DNA of 64,000 bases from Acidiferrobacterales bacterium (GTDB lineage: Bacteria; Pseudomonadota; Gammaproteobacteria; Acidiferrobacterales; SZUA-150), in contig CAMYII010000039.1 of the NCBI GenBank assembly GCA_947258385.1, forward strand, positions 19,723-83,722. The letters run 5' to 3'. Shown here piece by piece: positions 1 to 64,000 of the stretch. The translations under genes were made by a program, and so were the position numbers. The stretch's first letter is position 1; the number at the start of each line of letters is the position of its first letter. A model generated the notes under the pieces. It saw only the letters and a list, made by a program, of their open reading frames with translations. It was not told where the DNA came from and searched no databases.

Positions 1-776
1 TAGAGCCGTTCGCAGGGTTCCAGATTGGATTGAAGCAAAAACGGCGCGATAAGAAATACGGCTACATCGAAGTTGTTGGTCATTGGCGCGCGAGCTTGCT
101 TGTGAATAAGCTCCAGCCACACCTCACCGGGGAAGCGATCAGGGTATATCGGATTCCCTGAGTTTTTCGGTGAGCTCCCCTCTCCGGTAGAGCTATTAAT
201 TTTCGGTGGCTCGAGCGGTTCTTTTGGTGTCGGCCCCGTAGGAGGTGGCGCTTTTGAGGCCGGACTTCCCGCAAGCGTTAATGCCTCTATTACGAACTCC
301 TCTGACCAAGACGTATTAGGAAGAAACTTGACATTGGCATCATTGCCAGCTCCACCCCCTAACACCGCATTCCATTTTCCTACATCGGGTTCCGCCGGAT
401 CACGTCTGAATATACGGATTCGCTTTAGGTCTTCAGCAACCACTCTAAGTAGCAATTCATCTGCAAGCAGCGTTGTGGCGGGTGAGCGAACCTCCAGTTT
501 TGATAATTCATGTAGATCGGTGGCCCCCTGTATGCGATCATCATCGCAATCACGCTTGGTGGACAGGTCATCACCAACTGTCCATCCAGCAGGCAGTCCT
601 TTGGATAGATTCAAGTTAGGCAAAATGATGGCGCCGGGGCGCGTGTAGCGTTGTTGGCGCTCGCTTTTTGAATAGTCCAGCCTGCCGGTATGATCAAAAT
701 CACCATGCAATTCTGCATCAGCGCCCCGTATTACAAAACAGTTTGCTTTGCTAGGTTTGCAACTTAACTTAGGCAT
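1..776 (-). CDS. Protein-arginine deiminase (PAD)-like protein, first ~258 codons only (gene runs off the left edge); candidate T6SS cargo
   Basis: Absent from the supplied ORF track because no stop lies inside the window. I translated the minus strand from ATG 776..774 (GGTGA 6 nt upstream) and checked every in-frame triplet down to nt 3; there is no stop. The product starts MPKLSCKPSKANCFVIRGADAELHGDFDHTGRLDYS. The blocks DCDDDRIQGATDLHELSKLEV, EEFVIEALTLAG..FPGEVWLELIH and FDVAVFLIAPFLLQSNLEP align collinearly with vertebrate PAD middle-domain/catalytic-domain junction sequences as I recall them (DCEDDEVLDSEDLQDMSLMTL; FYVEALAFPDTDFPGLITLTISL; VVFRVAPWIMTPNTQPP). Confidence 0.6.
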   Translation of the reverse strand, partial: MPKLSCKPSKANCFVIRGADAELHGDFDHTGRLDYSKSERQQRYTRPGAIILPNLNLSKGLPAGWTVGDDLSTKRDCDDDRIQGATDLHELSKLEVRSPATTLLADELLLRVVAEDLKRIRIFRRDPAEPDVGKWNAVLGGGAGNDANVKFLPNTSWSEEFVIEALTLAGSPASKAPPPTGPTPKEPLEPPKINSSTGEGSSPKNSGNPIYPDRFPGEVWLELIHKQARAPMTNNFDVAVFLIAPFLLQSNLEPCERL

Positions 777-813
777 TAACAATCACCGTTTGCAGTGTAA
801 CTAGACATTGCCA

Positions 814-1905
814 TCATGATGTCGACACTCCACCTGAGAAATTTGGAAATTCGACTCTACTGGTCACAGGAGGAATATCTTCTTCCCGCTTATAACCATT
901 ACTGTCCAGGGTGCCACGCCTAACCTCACCATTGGATAGGTATAGAATGTACTCTTCATTGGCAATCGGCTCACCGTAAGCGTCTTTGAGCTCGATTTCT
1001 AACCAATCTTGAAACGCCAACAATCCTGATTTGGCACCGCAGTCCTTGACCGCTACGTTGAAATAATATTCTGGCGCAGAAAAGGCTGAAGTCTCTGCGA
1101 CACTCTCAGTGTCCAAATATCCTTCTGGATACTCGTAAGTCCATTCTGCCTCGATTTTATTACCACTCACCTCTGCTTCTATGTCAGTAACATACGAATC
1201 GGCACCATTGATATCCTGTGTGTAAATTGTGATTAATGCGACTTCCCCGTCCTCAAATCCCTCTGTGTCGGCACCGAGCTCGACCACATCTCCGACTCGA
1301 GCCTCATCTGCAGACCAGCTGGCATTCCTGACATCGAACAGCACGATATTGCAGTCGCCCTCATCGGGTAAGCCACCACGGCGAACCACGCCGTCGCGTG
1401 TCAGCCGGCTTACCTCCGTATAATCCTGAATATCGGTAAAGTCATACTTGACACCGGTAACGGGAAGGCCGGCTGAATCAACAAATTGATATTCTATCCA
1501 ATGCGGCCCGATAGCCTCCGGTCCGGCCTCGCCAACTATCGAGGCATGGGCGTTGTCGCTAGCTGTCTGGGCCGCGCCGCCACCGCCGCCGCTGCTGCCA
1601 CCGCCGGACGTGCCAATGAGCACGGTCGGGCATCCTGGCGGGATGATAACGTCCGGCGGGCCCACGCAAGTGGCCATGTCACCTACTGTCGCCGCGGGCA
1701 GTCCGCCAATTAATACTGTGGGAACACCGGGCGGTAACACCGGTCCGCCGACATGGGGAACAAGCACAGTCACCATTGGGCATACGTGCATGCTGGTAAT
1801 GGTCGCGGCGGGCATCCCACCGATGAGTACTGTGGGCACGCCCGGCGGCATGATTACGCCTCCGTGGGCGGTCATGTCAGCGACTCGTGCTGCGGGTCCT
1901 GGCAT
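814..1905 (-). CDS. PAAR-domain spike-tip protein with Gly linker and ~250-aa C-terminal extension (duplicated beta-rich module)
   Basis: 363-aa ORF. The N-terminal ~100 aa carry PAAR-type repeats (PPGVPTVLIGGMPAA, PPGVPTVLIGGLPAA, PPGCPTVLIG). A TSGGGSSGGGGG linker follows. An AGGAGG SD precedes the ATG, and the gene lies directly downstream of vgrG. Confidence 0.85.
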   Translation of the reverse strand: MPGPAARVADMTAHGGVIMPPGVPTVLIGGMPAATITSMHVCPMVTVLVPHVGGPVLPPGVPTVLIGGLPAATVGDMATCVGPPDVIIPPGCPTVLIGTSGGGSSGGGGGAAQTASDNAHASIVGEAGPEAIGPHWIEYQFVDSAGLPVTGVKYDFTDIQDYTEVSRLTRDGVVRRGGLPDEGDCNIVLFDVRNASWSADEARVGDVVELGADTEGFEDGEVALITIYTQDINGADSYVTDIEAEVSGNKIEAEWTYEYPEGYLDTESVAETSAFSAPEYYFNVAVKDCGAKSGLLAFQDWLEIELKDAYGEPIANEEYILYLSNGEVRRGTLDSNGYKREEDIPPVTSRVEFPNFSGGVSTS

Positions 1906-2019
1906 AAACTTCCTCCTAACTCTCTAGCCGGTTTCGCAAAGCGATCACTTTACCTTTCACTTTGTGATGACTGTTTCAGTGATGGCGCTACCTGTTAAGA
2001 CTGTACGTTACACTGACTT

Positions 2020-4215
2020 TTAATTAATTTTGACCAGACTACCGCTGACGGTATTAATTCCCGATGCCTCGGTGGTCACCATAGTGCCGCTGGTTTTGTT
2101 TTCGACGCCGGCTTCGGACGTCACGTTCAAGCCGTTTAGTTTTAGGTCCATCTGCGCCTCAATTTCAATATTGGTGGCCTTTAATGCGATGGTGCCACTG
2201 GGCGCCTCGACGTTTATTGAGCCGCTATCCGTGGAAACCACCAATGTGCTGCCGCCGATGTCGATCTTGAAACGATGCGATCCCCCACTGTCTTCCAGCG
2301 TGATACTGTCCGCGGAATCATCGATGGTGATGTAGTGGCCTTTGCTGCTGGTAATGCCGATGGCCTCGTTCTCATCGTCAAAAACCGCCGTATGGCCATT
2401 TGTGGTGGTCAGCTCGACTTTTTTGTTTTCATCATCCAGTGTAAAGATATGACCGTCCTTGGTCTGCGCGGTCATCTTTTGGTTTTTATCATCGAGCTCG
2501 ATTTTGTAACCGGTCGTGGAATTCAGGGTGACCGTTCCCTCGTTGGCGGTATCGGTATCATCAAACACCAGACTGTGCCCGTTGGTGGTCGTGACCGAGA
2601 CCTTCTTGTTCTGATCGTCGAGTTTAACGACATGCTGATCCCGGGTTTCGATCGTGAGTGATTGTGTTTTTTCATCTTCGGTGATCTTGTGCCCGTAGGC
2701 ATTGGATAACACCACCTGGGTCTCACCCTGTTTGTCCTCCATCAACAATTCGTTGTAGGTACCGTCTTCGGGCGAGGTGTGGCTTTTTACCGTGCTCTTT
2801 GTCTTAGACCCCGGAAGCGGATGGGGCGGCCGGTTGGTCCCGTGGTAGACGCGGCCGGTGATAATGGGCCGGTCGGGGTCCCCCTCGATGAAATTGACAA
2901 TGATTTCCTGGCCAATCCGGGGGATGTGCATCGCCCCCCAGTTCGCGCCGGCCCAGACCTGGCTCACACGGATCCAGCAGGAGCTGTTCTCGTTGTTCTC
3001 GCCCAGGCGATCCCAGTGGAATTGTACTTTGACACGGCCGTGCTCGTCGGTGTAGATCTCCTCGCCCTCGGGACCGACCACAATCGCGGTCTGCACACCC
3101 TCCATTAACGGCTTACGCGCCCGCTGCACCGGACGGAAGGGCACGGCAGCGGGTATGCATTGGAATTGATTACTGTAACTGCCAGCCCCGGCGCCGGCAC
3201 CTTCCTCGAGCGCCTGCGGTTGCGAGGCGGACTGCGTCAGTGACGTGATGAGGTATTCCTGGTTGAACTCGTCGCGGGGATGCTCGGTCAAGGTAAAACG
3301 AAAACCGGGCACCACCCGCTTGCAGTTGCTCTGGCCCATACCGGTCTTCTTCGCCGCCCGCAGCGCTTCCAGCCTGACGCCGGCCAGCTGATCGCCGCGG
3401 TCGGGCTCCTGGAATTCGCCCGGAAAGTCATAGACCTCAAGCTCCGTCTCGATGTCGGCCTGTTGTTGTGATTCCAGATTCAGCGCGGGTTTCTTGAAAT
3501 TGAAGTCCCGCAGCACGACGATGCCTGACTGGATGGATTCCGAATAACGGAATTGCGTAATCTGCTCCTGATCGGCGAGCAGGGTGGTCGGAGCGCGGTA
3601 CAGCACCTGCGCAGGGGCCATAATCTCTTCATGCGCCGAGACGCTATCAGCGATTACGAGCCTGTGCGTTTCTTCACTATGCTCGAAGAAATAGAAAATA
3701 CCTTCCTCTTCCATCAGCCGGGAGATGAAGTTGAAATCGCTTTCCCGATACTGGACACAATATTCCCTGGGCTCGTAGGTGCCCTGCAGGACGAAGCCGT
3801 ATTGATCCGATGGAATCTCTGCGTCGTTCAGGACCTGCTGAATGATGTCCTGCACGGTAAGGTTCTGGAAGATGCGGCTGTTGTAGCGATAACCAAGCAG
3901 CGCAACTTGAGGCACCAATTCCAGCTGATAGACGGTAAATCGCCTTCCTGACTCCAACTGCTCAACCCGGCTGATAATGCCATTGACATAGCGCTCGATA
4001 TCGTCGGCCCCGTAACACGACAGTAGGGCGTGCTTGCCGATGACATCGGCGAAACTGAGCTCCCCCTCCTCCGTAGCGACTGCGAGCTCAAAATTGAAGG
4101 GTTGAGAGATGCTTTCGTCGCCGCTGAAATTGAGCACGCGCAGTTCTTCAGCGAGTCCCTCCACCTTGAACGTGAAACGTTCCACGTTACCAGACACAAT
4201 AGCCGTTGTTGCCAT
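2020..4215 (-). CDS. vgrG: T6SS spike protein VgrG (TssI), no C-terminal toxin domain
   Basis: 731-aa ORF with a gp27/gp5-like core (FRFTLTEHPRDEFNQEYLITS, GRVYHGTNRPP). The C-terminal beta-helix is built of GH-x-[IV/F]-x-[FL]DD repeats and ends in LVKIN. Confidence 0.95.
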   Translation of the reverse strand: MATTAIVSGNVERFTFKVEGLAEELRVLNFSGDESISQPFNFELAVATEEGELSFADVIGKHALLSCYGADDIERYVNGIISRVEQLESGRRFTVYQLELVPQVALLGYRYNSRIFQNLTVQDIIQQVLNDAEIPSDQYGFVLQGTYEPREYCVQYRESDFNFISRLMEEEGIFYFFEHSEETHRLVIADSVSAHEEIMAPAQVLYRAPTTLLADQEQITQFRYSESIQSGIVVLRDFNFKKPALNLESQQQADIETELEVYDFPGEFQEPDRGDQLAGVRLEALRAAKKTGMGQSNCKRVVPGFRFTLTEHPRDEFNQEYLITSLTQSASQPQALEEGAGAGAGSYSNQFQCIPAAVPFRPVQRARKPLMEGVQTAIVVGPEGEEIYTDEHGRVKVQFHWDRLGENNENSSCWIRVSQVWAGANWGAMHIPRIGQEIIVNFIEGDPDRPIITGRVYHGTNRPPHPLPGSKTKSTVKSHTSPEDGTYNELLMEDKQGETQVVLSNAYGHKITEDEKTQSLTIETRDQHVVKLDDQNKKVSVTTTNGHSLVFDDTDTANEGTVTLNSTTGYKIELDDKNQKMTAQTKDGHIFTLDDENKKVELTTTNGHTAVFDDENEAIGITSSKGHYITIDDSADSITLEDSGGSHRFKIDIGGSTLVVSTDSGSINVEAPSGTIALKATNIEIEAQMDLKLNGLNVTSEAGVENKTSGTMVTTEASGINTVSGSLVKIN

Positions 4216-4270
4216 TATCCTCGCCGTCCTCTCATACTGTGTTCAGCATCGATGGGCATGAGGCTTTTTT

Positions 4271-4290
4271 GCATTCAACGGGAAGGCCAG
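4271..4290 (-). promoter_or_regulatory. Weak sigma-54-like -24/-12 element upstream of vgrG
   Basis: The minus strand reads CTGGCCTTCCCGTTGAATGC. The -24 GG is at correct spacing, but the -12 reads TTGA instead of TTGC. It lies 55-75 nt upstream of the vgrG ATG. Confidence 0.2.
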
Positions 4291-4596
4291 TGAACCTTGA
4301 ACTCTTGCTGTTCAGCACTGTACCTCCCCTCGCCCAGCCTCGGCGTCTACGTCAGCGGCAGAGCTAAAGTAACAAGCCGCGCTGTCGTGGGCCCACGCGA
4401 AACGCTCATCAAGCAAACCCTTATCCGGTTAGATCCCAGGCCAGGCTCGAATAACCGCCCACCTGCCTTAGGGGGCCCTGGCCGCACTCCCAACACCGCT
4501 CTCGCGCACCTGCGAATCCGCACTCGGCGCAGGTGCTAACACCTGCAAGAATAATAGAGATCCCCGCAAGAGCAAATCCCCTCAGTGCGACCTGCC

Positions 4597-4619
4597 CCCC
4601 GCCGGAAGACCCGGCGGGG
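4597..4619 (-). terminator. GC-rich hairpin just downstream of hcp (possible attenuator or partial terminator, no U-tract)
   Basis: Perfect 9-bp stem CCCCGCCGG / CCGGCGGGG with a 5-nt loop, starting 21 nt after the hcp stop. No T-run follows on the minus strand. Confidence 0.3.
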
Positions 4620-4639
4620 ACAGATGCACCCCCCCTTCA

Positions 4640-5155
4640 TCACGCGTTGGCCACGCGGAAGGTATCGCTCGACTCTGTGCCCGCCACCTCGTGCGTCCAG
4701 GTGATGGTGGCAAACGAGAACGACACCTCCTCCATCTGCCCGTATTGCTGGTACTTGGGGTCCAGGATATCCGGCATGACGGCGCGCATCCCCACGACAA
4801 TGGCGTTTTCCAACGCGATGGTAAAGTAATGCTCAAGCTGGCCCGCGGAAGAGGTGCGATAAAACTGAAAGACGACCTTGGTCAAGGTTTCCCCGCTGGC
4901 CAGTGCGTTGTAAAGCAGCGGTGAGGACTTGTCCATGAGCTTGGTGACGGTCAAGGCCTCATGAATCCGCTGGCCGGTAGGCTGACCGCTCTGCGGATCC
5001 TTGGGCAAGAATACATTGTGTTTGAGCTCGACCACGCGGATCTCATCGGCGTGATCCTCTACCGCCATATTACCGACGCTCTCCTCGGTGCATGCCCCCT
5101 GGGAAATGGGACCCTGAGTGGTACCTTCAACTAAACAAAAGACAGGATTGGCCAT
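4640..5155 (-). CDS. hcp: T6SS inner tube protein Hcp (TssD)
   Basis: 171 aa. Strong resemblance to Hcp1-family proteins (GTTQGPISQGACTEESVG, DPQSGQPTGQRIH, SSPLLYNALASGE, ITWTHEVAGTE). A GGAGGAA SD is present. Confidence 0.95.
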   Translation of the reverse strand: MANPVFCLVEGTTQGPISQGACTEESVGNMAVEDHADEIRVVELKHNVFLPKDPQSGQPTGQRIHEALTVTKLMDKSSPLLYNALASGETLTKVVFQFYRTSSAGQLEHYFTIALENAIVVGMRAVMPDILDPKYQQYGQMEEVSFSFATITWTHEVAGTESSDTFRVANA

Positions 5156-5230
5156 GATCGTTCCTCCGTGTTATTCGGTTTATCAATGTTGCGAATTCAA
5201 AACACCCCGTAAGTGTGTTCGTCTTACGTA

Positions 5231-5248
5231 TTCCATTTTCCGTGCCAA
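5231..5248 (-). promoter_or_regulatory. Candidate sigma-54 promoter for hcp
   Basis: The minus strand reads TTGGCACGGAAAATGGAA. The -24 element TGGCACG is perfect, but the -12 reads ATGG rather than TTGC. It lies ~80 nt upstream of the hcp ATG, and the adjacent gene encodes a sigma-54 activator. Confidence 0.3.
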
Positions 5249-5344
5249 CTCTCTGTATGGACGCAAAAACGATACAAGCTATTGCTTTTATACATTATTC
5301 CACGAGAACACCGATCAATCAGGGGTCGCTGCTGAAGTGCCGAG

Positions 5345-5394
5345 TGTGCAGGGGTCTGCACAGTGATGAGGGTCAGTGTGCGAGACTCTGCGCG
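5345..5394 (-). promoter_or_regulatory. Two related 18-mers (possible tandem enhancer/UAS sites, or terminator stem of the regulator gene)
   Basis: TGTGCAGGGGTCTGCACA (5345-5362) is a perfect 7-bp inverted repeat. TGTGCGAGACTCTGCGCG (5377-5394) matches it at 12 of 18 positions. They are 32 nt apart and ~100 nt upstream of the candidate -24 element. Confidence 0.25.
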
Positions 5395-5395
5395 G

Positions 5396-7066
5396 TTATT
5401 GAACCGACGACTGCTTGATCTGGGTTGCGGGTTCGCGACCGATACCGTAGCGGTTAATCTTGTCGATGAGGGTGCGGCGCGAGACCTTGAGCTCGCCGGC
5501 GGCCTTGGTCTGGTTCCAGTGACAGGCCTCAAGTTTCTCCCTGATCACGGCGGCCTCGTAGCGCTCCACTAACTCCTTCAGCGGACCCTCGGCAGGAAGG
5601 GACGCGCCGGTTTGTGGTCCGCGTTCCCGCCCGGCGAGCTCCTGGAGGTGATCGGGCAGGTGCTCCGGCAAGATGCTACCGTCCGCCTCGCACATCAGTA
5701 CCGCCCGCTCGATGATATTGTGCAGATCGCGGACGTTGCCCGGGTAGTCATAGTCCAACAACACCTCCAGGGCAGCGGGGGCAAACCCGGAAAGAGGCTT
5801 GTGGTATTTCTCCGAAAAGTGCTGCAGATAGTGCTGTAGCAGCGCCGGCAAGTCCTCCTTACGCTCTCGTAATGGCGGCAGCTCAATCGGGAACACACAC
5901 AAACGATAGTACAGGTCCTCCCGGAACTCCCCCGACTTAATGCTGGCCTCAAGATCACAGTGCGTGGCCGCCACCACCCGGACATTGACCCGGCGGCTTT
6001 CAGTCGCGCCCAGCGGTCGCACCTCGTTGTCTTGCAGCACACGCAACAGCTTCGCCTGCAATGGCAAAGGCATATCACCGATTTCATCCAGAAACAACGT
6101 CCCACCATCGGCAAGCTCGAAAAGCCCCTTTTTATCCGATGCGGCACCGCTGAAGGCACCCCGTTTGTAACCGAACAGCTCGCTTTCCAACAAGTTTTCC
6201 GGCAGCGCCGCGCAGTTCTGTGTGACAAAGGCCTTGTTGCGCCGACGGCTGTTGTAGTGCAACGCGTGCGCGATCAGTTCCTTGCCAGTACCGGTCTCGC
6301 CACGTATCAGTACGATGGCATCCGATTCCACGATCTTTTCAATAAGCGAGAACACGCTGCGCATGGCGGGGCTTTCACCAATGATTCGGGAAAAATCGTA
6401 TTTCCCCTGTATCTTGTTGCGCAGGGCCGTGTTTTCCTCCTCGAGTTGCCGGTTGGTCGTGTCGAGCACGTCGATCAGACGCCGGTTTTTCTCGAATAGC
6501 TGCACATTATCAATGGCGACCGCGGCCTGCGCCGCGAATGCATTGATGACGGCCTCAAGCCCCTGAGGCAGACTGACTACACGTTCAGTACGCGGATCGC
6601 GGATATTGATAAGCAGCAGCACACCTACCGTGATCTGCCGGTGGGTGCGCAGGGGCACCGCCAGCAAGCACCGTGTCTCGACGCCGGCCGCCCGGTCATC
6701 GGCACACAGATCGCTGAAGTCGAAGCCAGAATACTTGTTGATGTCGGCGATACTGATCGATCGGCCCATGAACGCAGCGTATGCCATCAGGTTGGTCATG
6801 TTGCGTTCGCCTTCCAGGTATAACGGAACCGGCGGGAACTCGTGGCGCCGTCGCGCCGGATTATCGCTCTGGGCCAACTCGACGTACAAATGGCGCCGCG
6901 CCTGATCGATGATATACACCCGCCCGGCGTCGGCGTGGCTGATCTTGCGTGCAGCCGTGACGATGGTGCTGAGAAGCGTGTTGAGATCGCGTTCCGTCGA
7001 CAGCGCGCAATTGATCTCGACCAACTCCTCCAGGGTCAATCCGCCGTCTTTATCATTACTGTCCAT
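5396..7066 (-). CDS. Sigma-54-dependent transcriptional activator (GAF - AAA+ - HTH), VasH-like T6SS regulator
   Basis: Walker A GETGTGKE, a GAFSGA variant of the GAFTGA loop, ESELFGY, and a C-terminal Fis-type HTH (WNQTKAAGELKVSRRTLIDKI). The N-terminal part is GAF-like. I prefer ATG 7066 (MDSNDKDGG), 4 nt after the clpV stop; the track's longer start would overlap clpV. Confidence 0.9.
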   Translation of the reverse strand: MDSNDKDGGLTLEELVEINCALSTERDLNTLLSTIVTAARKISHADAGRVYIIDQARRHLYVELAQSDNPARRRHEFPPVPLYLEGERNMTNLMAYAAFMGRSISIADINKYSGFDFSDLCADDRAAGVETRCLLAVPLRTHRQITVGVLLLINIRDPRTERVVSLPQGLEAVINAFAAQAAVAIDNVQLFEKNRRLIDVLDTTNRQLEEENTALRNKIQGKYDFSRIIGESPAMRSVFSLIEKIVESDAIVLIRGETGTGKELIAHALHYNSRRRNKAFVTQNCAALPENLLESELFGYKRGAFSGAASDKKGLFELADGGTLFLDEIGDMPLPLQAKLLRVLQDNEVRPLGATESRRVNVRVVAATHCDLEASIKSGEFREDLYYRLCVFPIELPPLRERKEDLPALLQHYLQHFSEKYHKPLSGFAPAALEVLLDYDYPGNVRDLHNIIERAVLMCEADGSILPEHLPDHLQELAGRERGPQTGASLPAEGPLKELVERYEAAVIREKLEACHWNQTKAAGELKVSRRTLIDKINRYGIGREPATQIKQSSVQ

Positions 7067-7070
7067 GTCC

Positions 7071-9731
7071 TTATTCGCTGGTGAACTCGTAGCTGAAATC
7101 TCCGTCCTGAGCGATGCCGATGCGAAGTACATTCGGCATGTTTTCTTCGGCCATCCGTTGCAGGATCTCCGTCGAGATGCGTGGTAGCAGCGTCTTGTTG
7201 ACGATGTAATCGATATTGCGCGCGCCGGTTTCGACTTCCGTACAACGCTGCGCGATCTGGTCCACGACCTTGGGGTCATGTTGGAATTCGATGCGCTGGC
7301 TGTCGTAGAGCCGCTTGCCGAGCTGATTCAGTTTCAGGCCGACGATCTCTTTCATGACATCCGGCTTGATGGGGAAAAATGGCACCACTTCCATGCGCGC
7401 CAGCAGCGCGGGTTTGAAATGGTTGTTCAACACCGGACGTATGGCCTCGGTCAGGACATCGAGCTCCGGGGGGGCGTCTCCCGCCGCGATCTGCATGATG
7501 ATGTCGGAGGCAAGGTTGCTGGTGAGCACCAGGATGGTGTTCTTGAAATCGATCACCCGTCCCTCGCCGTCGGCCAGCATGCCCTTATCGAATACCTGGT
7601 AGAACAGGTTCAACACGTCAGGGTTCGCCTTCTCGACCTCATCGAGCAGGACCACGGAATACGGACGCTGGCGCACGGCCTCCGTCAACACGCCGCCCTC
7701 ACCGTAACCGACATAACCGGGCGGCGAACCGATGAGACGCGAGAGCGTGTGCTTTTCTTGAAATTCCGACATATTAACGGTCACGACAAAGCGCTCACCG
7801 CCGAACAGCAGATCGGCGATCCCGAGACCACACTCGGTCTTGCCGACGCCGCTGGGGCCAACAAACAGGAATACACCGATCGGCGTGTTGGGCGCGTTCA
7901 CGCCGGCCTTGCTGGCCCGGATACGGCGGTCGATCGCCGCGATGGCATGATCCTGGCCCTTGATCCGCTTGCTCAGGTTTTCACTGAAACTCAGGATCGT
8001 CCTGGCCTCGTCCTTGACCATGTTACCCACTGGAATACCGGTCCAGTCCGAGACTACCTTGCTGACCGAGTCCGGGCTGACCCCAACATGAATCAGCGGA
8101 TCCTCGCCCTGGATCTTCTCAAGCTCGGCTTCCGCGGCACTGAGCTCCTGGCGGATAGCTTTGGCTTCGCCTTCCGCGACAGGCTTGGCCTCCCCACCCT
8201 CTTCGCCTTGGGACTTGCCGGTGAGCTTGTTGCGCAGATCGATAATTTTCCCGGCAGCGGCGCGTTCCTCGTCCCAACGCGCCTGCAGGGTCTCTAGCTC
8301 TTTGCGGATATTTCCGATCTCCTCTTCGAGTGGCGGCACTTGCTCGCTGTCCCCACCGGTGCCGGTCTCGATATCCCGGCGTATGGCGCCAAGCTCCCGC
8401 TCCAACGTCTTGATCCTGCGTTCGCGGTCGTCGATCTGGTCCGGCTTGGCCGACAGATTGATTTTTACCCTGGCACAGGCCGTATCCAGTAGATCAACGG
8501 ATTTATCCGGCAGCTGCCGGCCGGAGAGATAACGGGCCGCGAGGTGGGCCGAAGCCCCTACCGCGCTGTCGCTGATATACACATCATGCGCCTGCTCGTA
8601 TTTTTCGCGCAGTCCACGCATGATCGTCACGGCGTCGTCAGGCGACGGTTCCTCGATCTTCACCAACTGGAAACGCCTGGCCAGCGCCGGGTCCTTTTCG
8701 AAGTACTTTTTGTATTCCGACCAGGTGGTGGCGGCGACGGTGCGCATCTCGCCCCGCGCCAATGCCGGCTTCAGCAGATTGGCCGCATCACCGCCGCCGG
8801 CGCTGCCGCCGGCACCGATCAGGGTATGGGCCTCATCGATAAAAAGAATAGTCGGCTTCGGCGAGGCCTTGATCTCCGAGATGACCGATTTCAGTCTTTG
8901 CTCGAACTCGCCTTTTACGCTGGCACCGGCCTGCAGCAGACCCAGATCCAGACCGTAGATCAGTGTGTCTTTCAGCACGTCGGGGACATCGCCTTCGACG
9001 ATCTTCAGCGCCATGCCCTCGACCACCGCCGTCTTGCCGACTCCGGCCTCGCCGACCAGGATGGGATTGTTTTTTCGTCGACGCATGAGGATATCGATCA
9101 TTTGCCGGATTTCGTGGTCACGACAGAACACCGGATCGATCTCCCCGGCCCGCGCCCGCTCGGTGAACTCGACGGTGTACTTGCCGAGCGCCGTGTCCGC
9201 TGCCGGTACCGAGGGTCCGCCGGGGACAGCTTTTTCCACTCCGATCGCCGCGGCAGCCTCCCGTGACCCTGACACGATATCGTAGAAATTCTTGCGCAGG
9301 TCGTCGGCGGAGATCGGCTCGATCTCGCTGAAGTAATCGTCAAGCCCGTAACGGCGGGGATTGAGCACCAGCGCGGCAATGAGCGCACCAGAACGGATCT
9401 CGGCCAGATTCAGTTCGACCGAGCCGAACAGCCAGCCTTCCTGGATCCACTCAATGAGCAGGTTCGAGAAAACCGGCTTGCGGGTGTTGCCGGTCTTCTC
9501 CGATTCAACCGTTCGCTGTATCGCCTTTGTCGCCCTGCTGGGATCGATCTCGTAGTGGCGCAGGATCTGATGAAAATCGCAGGCCGGGTCCTCGAGCAGC
9601 ATCAATAGCATATGTTCGATCGACACCTCGTAGCTACCCTTCGATAAACACAGCCCTGCAGCCGCCTCTAAAGACCGTGTGCAATAACTATTTAGCCGAC
9701 TTAACAGCGGTTTGAGTTCGAGAGTAATCAT
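7071..9731 (-). CDS. clpV: T6SS AAA+ ATPase ClpV (TssH)
   Basis: 886 aa with a Clp N-domain and two AAA modules (GEAGVGKTAVVEG; GPSGVGKTECG). Confidence 0.95.
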   Translation of the reverse strand: MITLELKPLLSRLNSYCTRSLEAAAGLCLSKGSYEVSIEHMLLMLLEDPACDFHQILRHYEIDPSRATKAIQRTVESEKTGNTRKPVFSNLLIEWIQEGWLFGSVELNLAEIRSGALIAALVLNPRRYGLDDYFSEIEPISADDLRKNFYDIVSGSREAAAAIGVEKAVPGGPSVPAADTALGKYTVEFTERARAGEIDPVFCRDHEIRQMIDILMRRRKNNPILVGEAGVGKTAVVEGMALKIVEGDVPDVLKDTLIYGLDLGLLQAGASVKGEFEQRLKSVISEIKASPKPTILFIDEAHTLIGAGGSAGGGDAANLLKPALARGEMRTVAATTWSEYKKYFEKDPALARRFQLVKIEEPSPDDAVTIMRGLREKYEQAHDVYISDSAVGASAHLAARYLSGRQLPDKSVDLLDTACARVKINLSAKPDQIDDRERRIKTLERELGAIRRDIETGTGGDSEQVPPLEEEIGNIRKELETLQARWDEERAAAGKIIDLRNKLTGKSQGEEGGEAKPVAEGEAKAIRQELSAAEAELEKIQGEDPLIHVGVSPDSVSKVVSDWTGIPVGNMVKDEARTILSFSENLSKRIKGQDHAIAAIDRRIRASKAGVNAPNTPIGVFLFVGPSGVGKTECGLGIADLLFGGERFVVTVNMSEFQEKHTLSRLIGSPPGYVGYGEGGVLTEAVRQRPYSVVLLDEVEKANPDVLNLFYQVFDKGMLADGEGRVIDFKNTILVLTSNLASDIIMQIAAGDAPPELDVLTEAIRPVLNNHFKPALLARMEVVPFFPIKPDVMKEIVGLKLNQLGKRLYDSQRIEFQHDPKVVDQIAQRCTEVETGARNIDYIVNKTLLPRISTEILQRMAEENMPNVLRIGIAQDGDFSYEFTSE

Positions 9732-9799
9732 AGCCTTGTCTTCTTGTCCATTAGGTCAAAATCAGAATAATTATCAGTCCTTGCTAGCAAAGCTGATTG

Positions 9800-10849
9800 T
9801 CAGCGCGACTCATGTGCCCCCCATGATTCCTCCAGCCGGCCCCGTTGCCGGATGGTGATATCACGGTCCGGACGCCTGCCCAGCCAGGTGGATCGTCCCA
9901 GGTGGCAGGTGTTGTCACGCGAGAGCATGAATGGCGGAACATCCCGTGCCATCAGCGTCAGCTCGATATCAAACTCCAGCGGGTCACTGACGATGAACAT
10001 CACCAACTCGCGGAGACATCTATAGTTCTTTCCATGCGGCAGAAACGCCTCGTAAACGGTGTACCGGAGCGGCCCAAGGCGAACACTGAATTTTCCGTTG
10101 CGATCACGTATCGTCTGACCCAAAACGGCGTCAACACCCAAGGTGACATTCATACGGCCTAGCAAATTACAGTCCGCACGATCGATCATGGCCTTATACT
10201 CGACATATTGCCGTACGCTGACAGGGCAGCCACCGAAATAATACGAGACAATACTGCTCAGAACCTGCGCGGAACGAATGCGCATGCCCAGCAAGCCGAT
10301 GTAGGGAACCAGCCTCGACCAGTCGACACTGCTTTTTGCCCGGATCATCGGGTTACCGAGGCCTGTGAGCGCAAACATCCATTGCGAAAACTGGTCCGTT
10401 GCACCGGGCAAATACTGCGCGTAATAACGGTACTTCGCCCAGGTCCGGTAGAAGAACGACACAAAACGATGATTAAACAGATCCAAAAAATGACGAACAC
10501 CGGAATCCTCACCGCCGGCATACAGTATGTCTTCCGTATAATGGTCAGGCAACGGCGAGGAAGGCCCGTACATGCCGAGAAAATTCACGGTCATCAAGAA
10601 CTCCGGGTACCCTTTGACTTTCGTTTCGCGCCGTTCGACCGATTCAATGTCCCTGGCAGCAAACGCGAGACTCGCGTTCGCGCGAAACAAGACCGGCGCT
10701 TGACTGACAGATCCCCTGCCGCCGATTGGTCCGCTGGCCGCGCTGACGCGCTCCAGCAGCCTTACCGCCTGGAAAAAAGAAAAAGGCTTGCTGTTATTCA
10801 GCAGGTCCTTAACTAAAGCAGCGGCTGTTGGCCTATCCTCGGTTTCCAT
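9800..10849 (-). CDS. tssG: T6SS baseplate protein TssG
   Basis: 349 aa with an N-terminal FSFFQAVRLLE motif typical of TssG/ImpH. It follows tssF with a short overlap. Confidence 0.9.
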   Translation of the reverse strand: METEDRPTAAALVKDLLNNSKPFSFFQAVRLLERVSAASGPIGGRGSVSQAPVLFRANASLAFAARDIESVERRETKVKGYPEFLMTVNFLGMYGPSSPLPDHYTEDILYAGGEDSGVRHFLDLFNHRFVSFFYRTWAKYRYYAQYLPGATDQFSQWMFALTGLGNPMIRAKSSVDWSRLVPYIGLLGMRIRSAQVLSSIVSYYFGGCPVSVRQYVEYKAMIDRADCNLLGRMNVTLGVDAVLGQTIRDRNGKFSVRLGPLRYTVYEAFLPHGKNYRCLRELVMFIVSDPLEFDIELTLMARDVPPFMLSRDNTCHLGRSTWLGRRPDRDITIRQRGRLEESWGAHESR

Positions 10850-12576
10850 TGGTATTCATCACCGCGATCAAGGTCTCGCACGACGAGCTGGATAAAGGAG
10901 TTCACGCTCGCGTATAATGAAAAAAATTGGTTAAGTATTGTCGCAAATAAGTACATTTCCCCTTCGCTGGAAAAACTCCCGCTTTTCATGCTGAGGAAAA
11001 TCTTATACCCACGCACGGGCAGCCCTTTGAACATCATGGTCGTGGGTTCCAGCTTGATACCGCTTAAGCCTTCCATCCTCAGCTCGTGCGCTCTCTGCGC
11101 CTGCCTGTCGTAGAAGGCCGGGAAGTTATAGGTCGACAACACGACCCTCAAGGCCTGCACATCGGCCAGCGACAGATAATTCAACGACATATTCGAGATA
11201 AGCTGCCAGTGCAAGTCGCTTTCCAGTGGTGGCGGCGTTGAAGCCGTTACCAGTAAAACGTTTTTGAATTCGGCGAACTCCGGTGATGATCCTGTCTGGA
11301 CCGAAATGTCGCCGATCCGCAATTTCTCGGGCAAACGATTGTTGGTGCAGGTCAGCTCGGCAGATACCGTCACGACCTGTGGGGCAACGCCCTTCTCGCC
11401 ATGGGATTCGAATGACAAGAAGGTATCAACATTCATTCCGACCACGGATGGTCGCAGTCTTATTCTGTAATAGTTGTAGCCATCATCCATGGTACTGGTG
11501 GCATGATCAAAGGACGCAAATGGAGCATAGAGCACTTTTTTTCTGTCGCCATACGCCCATCCTTCGACACGATCAATAGAATAAATCTCAAAATGCGAAG
11601 GTTCCGATGCAGAGGGCCTGACGCGGTATTCGTCCTTGTTGTGCTCAATGCGGATCGGATCGGCATCCTTGGCAAAGAGATTCACAATGGGAGTGCAATA
11701 AAGCAGTATGCTGCTATTCGTCAACCTTACATGATCTTCGATGCGGCGATTGAATTCAAAGGTGATTGCAAACTTGTTCTCGATCGGTAGCCGCGCGATG
11801 GAACCAAGATCAGTCAATTCCAGAAACAGGAATTTTTGCGGTAAGTTGAAATATTCCTGCAGCAGGCGATAGCCGATAAAGGCATTGGGAGGATATGGAA
11901 CGAGCTCCTCATCATCGGCGAAGCCGACGGCGTGCACGGCGTCGGGCGGTAATGTTAATTTGCCACCGCTACCCGCCTTTCTTGATCCCTCGATGGTGAT
12001 CCCAGCCAGATGCCGGAAGAAAAACGAATAGAGTGTAAAACAGGTCTGCAAATCCCCGTTAAGAAAAAAGCGCAAGCTCGCCATATCGATTTTGTCGATG
12101 GATGCACCTTCGTGCAACTGAAACTTTATTTTGAGCTGCGTCGTGGGCCCGGTCCTTTTCAGCCCAATGCCAGTAATCGACAGTGGATAGATATCGACGT
12201 CGTAACAGGTCCGGAAACGGCACGGCGTGCCATCAACCGGTTTTGAGTCGACCTCCACACCACGGGTGACGGTCTGTTTCTCAGTGACCGCGCCGGGCAA
12301 TGGTGTCAACTGAAGAACGGACGCCGAGGGAATGGGGCGCAGCAGGTTCGGCCATAACAAGGCATGCAGGCCGTGCGTGAGCTCAGGCAGTTGGTCGTCC
12401 AGCTTCTGCCGGATGCGGCCGGCGATAAAGGCAAAACCTTCCATTAGCCTTTCGACATCCGGATCGTTACCCTTGTCTGTCAGGAAAGGCGCCAGCTTGG
12501 GATAGGCGCGCGAGAAGACCTCTCCCATTTCACGCAGATAGGCCAGCTCTTCCTGATAGTATTCGTTAAATGGCAA
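10813..12576 (-). CDS. tssF: T6SS baseplate protein TssF
   Basis: TssF/ImpG-like N-terminus (FNEYYQEELAYLREMGEVFSRAYPKLAPFL). The probable start is TTG 12576, 5 nt after the tssE stop with AGGA upstream. The track start at 12633 would overlap tssE by 52 nt. Confidence 0.9.
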   Translation of the reverse strand: MPFNEYYQEELAYLREMGEVFSRAYPKLAPFLTDKGNDPDVERLMEGFAFIAGRIRQKLDDQLPELTHGLHALLWPNLLRPIPSASVLQLTPLPGAVTEKQTVTRGVEVDSKPVDGTPCRFRTCYDVDIYPLSITGIGLKRTGPTTQLKIKFQLHEGASIDKIDMASLRFFLNGDLQTCFTLYSFFFRHLAGITIEGSRKAGSGGKLTLPPDAVHAVGFADDEELVPYPPNAFIGYRLLQEYFNLPQKFLFLELTDLGSIARLPIENKFAITFEFNRRIEDHVRLTNSSILLYCTPIVNLFAKDADPIRIEHNKDEYRVRPSASEPSHFEIYSIDRVEGWAYGDRKKVLYAPFASFDHATSTMDDGYNYYRIRLRPSVVGMNVDTFLSFESHGEKGVAPQVVTVSAELTCTNNRLPEKLRIGDISVQTGSSPEFAEFKNVLLVTASTPPPLESDLHWQLISNMSLNYLSLADVQALRVVLSTYNFPAFYDRQAQRAHELRMEGLSGIKLEPTTMMFKGLPVRGYKIFLSMKSGSFSSEGEMYLFATILNQFFSLYASVNSFIQLVVRDLDRGDEYQWKPRIGQQPLL

Positions 12577-12581
12577 CGGTC

Positions 12582-12998
12582 CTATCCTCGGATGGATGCC
12601 TTTCCGGCCGAGTCCAGCGTGGTCTGAAACCACACGTTTCCCTTGGCCCCATCGACCACTAGCTGTGCCGTGATATCATAATGCAAATCCAGCGGACTCT
12701 CCGGATTGGGGGCATAATCGACTTTCACATTGCATAGTCGAGGCTCGTACTTTTCGATACAGGTCTTTATCGCTTTTCGCAGCTCGAGAATGGCGTCGGG
12801 AAATCGCATGGCGAGGTCATTGAAATCAGGCAATCCGTAATCGGGCAGCGCGGGCACGCTTCCGTGCCTGACATTCAACATCTTTCGCATGTGCTCGAGC
12901 ACGGAATCGACAAGCTTGTCTTCGTTGAGTTTCAGCTTGTACCCGCCCGCGCCCTCGGGCCGGGCAATTCTTTCGAGCAGACTCTGTTCGAATGCCAT
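12582..12998 (-). CDS. tssE: T6SS baseplate protein TssE (gp25-like)
   Basis: 138 aa from ATG 12998, with GGGAGG 12 nt upstream. The sequence LNVRHGSVPALPDYGLPDF fits the GPW/gp25 family. The track ORF extends to a GTG at 13064 with no SD. Confidence 0.85.
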   Translation of the reverse strand: MAFEQSLLERIARPEGAGGYKLKLNEDKLVDSVLEHMRKMLNVRHGSVPALPDYGLPDFNDLAMRFPDAILELRKAIKTCIEKYEPRLCNVKVDYAPNPESPLDLHYDITAQLVVDGAKGNVWFQTTLDSAGKASIRG

Positions 12999-13278
12999 AA
13001 GCGCTGTGGACCTCCCAGTTACAGTTGACGGCGAATCATGCCTCTGCCCACGCAAAACCGCCACGCCCCTCAGTGCGACGATGTCGCGAAGCCAACCAGC
13101 TATGCCGTTCTGGTCAGCGCAAGTACATCTGCGATTATCTCACGGAGCTAACACACCCTTATTCCGCATCGTTTGCGGTTGAATTCTTATCGATTGGGCA
13201 GACGTCATCCCTTCATCGTTATTTTATCCAACAAAAGGCCCGCGATCTCAAACCCCTGCCCGAGAGATCAACAGATCC

Positions 13279-14766
13279 TTACGCCTTGTCTAACTTCCCT
13301 TTTAGCGAGAGCGTAAAATTCGCACCCATGTACTTGAAATGGGGTACGAGGTCGAGCGACACAGTATACCACCCGGCATCCTCGGCTTCGGAAACGGTAA
13401 TCTGCGCCTGCCTCAGCGGCCGGCGACTACGTACGGACGCCGGCGGATTCTCTTGATCGGAGACATACTGACGTAACCAGTTTCCGAGCTCCTTTTCCAG
13501 GTCGGACTTGCTTTTCCAGCTGCCGATCTGCTCGCGCTGCAGCACCTTGATGTAATGCGCGAGCCGGGTAATGATGAACAAATACGGAAGCTGAGTACCG
13601 AGGCTATAGTTCACCGCCGCTTCCTTGCCTTCCGCGGTACCGCCAAAGTTCTTGGGTTTCTGCACGGAATTGGCCGAGAAAAAGGCCGCGTTATCACTGC
13701 CCTTTCTCATGGTTAATGCAATAAAGCCCTCCTCAGCGAGCTCGAACTCCTTACGATCCGATACCAGCGCCTCGGTCGGAATCTTGGTCTCGATCTCACC
13801 CATCGACTCGTACTGGTGCAACGGCAGGTCTTCCACCGCGCCACCGCTCTGCGGACCGATGATGTTCGGGCACCAACGGTACTTGGCGAAGCTGTCGGTC
13901 AGCCGCGTTGCGAACGCGAAGGCGGTGTTGCCCCACAGGTAGTCATCGTGGGAACCATGAACGTCTTCCTCGTAATCGAAGGCCTTGACCGGGTTGGAAT
14001 CCTTGCCATAGGGGACACGCAGCAGGAAGCGCGGCACGGTCAGCGCAATATAGCGCGAGTCTTCGGATTCACGGAAGGAATTCCATTTGGCATAGCGCGG
14101 GCCCTCGAAGATCGATTTCAGATCCTTGAGATTGGGCAGCTCCTCAAAGGATTCGACGCCGAAAAAGCTGGGACCCGCCGCGGTCACGAAAGGCGCGTGC
14201 GCCATGGTGGCGACGCTGGCGACGTTCTGCAGCAGCTTGATATCCTGCGCCGACGGGCTGAAGTCAAAATTGCCAATCATGGCGCCGACCGGTTTGCCAC
14301 CGAATTGGCCGTATTCGGCGGTATAAACGTGCTTATACAGCCCCGAGAGGGTGATCTCCGGATTATCGGTGAAGTCATCTTCCAGACCTTCCTTGGAGAC
14401 ATTGAGCATACCGACCTCGATGTTCTCCCTGAAATTCGTGCGGTCGACGACGAGTTTCAGGCCACGCCAGGCCGATTCCAGCTGCTGGAACTTGGGATTG
14501 TGCATGATCGCGTCCAGCTGCTTGCTCAGCTTCTGATCAATCTCGGCGATCACCTGGTCGACCAAGGCCTTTTCGACCCGCTCCTCATAACGGGAGGACT
14601 TGATAATTTCCGAGAGGAAGAGCTCGACACCCTTTTTCGCTACCTCATAGGACTCGTCCTGGGGCTTGATCTTGGTCTCCTGCATGATCTGGTCCAGAAG
14701 CGAGACCTCTTCGGCTTGTGCTTCGGCAGCGGCATTGCCTTCCTGCTTTTCTTCGGCATCTGCCAT
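13279..14766 (-). CDS. tssC: T6SS contractile sheath large subunit TssC (VipB)
   Basis: 495 aa, VipB/TssC family in length and sequence character, immediately downstream of tssB. Confidence 0.95.
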   Translation of the reverse strand: MADAEEKQEGNAAAEAQAEEVSLLDQIMQETKIKPQDESYEVAKKGVELFLSEIIKSSRYEERVEKALVDQVIAEIDQKLSKQLDAIMHNPKFQQLESAWRGLKLVVDRTNFRENIEVGMLNVSKEGLEDDFTDNPEITLSGLYKHVYTAEYGQFGGKPVGAMIGNFDFSPSAQDIKLLQNVASVATMAHAPFVTAAGPSFFGVESFEELPNLKDLKSIFEGPRYAKWNSFRESEDSRYIALTVPRFLLRVPYGKDSNPVKAFDYEEDVHGSHDDYLWGNTAFAFATRLTDSFAKYRWCPNIIGPQSGGAVEDLPLHQYESMGEIETKIPTEALVSDRKEFELAEEGFIALTMRKGSDNAAFFSANSVQKPKNFGGTAEGKEAAVNYSLGTQLPYLFIITRLAHYIKVLQREQIGSWKSKSDLEKELGNWLRQYVSDQENPPASVRSRRPLRQAQITVSEAEDAGWYTVSLDLVPHFKYMGANFTLSLKGKLDKA

Positions 14767-14836
14767 GGTATTGCCTCCTTTACTCGGTTAACTACGATAG
14801 ACCCGCGGATTCGTTGGTCGCTGGACGCCCGACACC

Positions 14837-15373
14837 TTATTCGCCCGGCTCTTCTTTGCCCTCTTCGGCCGTTTCGGCACCCTCGGCACCGCCCTCTTTT
14901 GCCTGCAGCTCCTGCAACAGTTTTTCCCGTGTGGCCTCGTCGGTAATCAGGGACTGAATGCGCTTGCGGAAGCTGGGTACATTACCCAGGGGCCCCTTGA
15001 GCGTGGTCAGCGCCTCCCTCAGCTCCAGCAGCTTCTGCAATTCCGGAACCTGTTGCGCCACCCCCTGCGGTTCGAAGTCCTTGAGCGCGTTAAACTTGAG
15101 GTTGACGGGGATTTCACCGCCTTCCTCGGCGAGCTTGTTCTCCGCGGTGATGGAGACATTGAGCTTCTGACCACGAAGCACGTCATCGAAATTGTTCTTA
15201 TCGATGCTGACCACTTTGCGGTCTTCCAGCGCGGTTTCGTCTTCCTGAAGCGTGAAATCGCCCAGCATCAGCACCTTGAGAGGAAGCTCGATCTCCTCCT
15301 GCGCGTCACCGGTCGCGGGTTTGTAGACGATATTGATTCTCTCTTTCGGTGCCACCGAGCTTTCTTTGGCCAT
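14837..15373 (-). CDS. tssB: T6SS contractile sheath small subunit TssB (VipA)
   Basis: 178 aa. KERINIVYKPATGDAQEEIELPLKVLMLGDF is the canonical TssB N-terminal pattern. Confidence 0.95.
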   Translation of the reverse strand: MAKESSVAPKERINIVYKPATGDAQEEIELPLKVLMLGDFTLQEDETALEDRKVVSIDKNNFDDVLRGQKLNVSITAENKLAEEGGEIPVNLKFNALKDFEPQGVAQQVPELQKLLELREALTTLKGPLGNVPSFRKRIQSLITDEATREKLLQELQAKEGGAEGAETAEEGKEEPGE

Positions 15374-15393
15374 TGCTCACTCCTTATTTCTGC

Positions 15394-17004
15394 TCACAGG
15401 TTTCCGGTGCCCATTGTTGGTGTTGTTGTGCCTTTCTGCCATGCCTTATTCCCTATCTGCAATGCGGTATTTAGATCCATCCTACACAGGCGTCCGTAGA
15501 GCGCTTCCGCCTTGTCGGCCACGGCGGCAACCGGTTTTTGCTTTTTTTCTAGTAACTTAACGTAGCATAGCAGCAAAAACTGGGCAACTTCTATACACAA
15601 CGCCGGTTCCCAGTTCTCCAACCCCAATTCATTGGTGGCGCGCTCATCGAGGAACTCCAGCAGCGGCAACGCCAGGTCGACGTGGCCGCACTCGTAACAG
15701 AACCTGGCCTGCCCCAGGCGGAAGTAAAAACCGTCCCTTCCGGACTGGCAATGCTTGATCCCCTCCTGGAATAAGGTGAGCCCCTCGCTGAAACGGCCCT
15801 TTGTCGCCAGCAGCTTGGCGTCTTTCATGACCTGATCCCACAGCGGAAACCCGCCGCTGCCTGTGTCCACCGCCGCTTGCGACTCGTCCGCGGCCGGCAG
15901 CACCTCCTGGTCGATCCACAGGCGCGTGGCGTCGCCCGCGAACGCTGTGCCGTCGGCATATTTCAGGTTTGGCAGATCCGGAAATCGCCGCAGAAAAGCG
16001 GCAAGCTCGTCGATCACCGTCTTTCTGGCCGGGCTGTATTCCTCGCCCAGGGCCTCCATCGCGGCGACGACATACCGATGTCCATCAAGCCAGAAAGGCG
16101 ACTGCGCCAGGGTGTTCTCCGCTTCGGTGATCAGCGTTGTGTACTCGCCGTTGGCGAGATCATCGTCATATTTCTTTATGCGTTCCGCCGAGATCGGATT
16201 GAGCTGGGTGACACCGTCCTGGTGAGGCGGCGGCGCCACGACCATTACCCAGGTGGCCAGCCGGTTCAGACGGTAGGGCGACGGGTCCGTGGGCGACTTG
16301 TCCCGTTGAAATGCCACAATCTTCTTCAGGATATTCTGACAGGCCCGCAATCCCTTGGGGATATCACTGTCAGATTCGATGGCGAGCTCGGCCGGCGCCG
16401 CTTTGGCGGCCGCCGCCTGCGCGGCCTGGGCGTCCTTCTGGCGCCGGCCCGCGTCGATCTCATCGAGGAAGCCTTTCACGGCCCTGCTCAACCCGGCGAG
16501 ACGGGGGGCGTTGTCGCCCAGTTTTTCGTCAAGCGCGGCGCTCAGCTCGTCGATGCCGCTCACCGCCGCGCTAAGCGCCTGCTCATCGGCCTCGCTTGGC
16601 TTGCACTTGGCGATCGACTTGTCGAACCGCTCAAACATCCACGTGGCGGCGGCGGCTCGACCGCGGAGCCGCTTTTTTTCGGGGAACATGGTGTCCCAGA
16701 AACCCGCGATGAGCCCGTTGTAAAGCGCCACCGCGGCCGCGATGCCCGCGCAACCATGCAACTCGAACAGGCCGTAGCCGAGATAACTGGCAACGAGCAT
16801 GTCTTTGGATTTGCCGGACAGGATCTCGGTGGCCAGGTTGACGACACGTTCCCAGTCCACGGCCTGCGGCGTGATCGCGGAAAGCTTGGCAATCTCCGCT
16901 TCGATCGCCTCGAATTCCGGCTCATAGCGGCAAGAGACACCGCCGGGTTGATCCCCCGCCAGCGGCTGCAAGAGCTTCTCAATATCAACGACTGGATCCG
17001 ACAT
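15394..17004 (-). CDS. tssA: T6SS protein TssA (ImpA_N family, long form)
   Basis: 536 aa with an ImpA N-terminal motif region (GVSCRYEPEFEAIEAEIAKL...DWERVVNLATEIL). Confidence 0.85.
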   Translation of the reverse strand: MSDPVVDIEKLLQPLAGDQPGGVSCRYEPEFEAIEAEIAKLSAITPQAVDWERVVNLATEILSGKSKDMLVASYLGYGLFELHGCAGIAAAVALYNGLIAGFWDTMFPEKKRLRGRAAAATWMFERFDKSIAKCKPSEADEQALSAAVSGIDELSAALDEKLGDNAPRLAGLSRAVKGFLDEIDAGRRQKDAQAAQAAAAKAAPAELAIESDSDIPKGLRACQNILKKIVAFQRDKSPTDPSPYRLNRLATWVMVVAPPPHQDGVTQLNPISAERIKKYDDDLANGEYTTLITEAENTLAQSPFWLDGHRYVVAAMEALGEEYSPARKTVIDELAAFLRRFPDLPNLKYADGTAFAGDATRLWIDQEVLPAADESQAAVDTGSGGFPLWDQVMKDAKLLATKGRFSEGLTLFQEGIKHCQSGRDGFYFRLGQARFCYECGHVDLALPLLEFLDERATNELGLENWEPALCIEVAQFLLLCYVKLLEKKQKPVAAVADKAEALYGRLCRMDLNTALQIGNKAWQKGTTTPTMGTGNL

Positions 17005-17016
17005 CCTGCTTACGCC

Positions 17017-20000
17017 TCATTGTCCCGTGCCGCGGGAGAATATCTGTTCGGCCGCGCCTGCCGGCGCCATCATACCCAAACGCATCACCCGCTTGTGTCC
17101 CGATAGCGCATATCTTACCGTGACGCGCTTGACCCGGTAACCGCCCAGGCGGCCGCTGTGCTCGGGAAAGTCCTTGCGGTAGTACGTTTTCTTTCCCGAT
17201 TCGAATACTTTCAAGAACTTTACGAACGCGTTGTAGCCCGTATAGCGCTCTTCGAGCACAAGATCCCCCAGGTGAATCTCGAGCGTGACATTGCCACAAT
17301 CCTGGGGAGACCACACAAAGGTCTTGCCGGCAGGATAATTATAGTTGTCGAACGCGATGTTGCCCGAACCGCACTCGAGCGTGAGCCGTGTCATGCTGGG
17401 CTTGACCGTTGCACTGCGATTCACGTCGGTGGGCCTGCCGGAGACCAGTACGCGGTAACTGCCCGCCAAGTCCTGCGCGCCCACCTTGCCCCGATTGAGC
17501 GCCTGCAGAAACGCGCCATTGAACGCGAGCGCCTCGCCATACAGGGTGCGAGAGACATAACCCGTGGTCAGGTCTCTTTCCACGAACGGGGAAATCCTGC
17601 TGTCGTAAAACTCCCACATCTTGCCGCTGGCGCCCTGCAAGGCTTCGATTCGGGACCATCCCGTCAAACCGGCGATGTCCGCCAATACCTCTTTCTCCCA
17701 GGCCGACTGAATGTAACGCTCCGATTCCACGATCAAAGCCGCCCAGATATGCCTGGCCCGCTGCTCCAGCAACTGCCAGAATATCTCTTCCCCCGCCTGC
17801 CCCTTGCCCAGGATTCCGCGCAGTCTCGCCTGGGACCAGAAGTTTCTGGAAACAGGCTGCTGGGGTTCGGCACCGGGGTTGTCCGCCTCGACATACACCG
17901 CTTTTACCAGCTCATAGGCCGCCTGCGTGGAGAGCACCGCGCCGGCGCTGGTGGCCAGGGTCTGCTGATAACCGCTGAAATACGGATAGGCCTTGATGTC
18001 CTGATAAAGGGCGGTCTCTTCATCCTCAACCTGCACCGTCTGATCCGTTAGCCTGCGGCTGCGCTTCTTCTTGGACAGTTTATCAACCAGACCGTAACCC
18101 CCTTTGAGAATTGCCTGATGCTGCGGGTCGGTCATTTTTTGATAGCGCTCAACCAATCGTACCCACGCCGGGATTTGATCGCGCTTCGTGCTGAGCTCGA
18201 CCGCCGGCCGCACACCTTCCATCAGGTCAGCCAGCAGATGATCATAGGGTGATTCATTTGTGCCAAGCTTCACGACGAGCTCTTTTTTCTTGTCGCGCTC
18301 CGACCAGCCACGCGCCCCAATGTCGAAATTGAGGATGAAATTCTGCCACTGCAGGAAATATTCCTCACGATAGCCGGATTCGAATTTCGCACGCTTTTCC
18401 CTCAGCAACTCGGAGCCGGGCAGCGCCGCTTCGACACCCGCCAGAAAATCCCGGATGGCCTCCCACCCCCTGGGCGTATAGGCCTTTTCGATGACGAGTA
18501 TCTTGCGGTCCTCTTCGGCCGGCGGCGCCGCACCCCAGTAGGTCGCCGCCGTAATAGCCGCCAGACGGTCCTGGCGGTTCGCCCAATCCGCGAGCCAGTC
18601 AAGACCCAAACCCTCAATCGATATCAGGAGTCTTAAACGTTCGTATTCCTCAGACAGTTCCCTGTTCAGCACCCGGTCATCTTCCTGGGTGGCAATGTAG
18701 GTCAGGTAGTTCTGCTGCATCAACTTCGCCACCGAGACCCTGTCGTCGGCATCTTCGATAGCCAGGAACAAACGGAAATCGGGCTGATCCAGCTGGCTCA
18801 GCGCCTCCCATGACTGGTCCGTCTCGATGGCGGTACGCAGAAGACGAATGCGCCTGCTCATGAAATCGACATAGGTGGCGATGTCGACCCGTTCTGTATG
18901 CCGGCTGAGGCTGCGCCTTTGCCGATCCAACTCCTTCTCAACCTGGATCAGGATGCCCTTCTTGAATTTCTTGTTATAAATCGTGGCGAGCCGCGTCTCC
19001 ACCTGCCTGCTCTGGTTCAGACCGAACCTTGGGGCCCACCAACTGTCATTGTGCTCAATAAGACGTTGAACGGCCGTGCGGAAATCGGTCAGCATCGCGA
19101 TATCCGCTTTGTACTCGTCCCGCAAATCAAGCATCGCCGGCAGTTCGTTGTCCACGTTGTGGAGAACGGTGAGATTCTTGAAGAATGCCGCGGTCATCAA
19201 TACACCGCAGAACAGGCAGAAGAAGACCCAACTGCTCAAACCGATATTCTGCTTGATACGGCGCAGATACACGGTCTTGGCCGTCGGCGCGACCAGCGAC
19301 TGGTCATTTTTCAACACCTTGCCGAATACATCCCGCAGGAAAAAGCTTGTATCGCCTGGAGACTGCGGATGCTGCTCGTCCTGGAAGCCCAACTCCGGCA
19401 GGAAGCTGGAATGTGGCACGCCGTCCTGATGGGCGCTTGAAAAATAAATGCCTCTTAACAGCGGTTTGTCCTGATAGATATCCTCCCCGAGCAGGATACC
19501 AAGATAGGCCGCGAGCGGTTTTTCAAGCCGGCTGACCTCTTCGGGAAACACCACGGCCTGGGCACCGGTATCGTCACCCGCCTCGCCCAGCAGGCTCAAA
19601 CGCAGCACGCTGAGATCGTTATAAATCTTCTCGAACATGCGCGAGATCAATGTCTCGCGGTCGACATCAAGCAGAAACTCACTATTGAGGGCGCCCATGG
19701 CCTGACTCAGCGACGCCTCCGGAAAGCGCTGAAAGAACTTCGACATCCCGGCGATCCGGTCACACTTTGTGATTAACAGATAAATGGGAAACTTAACGCC
19801 CAGACGGCGCATCAATTCGTCCACGCGCTCGCGCAAATGAATGGCTTGTTGTTTCAGCCGTTCCGCATCCCCGGACAGCAGATCCTCCGCCGATACCGCG
19901 ATGATAAGCCCGTTAAGGGGTTCCCACTTCCTGTACCTGGCAAGCAGTGACAGAAATTTCTGCCATTCCGCCCTGTCTCCCTCGTTTTTGTGAATTGAAT

Positions 20001-20520
20001 AACGACCCGGCGTATCAAGAACGATTGCCTCTTCCAGGAACCACCAGTCACAGACCTGATCCTGCTCAAGAAATGTCGCGGGTTTTGATTCCAGCAGCGG
20101 AACGGAAATCCGGCTGTTACGAACGGCACTGGTCTTACCCGCTTTCCTGTCTCCAATAGTCACATACCAGGGCAGAACATATAACGGATTCCCTTTGGTC
20201 TTGAGGCGCGAGTGACGGAGTTTTCTGATCGACAACTTCCAGATCGTCTCAAGGCGCCGTATCCTCGCGACCGCCTCCTGATCGAGGCCCTCGACACCCT
20301 GGTATCTACTGCGAATCGCTTTGTATCTTTCGTTTAACCATTTAGTCACGGGCCGCCAATATCGGATCAGCAGAATAAGCCCGATGAACAGAAGCACAAG
20401 CACCGGGACCATTGAGAACGGCCACTCCATGGCGTAAACGATGATCCAGGCCCCAACGATGATTAAGACTAGCGCAACCGCGAGGAGCAACCACTTGGAA
20501 AAACTTGCGACGGCGGCCAA
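17017..20520 (-). CDS. tssM: T6SS membrane complex protein TssM (IcmF-like)
   Basis: 1167 aa with N-terminal TM helices, a Walker A-like GDRKAGKTS, and a long IcmF-type periplasmic region. Confidence 0.9.
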   Translation of the reverse strand: MAAVASFSKWLLLAVALVLIIVGAWIIVYAMEWPFSMVPVLVLLFIGLILLIRYWRPVTKWLNERYKAIRSRYQGVEGLDQEAVARIRRLETIWKLSIRKLRHSRLKTKGNPLYVLPWYVTIGDRKAGKTSAVRNSRISVPLLESKPATFLEQDQVCDWWFLEEAIVLDTPGRYSIHKNEGDRAEWQKFLSLLARYRKWEPLNGLIIAVSAEDLLSGDAERLKQQAIHLRERVDELMRRLGVKFPIYLLITKCDRIAGMSKFFQRFPEASLSQAMGALNSEFLLDVDRETLISRMFEKIYNDLSVLRLSLLGEAGDDTGAQAVVFPEEVSRLEKPLAAYLGILLGEDIYQDKPLLRGIYFSSAHQDGVPHSSFLPELGFQDEQHPQSPGDTSFFLRDVFGKVLKNDQSLVAPTAKTVYLRRIKQNIGLSSWVFFCLFCGVLMTAAFFKNLTVLHNVDNELPAMLDLRDEYKADIAMLTDFRTAVQRLIEHNDSWWAPRFGLNQSRQVETRLATIYNKKFKKGILIQVEKELDRQRRSLSRHTERVDIATYVDFMSRRIRLLRTAIETDQSWEALSQLDQPDFRLFLAIEDADDRVSVAKLMQQNYLTYIATQEDDRVLNRELSEEYERLRLLISIEGLGLDWLADWANRQDRLAAITAATYWGAAPPAEEDRKILVIEKAYTPRGWEAIRDFLAGVEAALPGSELLREKRAKFESGYREEYFLQWQNFILNFDIGARGWSERDKKKELVVKLGTNESPYDHLLADLMEGVRPAVELSTKRDQIPAWVRLVERYQKMTDPQHQAILKGGYGLVDKLSKKKRSRRLTDQTVQVEDEETALYQDIKAYPYFSGYQQTLATSAGAVLSTQAAYELVKAVYVEADNPGAEPQQPVSRNFWSQARLRGILGKGQAGEEIFWQLLEQRARHIWAALIVESERYIQSAWEKEVLADIAGLTGWSRIEALQGASGKMWEFYDSRISPFVERDLTTGYVSRTLYGEALAFNGAFLQALNRGKVGAQDLAGSYRVLVSGRPTDVNRSATVKPSMTRLTLECGSGNIAFDNYNYPAGKTFVWSPQDCGNVTLEIHLGDLVLEERYTGYNAFVKFLKVFESGKKTYYRKDFPEHSGRLGGYRVKRVTVRYALSGHKRVMRLGMMAPAGAAEQIFSRGTGQ

Positions 20521-20525
20521 TTAAG

Positions 20526-21239
20526 CTATCCCTCTATCACGCGCGCTATGACGTTTCCGACGACTCCGTTCAACACAAGGGAATAGACAAAGAACAGAAA
20601 AAGGAGCAATACGGGCGGGGCGAATATTAGCCACACGCTTGAAATCAGCCAGGCCGATCTGGTTTTGTTCGGCTGACGCTCGCCTCCCTGATCCATCTTC
20701 CCTTGATAGGCATCGTCGAACATGGTCTTCTTCGTATATGACCGCAACCCTTCTATGTTCCCTGTCAGCATATTGAGCGTCGACTGTTTGAGCTGCTCCA
20801 GCAGCATCTCATCACCGTCATGACAGTAACGTCCCATGAACCCAAGACACAAGCACACATAATACACTTCCCGCACCGCGTGCTGATCGGGAGACAGCTG
20901 CGTCAATCGCTCGAAAAACTCATCACCGGCGTTCTTGGTGTTGTAAAACTCCGTTTGCAGCTGGAAACGCTGCCATTTCGCCTTATGCATCCAGGGCATA
21001 TTCAGGATCGTCTCATCGACCCAGGCGCACGCCGCAAATCTCGCGTCATCATAATCACGCGGATCGACCCCCAGCATCCTCATCTGCTCGGCGGAATCCA
21101 GGAAAAGAGAGCGCAGTTTTTCACTCACCTCTTCAAACGGGAGCTGTCGCTGTACGCAGGTCTGCTTGAGCAGCATCGTGTAGGCAAAAACGCTGACGAA
21201 ACACTCGCTCAGCAGATGATCAATCTTGTTATTTCCCAT
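20526..21239 (-). CDS. tssL: T6SS membrane complex protein TssL (DotU-like), no peptidoglycan-binding extension
   Basis: DotU-type cytoplasmic domain plus a single C-terminal TM (WLISSVWLIFAPPVLLLFLFFVY). The likely start is the internal ATG (MGNNKIDHLL), overlapping the tssK stop. Confidence 0.85.
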   Translation of the reverse strand: MGNNKIDHLLSECFVSVFAYTMLLKQTCVQRQLPFEEVSEKLRSLFLDSAEQMRMLGVDPRDYDDARFAACAWVDETILNMPWMHKAKWQRFQLQTEFYNTKNAGDEFFERLTQLSPDQHAVREVYYVCLCLGFMGRYCHDGDEMLLEQLKQSTLNMLTGNIEGLRSYTKKTMFDDAYQGKMDQGGERQPNKTRSAWLISSVWLIFAPPVLLLFLFFVYSLVLNGVVGNVIARVIEG

Positions 21240-22644
21240 AAACCACCAACAGCTGCATTTCGGTTTCAGCCGGCGGGTTGTCCATGTAAATGGCAACGTT
21301 CAGCCCGTCCCGGACGGCGTCCCACGCCTGACCCTGTGTATCGAACTGGAAATAGATGGTATTGACGCGCCTCGGTAACACGGTGGGCGGAGCCGGCAGG
21401 TATTCCAGGGGAACGCCGGGCAGCGATCTGGCCATCAGTATCGGCAGGTGCTCCTTGGCGCCCAGCTTGGCGATCGTCTGCATCATGGCCACGACCCCTT
21501 CGGCCGGCAGTTCCGAGCGCACAGAGAGGTAATATTTATTATTACCCTTGAATACACGTTCGCCGACATCGGAATAGAAGTAAGTGCCGTCGAAATGCAG
21601 CGTGCTGACATAGTCAGGCCCAGCCGTCAGCTCGTCGAGCAGGTTAAGCAAAATCTCGCCGGCCTGACCGAAGCACCCGGCAAGGTCTTCATGCTGGTAT
21701 TCGGGCATGCCTTTACCTTCGGGCTCTTCATCCAGCTTCCCGAAGACATCGAAACGGGTGGAAAACGTCGACAGCTCCCCCACAATGCGGCGCAGGACAC
21801 CGTATATGATCCAGGGATGGGCGGCACTTTGCTCGGTCAGGTGGTGAAGCTCGGGAATGTACCGGTTGAGCGTATTCAGGGCCAGGAGGTATACCATATC
21901 CCTGGCACTGAATTCCTCCGCCGCCATCCCTTTTGCGCCTTTATAGAGCGCGAGATCACGACCTCGCGTTGTCAGCAATTCCTTGGCATTGCGTACCATT
22001 CTCGCCAACTGCGGTGATGCTTCCACACGCATCAACGGCGGGATAAATCTGTCCGATAGTCGCACTTCGCTGCCCGAGCGTTCTATCTCGCCGACCTTAA
22101 TCAGGTCAAAATCGACCGCCTGCTCGATTTCGTCCTCAAAAAAAACCTGTAGATGGTAATCCAGGAAAGAGATCGGTTCCTGCTGATCATCGGCGTAGAG
22201 ATCATAGGTCGGCGTCGGATTCTCCAGCGCACGATAGCGGTTTGCGTTGATGCCACCGGTATCCTTCGGCTCAGTGCCATCTTCCTTGGCGGCGGCCGAT
22301 ACATTCGACCTGCCGGGAAACAGCCTCTTCAGGCCGATATATACCGCCAGCGGCTTGCCCGAGGCATCCCAGGAATCCTCGAACGACTTGCGGCCCAAAT
22401 AGGCGTTTCCGGGGTAACGTACCGCCGGCGCGTCGGGAAAGACAAGCTCACATTGCTCGACTTCGAATACCTGGTTGTTCAGGGCCGATTGCAGAATGCT
22501 CAAAGACGACACCCCCCAGGGGTGGGGCGTCGTAATCGCGCGCACATCGCGCAGCTGTGTCTGGTGGAAAAGATCCTGCTGCTGGAAATGCTGCGGTCTT
22601 AAGAATGTGCCCTCGTACCAAAAAATCGGCCTGTTTCCACTCAT
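21229..22644 (-). CDS. tssK: T6SS baseplate protein TssK
   Basis: 471 aa from ATG 22644. The N-terminus IFWYEGTFLRPQHFQQQD is canonical for TssK. Confidence 0.9.
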   Translation of the reverse strand: MSGNRPIFWYEGTFLRPQHFQQQDLFHQTQLRDVRAITTPHPWGVSSLSILQSALNNQVFEVEQCELVFPDAPAVRYPGNAYLGRKSFEDSWDASGKPLAVYIGLKRLFPGRSNVSAAAKEDGTEPKDTGGINANRYRALENPTPTYDLYADDQQEPISFLDYHLQVFFEDEIEQAVDFDLIKVGEIERSGSEVRLSDRFIPPLMRVEASPQLARMVRNAKELLTTRGRDLALYKGAKGMAAEEFSARDMVYLLALNTLNRYIPELHHLTEQSAAHPWIIYGVLRRIVGELSTFSTRFDVFGKLDEEPEGKGMPEYQHEDLAGCFGQAGEILLNLLDELTAGPDYVSTLHFDGTYFYSDVGERVFKGNNKYYLSVRSELPAEGVVAMMQTIAKLGAKEHLPILMARSLPGVPLEYLPAPPTVLPRRVNTIYFQFDTQGQAWDAVRDGLNVAIYMDNPPAETEMQLLVVYGK

Positions 22645-22758
22645 AACCCCACCCCAGGAAGGCTGGCGCGAACCGCGGCAGAAGATTCGTGACACTCGTA
22701 TTGAATCATCGGGTCGCGGTCTGTTGACGTGCCCAAAATACGGATCATCATAAGCACT

Positions 22759-23256
22759 TTAATTGAGAAACCCGTCCTTCCCCAGTCTCAAGGTGAGTTT
22801 CGTTTTCCTGGGCCCGGCCCAGACGATGAATTTCCACAGCTTGGCCGGATAAAGCCGGCTGAAATTGCCTTCACGCCGATTATAGAAACCGGCCACGACA
22901 CCGACATAGCGTACGTCGGCCGCTCTGTCCATGGTCAGCACACGGCTTTCCCCGGGTTGGATCACAAGCTTGCGCCGCGATTTTACCGATGCGTCAAACG
23001 ACTGCCCTTCAAGGAGCACGGACACGCCCTCGGGGTCCTCCAGCATCTGATTGAATATATTCGGTTCAGACAACTGATAGAACACCAGCGCTATCGTGTG
23101 GGGTTGCTTGTAAAACCAATTGACATCGGCGGTGGCCTTGATATCGACCACGAGACCTCTTTCCCGGTATTGTATTTCCTTGGGGCTCGCGCAACCGGCC
23201 AGACCAGATAAAACCAGCGCGAATACCAGTAATACTTTTATGCATCTTGTGCTCAT
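22759..23256 (-). CDS. tssJ: T6SS outer-membrane lipoprotein TssJ
   Basis: 165 aa with a signal peptide and lipobox (LVLSGLAG-C). The position upstream of tssK-L-M fits. Confidence 0.8.
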   Translation of the reverse strand: MSTRCIKVLLVFALVLSGLAGCASPKEIQYRERGLVVDIKATADVNWFYKQPHTIALVFYQLSEPNIFNQMLEDPEGVSVLLEGQSFDASVKSRRKLVIQPGESRVLTMDRAADVRYVGVVAGFYNRREGNFSRLYPAKLWKFIVWAGPRKTKLTLRLGKDGFLN

Positions 23257-23993
23257 TTTGACTCCGATCCCTCTAAGCTTGACTGCAAGTTCTTTTTATA
23301 CATGGCGCGGAAATCCCGTACGAGGTTCCCCTTGGCATGATATGCCTCTAGTTGCTGATACTTGTCATGAAAAGCGTCGTAAAGAGACGCTTTGTAAAAC
23401 GGCCCAAGCTTCATTTTACTTTCCACATAGGCCTGTAAGGATTCCGGTGCAATGGCGCTCAACAGGCGGTCGAATGATTCCTTGACCGCCTCGCTCATCG
23501 CCTTCTTGTTATTCAATGTTGCCTTGCCAATATCGTCGATAAGCCCCTGCAATGACTCCTCGCCCGCGCTTTTTGTCGCCGCAATGGCCCGCAGGCCGGA
23601 CACGATGGCGTCGATAATGCCGTCGGCCTCCGCGATTAAAGACGCCCTGTCCGCTTTCACGTGTGAGCCGGCATCCGCGCCATAATAAACACCAATGAGC
23701 TTCTCCAGAACGGTCTTCTGCCGACCCAAATCGGCCACCGCGCCGCCCCCACGAGAAGCCTGTCTCAGGGAGCGCGGGAGACCCGTCAACAGACAGTCCA
23801 CATCCTGGAGTATCCGAGTGACATCCGCGCGGCCTGCGTCCCGTAAAGTATAGGCAAGATACATTCTGATCACGGCGCCGCGATCTTCCCCCGGCAACGA
23901 CCGGCAACGGCGAAAGACCAAACGCAGGGAATCGACCAAGCGCTGGGGTTCCTGCTCCGGCAGACCTCCGGCAAATACCATCTTTGTGCTCAC
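23253..23993 (-). CDS. Hypothetical protein (246 aa, predicted helical), T6SS-linked orphan
   Basis: The ORF is translationally coupled on both sides. Its GTG start overlaps the TGA of the upstream gene (GTGA), and its stop overlaps the tssJ start by 4 nt. I recognise no family motif. Confidence 0.6.
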   Translation of the reverse strand: MSTKMVFAGGLPEQEPQRLVDSLRLVFRRCRSLPGEDRGAVIRMYLAYTLRDAGRADVTRILQDVDCLLTGLPRSLRQASRGGGAVADLGRQKTVLEKLIGVYYGADAGSHVKADRASLIAEADGIIDAIVSGLRAIAATKSAGEESLQGLIDDIGKATLNNKKAMSEAVKESFDRLLSAIAPESLQAYVESKMKLGPFYKASLYDAFHDKYQQLEAYHAKGNLVRDFRAMYKKNLQSSLEGSESK

Positions 23994-26671
23994 TTGTTCT
24001 TATCAGGGTTGTCGGCACGAGGTCTGACTATGATCGTCTCAGCGAGTTCGCCATAGTCCTCCCCTTCGTTGTCTTTTTGTGCCTCCCCGGCTGGTTTTGC
24101 ATCGCCTCGCCGGGCTCCAGGAGACCCCGAGGCCGGTATCGCGCCGCCTCCGGCGCCGCTGTCCCGCGAGACGATGATCGTCTCATCGAGATCGGCTGCC
24201 GGTCCCCCCACGGGCCCCGTCGCGGCCGGCGCATCCCTGGTCGTGCCCTGCCGATGCACGCCGGCTCGCGATGCGATGATGGTCTCGTCGAGTGGGGCCG
24301 GGCCGCCTGCATCTTTAGACGCCTCGACCTTAACACCTTCCCGAGGCGGCTTTGTCCGTTTAGGCGCTCCCACCGGCTTCCCACCGGTCGGTTCCACCCG
24401 CTGCTGCTCTTTATTTGCCGCTTTGCCGGCGGCGGAGCTGTCCCCTGGCACGAGATCCGCTTCACTCTGCGCTCGCATCCCGGCGCTGATCTTATCGAGC
24501 CAGGACGGATCTTCGGTCAGTTCGGTCAGAACCGCATGGATGTCATCGTCCATCACAGGGGGGTCCACGAATAAGGCCTGTTTAATGCTCTGCGTTATGT
24601 TCTCCAGATCGCGCAGGACGGCATCCAGGCTGTCCCAGGATGACTGCACCGACCCATCGGCCAGGGTATAGGCATAACTGAACGAGGGAATCTGGGTAAT
24701 CAGGCAGAAACCCAGGGTCAAAATATTTTGCCATAATGCCGGCGGGAGCGCCCTCGCCGAGGCCTCGTCCGGTTCATAAAATATATTTTTTCTATCAAAG
24801 ATCTCGTTTGTCAGCTCGAGCCGCAACTGTTCAAACAGGTTACTTCGCAAGTGCGTGCCTGATTGATCCACGCCTTCACGCGAGAATGTCTGCTCCAAAA
24901 GCGCGGCGATATCGCGACAGCGCTGATGGACCCTGCTCATGTCCTGCGACTTGTTGGCCAGCAGGGCCCGGAAAAGCATCATGCCCAGACTGTACAGATC
25001 GCACTCGATACCAAATGATCTGTGCACTCTAAATGGTATGTCGAAACGTGGCGCGGCACCGAGGTTACGCATCTGCACCAAAGCCGGGGATGCAAGAGCA
25101 ACCGGCAGCGAGGACAACCTCAGTGAGCCGTCGCTTGAACCCGAGCTGATGAAATCGACATCAAAGCTCTCCTGGAACCCCTGTCCCCTGCCGAAGCGGA
25201 TGCGCACGAGATCGCTGCCCCGGCAGTCCGCCAAATTGACGCCGGTCGCTTCGAGATTGGCCACCACTACGTGGGTGTTCTCCTCTTGTGAGTCAACCGC
25301 TCGAATGGTCAACTTTCCGCTATGAGACTGCCTGAACAGGCCACTGACGATGGCGGGGTGCGTGTATGCAATATTGAACTGTTGCGGCGGTTGATAGCGC
25401 AGGGCCCCGCCTTCGCTTACGTGAATGTCTTCCAATATTGGCAAGGCGCTATCCAGACCTGTGAGGCGGCAGCGGAAATCCCAGAAAGGCGGTACTGTCT
25501 TACCCGCATTTCCGAAATCGAGCCACGCGTTCATTGGCCTGATGCTCAAATGCGGTCTCTGCAATCGCTGGTGCACTGCCCTAACACCTTTGCACATCTC
25601 CTCGAAGACCGCGAGCTTGATATACGACACCTCCAGACCCGGGCGCCCGTTGTCATCATTCGCAAAGAGCAAATCGGCAAACATGTCCGGTGGGTACTCA
25701 ATGGTCTCCAAAACCTGCAAACGATCAAATTCGTGATTATCGGCCAGGGATTGTTTCAGGTCCTGCCAGTGCTGCCCCCCGGCCAGGTCGCAATATTCAT
25801 CGAAATGTAACGGCAAAAACTCATGCACAAACGCCTTGAACTGATAGAAGGAAAAAGGCACGAGCAACCGGCTCGCCTCTCCCCCGGCGTCTTTTTCCGT
25901 CCCGGAATAGCACGATTTGGCGTAAGAACAGCCGACACAAGGAAAAGCGGGCAATTTCGTCTTGCCCGAACCCAGAACGAGCCTCGCGAAATCCCTGATG
26001 AGCTCCCAGCGATCGCCAACGACCCCCGGCGCGCTTCCGTCTGATTCATAGGCATAAAAACGCTTGCCGTCGGACGACGCGCCCGAGACACATTTCGGAC
26101 AATACAGATAACGATAAGGCGAGCTCGAGTACGGACGCAGGCCGGTTTGAGTCAAGAGACTCTCATCCCTGCAATCAGTCAGCGGTTCGCCACAGTTCGG
26201 GCACGGGGGATTGAAATAGACCTGCTGGCGCTTACAGAAAAACAGCGGCAACAGCTCATCCAGACCGCCCGCTTGCGGCGCGGATACATTAAACGGGATG
26301 ATCCGCACCACGGGCTCGTCGTCAGAATCTGGGAATTCGCTGAGCGCGGAGAACTCGTCCTGAAAAACCCTGCCAATAAGCTGATTATTCCCGGCAGTCT
26401 CTGTGGTGAGGGAATGCGAAGGGCGCCAGTCCTTCAGGGCCTTTATTATCACGTCACGCTTGAGCCCCGCTTGATCAGCACTGAGCCTGCCGAGATACGA
26501 TGTGCCCGACAGCCCGCTCGCTTCGATCTGAGCAAAGGGCGTGGGCAGCGATTCGAACTCGCCGCCTTCGGGCGGCCTCCGCAATTTGACCTCCAGTGAG
26601 AGCGGTGGACGCTCGCCGGCGAGGTACTCGCCAAAATTGGCTGATCCAAATCCCACGCTTCGTTTGCTCAT
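23990..26671 (-). CDS. Protein-kinase-like (probably degenerate) protein with Cys-rich zinc-ribbon insertion and low-complexity tail bearing three ETII repeats
   Basis: 893 aa with an AGGAAG SD. Kinase landmarks occur in order: DVIIKALKD, HLSIRPMN (HRDLKPxN position), RLTGLDSA (DFG position) and DLYSLGMMLFRALL (subdomain IX). CxxC pairs are CPNC, CPKC and CVGC. The C-terminal ~160 aa are P/G/A-rich. Confidence 0.6.
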   Translation of the reverse strand: MSKRSVGFGSANFGEYLAGERPPLSLEVKLRRPPEGGEFESLPTPFAQIEASGLSGTSYLGRLSADQAGLKRDVIIKALKDWRPSHSLTTETAGNNQLIGRVFQDEFSALSEFPDSDDEPVVRIIPFNVSAPQAGGLDELLPLFFCKRQQVYFNPPCPNCGEPLTDCRDESLLTQTGLRPYSSSPYRYLYCPKCVSGASSDGKRFYAYESDGSAPGVVGDRWELIRDFARLVLGSGKTKLPAFPCVGCSYAKSCYSGTEKDAGGEASRLLVPFSFYQFKAFVHEFLPLHFDEYCDLAGGQHWQDLKQSLADNHEFDRLQVLETIEYPPDMFADLLFANDDNGRPGLEVSYIKLAVFEEMCKGVRAVHQRLQRPHLSIRPMNAWLDFGNAGKTVPPFWDFRCRLTGLDSALPILEDIHVSEGGALRYQPPQQFNIAYTHPAIVSGLFRQSHSGKLTIRAVDSQEENTHVVVANLEATGVNLADCRGSDLVRIRFGRGQGFQESFDVDFISSGSSDGSLRLSSLPVALASPALVQMRNLGAAPRFDIPFRVHRSFGIECDLYSLGMMLFRALLANKSQDMSRVHQRCRDIAALLEQTFSREGVDQSGTHLRSNLFEQLRLELTNEIFDRKNIFYEPDEASARALPPALWQNILTLGFCLITQIPSFSYAYTLADGSVQSSWDSLDAVLRDLENITQSIKQALFVDPPVMDDDIHAVLTELTEDPSWLDKISAGMRAQSEADLVPGDSSAAGKAANKEQQRVEPTGGKPVGAPKRTKPPREGVKVEASKDAGGPAPLDETIIASRAGVHRQGTTRDAPAATGPVGGPAADLDETIIVSRDSGAGGGAIPASGSPGARRGDAKPAGEAQKDNEGEDYGELAETIIVRPRADNPDKNK

Positions 26672-26865
26672 TCGGGCTTCCTAAGGGCATTATCTTTTTA
26701 TCTTCACGCCCCTTTTAACACAAATTAAGACAATTTCAGAGATTCTTGGCGCCAAAATCCGGAAAAAGCACGTCGGCCCCCCATCGGCCAGCGCCAACGG
26801 CATCACCCGCACCGCCGCAATGCGCCCAAAGCCCTTTGTGCGCTGACTCGGCTGTCGTCGGAACG

Positions 26866-27627
26866 TCAGTTACGCAGTTTATACCCCCGCCGCAGCAGCA
26901 GCATCGTCAGCGCGGCAAGGGCCAGCAGGCAGAGGCCCACGATCGCCAGACTCAGCAGGGGATCCACATCGGAAACCCCGAAGAAACCATAGCGGAAACC
27001 GTCGATCATGTAGAAAAAGGGATTGAAACGCGAGAGCCGCTGCCAGAATTCAGGCAACGAATGCAGCGAATAAAATACGCCGCTCAGGAACGACAAAGGC
27101 ACAATGATGAAATTCTGAAAACCCGCGAGTTGATCGAACTTCTCCGCCCACATGCCGGCGATGATCCCGAGGTTACCCAGGGCGGCGCTGCCCAGAAGCG
27201 CGAAGGACAGGACCGCCACGGTATTATGCAGCGGCAAGGGCACGAACGCGATCGCCACCAGATAGATCCCGGCCCCCACGACGATGCCCCGCACCGCCGC
27301 CGCCAGCATAAAACCGAGATACAACTCCAGATGCGACAGCGGCGACAATAAGATAAAGACGAGATTGCCGGTGACCTTGGACTGGATCAGGCTCGATGAG
27401 CTGTTGGCGAATGCATTCTGAATAATCGACATCATGATCAGACCCGGGACCAGGAACGCGGTATAACTCACCTGTTCGTAGACCTGCACGTGCTCCGCCA
27501 GGACATGGGAGAAGATCAGCAGATACAACAGCGAGACAATGACAGGCGCCATCAGGGTCTGCAACGCGACCTTGGCGAAGCGCAGCAGCTCCTTGTAAAA
27601 CAAGGTGTAGAGCCCACGCAGGTTCAA
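26866..27627 (-). CDS. ABC-2 type transporter permease
   Basis: 253 aa with multiple TM segments. It overlaps the upstream ATPase gene by 4 nt. Confidence 0.85.
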   Translation of the reverse strand: MNLRGLYTLFYKELLRFAKVALQTLMAPVIVSLLYLLIFSHVLAEHVQVYEQVSYTAFLVPGLIMMSIIQNAFANSSSSLIQSKVTGNLVFILLSPLSHLELYLGFMLAAAVRGIVVGAGIYLVAIAFVPLPLHNTVAVLSFALLGSAALGNLGIIAGMWAEKFDQLAGFQNFIIVPLSFLSGVFYSLHSLPEFWQRLSRFNPFFYMIDGFRYGFFGVSDVDPLLSLAIVGLCLLALAALTMLLLRRGYKLRN

Positions 27628-28559
27628 TGCCCGGCAACCTCGCTGCGCGTGCGGGTCAATTCAATGAACACATCTTCCAGGTCGGCCTCGACGGTCTGTA
27701 GATCAACAATTGCGACGCCGGCCGTGCGCAGGGAATCGAGCACCTCAATGATGGAATCGCTGTCCTTGTTCAGCTGAAACACCAGACGCGTGGCATCGCG
27801 CTCCTTGAGCTTGGCCTCCAAAGCGCTTGGCAGTGCGGTCACCGGCTCGGCCGTCGTGATGCACACGCACAAGGTGTTACCTATCCCCTGCTCCATCAGG
27901 CCCTGCGTGGTATCCAGCGCCACCAGGGCGCCGTGGTTGAGAATCCCGATGCGGTCACACAGGGCCTCGGCCTCCTCCAGGTAGTGGGTGGTCAGCACGA
28001 TGGTATGGCCGTGCCGGTGCAGGCGCTGGATAAACTCCCACAGGGATTTGCGCAACTCCACGTCCACCCCGGCGGTGGGCTCGTCCAGCACCACCACCTC
28101 GGGTTTATGGACCAGGGCCTGGGCCACCAGCACGCGGCGCTTCATGCCGCCGGAAAGCGTGCGCATATTGGCGCTGGCCTTGTCGCTCAGCATCAATGCC
28201 TGCAGCAATTCATCGAGCCAGGCCTCGTTTGCCGCTCCCAGACCGAAATAGCCGGACTGGATTTGCAGTACCTCGCGCACGGTGAAAAAGGGATCGAATA
28301 CCAGTTCCTGCGGCACGATGCCGAGCGCCTGGCGTGCCGGGCGGTATTCGTTGACGACATCGTGGCCGAGCACGGCGACCGTACCGGCGTCGGCACGGGT
28401 GAGCCCCGCGATGATATTGATGAGCGTCGACTTTCCGGCGCCGTTCGGGCCCAGCAGACCGAAGAACTCACCGCGCCCGATCGTCAGATCGATGCCCTCA
28501 AGGGCGCGGACGCGCCCGAAACGCTTATGCACAGCGCTTATCGCAACGGCCGCCGTCAT
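27624..28559 (-). CDS. ABC transporter ATP-binding protein (ABC-2 exporter partner)
   Basis: Walker A GPNGAGKST, signature LSGGMKRR, Walker B VVVLDEPT, H-loop TTHY. Confidence 0.9.
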   Translation of the reverse strand: MTAAVAISAVHKRFGRVRALEGIDLTIGRGEFFGLLGPNGAGKSTLINIIAGLTRADAGTVAVLGHDVVNEYRPARQALGIVPQELVFDPFFTVREVLQIQSGYFGLGAANEAWLDELLQALMLSDKASANMRTLSGGMKRRVLVAQALVHKPEVVVLDEPTAGVDVELRKSLWEFIQRLHRHGHTIVLTTHYLEEAEALCDRIGILNHGALVALDTTQGLMEQGIGNTLCVCITTAEPVTALPSALEAKLKERDATRLVFQLNKDSDSIIEVLDSLRTAGVAIVDLQTVEADLEDVFIELTRTRSEVAGH

Positions 28560-28562
28560 CGT

Positions 28563-28871
28563 CTAACTGGACTCGGTTGGGAACAGATCCTGCAGCCCGC
28601 TGATGCGGATGAGATTTGCCAGCTGCGTGGGGATATTGGCGAAGCTGAGCTGTAACTGCCTGGCGCGGGCGAGGCGTAACCATTCGATCATCAGGGCAAG
28701 TCCGGCGCTGTCGGCCCGGCTGACCTGTTTGAGATCAACCGTAATGACGCGCTCGCCTGACGCCAACCACTCAGACGATTGCTTGAGCAGCGCGGGCACG
28801 GTGGCGAAGGTCAGCAGTCCGCTGATTTCATAGCTGCCGTCTTCCCGTAGGACAACATGGCTGGTATTCAC
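28563..28871 (-). CDS. mlaB: STAS-domain protein MlaB
   Basis: 102 aa with an STAS/anti-sigma-antagonist-like fold pattern. It is the last gene of the mlaFEDCB array. Confidence 0.75.
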   Translation of the reverse strand: MNTSHVVLREDGSYEISGLLTFATVPALLKQSSEWLASGERVITVDLKQVSRADSAGLALMIEWLRLARARQLQLSFANIPTQLANLIRISGLQDLFPTESS

Positions 28872-29521
28872 TTTGGCGCCGGCTTGACCGTCTCCGGACC
28901 CGTCGACGCCATGCTGGCGATCAGGGCATCCAGACCCTGTTTCCTGATTTTATCGGCATACACACTGCGGTAATTGGTCACCATGCTGATTCCGTCGATG
29001 GAGACGTCATAGACCTTCCACTCGGCCTTCTCGTCCTTTTTGTAAAATCGGTAGTAGAGCGGAATATTGGGGCCGCCGCTGCTGCGCTTGACCTCGGTTT
29101 TGACCTCCACACGCTTGTCCCCGGGATTCGCGCGGAACGGCAGCATGATGATTTCCTCATCGGTATAGTTCAGCAACGCGGTCGCATAGGTGCGCACCAG
29201 CAGATCGCGAAACTCGCCGGCAAACCGCGTGCGTTGGTCTTCGCTCGCACCCCGCCAGTGACGGGCCAGCACCAGTTTGGACATGGCGCGAAAATCGAAG
29301 TGCGGCAGAATATGCTCATAGACCATTGCGTACAACTTAGCGTTATCCTGCTCGTAGAGCGCATGGTTCTGCTTCAGGAGCGCCTGTATCTTGTCGGTTG
29401 TCGTCCGCACCAGTTCATCGGGCATGGCCTGGGCCTGCACGGGGGCCATCGCAAGCGTCAACAGCAATAACAGCACATGCACGGATTTGCCATTGATCAG
29501 ATTCATATATATCACTCCCAT
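28868..29521 (-). CDS. mlaC: Periplasmic phospholipid-binding protein MlaC (Ttg2D-like)
   Basis: Signal peptide (LLLLLTLAMAPVQAQA) and a toluene-tolerance family body. The true start may be the internal MNLINGK. Confidence 0.85.
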   Translation of the reverse strand: MGVIYMNLINGKSVHVLLLLLTLAMAPVQAQAMPDELVRTTTDKIQALLKQNHALYEQDNAKLYAMVYEHILPHFDFRAMSKLVLARHWRGASEDQRTRFAGEFRDLLVRTYATALLNYTDEEIIMLPFRANPGDKRVEVKTEVKRSSGGPNIPLYYRFYKKDEKAEWKVYDVSIDGISMVTNYRSVYADKIRKQGLDALIASMASTGPETVKPAPK

Positions 29522-29551
29522 CGTTTTATTGTCCGGCCGCCACTTTACTCG

Positions 29552-30037
29552 CTACTTGGCGTCCGATCCCGCCGCCTTGCTGTACAGGAACTGACTGATC
29601 ATTTTCTCCAGTATAAAGGCGGACTGTGTAATGGTTAATTCATCACCGTCTTTGAGGACCTCTTCATCGCCACCGGGCTCCAGCGCGACATACTGTTCGC
29701 CCAGTAACCCGGCCGTGAGAATCGAGGCACCGGTGTCTTTGGGCAGCTCGCCGTACTGCTTGCTAATATTAAGTGTAGCAATTGCGTAAAAATTCTCATC
29801 CATGTGGATAGCCGCCACGCGCCCGATGCGCACCCCGCCGACGGTAATCGGCGCCTTGACCTTCAGCTGGCCGATGTTGTCGAAACGGGCCTTGAGCGTA
29901 TAACCCTTGGTCACATCAACACCGGTCAGATTACCCACCTTGAACGCAAGCATTGCCAGCGCAAACACCCCAGCGACGACGAACAGGCCTACCAGGAGTT
30001 CCAGCGTTTGTCTCCTCACCATGTCAGAGCTCTCCAA
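29552..30037 (-). CDS. mlaD: MCE-domain protein MlaD
   Basis: 161 aa with an N-terminal TM and an MCE domain ([15 protein letters not shown]). Confidence 0.9.
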
Positions 30038-30833
30038 ACATCAGCGATGTCAAAATGAAGTCCAGTCCCAGCACGGCCAATGAGCCGTTCACCACCGTGC
30101 GCGTGGTGGCGCGACTGACCCCTTCGGAGGTGGGCACGGTGTCATAACCTTCGAACACCGCGATCCAGGTTACCACAAAGCCGAATACGAAACTTTTGAT
30201 GACGCCGTTCAGGATGTCGTCCTGAAAATCCACCCCGTCCTGCATGCGCGACCAGAACAGCCCCTCATCCACGCCGATCAGCCCGACCCCGACCAGATGC
30301 CCGCCCCACACGCCGACCGCCGTGAAGATCGCGGCGAGCAGCGGCATCGAGAATAATCCGGCAAAAAATCGCGGCGCCACGACGCGCGTCAGCGGGTTGA
30401 CCGCCATCATTTCCATGCCCGCCAGCTGTTCGGTGGCCTTCATCAGGCCGATCTCCGCGGTCAAGGCCGAGCCCGCGCGCCCGGCGAACAACAGTGCGGC
30501 GACCACCGGCCCCAACTCGCGGGTCAGCGACAGCGCCACGAGCAAGCCCAGGGAGGATTCGGCGCCAAAATCCGACAGCGTGTAATAGCCCTGCAGTCCG
30601 AGCACCATGCCGACGAAGAGCCCGGACACCAGAATAATCAACACGGTAAGCACACCCACGTTGTGCATCTGCCGGATCACCAGGTGGAAACGCCGAAGCG
30701 CGGTACCGGTGCCCGCCAGTACCGCCAGCATGAACAGGCTGGCGTGACCCAGGCGCTCCACCCGGGCGAGCACCCAGCGGCCCAGACTACGGATACCGTC
30801 CACCCGGCCTCTCCTCAAGCAGATCATCGACAT
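30024..30833 (-). CDS. mlaE: Phospholipid ABC transporter permease MlaE
   Basis: Aligns with MlaE family sequence ([33 protein letters not shown]; [27 protein letters not shown]). Confidence 0.9.
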
Positions 30834-31588
30834 AGCTCATCGAAGGATAATGGAACGGCACGGGGCCGTCGGGCAGGCCGTTGACGAACTGGCGCACGTC
30901 CCTGATCAGCAGCTTGATATCGCCGGCCGCGCCACCGACGGCAGCAAACAAGTCGGCGCCTTCAAGCCCCTCGAGGGTACCGCCTTTTGCCAGCGGTGCC
31001 TTGCTGGCGCCTTCCTATGAGCTTGACGATGATCCCCATGGAGATCGGGTCCAGGCCGGTAAAGGGCTCATCGTACATGACGATCATCGGATCGAGCGCA
31101 ATGGCACGCGCCAGGGCGACGCGCCGGGCCATGCCGCCTGAGAGCTCCGCGGGCATCAGATCGCGCGCGCCCCGCAGGCCGACGAGTTGTAGTTTGAATA
31201 ACACCAGATGGCGAATCACGGTCTCGGGCAGCCGCGTGTGCTCGCGGATGGGGAAGGCCACGTTCTCAAATACGTTCAGATCGGTCAGTAACGCCCCGGA
31301 CTGGAACAACAGCCCCATGCGCTTGCGCAAGGCATAGAGCGCTTTGGTGGCAAGCCGGGGAACGGAAAGCCCGTCCACCACCACCTCCCCGGCCTCGGGC
31401 CGCAGACGCCCGCCGATCAGGTTCAAGATGGTGGTCTTGCCGGTGCCGCTGCTGCCAAGGATGGCCGTCACCTTGCCGCGCGGGATCGACAGCGACAGAT
31501 TTTCCAGGATTGGGCGCGCGCCGCGCCGGAACGTGAGGTTCCGCAGCTCGACCAGCGGGGTATCGTTTTGGTTTTCAGGCTGGTTCAA
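30787..31588 (-). pseudogene. mlaF: mlaF (phospholipid ABC transporter ATPase), reading frame broken and H-loop segment missing
   Basis: The 5' frame (31588..30962) encodes Walker A GSSGTGKTT, the Q-loop, signature LSGGMARR and Walker B MIVMYDEPF. It then ends as KLIGRRQQGTAGKRRYPRGA-stop. The conserved MlaF C-terminus ([30 protein letters not shown]) is in another frame, open 31014..30790. No frame encodes the [ST]HD H-loop block. Confidence 0.6.
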
Positions 31589-31750
31589 AAGACGATTCTG
31601 TGTGTTCTCATATTCAGATTTGTTGTATCACCGGCGCCCGCGTGGCGCACCGCGGCCGGGGTACGGCCGGCGGCCTATTGTATTCACTCTTGCCGGGCAT
31701 GTAATCCCCGTACGGGTCGTGTTTATCGCCAACGCCGAGCCGGTGGGCAG

Positions 31751-32458
31751 TCACACACCCAGCAATTCAGCGATGGTGCGTGCCTGCGAGGCGTTAACTC
31801 CGGCGCCGGGACCATCAAAAAAAAGCGCTGCGAGTCCCGCCTCACCCATCCACCGGTCCAGCGATTCGATCACCTGGCGTTGGGCGTCCGGCTCGTGCTC
31901 ACGCGAGAAGGCCACGAGGAAATCGCCGCCGGCCGGGGGCGATTCCTGCGGCTCGGCCCGCCAACACAGGCCGACGCCATGACGGGCGAGCGCGTCCATG
32001 ACCCCGGCTTGCCCTCGCAGCGGTGCCGCAAGATCGACACAGAGCCGGTAGTGCCGTTTCACCAACGGCACCATCTCGCGCAGCCAGGCCTCGACAGCGC
32101 TCGCCTCGGGGCCAAGTGTGGCCAGCAGGCCTGCGGCCTGTGACTGGATCGGCGCGATAAGTTGTAAAAACTCATGGAACCGCTGCTCTGCCGCGGAGAA
32201 TGGCTGCGGCGATACTAGCTCAGCGGGCAGCGCCAGCACAAAACGGAATTCCGGGTAGCTGTCCTCGGCCCAGACCGCGGTGTCCGCGGGCGTGACGCCC
32301 ACCCACGACGCCTCGGGCACCAGCACGGACCGCAACCCGGTGCAGTAATAGCTCAGACGCCAGTCGCGCGGCAGATCCGCCGGGTAAAACCCGCCCGCCC
32401 ACGCGTCGTGGTCCCAACCGCAAGTCCCGACCAATAGTTCTTCGACCATTGTTGCCAC
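31751..32458 (-). CDS. DUF72 (YecE-like) family protein
   Basis: The N-terminus LLVGTCGWDHDAWAGGFYPADLPRDWRLSYY matches the DUF72 pattern (GtsGW...W.g.FYP......L.yY). Confidence 0.5.
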   Translation of the reverse strand: MATMVEELLVGTCGWDHDAWAGGFYPADLPRDWRLSYYCTGLRSVLVPEASWVGVTPADTAVWAEDSYPEFRFVLALPAELVSPQPFSAAEQRFHEFLQLIAPIQSQAAGLLATLGPEASAVEAWLREMVPLVKRHYRLCVDLAAPLRGQAGVMDALARHGVGLCWRAEPQESPPAGGDFLVAFSREHEPDAQRQVIESLDRWMGEAGLAALFFDGPGAGVNASQARTIAELLGV

Positions 32459-32486
32459 CCGCTCACGCCGTACCGCATCCCATGGA

Positions 32487-34460
32487 TCAACCTTTCAACA
32501 ACAACTCCTCCGCCTCTTCCAAGGTGGCGGGGGTGCCGTAGAGCACCAGCACATCGCCGGCCAGCAGCCGGGTATCCAGCGCCGGCTGGGGGCCGCGGAT
32601 GCCACCGCGCTTGATCGCGGTCACGCGCACATCCACCGTATTGAAATTCAGCTCCGCCAGGGTACGCCCGGCGGCGTAGGCACCCTCGGGCAGGGTAATC
32701 GAATGCAGACGCTGAAGATAGGCCGGCTCATCGGTGACATCCGGGTCCTGGCCATGAAAAAAACCGCGCAGCATCTGGTAACGCTCCCCGCGTACGCGGC
32801 GCACTTGGTGGATGATATGGGACGTGGGTATGCCAAGCAGCAATAAGACATGGGAGCCGATCATGAGGCTGCCTTCCAGGCTCTCGGGCACGACCTCGGT
32901 GGCACCAGCGGCGTACAGCCGCTCCAGATCGGCATCGTCGACCGTGCGCACGATGACGGGCATATCCAGGCGCAGCGCGCGGGTCAGTTCCAGCACACGC
33001 AGCGCGAGAGGCACATCATTGAAACTGACCACCAGCGCCCTGGCGCGGCGCAGCCCCGCGGCGTGCAACACGTCGCGCCGGGCCACATCGCCGAACACCA
33101 CCGGCTTGCCGGCATCGCGGGCATCGCGCACCCGCACCGGGTCCAGGTCCAGCGCCAGGCTGGGGATGCCTTCCTGCTCCAGCATCCAGGCCAGGTTCTG
33201 GCCGCTTCTGCCGTAACCGCAGATGATCACATGGCTGTCGGCATGCCTGGCCTCATCGCGGATGATATCGATTTTACTGCTGCGCTGACGCCCGTAGCTC
33301 GGAACCAATCGGTGGGCCACGACGGCGTTGTAGTGGATGATCAGCGGTGCCAGCGCCATGCTGAGAATCACCGCGGCCAGGATGATCTGCATGGCCTCGC
33401 CGACCAGCACGGCGTACTTCTGCGCCTGGACCATCAGGGCGAAGCTGAACTCGCCGCCCTGGGCCAGCAACAGGCCGGTGCGCAGGGCCACGCCGGTTTC
33501 CATCGCGAACAGCTTGCCGAGCAGCGTGATCAATACCGTCTTGAACAACACGATCGCCGCCACGCAGAGCAGCACCCACTGCCAGTAACCGACCACCACG
33601 CGCAGATCGAGCAGCATGCCGACGGTCACGAAGAACAGGCCCATCAGCACGTCCTGGAACGGCAGGATATCGCCTTCCACCTGGTGGCGGAATTCGGTCT
33701 CCGCCAACATCATGCCCGCGAGAAAGGCCCCCAGCGCGAGCGACAAGCCCGCAACATGCGTCAGCCAGGCGGCGCTCAGGCTCAGCAGTAAAACCGTCAA
33801 CATGAAGAACTCGCGCGAACGCGCCAACGCGACCTCGTGCAACAGCGGTCGTAGCAGCCAGCGGCCGAGAAGAATGATCCCGACCAGGACCACGACGCTT
33901 TTGGCCAGCGCCAGGCCCAGTGTCCAGAGAAGCGAATGCTCGGTATCGCCCGCCAGGGCCGGAATCAAGATCAGGAAGGGGACCACGATCAGGTCCTGAA
34001 ACAACAGCACACCGAACGCGTGCTGGCCGTGACGGGAATTCTGCTCCAGACGCTCGACCATCAGCTTCATCACGATCGCGGTGGACGACAAGGCCAGCAC
34101 CCCGCCGATGACGATCGCTCCTTCCGTCGGCACCCCCCAGAGCCAGGCGAGGGCGCCGAACAGCACGCAACTGATAAATACCTGGGCCCCACCCAGGCCC
34201 AACACATATCTTCTCATTGCCACCAGCTTGGGCAGAGAAAACTCCAGGCCGATGGTGAACATGAGGAAAACCAGGCCGAACTCCGCCAGATAGCGGGTCT
34301 CCTTGAGATCGGGGATCCAACTCAAACCATAGGGGCCGACCAGCACCCCGGCGCACAGATACGCCAGAATCTGCGGCAGGCGCAGATAGCGGAACACCGC
34401 CACCAGAATCACGGCAACGGCGAGCAGTATCAGGATGCTATGGAACCCAACATGGTCCAT
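32487..34460 (-). CDS. CPA2-family K+(Na+)/H+ antiporter with TrkA-N/TrkA-C domains (Kef/YbaL-like)
   Basis: Multi-TM Na_H exchanger body, a Rossmann motif VIICGYGRSGQ, and a C-terminal TrkA-C domain. I prefer ATG 34460 (MDHVGFHSILILLAV). Confidence 0.85.
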   Translation of the reverse strand: MDHVGFHSILILLAVAVILVAVFRYLRLPQILAYLCAGVLVGPYGLSWIPDLKETRYLAEFGLVFLMFTIGLEFSLPKLVAMRRYVLGLGGAQVFISCVLFGALAWLWGVPTEGAIVIGGVLALSSTAIVMKLMVERLEQNSRHGQHAFGVLLFQDLIVVPFLILIPALAGDTEHSLLWTLGLALAKSVVVLVGIILLGRWLLRPLLHEVALARSREFFMLTVLLLSLSAAWLTHVAGLSLALGAFLAGMMLAETEFRHQVEGDILPFQDVLMGLFFVTVGMLLDLRVVVGYWQWVLLCVAAIVLFKTVLITLLGKLFAMETGVALRTGLLLAQGGEFSFALMVQAQKYAVLVGEAMQIILAAVILSMALAPLIIHYNAVVAHRLVPSYGRQRSSKIDIIRDEARHADSHVIICGYGRSGQNLAWMLEQEGIPSLALDLDPVRVRDARDAGKPVVFGDVARRDVLHAAGLRRARALVVSFNDVPLALRVLELTRALRLDMPVIVRTVDDADLERLYAAGATEVVPESLEGSLMIGSHVLLLLGIPTSHIIHQVRRVRGERYQMLRGFFHGQDPDVTDEPAYLQRLHSITLPEGAYAAGRTLAELNFNTVDVRVTAIKRGGIRGPQPALDTRLLAGDVLVLYGTPATLEEAEELLLKG

Positions 34461-34527
34461 GGGATATCGTCCCGCCTTTGTTATACTCGGCAAAGAGTAC
34501 CGCAATCGCTGCCAATCCACGACACAG

Positions 34528-35502
34528 ATGACAAATATCTCCACTTACGAGCAACTGGGCCGGGCGGTCATTGAGCTGGAGGCCGCCGCTGTCGGCGCGC
34601 TCGCCGAACGGGTCGATGTGAATTTCGCCAAGGCCTGCAAGCTGATCGTCAAGGCCGAGGGCCGGGTGGTGGTTGTCGGGATGGGCAAGTCCGGACATAT
34701 CGGCGGCAAGATCGCCGCGACCCTGGCCAGCACCGGGACGCCGGCGTTCTTCGTGCATCCGGGGGAAGCCAGTCACGGTGATCTCGGCATGATTACCCAG
34801 GGAGACGTCGTGCTGGCGATCTCCAATTCCGGGGAAACCGGCGAGATCTTGACTATCCTGCCGATCATTAAGCGCATGAAGGTCGCACTGATCGCCATGA
34901 CCGGCAACGCCGAGTCGAGTCTGGGCCGGCAGGCCGATGTCGTGATCGATATCCGGGTCGAAAAAGAGGCCTGCCCCCTGAATCTGGCGCCGACCTCCAG
35001 CACCACGGCCGCCCTGGCCATGGGCGATGCGCTGGCGGTCGCGCTGTACAAGTCCCGCGGCTTTACCGAGGAAGACTTCGCCCGGTCCCATCCCGGCGGC
35101 CAGTTGGGCCGTCGCCTGCTGCTCTATGTCAGTGATATCATGCATCATGGAGACGATATTCCGCTGGTCACCGAAGATGCCAGCCTGCGCGCGGCGCTGC
35201 TGGAGATCACCAGCAAGGGGCTCGGGATGACCGGCGTGATTGATGCGCAACACAGGCTCTGCGGTATCTACACCGACGGCGACCTCAGGCGCACGCTGAA
35301 TCAGGGGATCGATGTCTATTCCGCCAAAATCACGGATGTCATGACGCGCAACCCAACAACCACGCGGGCCGACAGGCTCGCTGCGGAAATCGTTCAGCTT
35401 ATGCAGTCCAAGAGCATTAACGGGCTATTTGTCGTCGATGAGGACAATCGGGTTGTCGGTGCCCTGAATATGCACGACCTCCTCAGAGCCGGGATTATGT
35501 GA
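34528..35502 (+). CDS. kdsD: Arabinose-5-phosphate isomerase KdsD
   Basis: SIS domain (VVGMGKSGHIGGKIAATLASTGTPAFFVHP) plus tandem CBS domains. I prefer ATG 34528. Confidence 0.9.
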   Translation: MTNISTYEQLGRAVIELEAAAVGALAERVDVNFAKACKLIVKAEGRVVVVGMGKSGHIGGKIAATLASTGTPAFFVHPGEASHGDLGMITQGDVVLAISNSGETGEILTILPIIKRMKVALIAMTGNAESSLGRQADVVIDIRVEKEACPLNLAPTSSTTAALAMGDALAVALYKSRGFTEEDFARSHPGGQLGRRLLLYVSDIMHHGDDIPLVTEDASLRAALLEITSKGLGMTGVIDAQHRLCGIYTDGDLRRTLNQGIDVYSAKITDVMTRNPTTTRADRLAAEIVQLMQSKSINGLFVVDEDNRVVGALNMHDLLRAGIM

Positions 35503-36056
35503 TGAGCGAAACCATCTCGCCACCCTTTGCCATTGAACCGGCCGTGCTGAAACTGGCGGCGAATATTAAACTCGTTCTGTTCGATGTTGATGGCGTGCTG
35601 ACCGATGGACGTTTGTTCCTGGGCGATGATGGCCAGGAATACAAGGCATTCCATTCCCGTGACGGCCATGGCATGAAGATGCTGCAGCGCACCGGGGTGG
35701 AACTGGGCATAATCACCGGACGCACCTCCCGCGTGGTTGAGCACCGGGTCGCTGATCTCGGCATCAAGCATGTCCATCAAGGCTGCGCCGACAAACTACC
35801 TGTGTACGAAACCCTCATCAGTAAGATAGGCCTGACACCTGCCGAGACGGCGTACGTCGGTGATGATGTGGTCGATCTGCCTATCATGCTGCAGGTCGGA
35901 CTGGCGATTACCGTTCCAGACGCGCATCACCTGGTGAAAAAACACGCGCATTGGGTCACGCCGAGCCGTGGCGGCCAGGGTGCGGCCCGCGAGCTCTGCG
36001 AAATGATCATGTTCGCCCAGGGCAGCTACAGCGAAGAAATGCTGCGTTACCTTTAA
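35499..36056 (+). CDS. kdsC: KDO 8-phosphate phosphatase KdsC
   Basis: HAD motif LVLFDVDGVLTDG plus GDDVVDLP. It overlaps kdsD by 4 nt. Confidence 0.9.
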   Translation: MMSETISPPFAIEPAVLKLAANIKLVLFDVDGVLTDGRLFLGDDGQEYKAFHSRDGHGMKMLQRTGVELGIITGRTSRVVEHRVADLGIKHVHQGCADKLPVYETLISKIGLTPAETAYVGDDVVDLPIMLQVGLAITVPDAHHLVKKHAHWVTPSRGGQGAARELCEMIMFAQGSYSEEMLRYL

Positions 36057-36103
36057 CTTGATCATTTGTAATTACGGTCACAAATCGCAAGGGCGCATGC
36101 TCA

Positions 36104-36535
36104 ATGTACCGGGTAAATAATAGAATAATTACCCTGTTGGTGTTGCTTGTTGTGGCCGGGGCATCATGGTGGTTGTCGGACGTGCTTTTTCACAAGGAAA
36201 AGACATTACACGTAACAAACGAACGCCGACCGGATTATGTGATCGAAAACTTTTCTTCATCCGTAATGGACAAACAGGGAGAGAAAAAATATGTCCTTGA
36301 GGCAGAGCAACTGAGGCATTTTCCTGGTGAGGAAGTATCGGAGCTCGATAAACCCTATCTAATTCAGTTTAGCGCAACAGCCCCACCCGTACACACCCAT
36401 GCGGACCATGGACTGCTGTACCACCACAACAAGCGGATTCTAATGACCGGTAATGTCGAGATCACGAGGAAAGAACAGGAAAGCAGTGCGAAGAGCGTGG
36501 TAACAGCGAATCGGCTCGATATCTTTCTGGAATGA
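36104..36535 (+). CDS. lptC: LPS export protein LptC (short form, 143 aa)
   Basis: N-terminal TM anchor and PDYVIENF..LEAEQLRHF..LTGNVEI pattern. Position between kdsC and lptA fits. Confidence 0.65.
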   Translation: MYRVNNRIITLLVLLVVAGASWWLSDVLFHKEKTLHVTNERRPDYVIENFSSSVMDKQGEKKYVLEAEQLRHFPGEEVSELDKPYLIQFSATAPPVHTHADHGLLYHHNKRILMTGNVEITRKEQESSAKSVVTANRLDIFLE

Positions 36536-36550
36536 CACCTATTCAAAGCA

Positions 36551-37129
36551 TTGAACACCTTAAATGTCACAATAGTCATGCATATGGCCGCAACAAACGC
36601 ACATACCGGCGTGATCCGTTTGGGTTGTGCTCTGCTTCTGGTGCTCTCCGGCGCCGATGTCGCGGCGGATCAACATCGAGCGATACGCATGCATGCCGAT
36701 CATATCACTGTCCAGCAGGACAAAGGCGCCATCGTCTACCGTGGCAATGTGCGCCTGAGACAGGGTGGGCTGTCCATGAAGGCCAGCCGTGCGGTTGCCC
36801 GTGAACGCAATGGCGAAATCATTTCCGTGGTTGCCACCGGGCGCCCGGTTGCCGTCCGTCATCACCCCATGGATCAGGGGCAGACAATCCATATTCGCGC
36901 CAATCGCGTTGCGTATGACCCGGGTGGCGATGCGATCGATCTGGACGGTTCGGTTACCTTGCGGCAGGGTCAAGATTTGCTGCAAAGCGAGCATCTGCAT
37001 TACGACATCGCAAACAACCGTGTGCTGGCCAAGGGCTCGACACCACTGAAACGCGCCTATGCCATACTCCATCCGAGGCCGAAGACACAGCAACCGGGGG
37101 CAGCGGTCCCCGGTCGGTCACCGAACTGA
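36551..37129 (+). CDS. lptA: LPS transport periplasmic protein LptA (OstA-like)
   Basis: OstA_N pattern ([32 protein letters not shown]...ATGRPVAV...ANRVAYD). The start codon is uncertain. Confidence 0.8.
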
Positions 37130-37149
37130 CCGGAGATGGCAAGATAACC

Positions 37150-37875
37150 GTGAGCGTATTGGCAACCCGTCAATTGACGAAAGAGTACAAAGGTCGCCTG
37201 GTGGCGAACAATGTGTCCTTGGAAATCCATAGCGGCGAGGTGGTCGGTCTGCTTGGACCCAATGGCGCGGGCAAAACCACGTGTTTCTACATGATCGTCG
37301 GCCTGGTGCCCATGGACAAGGGCCAAATCCTGCTGGACGCGCAGGATATCAGCCGGCTGCCCATGCACAAGCGGGCCCGTTTGGGGCTGGGCTATCTGCC
37401 CCAGGAACCGTCGGTATTCCGCAAACTCACGGTGGAAGAGAATATCATGGCGATCCTTGAGACCCAGTCCGGCTTAAGCACTGAGGAACGGCGCCACCGC
37501 CTGGAAATGTTGCTCAAGGAATTGCATATCGGCGCCCGGCGCGACGCCTTGGGCGTCAGCCTGTCCGGCGGGGAGCGCCGGCGCGTGGAAATCGCCCGGG
37601 CCCTGGCCACCAAACCCCGCTTCATGCTGCTGGATGAACCATTCGCTGGCGTGGATCCAATTTCTGTGATAGAAATCCAGCAATTAATCAGTCACTTACA
37701 AGGGTTGGGCATCGGCGTGCTGATCACCGACCATAACGTCCGCGAAACCTTGAAAATCTGCGACCGTGCCTACATCCTGAGCGAAGGAGAGGTCCTGACG
37801 GCAGGTGTCCCGGATGAGATCCTTTATAATGAGGACGTGAAAAAGGTATATTTGGGAGAGGATTTTCAGCTATAG
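37150..37875 (+). CDS. lptB: LPS export ABC transporter ATPase LptB
   Basis: GTG start. Walker [10 protein letters not shown], signature LSGGERRR, Walker [10 protein letters not shown]-loop TDHN. Confidence 0.95.
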
Positions 37876-38019
37876 ACGCGTGAGTACCAGCATGAGAGGC
37901 TATGGTAAATGGCCTGGCGTCCAATCGATATCTCATCGCCCCGGAAATCGTAGACTACACTTGAATTAAGGGCAATTCCAACATTTTGGGTCTTGCCGCC
38001 TATTGTTGCTTTTTCCTAG

Positions 38020-39516
38020 ATGAAACAGACACTTGAGTTAAAGCTAGGTCAACACCTCACCATTACGCCGCAATTGCAGCAGGCGATCCGCCTGCTGCAG
38101 CTTTCCTCTATCGAGCTACAACAGGAGATCCAGGAAGCCCTCGAAAGCAATCCCTTGCTGGAGGAGCAGGAAGAGGAGTTCAGCGGTGAGAAAGCCGATG
38201 CCGACAACGAAACGCTGGATGGCTCGGACCCGGACAGACCGGCGGATGAGGGCACATTGGAACCCACTGATCTAAAGATGGAATCGGTCACGGGGGAAGA
38301 CGATACCGGGCAGGACGAGCTCGAGTGGGCCGAGAGCTTCGAACTGCCCATGACGGGATCCACACGCAATAACCAGGATGGTTCATTTCCGGATATCGAC
38401 GCGCGCAACAGCCCCGAACAGACTCTGACGGACCATCTGGAATGGCAGGTTCAGATGACGCCGTTCTCGAACAGGGACAAGGAAATCGCTTACGCCCTCA
38501 TAGACTCGATCAATGAAGATGGTTACCTCACGAGCACCCTGAAAGACATCAAGGAGATACTGAATCGTGACACGGACGGACAATCCATCGATGCGGGCGA
38601 GATCGAGGCGGTCTTACACCAACTTCAGAATTTTGATCCCACTGGTATCGGTGCACGCGACCTGAGCGAGTGCTTGCAGTTACAGCTCAAGGCGTTGGAC
38701 CCTATGACGCCGGCCTTGGAGCAGGCCCGTCATCTCGCCACACCCGAGAACCTGGCACTACTGGGCAAACGCGACCTGAACAAGCTGCGTCGGCGGTTGA
38801 AACTGACACCGGATGAGCTGCAGCAGGCGATTGTATTGATTCAGGAGTTAAATCCGCGGCCTGGGGCTGAAATCAGCGCCACGCAGGCGGCCTATATCGT
38901 ACCGGATATCATTGTCAAGAAATTCAAGGGTGTGTGGCGCGCGGAACTCAACGGCGAGGTCGCGCCCCGTTTGCATATCAACCATCAATACGAACAGCTC
39001 ATTCAGCGTGGCGATAACAGCTCTGAGAACAAATATTTACAAGACCAGCTACAGCAGGCGCGATGGTTGATCAAGAGTCTCAGCAGCCGCAACGAAACAA
39101 TGCTAAAAGTGGCGAAAACTATTGTTGACAGGCAACGTGCATTTTTCGATCACGGACCTGAAGCGATGAAACCGCTTGTCCTTTATGATATCGCCAACGC
39201 AGTGGAAATGCATGAATCAACGATATCGCGCGTAACCACCAATAAATATATGCTAACACCGCGCGGGATCTTTGAGCTAAAATACTTCTTCTCCAGCCAT
39301 GTAGGTACAATTGATGGTGGGACCTGTTCAGCAACTGCGATCCGCTCCCTGATCAAGAAGCTGGTAGCCAGTGAATTGCCGTCCAGGCCCATAAGCGATA
39401 GTCAGATCGCACAGGCGCTGGAAGAACAAGGAATTAATGTTGCGAGGCGGACAATCGCGAAATATCGAGAATCCATGAATATACCGCCGTCGAGCAAAAG
39501 AAAGTCACTCGTTTAG
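38020..39516 (+). CDS. rpoN: RNA polymerase sigma-54 factor RpoN
   Basis: 498 aa with region I (LQQAIRLLQLSSIELQQEI), an acidic region II, and the RpoN box ARRTIAKYR. Confidence 0.95.
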   Translation: MKQTLELKLGQHLTITPQLQQAIRLLQLSSIELQQEIQEALESNPLLEEQEEEFSGEKADADNETLDGSDPDRPADEGTLEPTDLKMESVTGEDDTGQDELEWAESFELPMTGSTRNNQDGSFPDIDARNSPEQTLTDHLEWQVQMTPFSNRDKEIAYALIDSINEDGYLTSTLKDIKEILNRDTDGQSIDAGEIEAVLHQLQNFDPTGIGARDLSECLQLQLKALDPMTPALEQARHLATPENLALLGKRDLNKLRRRLKLTPDELQQAIVLIQELNPRPGAEISATQAAYIVPDIIVKKFKGVWRAELNGEVAPRLHINHQYEQLIQRGDNSSENKYLQDQLQQARWLIKSLSSRNETMLKVAKTIVDRQRAFFDHGPEAMKPLVLYDIANAVEMHESTISRVTTNKYMLTPRGIFELKYFFSSHVGTIDGGTCSATAIRSLIKKLVASELPSRPISDSQIAQALEEQGINVARRTIAKYRESMNIPPSSKRKSLV

Positions 39517-39532
39517 TCAAAGTGGGAGAAAC

Positions 39533-39862
39533 ATGATGCAATTGACCATAAGCGGACAACAAGTCGAAATAACCAATCCTCTTCGCGATTACGCCTCCGA
39601 AAAAATCGGGCGGATTGAAAAACATTTCGATCACGTCACAACAACAAATATTGTGTTACATGTTGAGAAAAACCGGCATCTCGCTGAGGCTACGATACAT
39701 GCCGCCGGGGCCACATTGCACGCCAACGCCGAAGGCGGCGATATGTATGCCGCAATTGATTCCCTGGCTGATAAGCTCGATAGACAGGTGATCAAGCATA
39801 AAGAAAAAACGACTGATCATCACCGCCAAGCCGGTGGACTAAAAAGACAAAAGGGTTTTTAA
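39533..39862 (+). CDS. hpf: Ribosome hibernation promoting factor (short HPF/YhbH type)
   Basis: 109 aa with the MQLTISGQQVEITNPLRDYASEKIGRIEKHF pattern, directly downstream of rpoN. Confidence 0.9.
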   Translation: MMQLTISGQQVEITNPLRDYASEKIGRIEKHFDHVTTTNIVLHVEKNRHLAEATIHAAGATLHANAEGGDMYAAIDSLADKLDRQVIKHKEKTTDHHRQAGGLKRQKGF

Positions 39863-39909
39863 CGTCTCACAGATGATGTCCAGATGTCATTAACTGAACG
39901 AACCAAACA

Positions 39910-40356
39910 ATGCAGATTAATGAGCTCATATCACCAAAAAGAATCACTCATGCGATGCCTGCGACCAGCAAGAAAAGACTGCTGGAGAAGATCAGCGCTT
40001 TGCTTCATGAAGATGAACCTGAACTGGATGAAACTGCGGCCTTTCAATCCTTAATAGAACGTGAACGCCTTGGCAGTACCGGCATCGGCAACGGGGTCGC
40101 GCTGCCTCACGGCCGACTCAAAGGCCTGACCAAAGCGGTCGGCGCGTTCGCTATTCTAGAACAGGAAATGGATTATGATGCGGTTGACAGGAAACCGGTC
40201 AAGATGGTCTTTGCCCTCCTGGTGCCGGAGAATGCGGATGAGGAACATTTAAAGATACTGGCACAATTGGCCGGCATATTCAGCAAACAAGAGATGCGTG
40301 AAAAACTTTTGCACGCCCGGAATGATAAAGAAATCTATGACTGCCTCACAGGCTAG
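39910..40356 (+). CDS. ptsN: PTS-Ntr EIIA protein PtsN
   Basis: 148 aa with the active-site region GNGVALPHGR. Confidence 0.9.
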   Translation: MQINELISPKRITHAMPATSKKRLLEKISALLHEDEPELDETAAFQSLIERERLGSTGIGNGVALPHGRLKGLTKAVGAFAILEQEMDYDAVDRKPVKMVFALLVPENADEEHLKILAQLAGIFSKQEMREKLLHARNDKEIYDCLTG

Positions 40357-40382
40357 CTCGTCGTGAACGAAAGTGCTTCTAG

Positions 40383-41339
40383 TTGACTATGAATACCGTG
40401 CTGACCGCCCGTGACCTCATTGATGCTCAGCGGGCACCGCTAAGGCTTGAGTGGCTGGCTGGGAAGAACGGCGGGGACAGGTTGCTGGAGCCGGCGACAG
40501 CGAAGTATCCGGGACTGGCATTGGTTGGTCACCTCAATTTTGTTCATCCCAACAGAGTCCAGGTTGTAGGCAGCACCGAAATTGATTATCTCGGTAATCT
40601 TTCCGCTGAAAAACGCAAGAGCGCGATCAATGAAATATTCGGCTGCAAAACAACGGCCGTCACCGTTACCGCCGACATAGCCGTGCCTGATGAGCTCAAA
40701 CAGGCTTCCGAAGCATTTGATCTTCCCCTTATTTTCTCACCTTTGCCCAGCCCTGTGGTAATAGAGCACCTGCAATATTACTTGACTCGGGCATTGGCGC
40801 CGCGCGTCACCGAACACGGCGTATACATGGAAGTAATGGGAATGGGCGTCTTTATTACCGGGGAAAGCGGTATCGGCAAAAGCGAACTCGCGTTGGAGTT
40901 ACTTAGCCGAAACCACCGTCTTATTGCCGATGACGCAGTTGAATTCATCAAGGTTGGACCCGACGTTCTCGTGGGACAATGCCCCGAACAGACATTGAGC
41001 GACTATATGGAGGTCCGCGGTCTCGGAATAATCAATGTTCGTGACATGTTCGGCGAAACTGCTGTACGCCATAAGAAGAAACTTCATCTGATCCTACGGC
41101 AGGAAAGACTGGAGGAACAGGACCTGGCCAATATAGACAGACTGCAGGCCGAACAGATGACAAGAACGATCTTGGGCGTTGAAATTCCAGAAGTCATCTT
41201 GTACGTGGCCCCGGGCCGCAACCTCGCTGTACTAGTGGAAGCGGCAACACGTGCCTATATCCTGAGAATGTGGGGTATGAGCTCCCTTGAAGAATTCATG
41301 AAAAAACAACGGGCGCTGTTAAATAGAGCCAACCAATGA
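40383..41339 (+). CDS. hprK: HPr kinase/phosphorylase (full-length type)
   Basis: 318 aa with P-loop GESGIGKSELALEL and the MEVRGLGIINV motif. The start is TTG 40383 or ATG 40389. Confidence 0.9.
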   Translation: MTMNTVLTARDLIDAQRAPLRLEWLAGKNGGDRLLEPATAKYPGLALVGHLNFVHPNRVQVVGSTEIDYLGNLSAEKRKSAINEIFGCKTTAVTVTADIAVPDELKQASEAFDLPLIFSPLPSPVVIEHLQYYLTRALAPRVTEHGVYMEVMGMGVFITGESGIGKSELALELLSRNHRLIADDAVEFIKVGPDVLVGQCPEQTLSDYMEVRGLGIINVRDMFGETAVRHKKKLHLILRQERLEEQDLANIDRLQAEQMTRTILGVEIPEVILYVAPGRNLAVLVEAATRAYILRMWGMSSLEEFMKKQRALLNRANQ

Positions 41340-42190
41340 GTTTTTTGATTGTCAGCGGATTGTCGGGTTCCGGAAAAACAATCGTTCTGCAAGCATTAGA
41401 GGATATGGGCTTCTACTGCATCGACAATCTTCCGGCCGCATTGCTTCCTCATTTTGTCAAAGAAATAACATCCATAGCTTCAAACGACTATCGCAAAGCG
41501 GCTGTCGGAATAGATGCCCGGAACCGGAATTTTCTTGATACCGTACCCGAGTGCCTTTCCAAAGTGGAATCAATGGGTGTGGATTTCCGGGTTATATTTC
41601 TGGAAGCCGAAGACCCTGTACTCGTCAAACGCTTCAAGGAGACACGACGCAGACATCCGTTGATAGACAAGAACACGTCGCTTCTCGAGGGAATAAAGCT
41701 GGAACGAGCTCTCCTGGAGCCGCTTTCCTTCAAGGCAGCGCTCAGGATCGATACGACACATACCACACCACATGATCTACGCCAGCAGATTCGTGACTTC
41801 GTCGATGCAAATGCAACGGCCGGGATCACGCTGTTGTTCGAGTCATTTGGTTTTAAACACGGAACACCGCTTGATGCAGACTATGTCTTTGATATCCGCT
41901 GCCTCCCAAATCCATACTGGGAACCCGAGTTGCGGCGCTACACCGGCGTGGACAAGGTAGTGATTGAATTCATGGAAAACTATCAGGAAGTCCACGAGAT
42001 GTTTGAGGCGATTAAATCGTTTCTTGAGCGATGGCTTCCGTCCTTTATCCGTGAGAATCGCTGCTACATGACCATCGCGGTTGGTTGTACCGGCGGCCAG
42101 CATCGCTCGGTTTATCTCACAAAAAGGCTCGCCGATTACTTTTCACAGAGCGGAATAAAAACGCAGATCCGGCACAGAGAACTTACATGA
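41336..42190 (+). CDS. rapZ: RNase adapter / nucleotide-binding protein RapZ (YhbJ)
   Basis: 284 aa with GLSGSGKT and a GCTGGQHRSV motif. Confidence 0.9.
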   Translation: MSFLIVSGLSGSGKTIVLQALEDMGFYCIDNLPAALLPHFVKEITSIASNDYRKAAVGIDARNRNFLDTVPECLSKVESMGVDFRVIFLEAEDPVLVKRFKETRRRHPLIDKNTSLLEGIKLERALLEPLSFKAALRIDTTHTTPHDLRQQIRDFVDANATAGITLLFESFGFKHGTPLDADYVFDIRCLPNPYWEPELRRYTGVDKVVIEFMENYQEVHEMFEAIKSFLERWLPSFIRENRCYMTIAVGCTGGQHRSVYLTKRLADYFSQSGIKTQIRHRELT

Positions 42191-42600
42191 TAGGCCTGCT
42201 TATTCTGGCATATGAAGGTGTCGGCAACGGGCTAGTCGAAGCGGCTTCCCATGTTCTGGGGAAACGGCCACCCAGGCTTGAGGCCCTATCATTAAACTAT
42301 AACGAAACGCCGGAATACCTGGCCGTCACCATTCGACAGAAGATCAGCAGCCTGGATGACGGGGCGGGTGTAATCATACTTTCCGATATCTATGGGGCCT
42401 CGCACACCAACGCGGCCTGCAGACTGCTGGATTCCGGGCATATTGAATTGATTGCCGGCTTAAACCTGCCAATGCTGATCCGTATCATTAATTATAGGCA
42501 TCTGCCCATCAATGATGTTATGGAAAAAGCCATGACCGGCGGCTGCGGGGGCATTTTTCACCCGTGTGTACCTGCCAAACCCAACGGAACGCCGGCATGA
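42187..42600 (+). CDS. PTS EIIA component, mannose/fructose family
   Basis: 137 aa from ATG 42187 (ATGA overlap with the rapZ stop). MIGLLILAYEGVGNGLVEAASHVLG resembles the EIIA-Man N-terminus. Confidence 0.75.
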   Translation: MIGLLILAYEGVGNGLVEAASHVLGKRPPRLEALSLNYNETPEYLAVTIRQKISSLDDGAGVIILSDIYGASHTNAACRLLDSGHIELIAGLNLPMLIRIINYRHLPINDVMEKAMTGGCGGIFHPCVPAKPNGTPA

Positions 42601-42866
42601 AGTGCCGCAAAATTACGATCATCAATAAATTGGGCATGCACGCGCGCGCCTCGGCAAAATTTGTCAGCCTGGCCTCGGCATTCGATTGCGAGATCACGCT
42701 AGCCCGAAACGGCCAGCAGGTGAATGGAAAAAGCATCATGGGGATTATGATGCTGGCGGCGGGCAAGGGCACCGAGCTGCAAGTGTGCGCCAATGGGTCT
42801 GATGAAGATCAAGCCGTGACAGATCTATGTTTACTAATTAATGAGCGCTTCGAGGAAGACCAGTAA
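42597..42866 (+). CDS. HPr-family phosphocarrier protein (NPr-like)
   Basis: 89 aa from ATG 42597. The His-15 region is NKLGMHARASAKF and the Ser-46 region is NGKSIMGIMML. Confidence 0.85.
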   Translation: MKCRKITIINKLGMHARASAKFVSLASAFDCEITLARNGQQVNGKSIMGIMMLAAGKGTELQVCANGSDEDQAVTDLCLLINERFEEDQ

Positions 42867-44599
42867 TGCTTGCCCTGTACGGCACCGGCGTCAGCAGCGG
42901 TATATATATAGGCAATACCTATGTGCTAAACCGCCAACGCCCGGAAGTTCCGGAGTACACGCTCCTAAAGGAGCACATTGAAGATGAAGTAAAGCGGTTT
43001 GAAGAGGCAATAAGCGAATCACGTGCACAATTGCGCGCCATACGAGACCACATTCCCGCCAACGCTCCTACTGAAACCGCCAGCCTCATTGATACCCATT
43101 TGCTGATTCTGGACGACAACATGCTTGCCAAGGCGCCCATTGCTATGATTCGCGAAGAGAAATGCAACGCCGAAATGGCGCTTAAGACTCAGAGCGAACA
43201 CTTGATGGCAATGTTTGAACAAATCGACGATCCCTACATACGCAGCCGGAAGACCGACGTCAATCAGGTCGTAGAGGGAATATTGCGTAACCTCCTGGGC
43301 ATGCAGGATATCGGACACGATGAAATCAAGGCGGGAAATATTGTCGTTGCCGATGATTTGACGCCAGCGGACACAGTGATGCTGAAGCATAAACGCGTCC
43401 GCGCCTTCGTCACGGATCTGGGTGGTCCGATTTCTCATACTGCGATTCTGGCTCGCAGCCTGGGCATACCTGCGATCGTCTCTGTGCACAATGCCACAGG
43501 ATTCGTTCGCAATAACGAAGAGATCATCGTTGATGGAAAACGCGGTTCCATTATTATAGGAGCTGACGAACCAACCATCTCCGAATATCGCAAGCGTCAA
43601 CGTCGCATCGCGCAGCTTCGCAAGGAACTGGAGAGTCTCCGTAAAAGCCGCTCCGTGACCCAAGACGGGCAAAAAATCATTTTACAAGCAAATATCGAAC
43701 TGCCACCGGACGTAAAGGCGGCAATCAAGTCTTCCGCCTCCGGGATTGGACTTTATCGGACCGAGTTTTTGTTCATGAACCGCGATGAACCACCAAGTGA
43801 AGAGGAGCAATATCGTTCGTACGCAAAAGTCGTGAGAACAATGGAAGGCAAACCGGTCACAATTCGCACGCTTGATCTAGGCGCAGACAAACAAGTTGAC
43901 GGTGGGAGCCACCGTACCCCGGTGACAGTGAATCCGGCGCTCGGACTCCGCGCGGTGCGCTTGTGCCTGCACGATCCCGGTTTATTCAAACCGCAGCTTC
44001 GCGCCATTTTACGCGTTTCGGCTATCGGCAGAGTGCGCATGATGATCCCCATGATCTCCAGCATGGACGAACTGTCTCGTGTTCTGGATCTCATCGCAGA
44101 GGTAAAAACGGAACTAAAACGACAAGGCGAACACTTTAACCCCAAGATCCCGGTCGGCGGCATGATTGAGGTGCCCGCCGCCGCCATCGCCGCAGACCTT
44201 TTCGCCCCGCTTCTGGACTTTCTATCGATCGGCACCAATGACCTGATACAATATACCCTCGCGATAGACCGTGTCGACGATGCCGTCAACTACCTATATG
44301 ATCCGTTGCATCCCTCGGTACTGCGTTTAATCGCCATGACCATCAAGGCAGGCCAGGCTGAAGGGATTCCCGTGGCCATGTGCGGAGAAATGGCCGGAGA
44401 TCCGCGCTACACCCGCCTGTTACTCGGGTTGGGATTAACCGAATTCAGTATGCATCCGGCAACGCTGTTGGACGTAAAAAAGATTGTCCGCGATAGTGAT
44501 GTCAGTGTGCTGAAACGGATCGCCGGAAAAGTCCTACGCATGCGCGACATCCATGAGCTGCACGCCAAGGTCGATCAATTGAACGAGCCGTTCATTTGA
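42866..44599 (+). CDS. ptsI: Phosphoenolpyruvate-protein phosphotransferase (Enzyme I, no N-terminal GAF)
   Basis: 577 aa with the phospho-His region GGPISHTAILARSLGIPA and a PEP-utilising C-terminal TIM barrel (IGTNDLIQYTLA, MCGEMAGD). Confidence 0.9.
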   Translation: MLALYGTGVSSGIYIGNTYVLNRQRPEVPEYTLLKEHIEDEVKRFEEAISESRAQLRAIRDHIPANAPTETASLIDTHLLILDDNMLAKAPIAMIREEKCNAEMALKTQSEHLMAMFEQIDDPYIRSRKTDVNQVVEGILRNLLGMQDIGHDEIKAGNIVVADDLTPADTVMLKHKRVRAFVTDLGGPISHTAILARSLGIPAIVSVHNATGFVRNNEEIIVDGKRGSIIIGADEPTISEYRKRQRRIAQLRKELESLRKSRSVTQDGQKIILQANIELPPDVKAAIKSSASGIGLYRTEFLFMNRDEPPSEEEQYRSYAKVVRTMEGKPVTIRTLDLGADKQVDGGSHRTPVTVNPALGLRAVRLCLHDPGLFKPQLRAILRVSAIGRVRMMIPMISSMDELSRVLDLIAEVKTELKRQGEHFNPKIPVGGMIEVPAAAIAADLFAPLLDFLSIGTNDLIQYTLAIDRVDDAVNYLYDPLHPSVLRLIAMTIKAGQAEGIPVAMCGEMAGDPRYTRLLLGLGLTEFSMHPATLLDVKKIVRDSDVSVLKRIAGKVLRMRDIHELHAKVDQLNEPFI

Positions 44600-44640
44600 A
44601 ACCAGCCGATGCCGGGATCAGGCGTTTCGAGTCGTGCTGG

Positions 44641-45051
44641 CTATAAATGGGAACCAGGAGCCTTGCCAGGCAAGAACGGGCCCAGCTCCTTCAAGGCCTC
44701 GGGGGAGTACATATAATCGTGCGCGGGATTCTCGACAATCGCGACCAGGCCGCTCTTATATTTGAGCTTATCGGTGGAAAAACCTTCAGTGACCCGGGGA
44801 AAGAACGGTTCCTTGAGTACAGATATGGCCGTAATCTTCTTCAGGCGGAACGGCCGCCAGAACGGCGGCATGCGGCCGGATTCTGAATAACCCCGCGTCT
44901 GATAGCCATCAACGGTGACCTCGCCATGCTCACTTGTATACACCGCATGAGGCTCTATGATCCGAATGGCGCGTTGCCCACGATAGCGGATCGCAATGCA
45001 GCGTCTTTCCTGGATGGCCTTGACCAGCAATTTCAGTATGTTCTGGGTCAT
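44641..45051 (-). CDS. Stand-alone WYL-domain-like protein
   Basis: 136 aa. IAIRYRGQRAIRIIEPHAVYTSEHGEVTVDGYQ....WRPFRLKKITAISVLKEPF fits the WYL pattern (R.v.P..l....g..yl.gy......R.FrldRI.....l...F). Confidence 0.5.
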   Translation of the reverse strand: MTQNILKLLVKAIQERRCIAIRYRGQRAIRIIEPHAVYTSEHGEVTVDGYQTRGYSESGRMPPFWRPFRLKKITAISVLKEPFFPRVTEGFSTDKLKYKSGLVAIVENPAHDYMYSPEALKELGPFLPGKAPGSHL

Positions 45052-45150
45052 GTCGATATGTTTACGCTAACTCCTTATTAATTATGGCATATTTAATGGA
45101 AAAAACCAGATTGCGGGACGACTGGTCATCGCGACAGCGCCTCCAAATAG

Positions 45151-45270
45151 TCGCATATGTGTCTGATTTATCTTCGCATTCAGGGGCTTAACGAGACCCA
45201 GGGAATCATCAAGATCATGAATCGGACACCCCGAAAGTGCCTCGACTTCCTCACGCCACAGGAAGCCTAG
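45151..45270 (+). mobile_element. Relic of an IS30-type transposase C-terminus (about 40 codons, no intact gene)
   Basis: The plus-strand frame reads ...LNETQGIIKIMNRTPRKCLDFLTPQEA-stop. The LN-x-RPRK-x-L-x3-TP-x-E signature ends IS30-family DDE transposases. An in-frame stop sits at 45148-45150 and no upstream transposase body exists. Confidence 0.4.
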
Positions 45271-45492
45271 AAAACCGCGTGTCGCGCCTCGTGCGGTCTG
45301 ATCCCGGTGACAGACCCGCTGGCGGCGGCGCATCCGCATTAAGGACGCCCTGCGTAGCTCAAGACCTCCTGCGGTCCAGGGCAGGACTGCCATTTTTCAA
45401 AGGCGTCAGGTGTTTGAAACATGGCGCAAGGCGTGCGCAACTCCGCCGAAGCGAGGCGACCTGATCCGTGCATGGACTTTTTCAGAAGCTGC

Positions 45493-46848
45493 TTAAATCA
45501 GCAACATGGTGGCGAGGCCGAGAAACACGAAAAAGCCGACGACATCCGTTACCGTTGTGAGCCCTACACCGCTGGCCAGGGCCGGATCGATACCGAGTTT
45601 ACGTACCGTGATGGGAATGAAAACGCCTGCCAGTGCCGCCACCACCAGATTGATGACCATCGCCAGGCCGATTACCAGCGCGAGCAATTGATTCTCGTAC
45701 CAGACCACCGCAACGATCGCCACGACCAGCGCCCAGATCATGCCATTGGACACACTCACAAGCAGCTCTTTGACCAGTATCCGCCTGGCATTGCTATCGG
45801 TAATCGTGCCGAGCGCCAGGCCGCGAACGACCAGGGTGACGGTCTGGGTGCCGGCGTTACCCCCCATGCTGGCGACAATGGGCATCAATACCGCCAATGC
45901 CACCACCTGTTTGATTATCGGCTCGAAGAAGCTGATTACCCAGGATGCAAGAATGGCGGTGATCAAATTTACTCCGAGCCAGACAGCCCGATTACGCGCG
46001 CTGCGCGCCACCGGGGCAAAAAGATCTTCCTCTTCGCTCAACCCGGCCGGCGCCATCACAGAATGGTCCGCTTCATCGCGGATGACGTCCACCACATCAT
46101 CGACAGTAATACGACCGAGTAAATAGTCATTCTCATCGGTGACCGGAGCTGTCACAAGATTGTAACGCTCAAAGGCCGCGGCCACCTCCCTTGCCGGGGT
46201 CATCGCATGAAACTTTCTCGGCTCAGCTTGCATGACATCGCGGACACGCTGCGCCGTATCAGTGATGAGCAGCTTTACCACTAACAGACTACCGACAAGA
46301 AGACCGTCACGATTCACCACGTACAACTCATTGGTGTGTTCAGGAATCTCTCCCCGCCTTCGCAGATACCGCAGAACCACATCCAGCGCGATCTCCTCCC
46401 TGACGGTAACGGCGTCCACATTCATCAGACCACCCGCCGTATCCTCTGGATACGACAACACGGTGTCCAATCGCTGGCGTTCCTGCGTGTCCAGCGTGAA
46501 CATGACCTGCGCGATCACATCGTCCGGCAGATCGGGGATCAGGTCGGCGATATCATCGGTGTCAAGTGCGCTGGTCGCGGCGACGAGGGCCTGCTCGTCT
46601 GCTTTCTCAACAAGGTCTGTACGTACCCCCTCGGGAACTTCAACCAGGACCTCGCCCATGAGCTCGGGGTGAACCAGCTCCCAAACGATGTGGCGTTGCT
46701 CAGGAGGGATAGCCTCTAGCAGATTTCCAATATCAGCGGGATGCAGATCTGAAAGGATTTCACGGATCTCATCCGCAGCTCCTTGCTCCAAGGCGGTCAA
46801 GATCTGTTTTAAGTAGTCCGGATGTTGTTGGTCCTGGGCCTGCTGCAC
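45493..46848 (-). CDS. mgtE: Magnesium transporter MgtE
   Basis: 451 aa with the MgtE N-domain, a CBS pair and a 5-TM MgtE channel domain. GTG start with an AGGAG SD. Confidence 0.95.
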   Translation of the reverse strand: MQQAQDQQHPDYLKQILTALEQGAADEIREILSDLHPADIGNLLEAIPPEQRHIVWELVHPELMGEVLVEVPEGVRTDLVEKADEQALVAATSALDTDDIADLIPDLPDDVIAQVMFTLDTQERQRLDTVLSYPEDTAGGLMNVDAVTVREEIALDVVLRYLRRRGEIPEHTNELYVVNRDGLLVGSLLVVKLLITDTAQRVRDVMQAEPRKFHAMTPAREVAAAFERYNLVTAPVTDENDYLLGRITVDDVVDVIRDEADHSVMAPAGLSEEEDLFAPVARSARNRAVWLGVNLITAILASWVISFFEPIIKQVVALAVLMPIVASMGGNAGTQTVTLVVRGLALGTITDSNARRILVKELLVSVSNGMIWALVVAIVAVVWYENQLLALVIGLAMVINLVVAALAGVFIPITVRKLGIDPALASGVGLTTVTDVVGFFVFLGLATMLLI

Positions 46849-46884
46849 TGCGAACTCCTAAATTCAATAGTCTATGCAGCCCCC

Positions 46885-46912
46885 AGTGTAGTGGCTACAG
46901 GCAAAATCTCAA
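46885..46912 (-). promoter_or_regulatory. Candidate sigma-70 promoter for mgtE
   Basis: The minus strand reads TTGAGA - 16 nt - TACACT, ~35 nt upstream of the GTG start. A palindrome TGTAG-tgg-CTACA (46887-46899) overlaps the -10/spacer. Confidence 0.3.
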
Positions 46913-47231
46913 AGCGTCATCGCGTTAGACTCCCGCGGAATCGAGACTGCCAGATCCTAAAAGGATTTGCCACGAACAGGAGGAGGACGGACTCGGCGCG
47001 AGCGATGTCCGGTGGCGCAATGAGGCGGGCGACTGCCCGCGTTGCGCCGGGAACAGCCGAATCAGCGATGGCTGCGGGACATACTGCGAGGTGGGCTTGC
47101 ACGTACCGCCAGCCGGCTAGTGCTTTGGTTGGGCTAGCGTATGCGAGCGTTCGCGCTTTTTGGCCTCAGGCAACCCCCCAGTCTTACTGCTATGCCTACA
47201 ACGGCAACCCGATGTTATTGCTAAGTCTCGC

Positions 47232-48095
47232 TCAGGAAAGGATACGCCTGTGATCAATACTCGGCAGACTGTGGCGCACCGTTTCGAGGCGTTTGCGGTC
47301 CCACTCTGCAATTACGAGTCCCGAACCGCGCCCCAGGCGATCCAGAACGGTTCCCCATGGCCCGACAATCATGCTGTCGCCATGCGTTTCGCGTCCGTTC
47401 ACGTGATAACCCCCCTGGCCTGGTGCAATCACATAAGCCAGATTCTCAATAGCGCGCGCGCGTACCAGAACCTCCCAATGCGCCTTACCTGTGATTTCAG
47501 TGAATGCCGATGGCACCGAAAAGATCTCCGCCCCAAGATCCAGCATACGACGAAACAGCTCGGGAAATCGCAGATCATAGCATACCGCCATCCCAAGGTG
47601 CCCCCACGGCGTATCGGCAACCACCACGTCTTCGCCGGGCTCAAAACAATTGGACTCGTGGTACTCTTCACCCGTCCCTAACTTCACATCGAACAAATGA
47701 ATTTTGTCATAACGGGCGACACGCTCACCCTTATCATCAAATAACAGACTCACGGCGCGGACCTTACCAGGCTGCGTTGTTTTAAATGGTATAGTGCCGC
47801 CCACGATCCAAATACGGTGCTCGCGCGCCTGGGCCGCCAGAAAATCCTGTATTGGTCCGCTGCCGTCTTCCTCGGCCACCGCTACTCGGTCAGATTCCTT
47901 CATCGGCATCAACGCAAAATTCTCTGGCAAGACGATCAGATCAGCACCTGCCTCCACCGCCTGGCCGATGAGTCGTGCCGCCTCGTTTATGTTAGCGCTC
48001 ACCTGGGGTCCCGAGGCCATCTGTATGCCGGCGAATCGACTCACGCTACCACCCACTTCCCTGTATCTCAACTCTGATGATATCGATTTGCCCAA
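47232..48095 (-). CDS. Carbon-nitrogen hydrolase (nitrilase superfamily) protein
   Basis: CN-hydrolase motifs are present (LIVLPENF; GHLGMAVCYDLRFPELF with the catalytic Cys). The true start is probably a GTG near 48043 (VSRFAGIQM), just after the upstream gene's stop. Confidence 0.85.
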   Translation of the reverse strand: MGKSISSELRYREVGGSVSRFAGIQMASGPQVSANINEAARLIGQAVEAGADLIVLPENFALMPMKESDRVAVAEEDGSGPIQDFLAAQAREHRIWIVGGTIPFKTTQPGKVRAVSLLFDDKGERVARYDKIHLFDVKLGTGEEYHESNCFEPGEDVVVADTPWGHLGMAVCYDLRFPELFRRMLDLGAEIFSVPSAFTEITGKAHWEVLVRARAIENLAYVIAPGQGGYHVNGRETHGDSMIVGPWGTVLDRLGRGSGLVIAEWDRKRLETVRHSLPSIDHRRILS

Positions 48096-48378
48096 AATCA
48101 GGTTTCAACTGTATGCGCGCTGATGGCACACCGAGCGCTACCAGCCACGCACGCAACTCTTCTGCCCATAGCACTCCCTTTTCATCACCCGGGCAATGGA
48201 GAATCAACCGGCGGTCGCCGGCACGATCGAATTTGGCAAGCTGTTCATTCAGCGATGTTAGTCCTGTCACGTAGCTCCCACTGCGCGGTCTGGCCCATTG
48301 CTCGGCCGTAATCGTAATAGATTCGGCCAGACAGAACACGGGAAGGCAAAGCAACCCGAGCAGAGCCGCCCGGAACAT
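48046..48378 (-). CDS. Small exported hypothetical protein
   Basis: About 110 aa from the internal ATG, with a signal-peptide-like N-terminus MFRAALLGLLCLPVFCLA. It is wedged between yhdP and nit. I recognise no family. Confidence 0.5.
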   Translation of the reverse strand: MFRAALLGLLCLPVFCLAESITITAEQWARPRSGSYVTGLTSLNEQLAKFDRAGDRRLILHCPGDEKGVLWAEELRAWLVALGVPSARIQLKPDFGQIDIIRVEIQGSGW

Positions 48379-48441
48379 AATGTGGTAATTAGTCACTACT
48401 GGCCACAATCGGGCTAAAAAAGAAACAACCATAAAACACCT

Positions 48442-51400
48442 TTATCGCTGATCGGAGTCACTCTGAATTCCCTGCTCGCCAGACGGCGGCTTGCCCATCC
48501 GATTCACAACCGGATTGTCCCAGGCTCCCTTTACTGTATAGGTAATCCGGGTCCCTTTCGCAATCGGCTTTTTGAAAGCGTTCTTAATCAGAAGGATTAG
48601 CGCTCCCAACTGCGGCGCTCCAAGCCCCCAAGTGGCAATGGCGAGAGTATCCGCCAGGCTGGGATTCACACCGACAACCAAATCGTAGTCTTGTGAAATC
48701 AACCCGATCCTGCCGCTGATGTGTACATCGGCCGACGGACCTTTGATGACCATTTCATGGATATGGGCATTGCCGGTTTCGATTGCCACCTGCGATTTGA
48801 GCCTGTCGAAGACAAAACCCTTTCCGAAAAGCGGACTGAAATCCAATGTCATGTAGCGCCCGATGGCGCTGACGTCGAACAGACCCATGAGGCGGCCGGC
48901 GCCGGGCTCGAGCGTCAAAAAACGCCCATCCTTGGCCGAAATTCGGAGATTTCCGCTCAGATTGTCAAGGCCGAACCATGACCCACCTTTCCAGAAAAGC
49001 TCGGAACTGACCTCGACCCGGCCTGCGGCCACCTGGTCAGGGGAACCGATGGCCGCCAGCGTCTGTCCCATATCCTTACTTTTCATCCACCAGGAAAGCG
49101 ACGCAGCGTCCCTGCCCGCAATGCGTTGCCATTTCCCAGTGGCCGATAAGGTCATCTCCGGTCGCGACAGTCTCAGGCGTAACAGATCCCAACCAAGCGC
49201 CTGATGTTGCAGCAATAAATCCAATGTCCCGCCGTGCATGTCTCCCAAACGGAACGAATCGCTTTTCACCGACAAATTAGGCATCGCACGGGGATCGGAC
49301 ACGTCACTGGATTCGCGAAACGGCTCAAACGGTAATGCCAGCCGCTTGAGCTCCATTGTCACACTGTTCACTGGAGAATCGAAAATGACGCCTAAGGTTC
49401 CGGCAATGGCATCCCCCTCGATCGGCCCACCCCAGTTTTCACCGCTTCTTGCCAGATCGACACTGACGCTCCCGACCCGACGATCGAGCAGGTCAACAGC
49501 ACCGAAGTCACCGCTCATCCTGACCAGAAATTCGGGCAGCTCTGCGCCTTCGCCGGGCGACTCTTGCAGGGCGCGCAGCCAGGCATCGCCGTCGATCCGT
49601 TGGCTCTTTCCCTTTATATAGACTCCTGCTTGTCGCGGCGTATCTGCGATCGCCCGAGCCAACCCCAATTCGCCTCCCCAAAAGGCCCAATAATGCCGCT
49701 TCCATTCAAACGCAAGCTTTCCGTTCATGAGCTCGCCAAGACTCAAATCGAGCAGATGTAAATCCGGGCTTCCGGTCATGCTCTTGGTCGAAAACACCAG
49801 TGGCATGCCATACGGCTTTGTCAACGGCGGCGGCAGCTTTAACTGAAACCTTGTGAAATCCGCTTCTGATTGCACGTCGGATATTCGACCTGACCATCGC
49901 ACACTGCCGTGCCACGGGGCGGTGCCTTCGACATATGGCTCCATCCAGCGTCCGAACGCCCGGACCAAACCCCTGGCGGTCAGCACGCCATTTGCCGTGA
50001 CCAGTGTCTCGGTCCTGGAATGCTCGGGTGTCGACATCTCGACGGTCGCGGCGCCTCCAAGCATACGCCCGGTTAACAGGCCCTCTCTAATGCCAATCTC
50101 ATTAAAGACAACACTGCCCTGGATATCTTCGGCTTCCAGCTGCGCAAGGGGCAACTTCAACGCACCGTTATCCGTGCGGAAAGTACCGTTCATGCGCATA
50201 GTCGATGGTTCTGCAGCAAGAAAATTCATGTTGAGGCTGAGCCGCCCGCTACCCGCCCCGCGCAACGCAGGATCCAATATGTGGGCCCAGCCGCTTTCCG
50301 GTGTTGCGCTCTGACTATCGCGCAATACCTCCACTGCGCTATTGACAGGCCCAATCACCTCGCCGCTGATCTCGATCAGCTTGTCGCTGCCCTTACCCAA
50401 ATCCGCCCCGTGCACGACCACTCGTGCAACGTCCAATTCGCTTATCCGGGCCGTGGAAGCGGTGATCAGCATCTCGCTGCCACGAAAAAGGAGTATGGCG
50501 TCCGCTTGTTCAAGGGGCGCCCATTGCGGGAGATAATCGACAACGCCGTTCTCGATATACGCCTTGACCTCGAATCTACCGCCCCCATGCGTGAACGGAA
50601 ATTCCCGCACCTTGCCTTCGTATACGGCATGGCCCGACTTGATCTTCCCCGCAACGATAGAGCGATCGAGCCAGGCAAGCAGACCTTTTGGGGTGATGTT
50701 GACGGGGTAGTAACGGGAGGCGTGCCCGGCGTTGGCATCACGGAAATCTACGCGCATCTCCAGCACTGGCGACAATGACTTGTCATGCGGTAGCAGCAGA
50801 CGAAACCTTCCGGTTCCATTGGCATCTTCCGCGAAGACGCGCAAACCCTCGCCAGTCACCTCCCATGTCTCGGCCTTGTTCTCCCAGACAACACGGCCGG
50901 AAACCCGCCTGACATCCAACGGGCTGCGGAAAACGTGCGGCAGGATGGCGCTTGCCAAAAATGAGTCTATCGTCAACTCACCGGATTCCTTACTGACCAC
51001 CAGTCTCCCGCTAAGATTCCGAACACCCGGGAATTTGCGGAACTGTTGCACACCCACACCAACCAGGTCCGTTCGCAGCAGGAAATCCTTGGGCGCCCCC
51101 CAATGCCCCCGCAGTTCCAGATTGAAGTTTCGAAACACCCCCGTGGGATTGAGTTGTGCAACATAATCCAGTGCGGGGACATCCAGCCTGAAGATTTTGA
51201 GAAATGCCCCAGCGTCATCCAGATTCAGTCTTCTGACTTGTACTATGCTTTCATCAGGATGGTACTTCAACCGGAAATGCCCGGCGGTCCATGCCGGGCC
51301 GCGAAGGCCTAATGTCAGGTCAGTCATGTCGACCAGCCAGCCCTGCTGTTCTTGCTTCCAGGCAAAATTGGCGTCCATATGATTGACTAACAACGGGGCA

Positions 51401-52323
51401 TCGACGCCCGGGAGCGAGAAGCTCAGTTCAGCTACATTAATATATCCCTGCGCGGATCGCGGCCTTCCCTGTGAAAATTCTGAGAGCAGCTGCATGCTTA
51501 TCCCGCCGCCCAGTCCCGCCGGCAACCGCTCGCGTACAATCAGTGGCAAGCGATGTGGCTTGAAATCGACTGCGCGCACAAACAGGCGTCCCGTAAATCC
51601 GTTGTGCGCAAAAGGATAGCCGAGGGCGTCTACGACCATCGAACACTCGCCGCAAATGTCCGTCGGCAGTCTCGCATTTATCTCCAACCGGTAGCGGTCC
51701 GCAGAAGACTTCAGGCTTATCTTGATCTCGGAGATATGAATCGCCGCATTGGTGCCGACGTCTGCCCCCATGTGATCAAACCATTGCAGCTCGCCATTTT
51801 CGACGACCAGATTGTGCAGCTTGGACAACCATAGCGCGAGCGGCTTCTGCGGTGCACCCGGCCGGTATACGAGTGGCGCAAAGCCGACAATACGCAGATG
51901 GCCGTCGGCAAGCCTTTCTGCCGCCAGGCTTGGTTGCACAACCACTAGTTCGTCAACTTCCAGGCTCCCGTGCAGCAAAGGCAACAGGGCGAGACTGACA
52001 CGTACCTCCTTGAAACGCAAAGCAGGTGTCACGCTATCGGCTACATACACGCCAAGGCCATGAAGCTCGAGTCCAGGGTGCAGTCCATCCCAGTAAGTGT
52101 CCAATTTTTCAATACGGATTTGATAGGCGCTTATACTGCTGAGGTAACGCTCTATATCATCCTTTTTTTCAGCCAGGGCCGGCAGCCAGATGCGTGCGGC
52201 GCTAAATAAAATAGCCAATAAAACCAACGCTACGGCGCTGGCATACCATGCCCAACGACCGATAACGATAGTCCAGCGGCCGATATGGATTACATATTGA
52301 TGAAATCTGCTTCTGCGCTTCAT
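48442..52323 (-). CDS. yhdP: YhdP-family (AsmA-like) large envelope protein
   Basis: 1293 aa with an N-terminal TM. Conserved synteny with rng and maf, and an AsmA-like C-terminal region. Confidence 0.85.
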   Translation of the reverse strand: MKRRSRFHQYVIHIGRWTIVIGRWAWYASAVALVLLAILFSAARIWLPALAEKKDDIERYLSSISAYQIRIEKLDTYWDGLHPGLELHGLGVYVADSVTPALRFKEVRVSLALLPLLHGSLEVDELVVVQPSLAAERLADGHLRIVGFAPLVYRPGAPQKPLALWLSKLHNLVVENGELQWFDHMGADVGTNAAIHISEIKISLKSSADRYRLEINARLPTDICGECSMVVDALGYPFAHNGFTGRLFVRAVDFKPHRLPLIVRERLPAGLGGGISMQLLSEFSQGRPRSAQGYINVAELSFSLPGVDAPLLVNHMDANFAWKQEQQGWLVDMTDLTLGLRGPAWTAGHFRLKYHPDESIVQVRRLNLDDAGAFLKIFRLDVPALDYVAQLNPTGVFRNFNLELRGHWGAPKDFLLRTDLVGVGVQQFRKFPGVRNLSGRLVVSKESGELTIDSFLASAILPHVFRSPLDVRRVSGRVVWENKAETWEVTGEGLRVFAEDANGTGRFRLLLPHDKSLSPVLEMRVDFRDANAGHASRYYPVNITPKGLLAWLDRSIVAGKIKSGHAVYEGKVREFPFTHGGGRFEVKAYIENGVVDYLPQWAPLEQADAILLFRGSEMLITASTARISELDVARVVVHGADLGKGSDKLIEISGEVIGPVNSAVEVLRDSQSATPESGWAHILDPALRGAGSGRLSLNMNFLAAEPSTMRMNGTFRTDNGALKLPLAQLEAEDIQGSVVFNEIGIREGLLTGRMLGGAATVEMSTPEHSRTETLVTANGVLTARGLVRAFGRWMEPYVEGTAPWHGSVRWSGRISDVQSEADFTRFQLKLPPPLTKPYGMPLVFSTKSMTGSPDLHLLDLSLGELMNGKLAFEWKRHYWAFWGGELGLARAIADTPRQAGVYIKGKSQRIDGDAWLRALQESPGEGAELPEFLVRMSGDFGAVDLLDRRVGSVSVDLARSGENWGGPIEGDAIAGTLGVIFDSPVNSVTMELKRLALPFEPFRESSDVSDPRAMPNLSVKSDSFRLGDMHGGTLDLLLQHQALGWDLLRLRLSRPEMTLSATGKWQRIAGRDAASLSWWMKSKDMGQTLAAIGSPDQVAAGRVEVSSELFWKGGSWFGLDNLSGNLRISAKDGRFLTLEPGAGRLMGLFDVSAIGRYMTLDFSPLFGKGFVFDRLKSQVAIETGNAHIHEMVIKGPSADVHISGRIGLISQDYDLVVGVNPSLADTLAIATWGLGAPQLGALILLIKNAFKKPIAKGTRITYTVKGAWDNPVVNRMGKPPSGEQGIQSDSDQR

Positions 52324-52351
52324 TTTGAGTTGGAATACGCGGGCCGCGGGA

Positions 52352-53818
52352 TCACGTTAGTACCACGTCGAACTGCTCCTGGTGATAAAGCGGTTCAACC
52401 TGCAACTGCACCGGTTTGGAAATGAACTCCTGCAATTTCATCAACGCCGTTGCCTCTTCGTCCAACAGAAGATCTATAACGATCTGAGACGCGATAACAA
52501 GATAGTTGTCCGTATCAAACTGCCTTGCTTCGCGCAATATCTCGCGAAAGATCTCGTAACACACAGTCTGCGGGGTCTTGAGAATCCCGCGTCCCTCGCA
52601 TACGGAGCATGGTTCGCACAGCACATGCTCCAGACTTTCTCTTGTCCGCTTTCGAGTAATCTCAACGAGACCGAGCGGTGATATCTCAGTCAAATAAATC
52701 TTGGAGCGGTCTCGCGTTAGCGCCTTCTCGAGGGCGCGCATAACCTGGCGCTTATGATCCCCATTCACCATATCAATAAAATCGATAATAATGATGCCGC
52801 CGAGGTTACGCAGTCGTAACTGCCGCGCAATGGCTTGCGTCGCCTCAAGGTTGGTCTTATAAATAGTCTCCTCCAGATTCTTCCGGCCCACATACGCCCC
52901 GGTGTTCACGTCGATCGTGGCCATGGCCTCGGTCTGATCAATCACGAGATAACCAGTGGATTTCAACGGCACCTTGCGATCGAGAGCCCGTTGTATCTCC
53001 TCTTCAACTGAATACAAGTCGAAAATAGGCCGTTCTCCCGGATAATACTCGATTCGCTGTTCTAGCTCGGGGATGAACTCGTTGGCAAACTCAATCGCTT
53101 TACCGAATGATCCGCGGGAATCAATACGTATCTTCTCCACATCATCCCGAACCAGGTCACGCATCGCGCGAATGGCGAGCGACAGGTCTTCGTGTATTGA
53201 TGCCGGTGCTGGCACCGTCTTGATGCGCCCCTGAATCGAAGCCCATAGGCGACGCAAGTAACCGATATCATTAATCAGTTCCTTTTCCGTGGCGGTCTCC
53301 GCCATTGTACGCAGAATATAACCGCCTGCTTCGTCGTCATCGATAGCCGACACTATGATATCACGAAGCCGCTGACGCTCCGCTTCCTCTTCAATTTTCT
53401 GAGAGATACCGACGTGTTGGTTACCGGGAAGGTACACGAGGTAGCGTGCCGGCAAGGTGATGCTCATCGTTAACCGGGCGCCTTTTGTGCCGAGTGGGTC
53501 TTTTACCACCTGGACGATAACTTCCTCGCCATCGTGGAGCAATTCGTTTATAGAAGGCTGGTTAACGTTACTGGTGTTATTGACTCCTGCACATGGCCTG
53601 ACATCCCGCGCATGCAGAAAAGCCGCGCGTTCCAGACCTATATCGACGAATGCCGCCTGCATGCCGGGAAGAATTCGGATGATCTTGCCTTTGTAGATAT
53701 TGCCGACTATGCCGCGGTTATCGGTACGTTCAATGTGTACTTCCTGCAGGACGCCGTTTTCAACAACAGCCACGCGAGTTTCCTGTGGTGTCACATTGAT
53801 CAGAATTTCTTCACTCAT
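52352..53818 (-). CDS. rng: Ribonuclease G
   Basis: 488 aa with an S1 domain (GNIYKGKIIRILPGMQAAFVDIG) and an RNase E/G catalytic core. Confidence 0.95.
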   Translation of the reverse strand: MSEEILINVTPQETRVAVVENGVLQEVHIERTDNRGIVGNIYKGKIIRILPGMQAAFVDIGLERAAFLHARDVRPCAGVNNTSNVNQPSINELLHDGEEVIVQVVKDPLGTKGARLTMSITLPARYLVYLPGNQHVGISQKIEEEAERQRLRDIIVSAIDDDEAGGYILRTMAETATEKELINDIGYLRRLWASIQGRIKTVPAPASIHEDLSLAIRAMRDLVRDDVEKIRIDSRGSFGKAIEFANEFIPELEQRIEYYPGERPIFDLYSVEEEIQRALDRKVPLKSTGYLVIDQTEAMATIDVNTGAYVGRKNLEETIYKTNLEATQAIARQLRLRNLGGIIIIDFIDMVNGDHKRQVMRALEKALTRDRSKIYLTEISPLGLVEITRKRTRESLEHVLCEPCSVCEGRGILKTPQTVCYEIFREILREARQFDTDNYLVIASQIVIDLLLDEEATALMKLQEFISKPVQLQVEPLYHQEQFDVVLT

Positions 53819-54408
53819 TCCCGCAGTATGCCGTTGTTCTTCAGCACCTGAACCAGTTCATACAGAGGCAGACCGACAATACCCGAGTAGCTGCCCGCGA
53901 TATGTTGAATAAATGCCGCCGCCTGCCCTTGAATGGCATAGCCGCCGGCCTTATCCGCCGGTTCGCCCGTGTCCCAGTATTGCGAGATCTCTTTATCTGT
54001 TAACGGTCCGAAGGTTACCTGGCTGGTGTTGATCGCCGAATCTTCTGCCTCGCCGCAAAGCAGGACAATTGCCGACACCACGTCGTGGGTGCGACCGGAT
54101 AGACGCCGCAACATCCCCTCGCCGTCTTCCCGGTCGCGGGGCTTGCCAAAAATTATCCCGTCCAACGTCACACAGGTATCAGCGCCCAAAACCGCCAGCG
54201 GCGACAGGTGCGATGCTTGACAACGCCGCCGGACCTCAACCGCTTTGTCACGTGCCACGCGCAACACATAGTCAGCCGGTTTCTCGCCGGGCAGATTCTG
54301 CTCGTCAATCTGCGATACAATCACGTTAAATTCGACACCGATCTGACGCAACAATTCCTGTCTGCGCGGCGAAGCCGATGCCAGACAAAGTTTCAATTCA
54401 TGCCCCAA
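53815..54408 (-). CDS. maf: Maf-like nucleoside triphosphate pyrophosphatase
   Basis: 197 aa with the LASASPRRQELL motif and the C-terminal GAYGIQG-like GGYAIQG. Confidence 0.9.
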   Translation of the reverse strand: MGHELKLCLASASPRRQELLRQIGVEFNVIVSQIDEQNLPGEKPADYVLRVARDKAVEVRRRCQASHLSPLAVLGADTCVTLDGIIFGKPRDREDGEGMLRRLSGRTHDVVSAIVLLCGEAEDSAINTSQVTFGPLTDKEISQYWDTGEPADKAGGYAIQGQAAAFIQHIAGSYSGIVGLPLYELVQVLKNNGILRE

Positions 54409-54542
54409 GGATTAATATCCAGAATCCAAATGAAATGACATTACCATATTGATAGCATGATAAAAGTCGCCACAACATTCAAGTAGCCGCAGATGCACGG
54501 CAAAAACAGTTCTCATCCGGCTTTCGCGACGGATCGCGGCTT

Positions 54543-55010
54543 TTATCTGTGATATGGCCGGCGCTCGATAATGCTCCATGCGCGGTAAAGCTGCTCTGCG
54601 ACGACCACCCTGACAAGGGGGTGGGCAAGCGTGAGATCCGATAACGACCACGTTGCGTCCGCCCGCCGCAGACACCCCTCGGCCAACCCCTCCGGGCCAC
54701 CGACCAGCAACGCCACGTCCTCGCCTGAGGCCAGGCGGGACTGTATATCGGCCGCAAGCTGTTCGGTCGTCATCTGCTTACCGGTGCGCTCCAGGGCCAC
54801 CACCCAGCTACGCTCAGGGATCGCCGCCAGCAGTCTATCGCCTTCCTCTTTGACGAGCCGGCCGATATCGGCCCCCTTGCTGCGCTTGCCCGCCGGAATC
54901 TCCTGCAGGCTAAGCCGACAATGGGCCGGCAGCCGTTTACTGTATTCACGATAAGCTTCGTTGACCCACGGCGGCATGCGGGTACCGATGGCAATAAGGT
55001 GGATGACCAT
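54543..55010 (-). CDS. rlmH: 23S rRNA (pseudouridine1915-N3)-methyltransferase RlmH
   Basis: 155 aa SPOUT family protein (LLVGGPEGL...LSLSDLTLAHPLVRV...EQLYRAWSI). Confidence 0.95.
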   Translation of the reverse strand: MVIHLIAIGTRMPPWVNEAYREYSKRLPAHCRLSLQEIPAGKRSKGADIGRLVKEEGDRLLAAIPERSWVVALERTGKQMTTEQLAADIQSRLASGEDVALLVGGPEGLAEGCLRRADATWSLSDLTLAHPLVRVVVAEQLYRAWSIIERRPYHR

Positions 55011-55072
55011 GGCGGAGCCGTCTAGTTGGACAAGTCCCAGTCTTCGGATATCTGCCTACCAGAGAGGTATGC

Positions 55073-55420
55073 CTATTTCTCAACCGCCTTCGTCTGTCCG
55101 CTGTCGGTCCATAGTTTCTCCAGATTATAAAACTGACGAACATCCGGGCGCATGACATGGACCAGGACGTCGCCAAAATCCAGTAATACCCATTCCCCGG
55201 CCTCCCGGCCTTCCGTGCCGAGGGGTCGACATCCGTGCCGGCGCATTGCCTCTAGCACCTTGTCTGCCACCGAAGACACATGGCGATTAGACGTCCCGCT
55301 GGTGAGCACCATGTAATCTGTGACGTCCGAGATCCTCTGCACATCGAGCACACGGATATCGAGACCCTTGGCGTCGTCAACAGCCTGACATATGAGTTCT
55401 TGCATCTTTTTCGAGCGCAT
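55073..55420 (-). CDS. rsfS: Ribosomal silencing factor RsfS
   Basis: 115 aa with the DYMVLTSGTSNRHV...GEWVLLDFGDVLVHVM pattern. Confidence 0.9.
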   Translation of the reverse strand: MRSKKMQELICQAVDDAKGLDIRVLDVQRISDVTDYMVLTSGTSNRHVSSVADKVLEAMRRHGCRPLGTEGREAGEWVLLDFGDVLVHVMRPDVRQFYNLEKLWTDSGQTKAVEK

Positions 55421-55432
55421 TATTACCTCGTG

Positions 55433-56065
55433 TTACTTGCGATAGATTCCATGCTGGCAGATATAATCGAACTCCGCTGGCGGCAACCAATCGGCAACCG
55501 TATCGCCGTCGGCGATGACTTCTCGGATACGGGTAGCGGAGATATCCTGGGGCGTGACACGCAGAAAGAACAAAAACCCGCTGGTGGCCCGCGCCAGCTC
55601 GGCGACCTGCTGCACCAATGTTCCTCGCGCCCAAGCGGGCAACCCGCTATCGCTGTCAGGAATCGGCCAGCCCGGGCGGGGCATGACCACAAGATGCGCC
55701 AATTGTGGCAACTGCTGCCAACAATGCCAGGTTTCCAATTGCACAAAGGCGTCAGTACCCAGTAGCAAACACAGGGTGCGTTCGCCGAATTCCTCCCGCA
55801 TGGACATTAGCGTATCAACGGTGTAGGACGGCCCCGGTCGCCTGAGCTCCCGGTCATCGACAACAAAACCCGGCTCGTCCGCGACGGCGAGCTCGACCAT
55901 ACGCAAACGCTGCTCAGCGCTAGCAACGGGGGGTCGGCGATGAGGGGGGCGTGCAGCAGGCACAAATCTGACCTGTTCCAGTCCGAGCGTCACCAACGCC
56001 TCTTTGGCCGGCCGCAGGTGCCCATAATGGATGGGATCAAACGTACCTCCGAATACACCGATCAT
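55433..56065 (-). CDS. nadD: Nicotinate-nucleotide adenylyltransferase NadD
   Basis: GGTFDPIHYGH motif, 210 aa. Confidence 0.9.
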   Translation of the reverse strand: MIGVFGGTFDPIHYGHLRPAKEALVTLGLEQVRFVPAARPPHRRPPVASAEQRLRMVELAVADEPGFVVDDRELRRPGPSYTVDTLMSMREEFGERTLCLLLGTDAFVQLETWHCWQQLPQLAHLVVMPRPGWPIPDSDSGLPAWARGTLVQQVAELARATSGFLFFLRVTPQDISATRIREVIADGDTVADWLPPAEFDYICQHGIYRK

Positions 56066-56185
56066 ACGGGCAGGTGGCGATGCGCATATCGCCGGCCAAA
56101 TAGGTCTGCTCGCAACATCGTCACAGACCGCGGGTCTGAGCCGTCGCCTGCTACTGGCAGCCGGAAGGCCATCTGCACGGTATCG

Positions 56186-57472
56186 CTATTGGCGAATATG
56201 GCCATCCCCCAGAACGACAAACTTCTGCGACGTGAGGCCTTCCAGGCCTACCGGACCACGGACGTGCAATTTGTCGGTACTGATACCGATTTCCGCACCC
56301 AGCCCATATTCGAAGCCGTCGGCGAAACGGGTCGAGGCATTGACCATCACCGAGCTGGCATCGATTTCACGCAGGAACTGCCGTGCCCGGGTGTAATCAT
56401 CGGTGACGATAGCCTCGGTATGGCCGGAACCATGTTGATGGATATGTGCCATGGCGGCGGCCAGATCATCGACAATGCGAATCGAGAGTATCGGTGCCAG
56501 ATACTCCGTATCCCAATCTACTGTCGTCGCCTCCTTGATGCCGGGCAGCAACGCCCGTGTGGCATCGCAGCCCCTCAATTCCACGCCTTTTTCCCGATAC
56601 ATTCTGCCGAGTTCAGGCAGGACCTCTTTGGCAGCCCCGCGGGCGACTAATAATGTCTCCATCGTGTTACAGGTGCCGTAACGCTGGGTCTTCGCGTTAA
56701 AGGCCACTTTGATGGCCTTGTCTATGTCTGACTTGTCATCGATATACACATGGCACACACCGTGCAGGTGCTTGATCACGGGCACTTTCGCCTCCCGGCT
56801 GATGCGTTCGATCAACCCCTTGCCGCCACGGGGAATGATCACATCGACATAGTCCGTCATACGGATCAGCTCACCCACCGCCGCCCGGTCAGTCACCTCG
56901 ATGACCTGCACCGCTTCTATCGGAAGGCCAGCGGCGCTCAGACCCTGGTGGATACAGCCGGCGATTGCGCGGTTCGAGTGGATCGCCTCGGAGCCCCCCC
57001 GCAGAATCGCGGCGTTACCTGACTTCAAGCATAATCCGGCCGCGTCCGCCGTCACATTGGGCCGTGATTCGTAAATGATTCCGATCACCCCCAACGGTAC
57101 GCGCATCTTGCCGACCTGGATTCCTGACGGCCTGAAATTAAGATTTGTGATCTCGCCGACCGGGTCGGGCAAAGCGGCGATCTGCCGCAATCCCTCGGCC
57201 ATCGCACTGACCCTTTCTGCATTGAGCTCCAGACGGTCCAACAGGGCGGCGTCGAGAGCGCCCTGCCTGCCCGCATCAAGGTCCCTCGCATTCGCCTGCA
57301 TCAATGCGTTTGCCGAGCGCTCCACGGCTTCGGCGATAGCCATGAGCGCCGCGTTCTTGGCGCCGGTGGGGGCGCCGGCCATCACGCGCGCCGCGGCGCG
57401 GGCGCGTTCACCGACCGCCACCATGTACTGTTTGATATTCGGGATTTCCGTCTGCTTGATTACGCTTTCCAT
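56186..57472 (-). CDS. proA: Gamma-glutamyl phosphate reductase ProA
   Basis: 428 aa from ATG 57472 ([10 protein letters not shown]). Aldehyde dehydrogenase-type body with the catalytic Cys region ([11 protein letters not shown]). The track's 5' extension overlaps holA and is Arg/Gly-rich. Confidence 0.95.
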
Positions 57473-57489
57473 TGACCCTCGCTTGAGTC

Positions 57490-58515
57490 TCATCCAATGG
57501 CGGGCGGCGGCCGCAGGCCGCATATGGCCAACGCCAACACCCACAACTCCTGCCAGGTGTCGCCCGACAGGCGGCCTTTTATCACCCGATCGGCGCGGGC
57601 GGCTCGCTGCAGCAGGGCCTGCCACTGCAGGCCAGGCACACGTTTCAAGGCCTGCTTCACCAACGGGCGCCGGCGCGGCCATACCTGACAGGCCTGCCAG
57701 ACCTGGTTTTGATCGGCGCCGGCCGCCAGTTTGCCCGCGATCAGCGCCATGTTGCGCAGTTCGCGGGCCAGAGACCACAATACCAGCGTCGGCGGCACCC
57801 CCTCTGCCTGCAGACTGGAGAGCATCCGGGTCGCCGCGTTCGCGTCCCCCTGCAGACAGGCGTCGACCAGGACGAATACATTGAAACGGGCATTGTCGCT
57901 GAGATTGTCCTGAATGTCATCCAGCCCGATGGCGCCGCCGCCGAACACCAGCGTCAGCTTGTCGACCTCCTGCGCCGCCGCCAGCAGGTTGCCTTCAAAA
58001 TGGTAGGCCAGGAGTTGGGCGACGCCGGCACCGGGCTCCAGCCCACGGGCGCGCATGCGCCGCCCAATCCACGCCGGCAGTTCACGCGCCTCCAGCGGAT
58101 ACACGGTGACCGTGACGCCGGCGGATGCCAGGGCCTTGCACCACTTGGCCTGGCGGGTCTGCTTCTCAAGCTTGCCGGCACTGACCAGAACCAGGGTATC
58201 CGGCGGCGGCTCGCTGGCGAGCTCAACCAGGACCCTGGAACCGGCCTCTCCGGGCTTGCCGCCTGGCAGGCGCAGGTCCAGGATTCGGCGACTCGAAAAC
58301 AGAGATAAGGACTGACATGAGTGTATCAGCCCATTCCAATCGAACCCCGGCTCAACGGTCAGCACCTCGCGTTCTGTGTAACCCTCTTGCAACGCGCGTT
58401 CAAGGATCAGGGCGCAACACTCCTGCACCAGCAGCAGCTCATCGCCGTTGATAAAATAGATCGGCGCGAGGCCCTTGTTCAGCGATTCCTGTAGCTGATC
58501 AGCCCTGAGCTGCAC
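57490..58515 (-). CDS. holA: DNA polymerase III delta subunit HolA
   Basis: 342 aa from GTG 58515, 5 nt after the lptE stop. Starts [29 protein letters not shown]. Conserved leuS-lptE-holA synteny. Confidence 0.85.
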
Positions 58516-58519
58516 GGCG

Positions 58520-59086
58520 TCACCTCGACCGCGAGAGCTGAATTCTGGCCAGCCGCCGGATGAGCTGCTGTACCGCCTGTTGGCGCATGAACCGCTGCAG
58601 ATCCGCGTCCTCCCTGGCCTTGGCCAGGACATTGAGGCTGTCGAAGGTGTATTCCTGTTCCAGGAAAATCATCTGCGACGGCGCGAGCTCCCTGCCTTGA
58701 CCGTCTTCAATTCTAAACCGGAGCCGGTATCTGAGCAGGTATTCACTGACCTTGGCGGTGCTGGCATTCACCGCCAGGATCCGCCGTTCGAAGGTCTCAC
58801 CGAAGAGCACAAGCGCGGGCACGGGCGCGGCGGCGTCCGCGATCGTAACGCCGGACCGCGACTGCAGCGCCTCCACCGTGGCCTGATACAAGGGATCGTA
58901 GGGCTGCCGGCCTTCCACAACCACGCGTAACGTGGACAGCTCCGGTGCGAGGGAGGCCTGTTCCACGCCCCGCAGATGGAATCCGCAGCCTGATAAGAGC
59001 AGAAAAAGAGGCAAAGAGAAAAGAGAAAAGAAAACAAGTGTTCTCACGCGGCTCCCAGACCACGCTACACCTCTCTTCTGCCGCAT
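58520..59086 (-). CDS. lptE: LPS-assembly lipoprotein LptE
   Basis: Lipobox LLLSG-CGFHLRG. Downstream of leuS. The start is ATG 59086 or 59101. Confidence 0.8.
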   Translation of the reverse strand: MRQKRGVAWSGSRVRTLVFFSLFSLPLFLLLSGCGFHLRGVEQASLAPELSTLRVVVEGRQPYDPLYQATVEALQSRSGVTIADAAAPVPALVLFGETFERRILAVNASTAKVSEYLLRYRLRFRIEDGQGRELAPSQMIFLEQEYTFDSLNVLAKAREDADLQRFMRQQAVQQLIRRLARIQLSRSR

Positions 59087-59090
59087 ATTA

Positions 59091-61688
<2,598 letters not shown>

Positions 61689-61755
61689 TTACACACTGTC
61701 TCCAACGGGCAATCCCGCAAGGATAACGCATTTTCAGCGCCGCGCGGAGCATCAT

Positions 61756-63315
61756 TCAGGCATCAGATTCCGCACGAGATAAGCCCGCCGCACCACGCCT
61801 GTACCCACCGATGAGCAGCGTTACCGCCAACAGTATCACCACCGGCCAGTTGCCGAAGCGTACATAGGGCGTCGTGCCCTGCATCGGCTGCACCTCCGCG
61901 GTCAATACATCAGGCATAAACTGCGGGGACCGGGCAAGGACCTTGCCGCTATGGTCGATCACCACCGAGGGCCCGGTGTTGGCCGCGCGCAGCATCGGGC
62001 GACCGGTCTCCATGGCGCGCATGCGCGCCATCTGCACCCGTTGATGCGGCGCGAGCGAGCGCCCGAACCAGGCATCCTCGCTCACATTGACCAGCAAGGA
62101 GGCCTGCGGGAGGCTCTTGATAACCTCTTCACCGAAGGCGTCTTCGTAGCAGATCGACACGCCGATGGCCTGGCCGGCCGCCGTGAGCGGCGGCTGGCCG
62201 CCGGGCCCGGCACTGAAATCCGACATGGGGATATGCAGATAATTCAACAGCCAGCCGAGCAGCGGCTTTAGCGGCAGGAATTCCCCAAACGGCACCAGGT
62301 GGCGCTTGCGGTAGACCCCGGGAGTGCTGCCGACGCTGATGACACTATTATAGACGCGCCTCGTCGAGCGGCCCGTCACCAACTCCACCACGCCCATCAG
62401 GAAATCCGTCTCATGGTCCTCGGCTTCGCGTTTCAGTTCGTGCAAAAATGCCGGCTCCAGGTATTGCAGATAGGCGGGAATCGCCGCCTCGGGCCAGACA
62501 ATCAGGCCGGCATCGCGGTGCCGGCGGCTTGCACGCAAATAGCCTTGCAGGATCGCCGAACGGTGCTCGGGTGACCACTTCGCGCTGAGGGCAACGTTGT
62601 TTTGCACCAGCGCCGCCTTCAGCGCCGGCCCGCTGGGCTGCACCCACACGATCTTGCCGGCCAGCCAGCACACGGCCCAGAGCACGGCAAACCCGACAAC
62701 ATAACGACGCCAGCCCCTTCCGCGCTCGCGCAACACCAGGGCCACAAGACCCGCACTCAAGGCGGTGACAAGGCTGACCCCGTAGACCCCGAGCCAGGGG
62801 GCAAGCCCGGCCAGGGGAGCGGCGACCTGGCTGTAGCCAAGATTGAGCCAGGGGAATCCGCTCAGAAACCAGCCGCGCACCCATTCCGCCAGCACCCATA
62901 AAGCGGGCAGAAACACCAATAATTGCCAGGCCGTTCCCGAAACAGCGAACCGCGCCTGGACCCAACCCACCACCGCTGGATACAGGGCCAGAAAGGAGAC
63001 AAAGAGCAAAACAGCAACCGCCGCCATGGGCGCGGGCATATTGCCGTACTCATGCATGCTGACATAGACCCAGGACACGCCGGCGCCGAACATACCGATG
63101 CCGAAGAGAAACCCGCGCCAGGCCGAGCGCGCCGGCGCACTGCCATGCCAGAGCGCGAACAACAGGCCGAGATTGACGATGGCAAAGGGAAACAAGCCAA
63201 ACGGGGCGTAGGCCAGCGGCATCAGCAGGCCCGCGATCAATGCCAGAATATCGGCGCGCCGGAACGGGTAGCGCCGGCGCCGGTTACTTCGCGGCTCGAC
63301 GGGCAGGTTTGCCAA
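61756..63315 (-). CDS. lnt: Apolipoprotein N-acyltransferase Lnt
   Basis: 519 aa with a multi-TM N-terminal half and a CN-hydrolase domain (VWPEAAIP; GVSICYEDAF). Confidence 0.9.
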   Translation of the reverse strand: MANLPVEPRSNRRRRYPFRRADILALIAGLLMPLAYAPFGLFPFAIVNLGLLFALWHGSAPARSAWRGFLFGIGMFGAGVSWVYVSMHEYGNMPAPMAAVAVLLFVSFLALYPAVVGWVQARFAVSGTAWQLLVFLPALWVLAEWVRGWFLSGFPWLNLGYSQVAAPLAGLAPWLGVYGVSLVTALSAGLVALVLRERGRGWRRYVVGFAVLWAVCWLAGKIVWVQPSGPALKAALVQNNVALSAKWSPEHRSAILQGYLRASRRHRDAGLIVWPEAAIPAYLQYLEPAFLHELKREAEDHETDFLMGVVELVTGRSTRRVYNSVISVGSTPGVYRKRHLVPFGEFLPLKPLLGWLLNYLHIPMSDFSAGPGGQPPLTAAGQAIGVSICYEDAFGEEVIKSLPQASLLVNVSEDAWFGRSLAPHQRVQMARMRAMETGRPMLRAANTGPSVVIDHSGKVLARSPQFMPDVLTAEVQPMQGTTPYVRFGNWPVVILLAVTLLIGGYRRGAAGLSRAESDA

Positions 63316-64000
63316 CAGAATTGACTTTCAACAGATGGACACGGCGGCTATCGGCGCGCAGCACCTCAAAGCGCAGGTCCCCGATGCGAACCTTCTCCCC
63401 TCGCTTGGGCAAATGTCCCAGCGTGGTCATCACCAGCCCGCCGATGGTGTCGACCTGTTCATCTCTGAATCGGGTATGGAAATAGGCATCGAAATCTTCC
63501 AGCGGTGTCAGTGCCTTGACGATAAACGCCCCGTCATTACGCCTCATGATCGCGACGGCGGCCTCATCGACGTCGTGCTCGTCTTCGATCTCGCCGACAA
63601 TCTGCTCCAGGACATCCTCAATGGTGATGAGCCCGGCCACCCCGCCGTACTCATCGACGACAATGGCCATGTGATTCCGGCTGGCACGGAAGTCGCGCAA
63701 CATCACATTCAGGCGTTTGCTCTCGGGCACGAATACAGCCGGGCGCAGGTAGTCGTCATAGTCGAAACGCGATTCTTTTCCTTGCTCCTTGCTATAGAAA
63801 TAACGCAACAAATCCTTGGCCAACAGGATGCCGATGACTTTATCCTTATCGCCATCGATCACGGGAAACCGCGAATGGGCGGTCTCGATGACCATGGGCA
63901 GCGCCTCTTCCGGGCTCTGGTCCCTGTCGATCACATCCATCTGGGCCCGCGGTATCATCACATCGCGGGCCTGCATCTCCGAGACCTGCAACACACCCTC
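63284..64000 (-). CDS. corC: CorC/HlyC-family Mg/Co efflux-associated protein (CBS pair + CorC_HlyC); 5' end outside window
   Basis: CBS-pair sequence (ARDVMIPRAQM...) and a C-terminal transporter-associated domain (RFEVLRADSRRVHLLKV). The ORF is still open at nt 64000. Confidence 0.85.
   Translation of the reverse strand, partial: EGVLQVSEMQARDVMIPRAQMDVIDRDQSPEEALPMVIETAHSRFPVIDGDKDKVIGILLAKDLLRYFYSKEQGKESRFDYDDYLRPAVFVPESKRLNVMLRDFRASRNHMAIVVDEYGGVAGLITIEDVLEQIVGEIEDEHDVDEAAVAIMRRNDGAFIVKALTPLEDFDAYFHTRFRDEQVDTIGGLVMTTLGHLPKRGEKVRIGDLRFEVLRADSRRVHLLKVNSVGKPARRAAK

Follow-up and report, generated by a model that had tools for sequence, protein, structure and literature searches.

A two-domain peptidylarginine deiminase gene at the end of a type VI secretion cluster: a candidate cargo effector with a probable HEAT-repeat immunity partner

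What might a type VI secretion system (T6SS) deliver from the last gene of its cluster, when that gene is cut by the end of the available sequence? The question arises at the left end of a stretch of DNA from an Acidiferrobacterales bacterium (64,000 nucleotides, here called the window), where an hcp-vgrG-PAAR tail is followed by an open reading frame that runs off the edge. An original prediction, made from the letters alone, held that this frame encodes cargo resembling the protein-arginine deiminases (PADs) of animals. The explanation favoured here, with a probability of roughly 0.7, is that positions 1..776 hold the opening third of a ~817-codon gene that encodes a two-domain PAD. This PAD would be the cargo effector that ends the tail, citrullinating proteins of the target cell and being neutralised by a HEAT-repeat immunity protein.

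The reading frame and its cluster

The reading frame (1..776) lies on the minus strand. It starts with an ATG at 776-774 and runs through 258 sense codons to base 3 with zero stops, as originally described. It then continues past the window edge, which is the sole reason for its absence from the list of open reading frames. The preceding gene on the same strand, PAAR, ends with a TGA at 816-814, leaving the spacer of 37 nucleotides (777..813) first described. This spacer carries a GGTGA ribosome-binding site, and 35 of its 37 positions are identical in a syntenic metagenomic locus, L087. No convincing terminator was found in 777..813; its sole hairpin (797-784) is attributable to chance (6 found, versus 5.3 expected in shuffled sequence). 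Because the spacer is so short and has no convincing terminator, PAAR and the PAD frame are likely to be co-transcribed.

The fragment at 1..776, compared with its syntenic ortholog, gives dN/dS = 0.12 (dS = 0.46). This means that the frame is a coding sequence under purifying selection. Its N-terminus, MPKLSCKPSKANCFVIRGADAELHGDF, has no hydrophobic core, and no Sec or Tat signal was recognised there when the translation was judged by eye.

Here, the neighbours form a complete cluster (TssA-M, Hcp, VgrG and PAAR, then the PAD frame), all on the minus strand, and Pfam gives PAAR and VgrG the identities that they had been assigned. The PAAR spike-tip protein (814..1905, 363 aa; PAAR_motif E 4e-19) has a PAAR domain at aa ~1-100 (bases ~1606-1905), then a Gly/Ser linker and a C-terminal extension of ~250 aa (bases 814-1560) with beta-sandwich-like units at aa 136-198 and 299-356. 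Next come the VgrG spike protein (2020..4215, 731 aa; Phage_GPD E 3e-98, Phage_base_V E 6e-14) and the Hcp tube protein (4640..5155; T6SS_HCP E 4.9e-33). An enhancer-binding regulator with GAF, sigma-54-interaction and HTH_8 domains (5396..7279; Sigma54_activat E 1e-72) and the ClpV (TssH) ATPase (7071..9731; AAA_2, AAA_lid_9, ClpB_D2-small) follow.

The core genes occupy 9800..23993, with Pfam matches at E 1e-14 to 1e-167 for all except an FHA-like ORF. They are TssG (9800-10849), TssF (10813-12633), TssE (12582-13064), TssC (13279-14766), TssB (14837-15373), TssA (15394-17004), TssM (17017-20520), TssL (20526-21296), TssK (21229-22695), TssJ (22759-23256) and the FHA-like ORF itself (23253-23993), whose T6SS_FHA_C match (E 6.2e-5, 23.3 bits) falls just under GA 23.7. 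Neither a second PAD copy nor a HEAT homologue was found within the window. Species-representative genomes and metagenome contigs gave no exact DNA match to the window's left end, and no exact protein matches are on record for its PAAR, VgrG and Hcp.

The truncated protein and the rest of its gene

The fragment encodes the N-terminal part of a peptidyl-arginine deiminase of the PF08527/PF03068 kind, and not of the Porphyromonas PPAD family. Profile and structure comparisons had been proposed as checks, and both, when run, returned PADs. Pfam PAD_M (PF08527) matches aa 71-167 at 31.4 bits (GA 24.8, E 1.7e-7). In a phmmer search of all PDB sequences, PAD4 chains are all of the 12 best matches (E ~0.005). 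Modelled with AlphaFold2 (pLDDT 78.5, pTM 0.79), the fragment finds only PAD1/2/3/4/6 among its top 50 Foldseek matches, the best at E 3e-10 over ~236 aligned columns. The five pairs of sequence blocks by which the original prediction had aligned the frame with PAD4 fared nearly as well. Four, together with the first half of the fifth (EEFVIEALT / DFYVEALA), were reproduced, and the other half (FPGEVWLELIH / FPGLITLTISL) appears in no printed alignment. The pair FDVAVFLIAPFLLQSNLEP / VVFRVAPWIMTPNTQP, at the start of the catalytic domain, recurs in the PAD4 alignment as a sub-threshold match.

The PAD_M-like Ig domain spans aa ~16-245 of the product and holds a Pro-rich insert at aa ~170-215; of the catalytic domain, the window contains the first strand (aa ~230-258), the rest lying beyond the edge. 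Residue 16 aligns with PAD4 at about residue 110. Because PAD_N is absent (zero matches in the window, in L087 or in the relatives) and the protein begins ~15 residues ahead of the PAD_M-like domain, it is, on its sequence, of the bacterial two-domain PADI type (PAD_M plus PAD catalytic), and not of the three-domain animal and cyanobacterial type. The label "animal-type" thus holds for the family, PF08527/PF03068 being that of the animal PADs, and fails for the architecture, as PAD_N is missing and the Ca2 site is lost.

The remainder of the gene can be seen in L087 (metagenomic contig Ga0209633_10004747), which was found through a 3-sequence alignment of the closest subclade. This locus is syntenic with the window at ~90% DNA identity, and 232 of the 258 amino acids in the window's part of the PAD protein are identical. 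Its PAD gene has 817 codons and matches both PAD (PF03068, E 9.9e-57) and PAD_M (29.6 bits). A missing catalytic domain or cysteine would have spoken against the prediction; in L087 the motifs WVQDAFELGY, VGHVDEF and GEAHCATN align with PAD4 D350, H471/D473 and C645. The catalytic residues are D337, H474, D476 and C783, invariant in 21 aligned family members, and equivalents of PAD4 W347, Q349, D350, E353, R374, E411, H471, D473 and C645 are all kept. A HEAT_2 gene (E 3.7e-13), whose product has a lipoprotein-like N-terminus, begins 37 nt 3' of the PAD gene. By extension from L087 and from distant relatives (27-53%), the window gene would likewise have ~817 codons, a catalytic domain and a HEAT neighbour.

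The calcium sites are conserved in part. Of the PAD4 Ca-site residues, the window retains the equivalents of N153, D165, D168 and D176, and has Glu for D179 and Asn for D155; D165, D168, D176 and D179 are acidic residues of the Ca sites. L087 keeps the Ca1 ligands (Q349/E353/E411), and its Ca2 ligands are replaced (E351A, D369H, S370C, N373G). With the PAD4 Ca2 site lost and D155 changed to Asn, Ca dependence of the window enzyme is only assumed. The pattern in the window and L087 matches that of the two-domain bacterial and fungal type (comparison with PMC8826395).

Relatives of the protein came from an exhaustive HMMER search, which gave 51. Queried with the fragment or with an alignment, a word-indexed search of proteins returned zero scoring matches, probably swamped by proline-rich words. 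All full-length relatives have PF03068 (E 1e-39 to 1e-68), and most of the 51, including all of the closest, have the motifs W.QD..E.GY, VGHVDE and GE.HC[GA]TN. For P0001, the nearest relative in the database, the predicted structure aligns with PAD4 along the entire enzyme (E 2e-37, TM 0.73 normalised to PAD4), with a helical insert of ~110 aa in the catalytic domain, where PAD4 609-616 corresponds to P0001 658-771. Relatives of 1500-1600 aa were considered as VgrG-PAD fusions and rejected, as their N-termini are Zn-phospholipase-C-like and one of them is found in a sheath/tube cluster. NCBIfam has no model for the PAD subfamily of the window.

The company of the gene in related loci

Cargo effectors of the T6SS are typically encoded after vgrG or PAAR, have an immunity gene directly 3', and are loaded through C-terminal extensions of PAAR or VgrG. 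Small beta-sandwich (transthyretin-like) extensions serve as docks for such cargo. The vgrG-PAAR tail had been named as a cargo slot, a view backed by natural PAAR-PAD fusions, by gene order and by a module that recurs among the relatives. The fusions occur in three distinct relatives (P0027, P0038 and L014, the last as one open frame). Locus L001 reads vgrG / PAAR-PAD / HEAT. Within a core T6SS cluster, L006 has the order TssE-F-G-ClpV-...-VgrG-132aa-PGbinding-PAD-HEAT-PAAR. Among 18 related loci, nine have VgrG and/or PAAR, four have accessory modules only, one is a sheath/tube injection cluster, and four have nothing of the kind; the PAD-HEAT loci that show no T6SS gene in the available sequence are L008, L020, L021 and L022. 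Five loci carry LysM/PG_binding_1 accessory genes. Essentially no T6SS or HEAT linkage was seen in 64 distant PAD loci (L023-L086, mostly with ~10-kb flanks), in a screen with a few tblastn queries that may miss divergent homologues.

The recurring module is the PAAR extension. Its homologues are the gene immediately 5' of the P0002 PAD (E 8e-33 / 7e-38), a 132-aa gene between vgrG and PAD in L006, L016 and L019, and, in L087, a gene of 323 aa that stands alone (E 2e-32); there the module also precedes a different large gene. The extension has no Pfam or NCBIfam name; the 132-aa protein has sub-threshold CarboxypepD_reg, Big_1 and prealbumin-like matches. We propose that the extension may act as a cargo adaptor for the PAD protein, given this co-occurrence and the natural fusions.

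The most constant companion of the PAD gene is the HEAT gene, a homologue of which lies directly downstream in 17 of the 18 related loci (partner BLAST E 1e-8 to 1e-40) and is duplicated in tandem in L088. Several of the encoded proteins have lipoboxes (LAAC in L006 and L014, LVAC in L088, ISGC in L003), and those of L087, L004 and L019 have signal-like N-termini. An export signal is lacking in the partners of L001, L008, L017, L021 and L022, which means that family members differ in compartment. No HEAT neighbour was detected for the Salinivenus PAD copies. The position of the HEAT gene, its conservation and its duplication lead us to infer that its product is an immunity protein, which would in most cases be periplasmic. 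HEAT repeats are, of course, an established immunity class: Imm-HEAT proteins are predicted as immunity proteins beside toxins, T6SS-linked Ntox34 included, in the available part of the catalogue of Zhang et al. (2012, PMC3482391). The partners given there are Ntox34 and Tox-REase-7, unlike the PAD discussed here, and that part of the catalogue lists no deiminase or pentein toxin.

Proposed delivery and target, and known systems

These observations suggest the following mechanism. The PAD gene would be transcribed together with PAAR, and the enzyme, having no Sec signal, would ride the spike by binding the beta-sandwich extension of the PAAR C-terminus. Contraction of the sheath would then inject it into an adjacent cell, where the Asp-His-Asp-Cys site, conserved in the ortholog and the relatives, would hydrolyse the guanidinium groups of arginine in target proteins to give citrulline, an irreversible loss of charge. 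In kin cells, the HEAT protein encoded past the window edge would block the enzyme. The likeliest site of action is the periplasm or envelope of the target, because most HEAT partners have lipoprotein-type N-termini and several loci carry LysM/PG_binding_1 accessory genes; Ca2+ would be available there for a PAD-type enzyme.

An alternative keeps the PAD as T6SS cargo and aims it at eukaryotes, whether grazers or hosts, with histones or cytoskeletal proteins, for example, as substrates; the HEAT protein would then not confer immunity. The original prediction thought that a missing immunity gene would fit such a target, there being zero immunity-like ORFs between PAAR and PAD in the window, and it allowed that such a gene could lie past the edge. 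With a HEAT gene directly downstream of PAD in L087 and 16 other loci, it is the second thought that is favoured. Phage-tail-like injection systems often target eukaryotes. One relative, P0012, does indeed have its PAD in a sheath/tube cluster of that kind, yet this locus retains the HEAT gene. All PF03068 substrates that have been studied well come from eukaryotes, and histone H3 can be citrullinated by a cyanobacterial PADI (PMC8826395). Nevertheless, a HEAT gene that is nearly always present, is duplicated in L088 and mostly bears lipoprotein signals is a hallmark of immunity to a toxin with access to the bacterial periplasm, and the LysM/PG_binding_1 genes point to a target that contains peptidoglycan. 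A eukaryotic target is therefore considered unlikely.

Somewhat less probable again is the view that a cargo PAD has the HEAT protein as its chaperone, adaptor or activating cofactor, with low cytoplasmic Ca2+ alone protecting the producer. HEAT repeats serve in general as scaffolds for protein binding, five partners have no export signal, and PADs are inactive without Ca2+ (PMC8826395; bioRxiv 10.1101/2020.07.16.207027). However, T6SS adaptors act in the producer's cytoplasm, whereas most HEAT partners bear lipoprotein signals; the gene stands where immunity genes do, just 3' of the toxin, and occurs in tandem copies; and PAAR-fused PADs, which need no loading adaptor, still keep HEAT. We regard as very improbable, and the least probable of the three, an unsecreted intracellular PAD that lies beside the T6SS by chance, tailoring a peptide as in citrulassin synthesis, regulating, or using free arginine or some other guanidino compound as substrate. 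Such a role has its precedents: the sole bacterial PF03068 enzyme with a demonstrated role is RiPP-tailoring, the contexts of 837 surveyed bacterial PADs are "highly diverse" (both bioRxiv 10.1101/2020.07.16.207027), and the actinobacterial homologues L041 and L049, which align along the full length of P0001, cannot be T6SS cargo. Chance might account for the position by itself, but hardly for three independent PAAR-PAD fusions, the order vgrG-...-PAD-HEAT-PAAR, and PAAR-extension/132-aa modules that are common to these loci and absent from distant PAD loci. No lasso-peptide or other RiPP genes were seen beside the PAD gene in the window or in L087.

The reading preferred here, a cargo PAD with HEAT immunity, combines parts that are separately familiar. 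With vertebrate PAD1-4/6 (PF08526/PF08527/PF03068), the window family shares, as judged by Foldseek with the models of the fragment and P0001, the middle Ig-like fold and the catalytic alpha/beta-propeller. L087 further has equivalents of the catalytic Asp350/His471/Asp473/Cys645 and the substrate-binding Trp347/Arg374 of human PAD4. Unlike the vertebrate enzymes, to which it is ~17-20% identical, the family has no PAD_N, has lost the Ca2 site, carries the Pro-rich PAD_M insert and the ~110-aa helical catalytic insert, and, in the window, is encoded as probable T6SS cargo with a predicted HEAT partner. The closer match is to the two-domain bacterial and fungal PADIs (Cummings et al., 2021, PMC8826395) and to the citrulassin PAD of Streptomyces, which also consist of PAD_M and PAD_C without PAD_N; in the two-domain PADIs, as in this family, the catalytic residues are conserved and Ca sites 2 and 4 diverge. 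What sets the window subfamily apart is the downstream HEAT gene and the linkage to T6SS or other contractile injection systems, which are absent from actinobacterial and other distant loci. Neither secretion nor a toxin context is given for two-domain PADIs in PMC8826395, and secretion of the Streptomyces-type PADs is not mentioned in bioRxiv 10.1101/2020.07.16.207027.

That bacterial enzymes of this family can be active is clear: citrulassin is produced in vivo by the Streptomyces PAD (bioRxiv 10.1101/2020.07.16.207027), and Ca-dependent citrullination of proteins has been shown for cyanoPADI (PMC8826395). The Porphyromonas gingivalis PPAD, the sole secreted citrullinating enzyme of bacteria that is well known, is exported by a dedicated system and able to citrullinate proteins of other organisms (PMC5445135; bioRxiv 10.1101/2020.07.16.207027). 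It differs in belonging to PF04371, in being Ca-independent and unalignable outside the active-site motifs (bioRxiv 10.1101/2020.07.16.207027), and in using the T9SS against a host, with no immunity partner. Among T6SS effectors, the large two-domain enzyme family (~800 aa) shared with animals, and the proposed, mostly lipoprotein HEAT immunity, are unlike the known pairs. Arginine is already a target of T6SS toxins, of course: Tre1, neutralised by Tri1, ADP-ribosylates an arginine of FtsZ irreversibly. The window PAD is predicted instead to deiminate by hydrolysis.

T6SS effector-immunity pairs and PADs are each known; a description of a PAD with a T6SS, or of a PAD-HEAT payload, could not be found in a literature search, just as the original prediction knew of no PAD-family T6SS effector. 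The chances are about even for a broader proposal, that PAD-HEAT is an unrecognised toxin-immunity cassette of contractile injection systems, found as T6SS cargo, as PAAR fusions and as a phospholipase-C-like fusion in a phage-tail-like cluster. Citrullination would then be an interbacterial weapon, probably gated by Ca2+, so that it is active in the periplasm and silent in the low-Ca cytoplasm of the producer. Proteobacterial PADs, which Harris et al. (2020, bioRxiv 10.1101/2020.07.16.207027) trace mostly to uncultured bacteria of water and sediment, have seemed "enigmatic", and the sparse bacterial PF03068 enzymes with seemingly uninformative contexts are an open point in the PAD literature that PAD-HEAT addresses. 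If the proposal is true, these enzymes gain an ecological role, and fungal and animal PADs possibly descend from a family that includes antagonism toxins. Should the enzyme prove active, the T6SS arsenal would gain citrullination beside its amidase, lipase, nuclease, deaminase, NADase and ADP-ribosyltransferase chemistry. The modification would neutralise arginine charge irreversibly and most likely in the cell envelope, a place with few protein-modifying toxins. The pair is directly testable for toxicity, rescue and substrates. Since PAD inhibition attracts medical interest, a naturally occurring protein that inhibits a PAD-family enzyme would deserve attention as well.

The window has no RNA genes, and its gene content suggests a gammaproteobacterial chromosome. 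It holds rpoN (38020-39516, plus strand; RpoN domains) and genes for YhdP, RNase G, a PtsP-like protein, Lnt and LeuRS.

The PAD gene at the end of the T6SS cluster

From position 23993 down to 1, all genes of the window lie on the minus strand. Here, the genes for FHA-like, TssJ, TssK, TssL, TssM, TssA, TssB, TssC, TssE, TssF, TssG and ClpV proteins are followed by one for a GAF/sigma-54 enhancer-binding protein (5396-7279), and then by Hcp, VgrG, PAAR and the PAD frame, in that order. rpoN lies at 38020-39516; elsewhere the window carries ordinary chromosomal genes (YhdP, RNase G, LeuRS, Lnt, MgtE, PtsP-like). The listed frames of the sigma-54 activator and ClpV (7071-9731) overlap by ~200 nt; one of the two starts is probably placed too far upstream. 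At the upstream end of the cluster, an 893-aa ORF (23990-26671, minus strand) matches no Pfam family, even with permissive thresholds.

The PAD (peptidyl-arginine deiminase) frame begins on the minus strand with ATG at 776-774 and is open for 258 codons, as far as the window extends to the left. A spacer of 37 nt, which includes a GGTGA ribosome-binding site, separates it from the PAAR stop (TGA, 816-814). Re-reading the sequence showed that the original prediction had described this ORF accurately in its start, its 258 codons without a stop and its distance from PAAR; it is missing from the mechanical ORF list solely because it exits the window.

Three independent tests show that the fragment belongs to the PAD family. 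Pfam PAD_M (PF08527) matches amino acids 71-167 with 31.4 bits (E 1.7e-7), above the curated cut-off of 24.8 bits. In a phmmer search of every PDB sequence, the 12 best matches are PAD4 chains. An AlphaFold2 model, built from a 26-sequence alignment (pLDDT 78.5, pTM 0.79), gave in Foldseek a top 50 consisting entirely of PAD1/2/3/4/6 crystal structures (best E 3e-10). The profile and structure comparisons proposed with the original prediction thus both returned PADs. Of the five sequence blocks that it had paired with PAD4, four recur whole in the printed phmmer alignment and the fifth in its first half; among them is the weak FDVAVFLIAPFLLQSNLEP / VVFRVAPWIMTPNTQP pair, where the catalytic domain begins. 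The remaining half, FPGEVWLELIH / FPGLITLTISL, is absent from every printed alignment.

Within the PAD_M-like domain lies a proline-rich insert (window 130-265, amino acids ~170-215; family consensus GDPxxPxPxGxxPxPP). It is not found in PAD4, is modelled with low pLDDT, and is conserved in position across T6SS-linked relatives. It may serve as a flexible linker or for docking.

A full-length ortholog and its PAD class

Searches for exact copies of the window's DNA and proteins did not turn up the source contig. A tight alignment of the window PAD's subclade retrieved a syntenic metagenomic contig, L087 (Ga0209633_10004747), that carries the entire gene. Its DNA is ~90% identical to window 1-1683, and the 3' end of vgrG matches too. 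PAAR is identical at 321 of 363 positions, and PAD at 232 of the first 258 residues, without a gap. The PAD gene has 817 codons (PAD E 9.9e-57, PAD_M 29.6 bits), and the alignment keeps PAD4 W347, Q349, D350, E353, R374, E411, H471, D473 and C645; ligands of the Ca2 site are replaced (E351A, D369H, S370C, N373G). The PAD fragment and PAAR have dN/dS values of 0.12 and 0.16, respectively, between window and L087, with dS ~0.46. At the level of sequence, the ortholog is shown to be catalytically competent. The original prediction had staked itself on a catalytic domain with its Cys in the remainder of the gene; both are present in this near-ortholog, though the window itself stops short of showing them.

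The PAAR-PAD spacer of L087 is likewise 37 nt, with 35 identical to window 777-813, even though synonymous sites in the genes on either side have diverged. A small hairpin within the window's spacer (CACTG-CAAA-CGGTG, 797-784) overlaps the ribosome-binding site and, by itself, is not above chance in a terminator scan; no convincing terminator was found in the PAAR-PAD interval.

The protein starts ~15 residues ahead of the PAD_M-like domain, and Pfam finds no PAD_N in the window fragment or in L087. Aligned to PAD4, the fragment keeps the equivalents of N153, D165, D168 and D176 and has Glu at D179 and Asn at D155, all of them positions with Ca-site roles in PAD4. The two-domain PAD class described in actinobacteria, proteobacteria and fungi (Cummings et al., PMC8826395) conserves the catalytic and substrate residues, retains Ca sites 1, 3 (and probably 5) and diverges at sites 2 and 4. 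Judged by their alignments, the window PAD and L087 fit this pattern. The label "animal-type" therefore holds for the family, which is PF03068, unlike that of Porphyromonas PPAD; it does not hold for the architecture, as three-domain animal and cyanobacterial PADs carry PAD_N. Activity in bacterial PF03068 enzymes has two precedents: a PAD of Streptomyces makes citrulassin (bioRxiv 10.1101/2020.07.16.207027), and the cyanobacterial PADI is Ca-dependent (PMC8826395).

Relatives, spike genes and the HEAT partner

A word-indexed protein search with the fragment gave no matches; exhaustive phmmer against 1.84 billion representatives gave 51 relatives, all rare metagenomic proteins labelled "hypothetical" and covered by no NCBIfam model. 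The best, P0001 (832 aa, 47% identity, E 4e-58), was modelled with pLDDT 83.2 and pTM 0.87 and superposes on PAD4 across the whole enzyme (E 2e-37, TM 0.73 normalised to PAD4). In every full-length relative, the region that matches the window is followed by the PF03068 catalytic domain (E 1e-39 to 1e-68). Most, including all of the closest, keep W.QD..E.GY, VGHVDE and GE.HC[GA]TN, which align to PAD4 Asp350, His471/Asp473 and Cys645.

PAD genes prove to be recurrently coupled to genes for spike proteins and for a HEAT-repeat protein. In P0027 and P0038, an N-terminal PAAR domain (E 1.5e-15, 4.4e-19) is fused to the same module and PAD; a proteobacterial MAG (L014) has a third such fusion in a single open frame, and at L001 the 3' end of vgrG precedes the fusion gene. 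L006/L007 read TssE-TssF-TssG-ClpV-302aa-VgrG-132aa-LysM/PG_binding_1-PAD-HEAT-PAAR. Of 18 related loci, 9 have VgrG and/or PAAR (free, fused or Tox-PAAR-like); the others have accessory modules only (4), a sheath/tube cluster (1) or nothing (4), several of these contigs being short. A small set of tblastn queries, which divergent genes may escape, found essentially no VgrG, PAAR, HEAT or core-T6SS match at 64 PAD loci that are further removed; these come from cyanobacteria, Myxococcota, Aminicenantes, actinobacteria and other groups, and most have flanks of ~10 kb.

The extension of the window PAAR (amino acids ~116-363) is homologous to an incomplete gene that immediately precedes the P0002 PAD (38-40% over 165 aa, E 8e-33 / 7e-38) and to the 132-aa gene of L006/L016/L019. 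That 132-aa protein has sub-threshold matches only (CarboxypepD_reg/Big_1/prealbumin-like); the module may be a transthyretin-like beta-sandwich adaptor. A Trueperaceae MAG, from a phylum that is not known for T6SS, also has an extension homologue (L027 12941-13510, E 1e-32), which lies ~1.5 kb downstream of its distant PAD gene; the module may also go with PADs where there is no T6SS context.

The PAD stop of L087 is followed, after 37 nt, by the start of a gene for a 324-aa HEAT_2 protein (E 3.7e-13). A homologous gene follows PAD in 17 of the 18 related loci (pairwise BLAST E 1e-8 to 1e-40), twice in tandem at L088; only L005 differs, with a gene for a 358-aa lipoprotein-like protein at this position. 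With alternative starts allowed, lipoboxes appear in L006 (LAAC), L014 (LAAC), L088 (LVAC) and L003 (ISGC), and signal-like N-termini in L087 (LFLSLFLLIGLNASC), L004 and L019; the partners of L001, L008, L017, L021 and L022 have no room for a signal. No HEAT homologue was found within the window; by synteny, it should lie ~1.7 kb past the left edge.

A proposed effector-immunity pair

The T6SS cargo role suggested by gene position is now supported by the PAAR-PAD fusions, the L006/L007 core cluster and the shared accessory modules. PAD would be co-transcribed with PAAR, dock on the PAAR extension, be delivered by the T6SS into a target, and there deiminate protein arginines; the HEAT protein would inhibit it. 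Polymorphic toxin systems have HEAT repeats as one of their recognised immunity classes (PMC3482391); in the portion of that catalogue covered here, "deiminase", "pentein" and "citrullin" do not occur. Because most HEAT partners have lipoprotein signals, and because LysM/PG_binding_1 genes occur in L004, L006, L016, L017 and L019, the periplasm or envelope is the more likely site of action, with the five signal-less partners leaving room for another. This site would also suit a Ca-dependent enzyme.

From the missing immunity ORF, the original prediction had leaned to a eukaryotic target. The PAD substrates so far known are indeed eukaryotic, and a relative linked to a contractile injection system exists, so such an effector is possible. 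It is disfavoured, however, by a HEAT partner that is conserved, duplicated and exported, and by the peptidoglycan-binding accessory genes. Those same lipoprotein signals count against the HEAT protein being a chaperone, as does its retention even beside PAAR-fused toxins. That PAD is a non-secreted tailoring enzyme is likewise disfavoured, given the fusions and the specificity of its genetic associations.

Relatives of 1560-1630 aa have a Zn-phospholipase-C-like N-terminus. One of them, P0012, is preceded by Phage_sheath_1 and tube genes and followed by a HEAT_2 gene; therefore, the PAD-HEAT cassette behaves like a mobile toxin-immunity module common to contractile injection systems. In L089 / L090 (JGI 3300078356 / 3300078497), where a 1567-aa protein of this kind with C-terminal PAD stands between phage-sheath/tube genes and HEAT_2, the cassette is in a non-T6SS contractile injection cluster.

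Full-text searches of openly available papers returned nothing that ties PADs to T6SS or to interbacterial antagonism. Bacterial PAD surveys (PMC8826395; bioRxiv 10.1101/2020.07.16.207027) mention no secretion context, the latter calling gene neighbourhoods "highly diverse". Within that literature, the proposed T6SS effector-immunity pair would have a toxin domain and a chemistry not assigned to T6SS before.

The LysM/PG_binding_1 protein that adjoins PAD in five loci (L004 832-1476; L006 9335-9988) is conserved, has 214-217 aa and no obvious signal peptide, and could be a co-secreted peptidoglycan-anchoring accessory; its gene is absent from the window and L087. An uncultured Salinivenus MAG (CAYOWD01, Bacteroidota; L009-L013 and L018) has at least six PAD copies of this subfamily, some in tandem, with no HEAT neighbour detectable by tblastn: an expansion without the usual partner.

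Past its HEAT gene, L087 has at 4998-11790 what is probably a second cargo module, its equivalent being expected beyond the window's left edge. It encodes a 164-aa DcrB/PsbP-fold protein (a family formerly called DUF1795, that of Eag-type T6SS chaperones), a stand-alone protein of 323 aa homologous to the extension of the window's PAAR (E 2e-32), a 1004-aa protein with no Pfam match, and one of 438 aa that has an NADase-type glycan-binding domain; there is also a weak Aspzincin_M35 match. Gene order on P0001's contig is similar.
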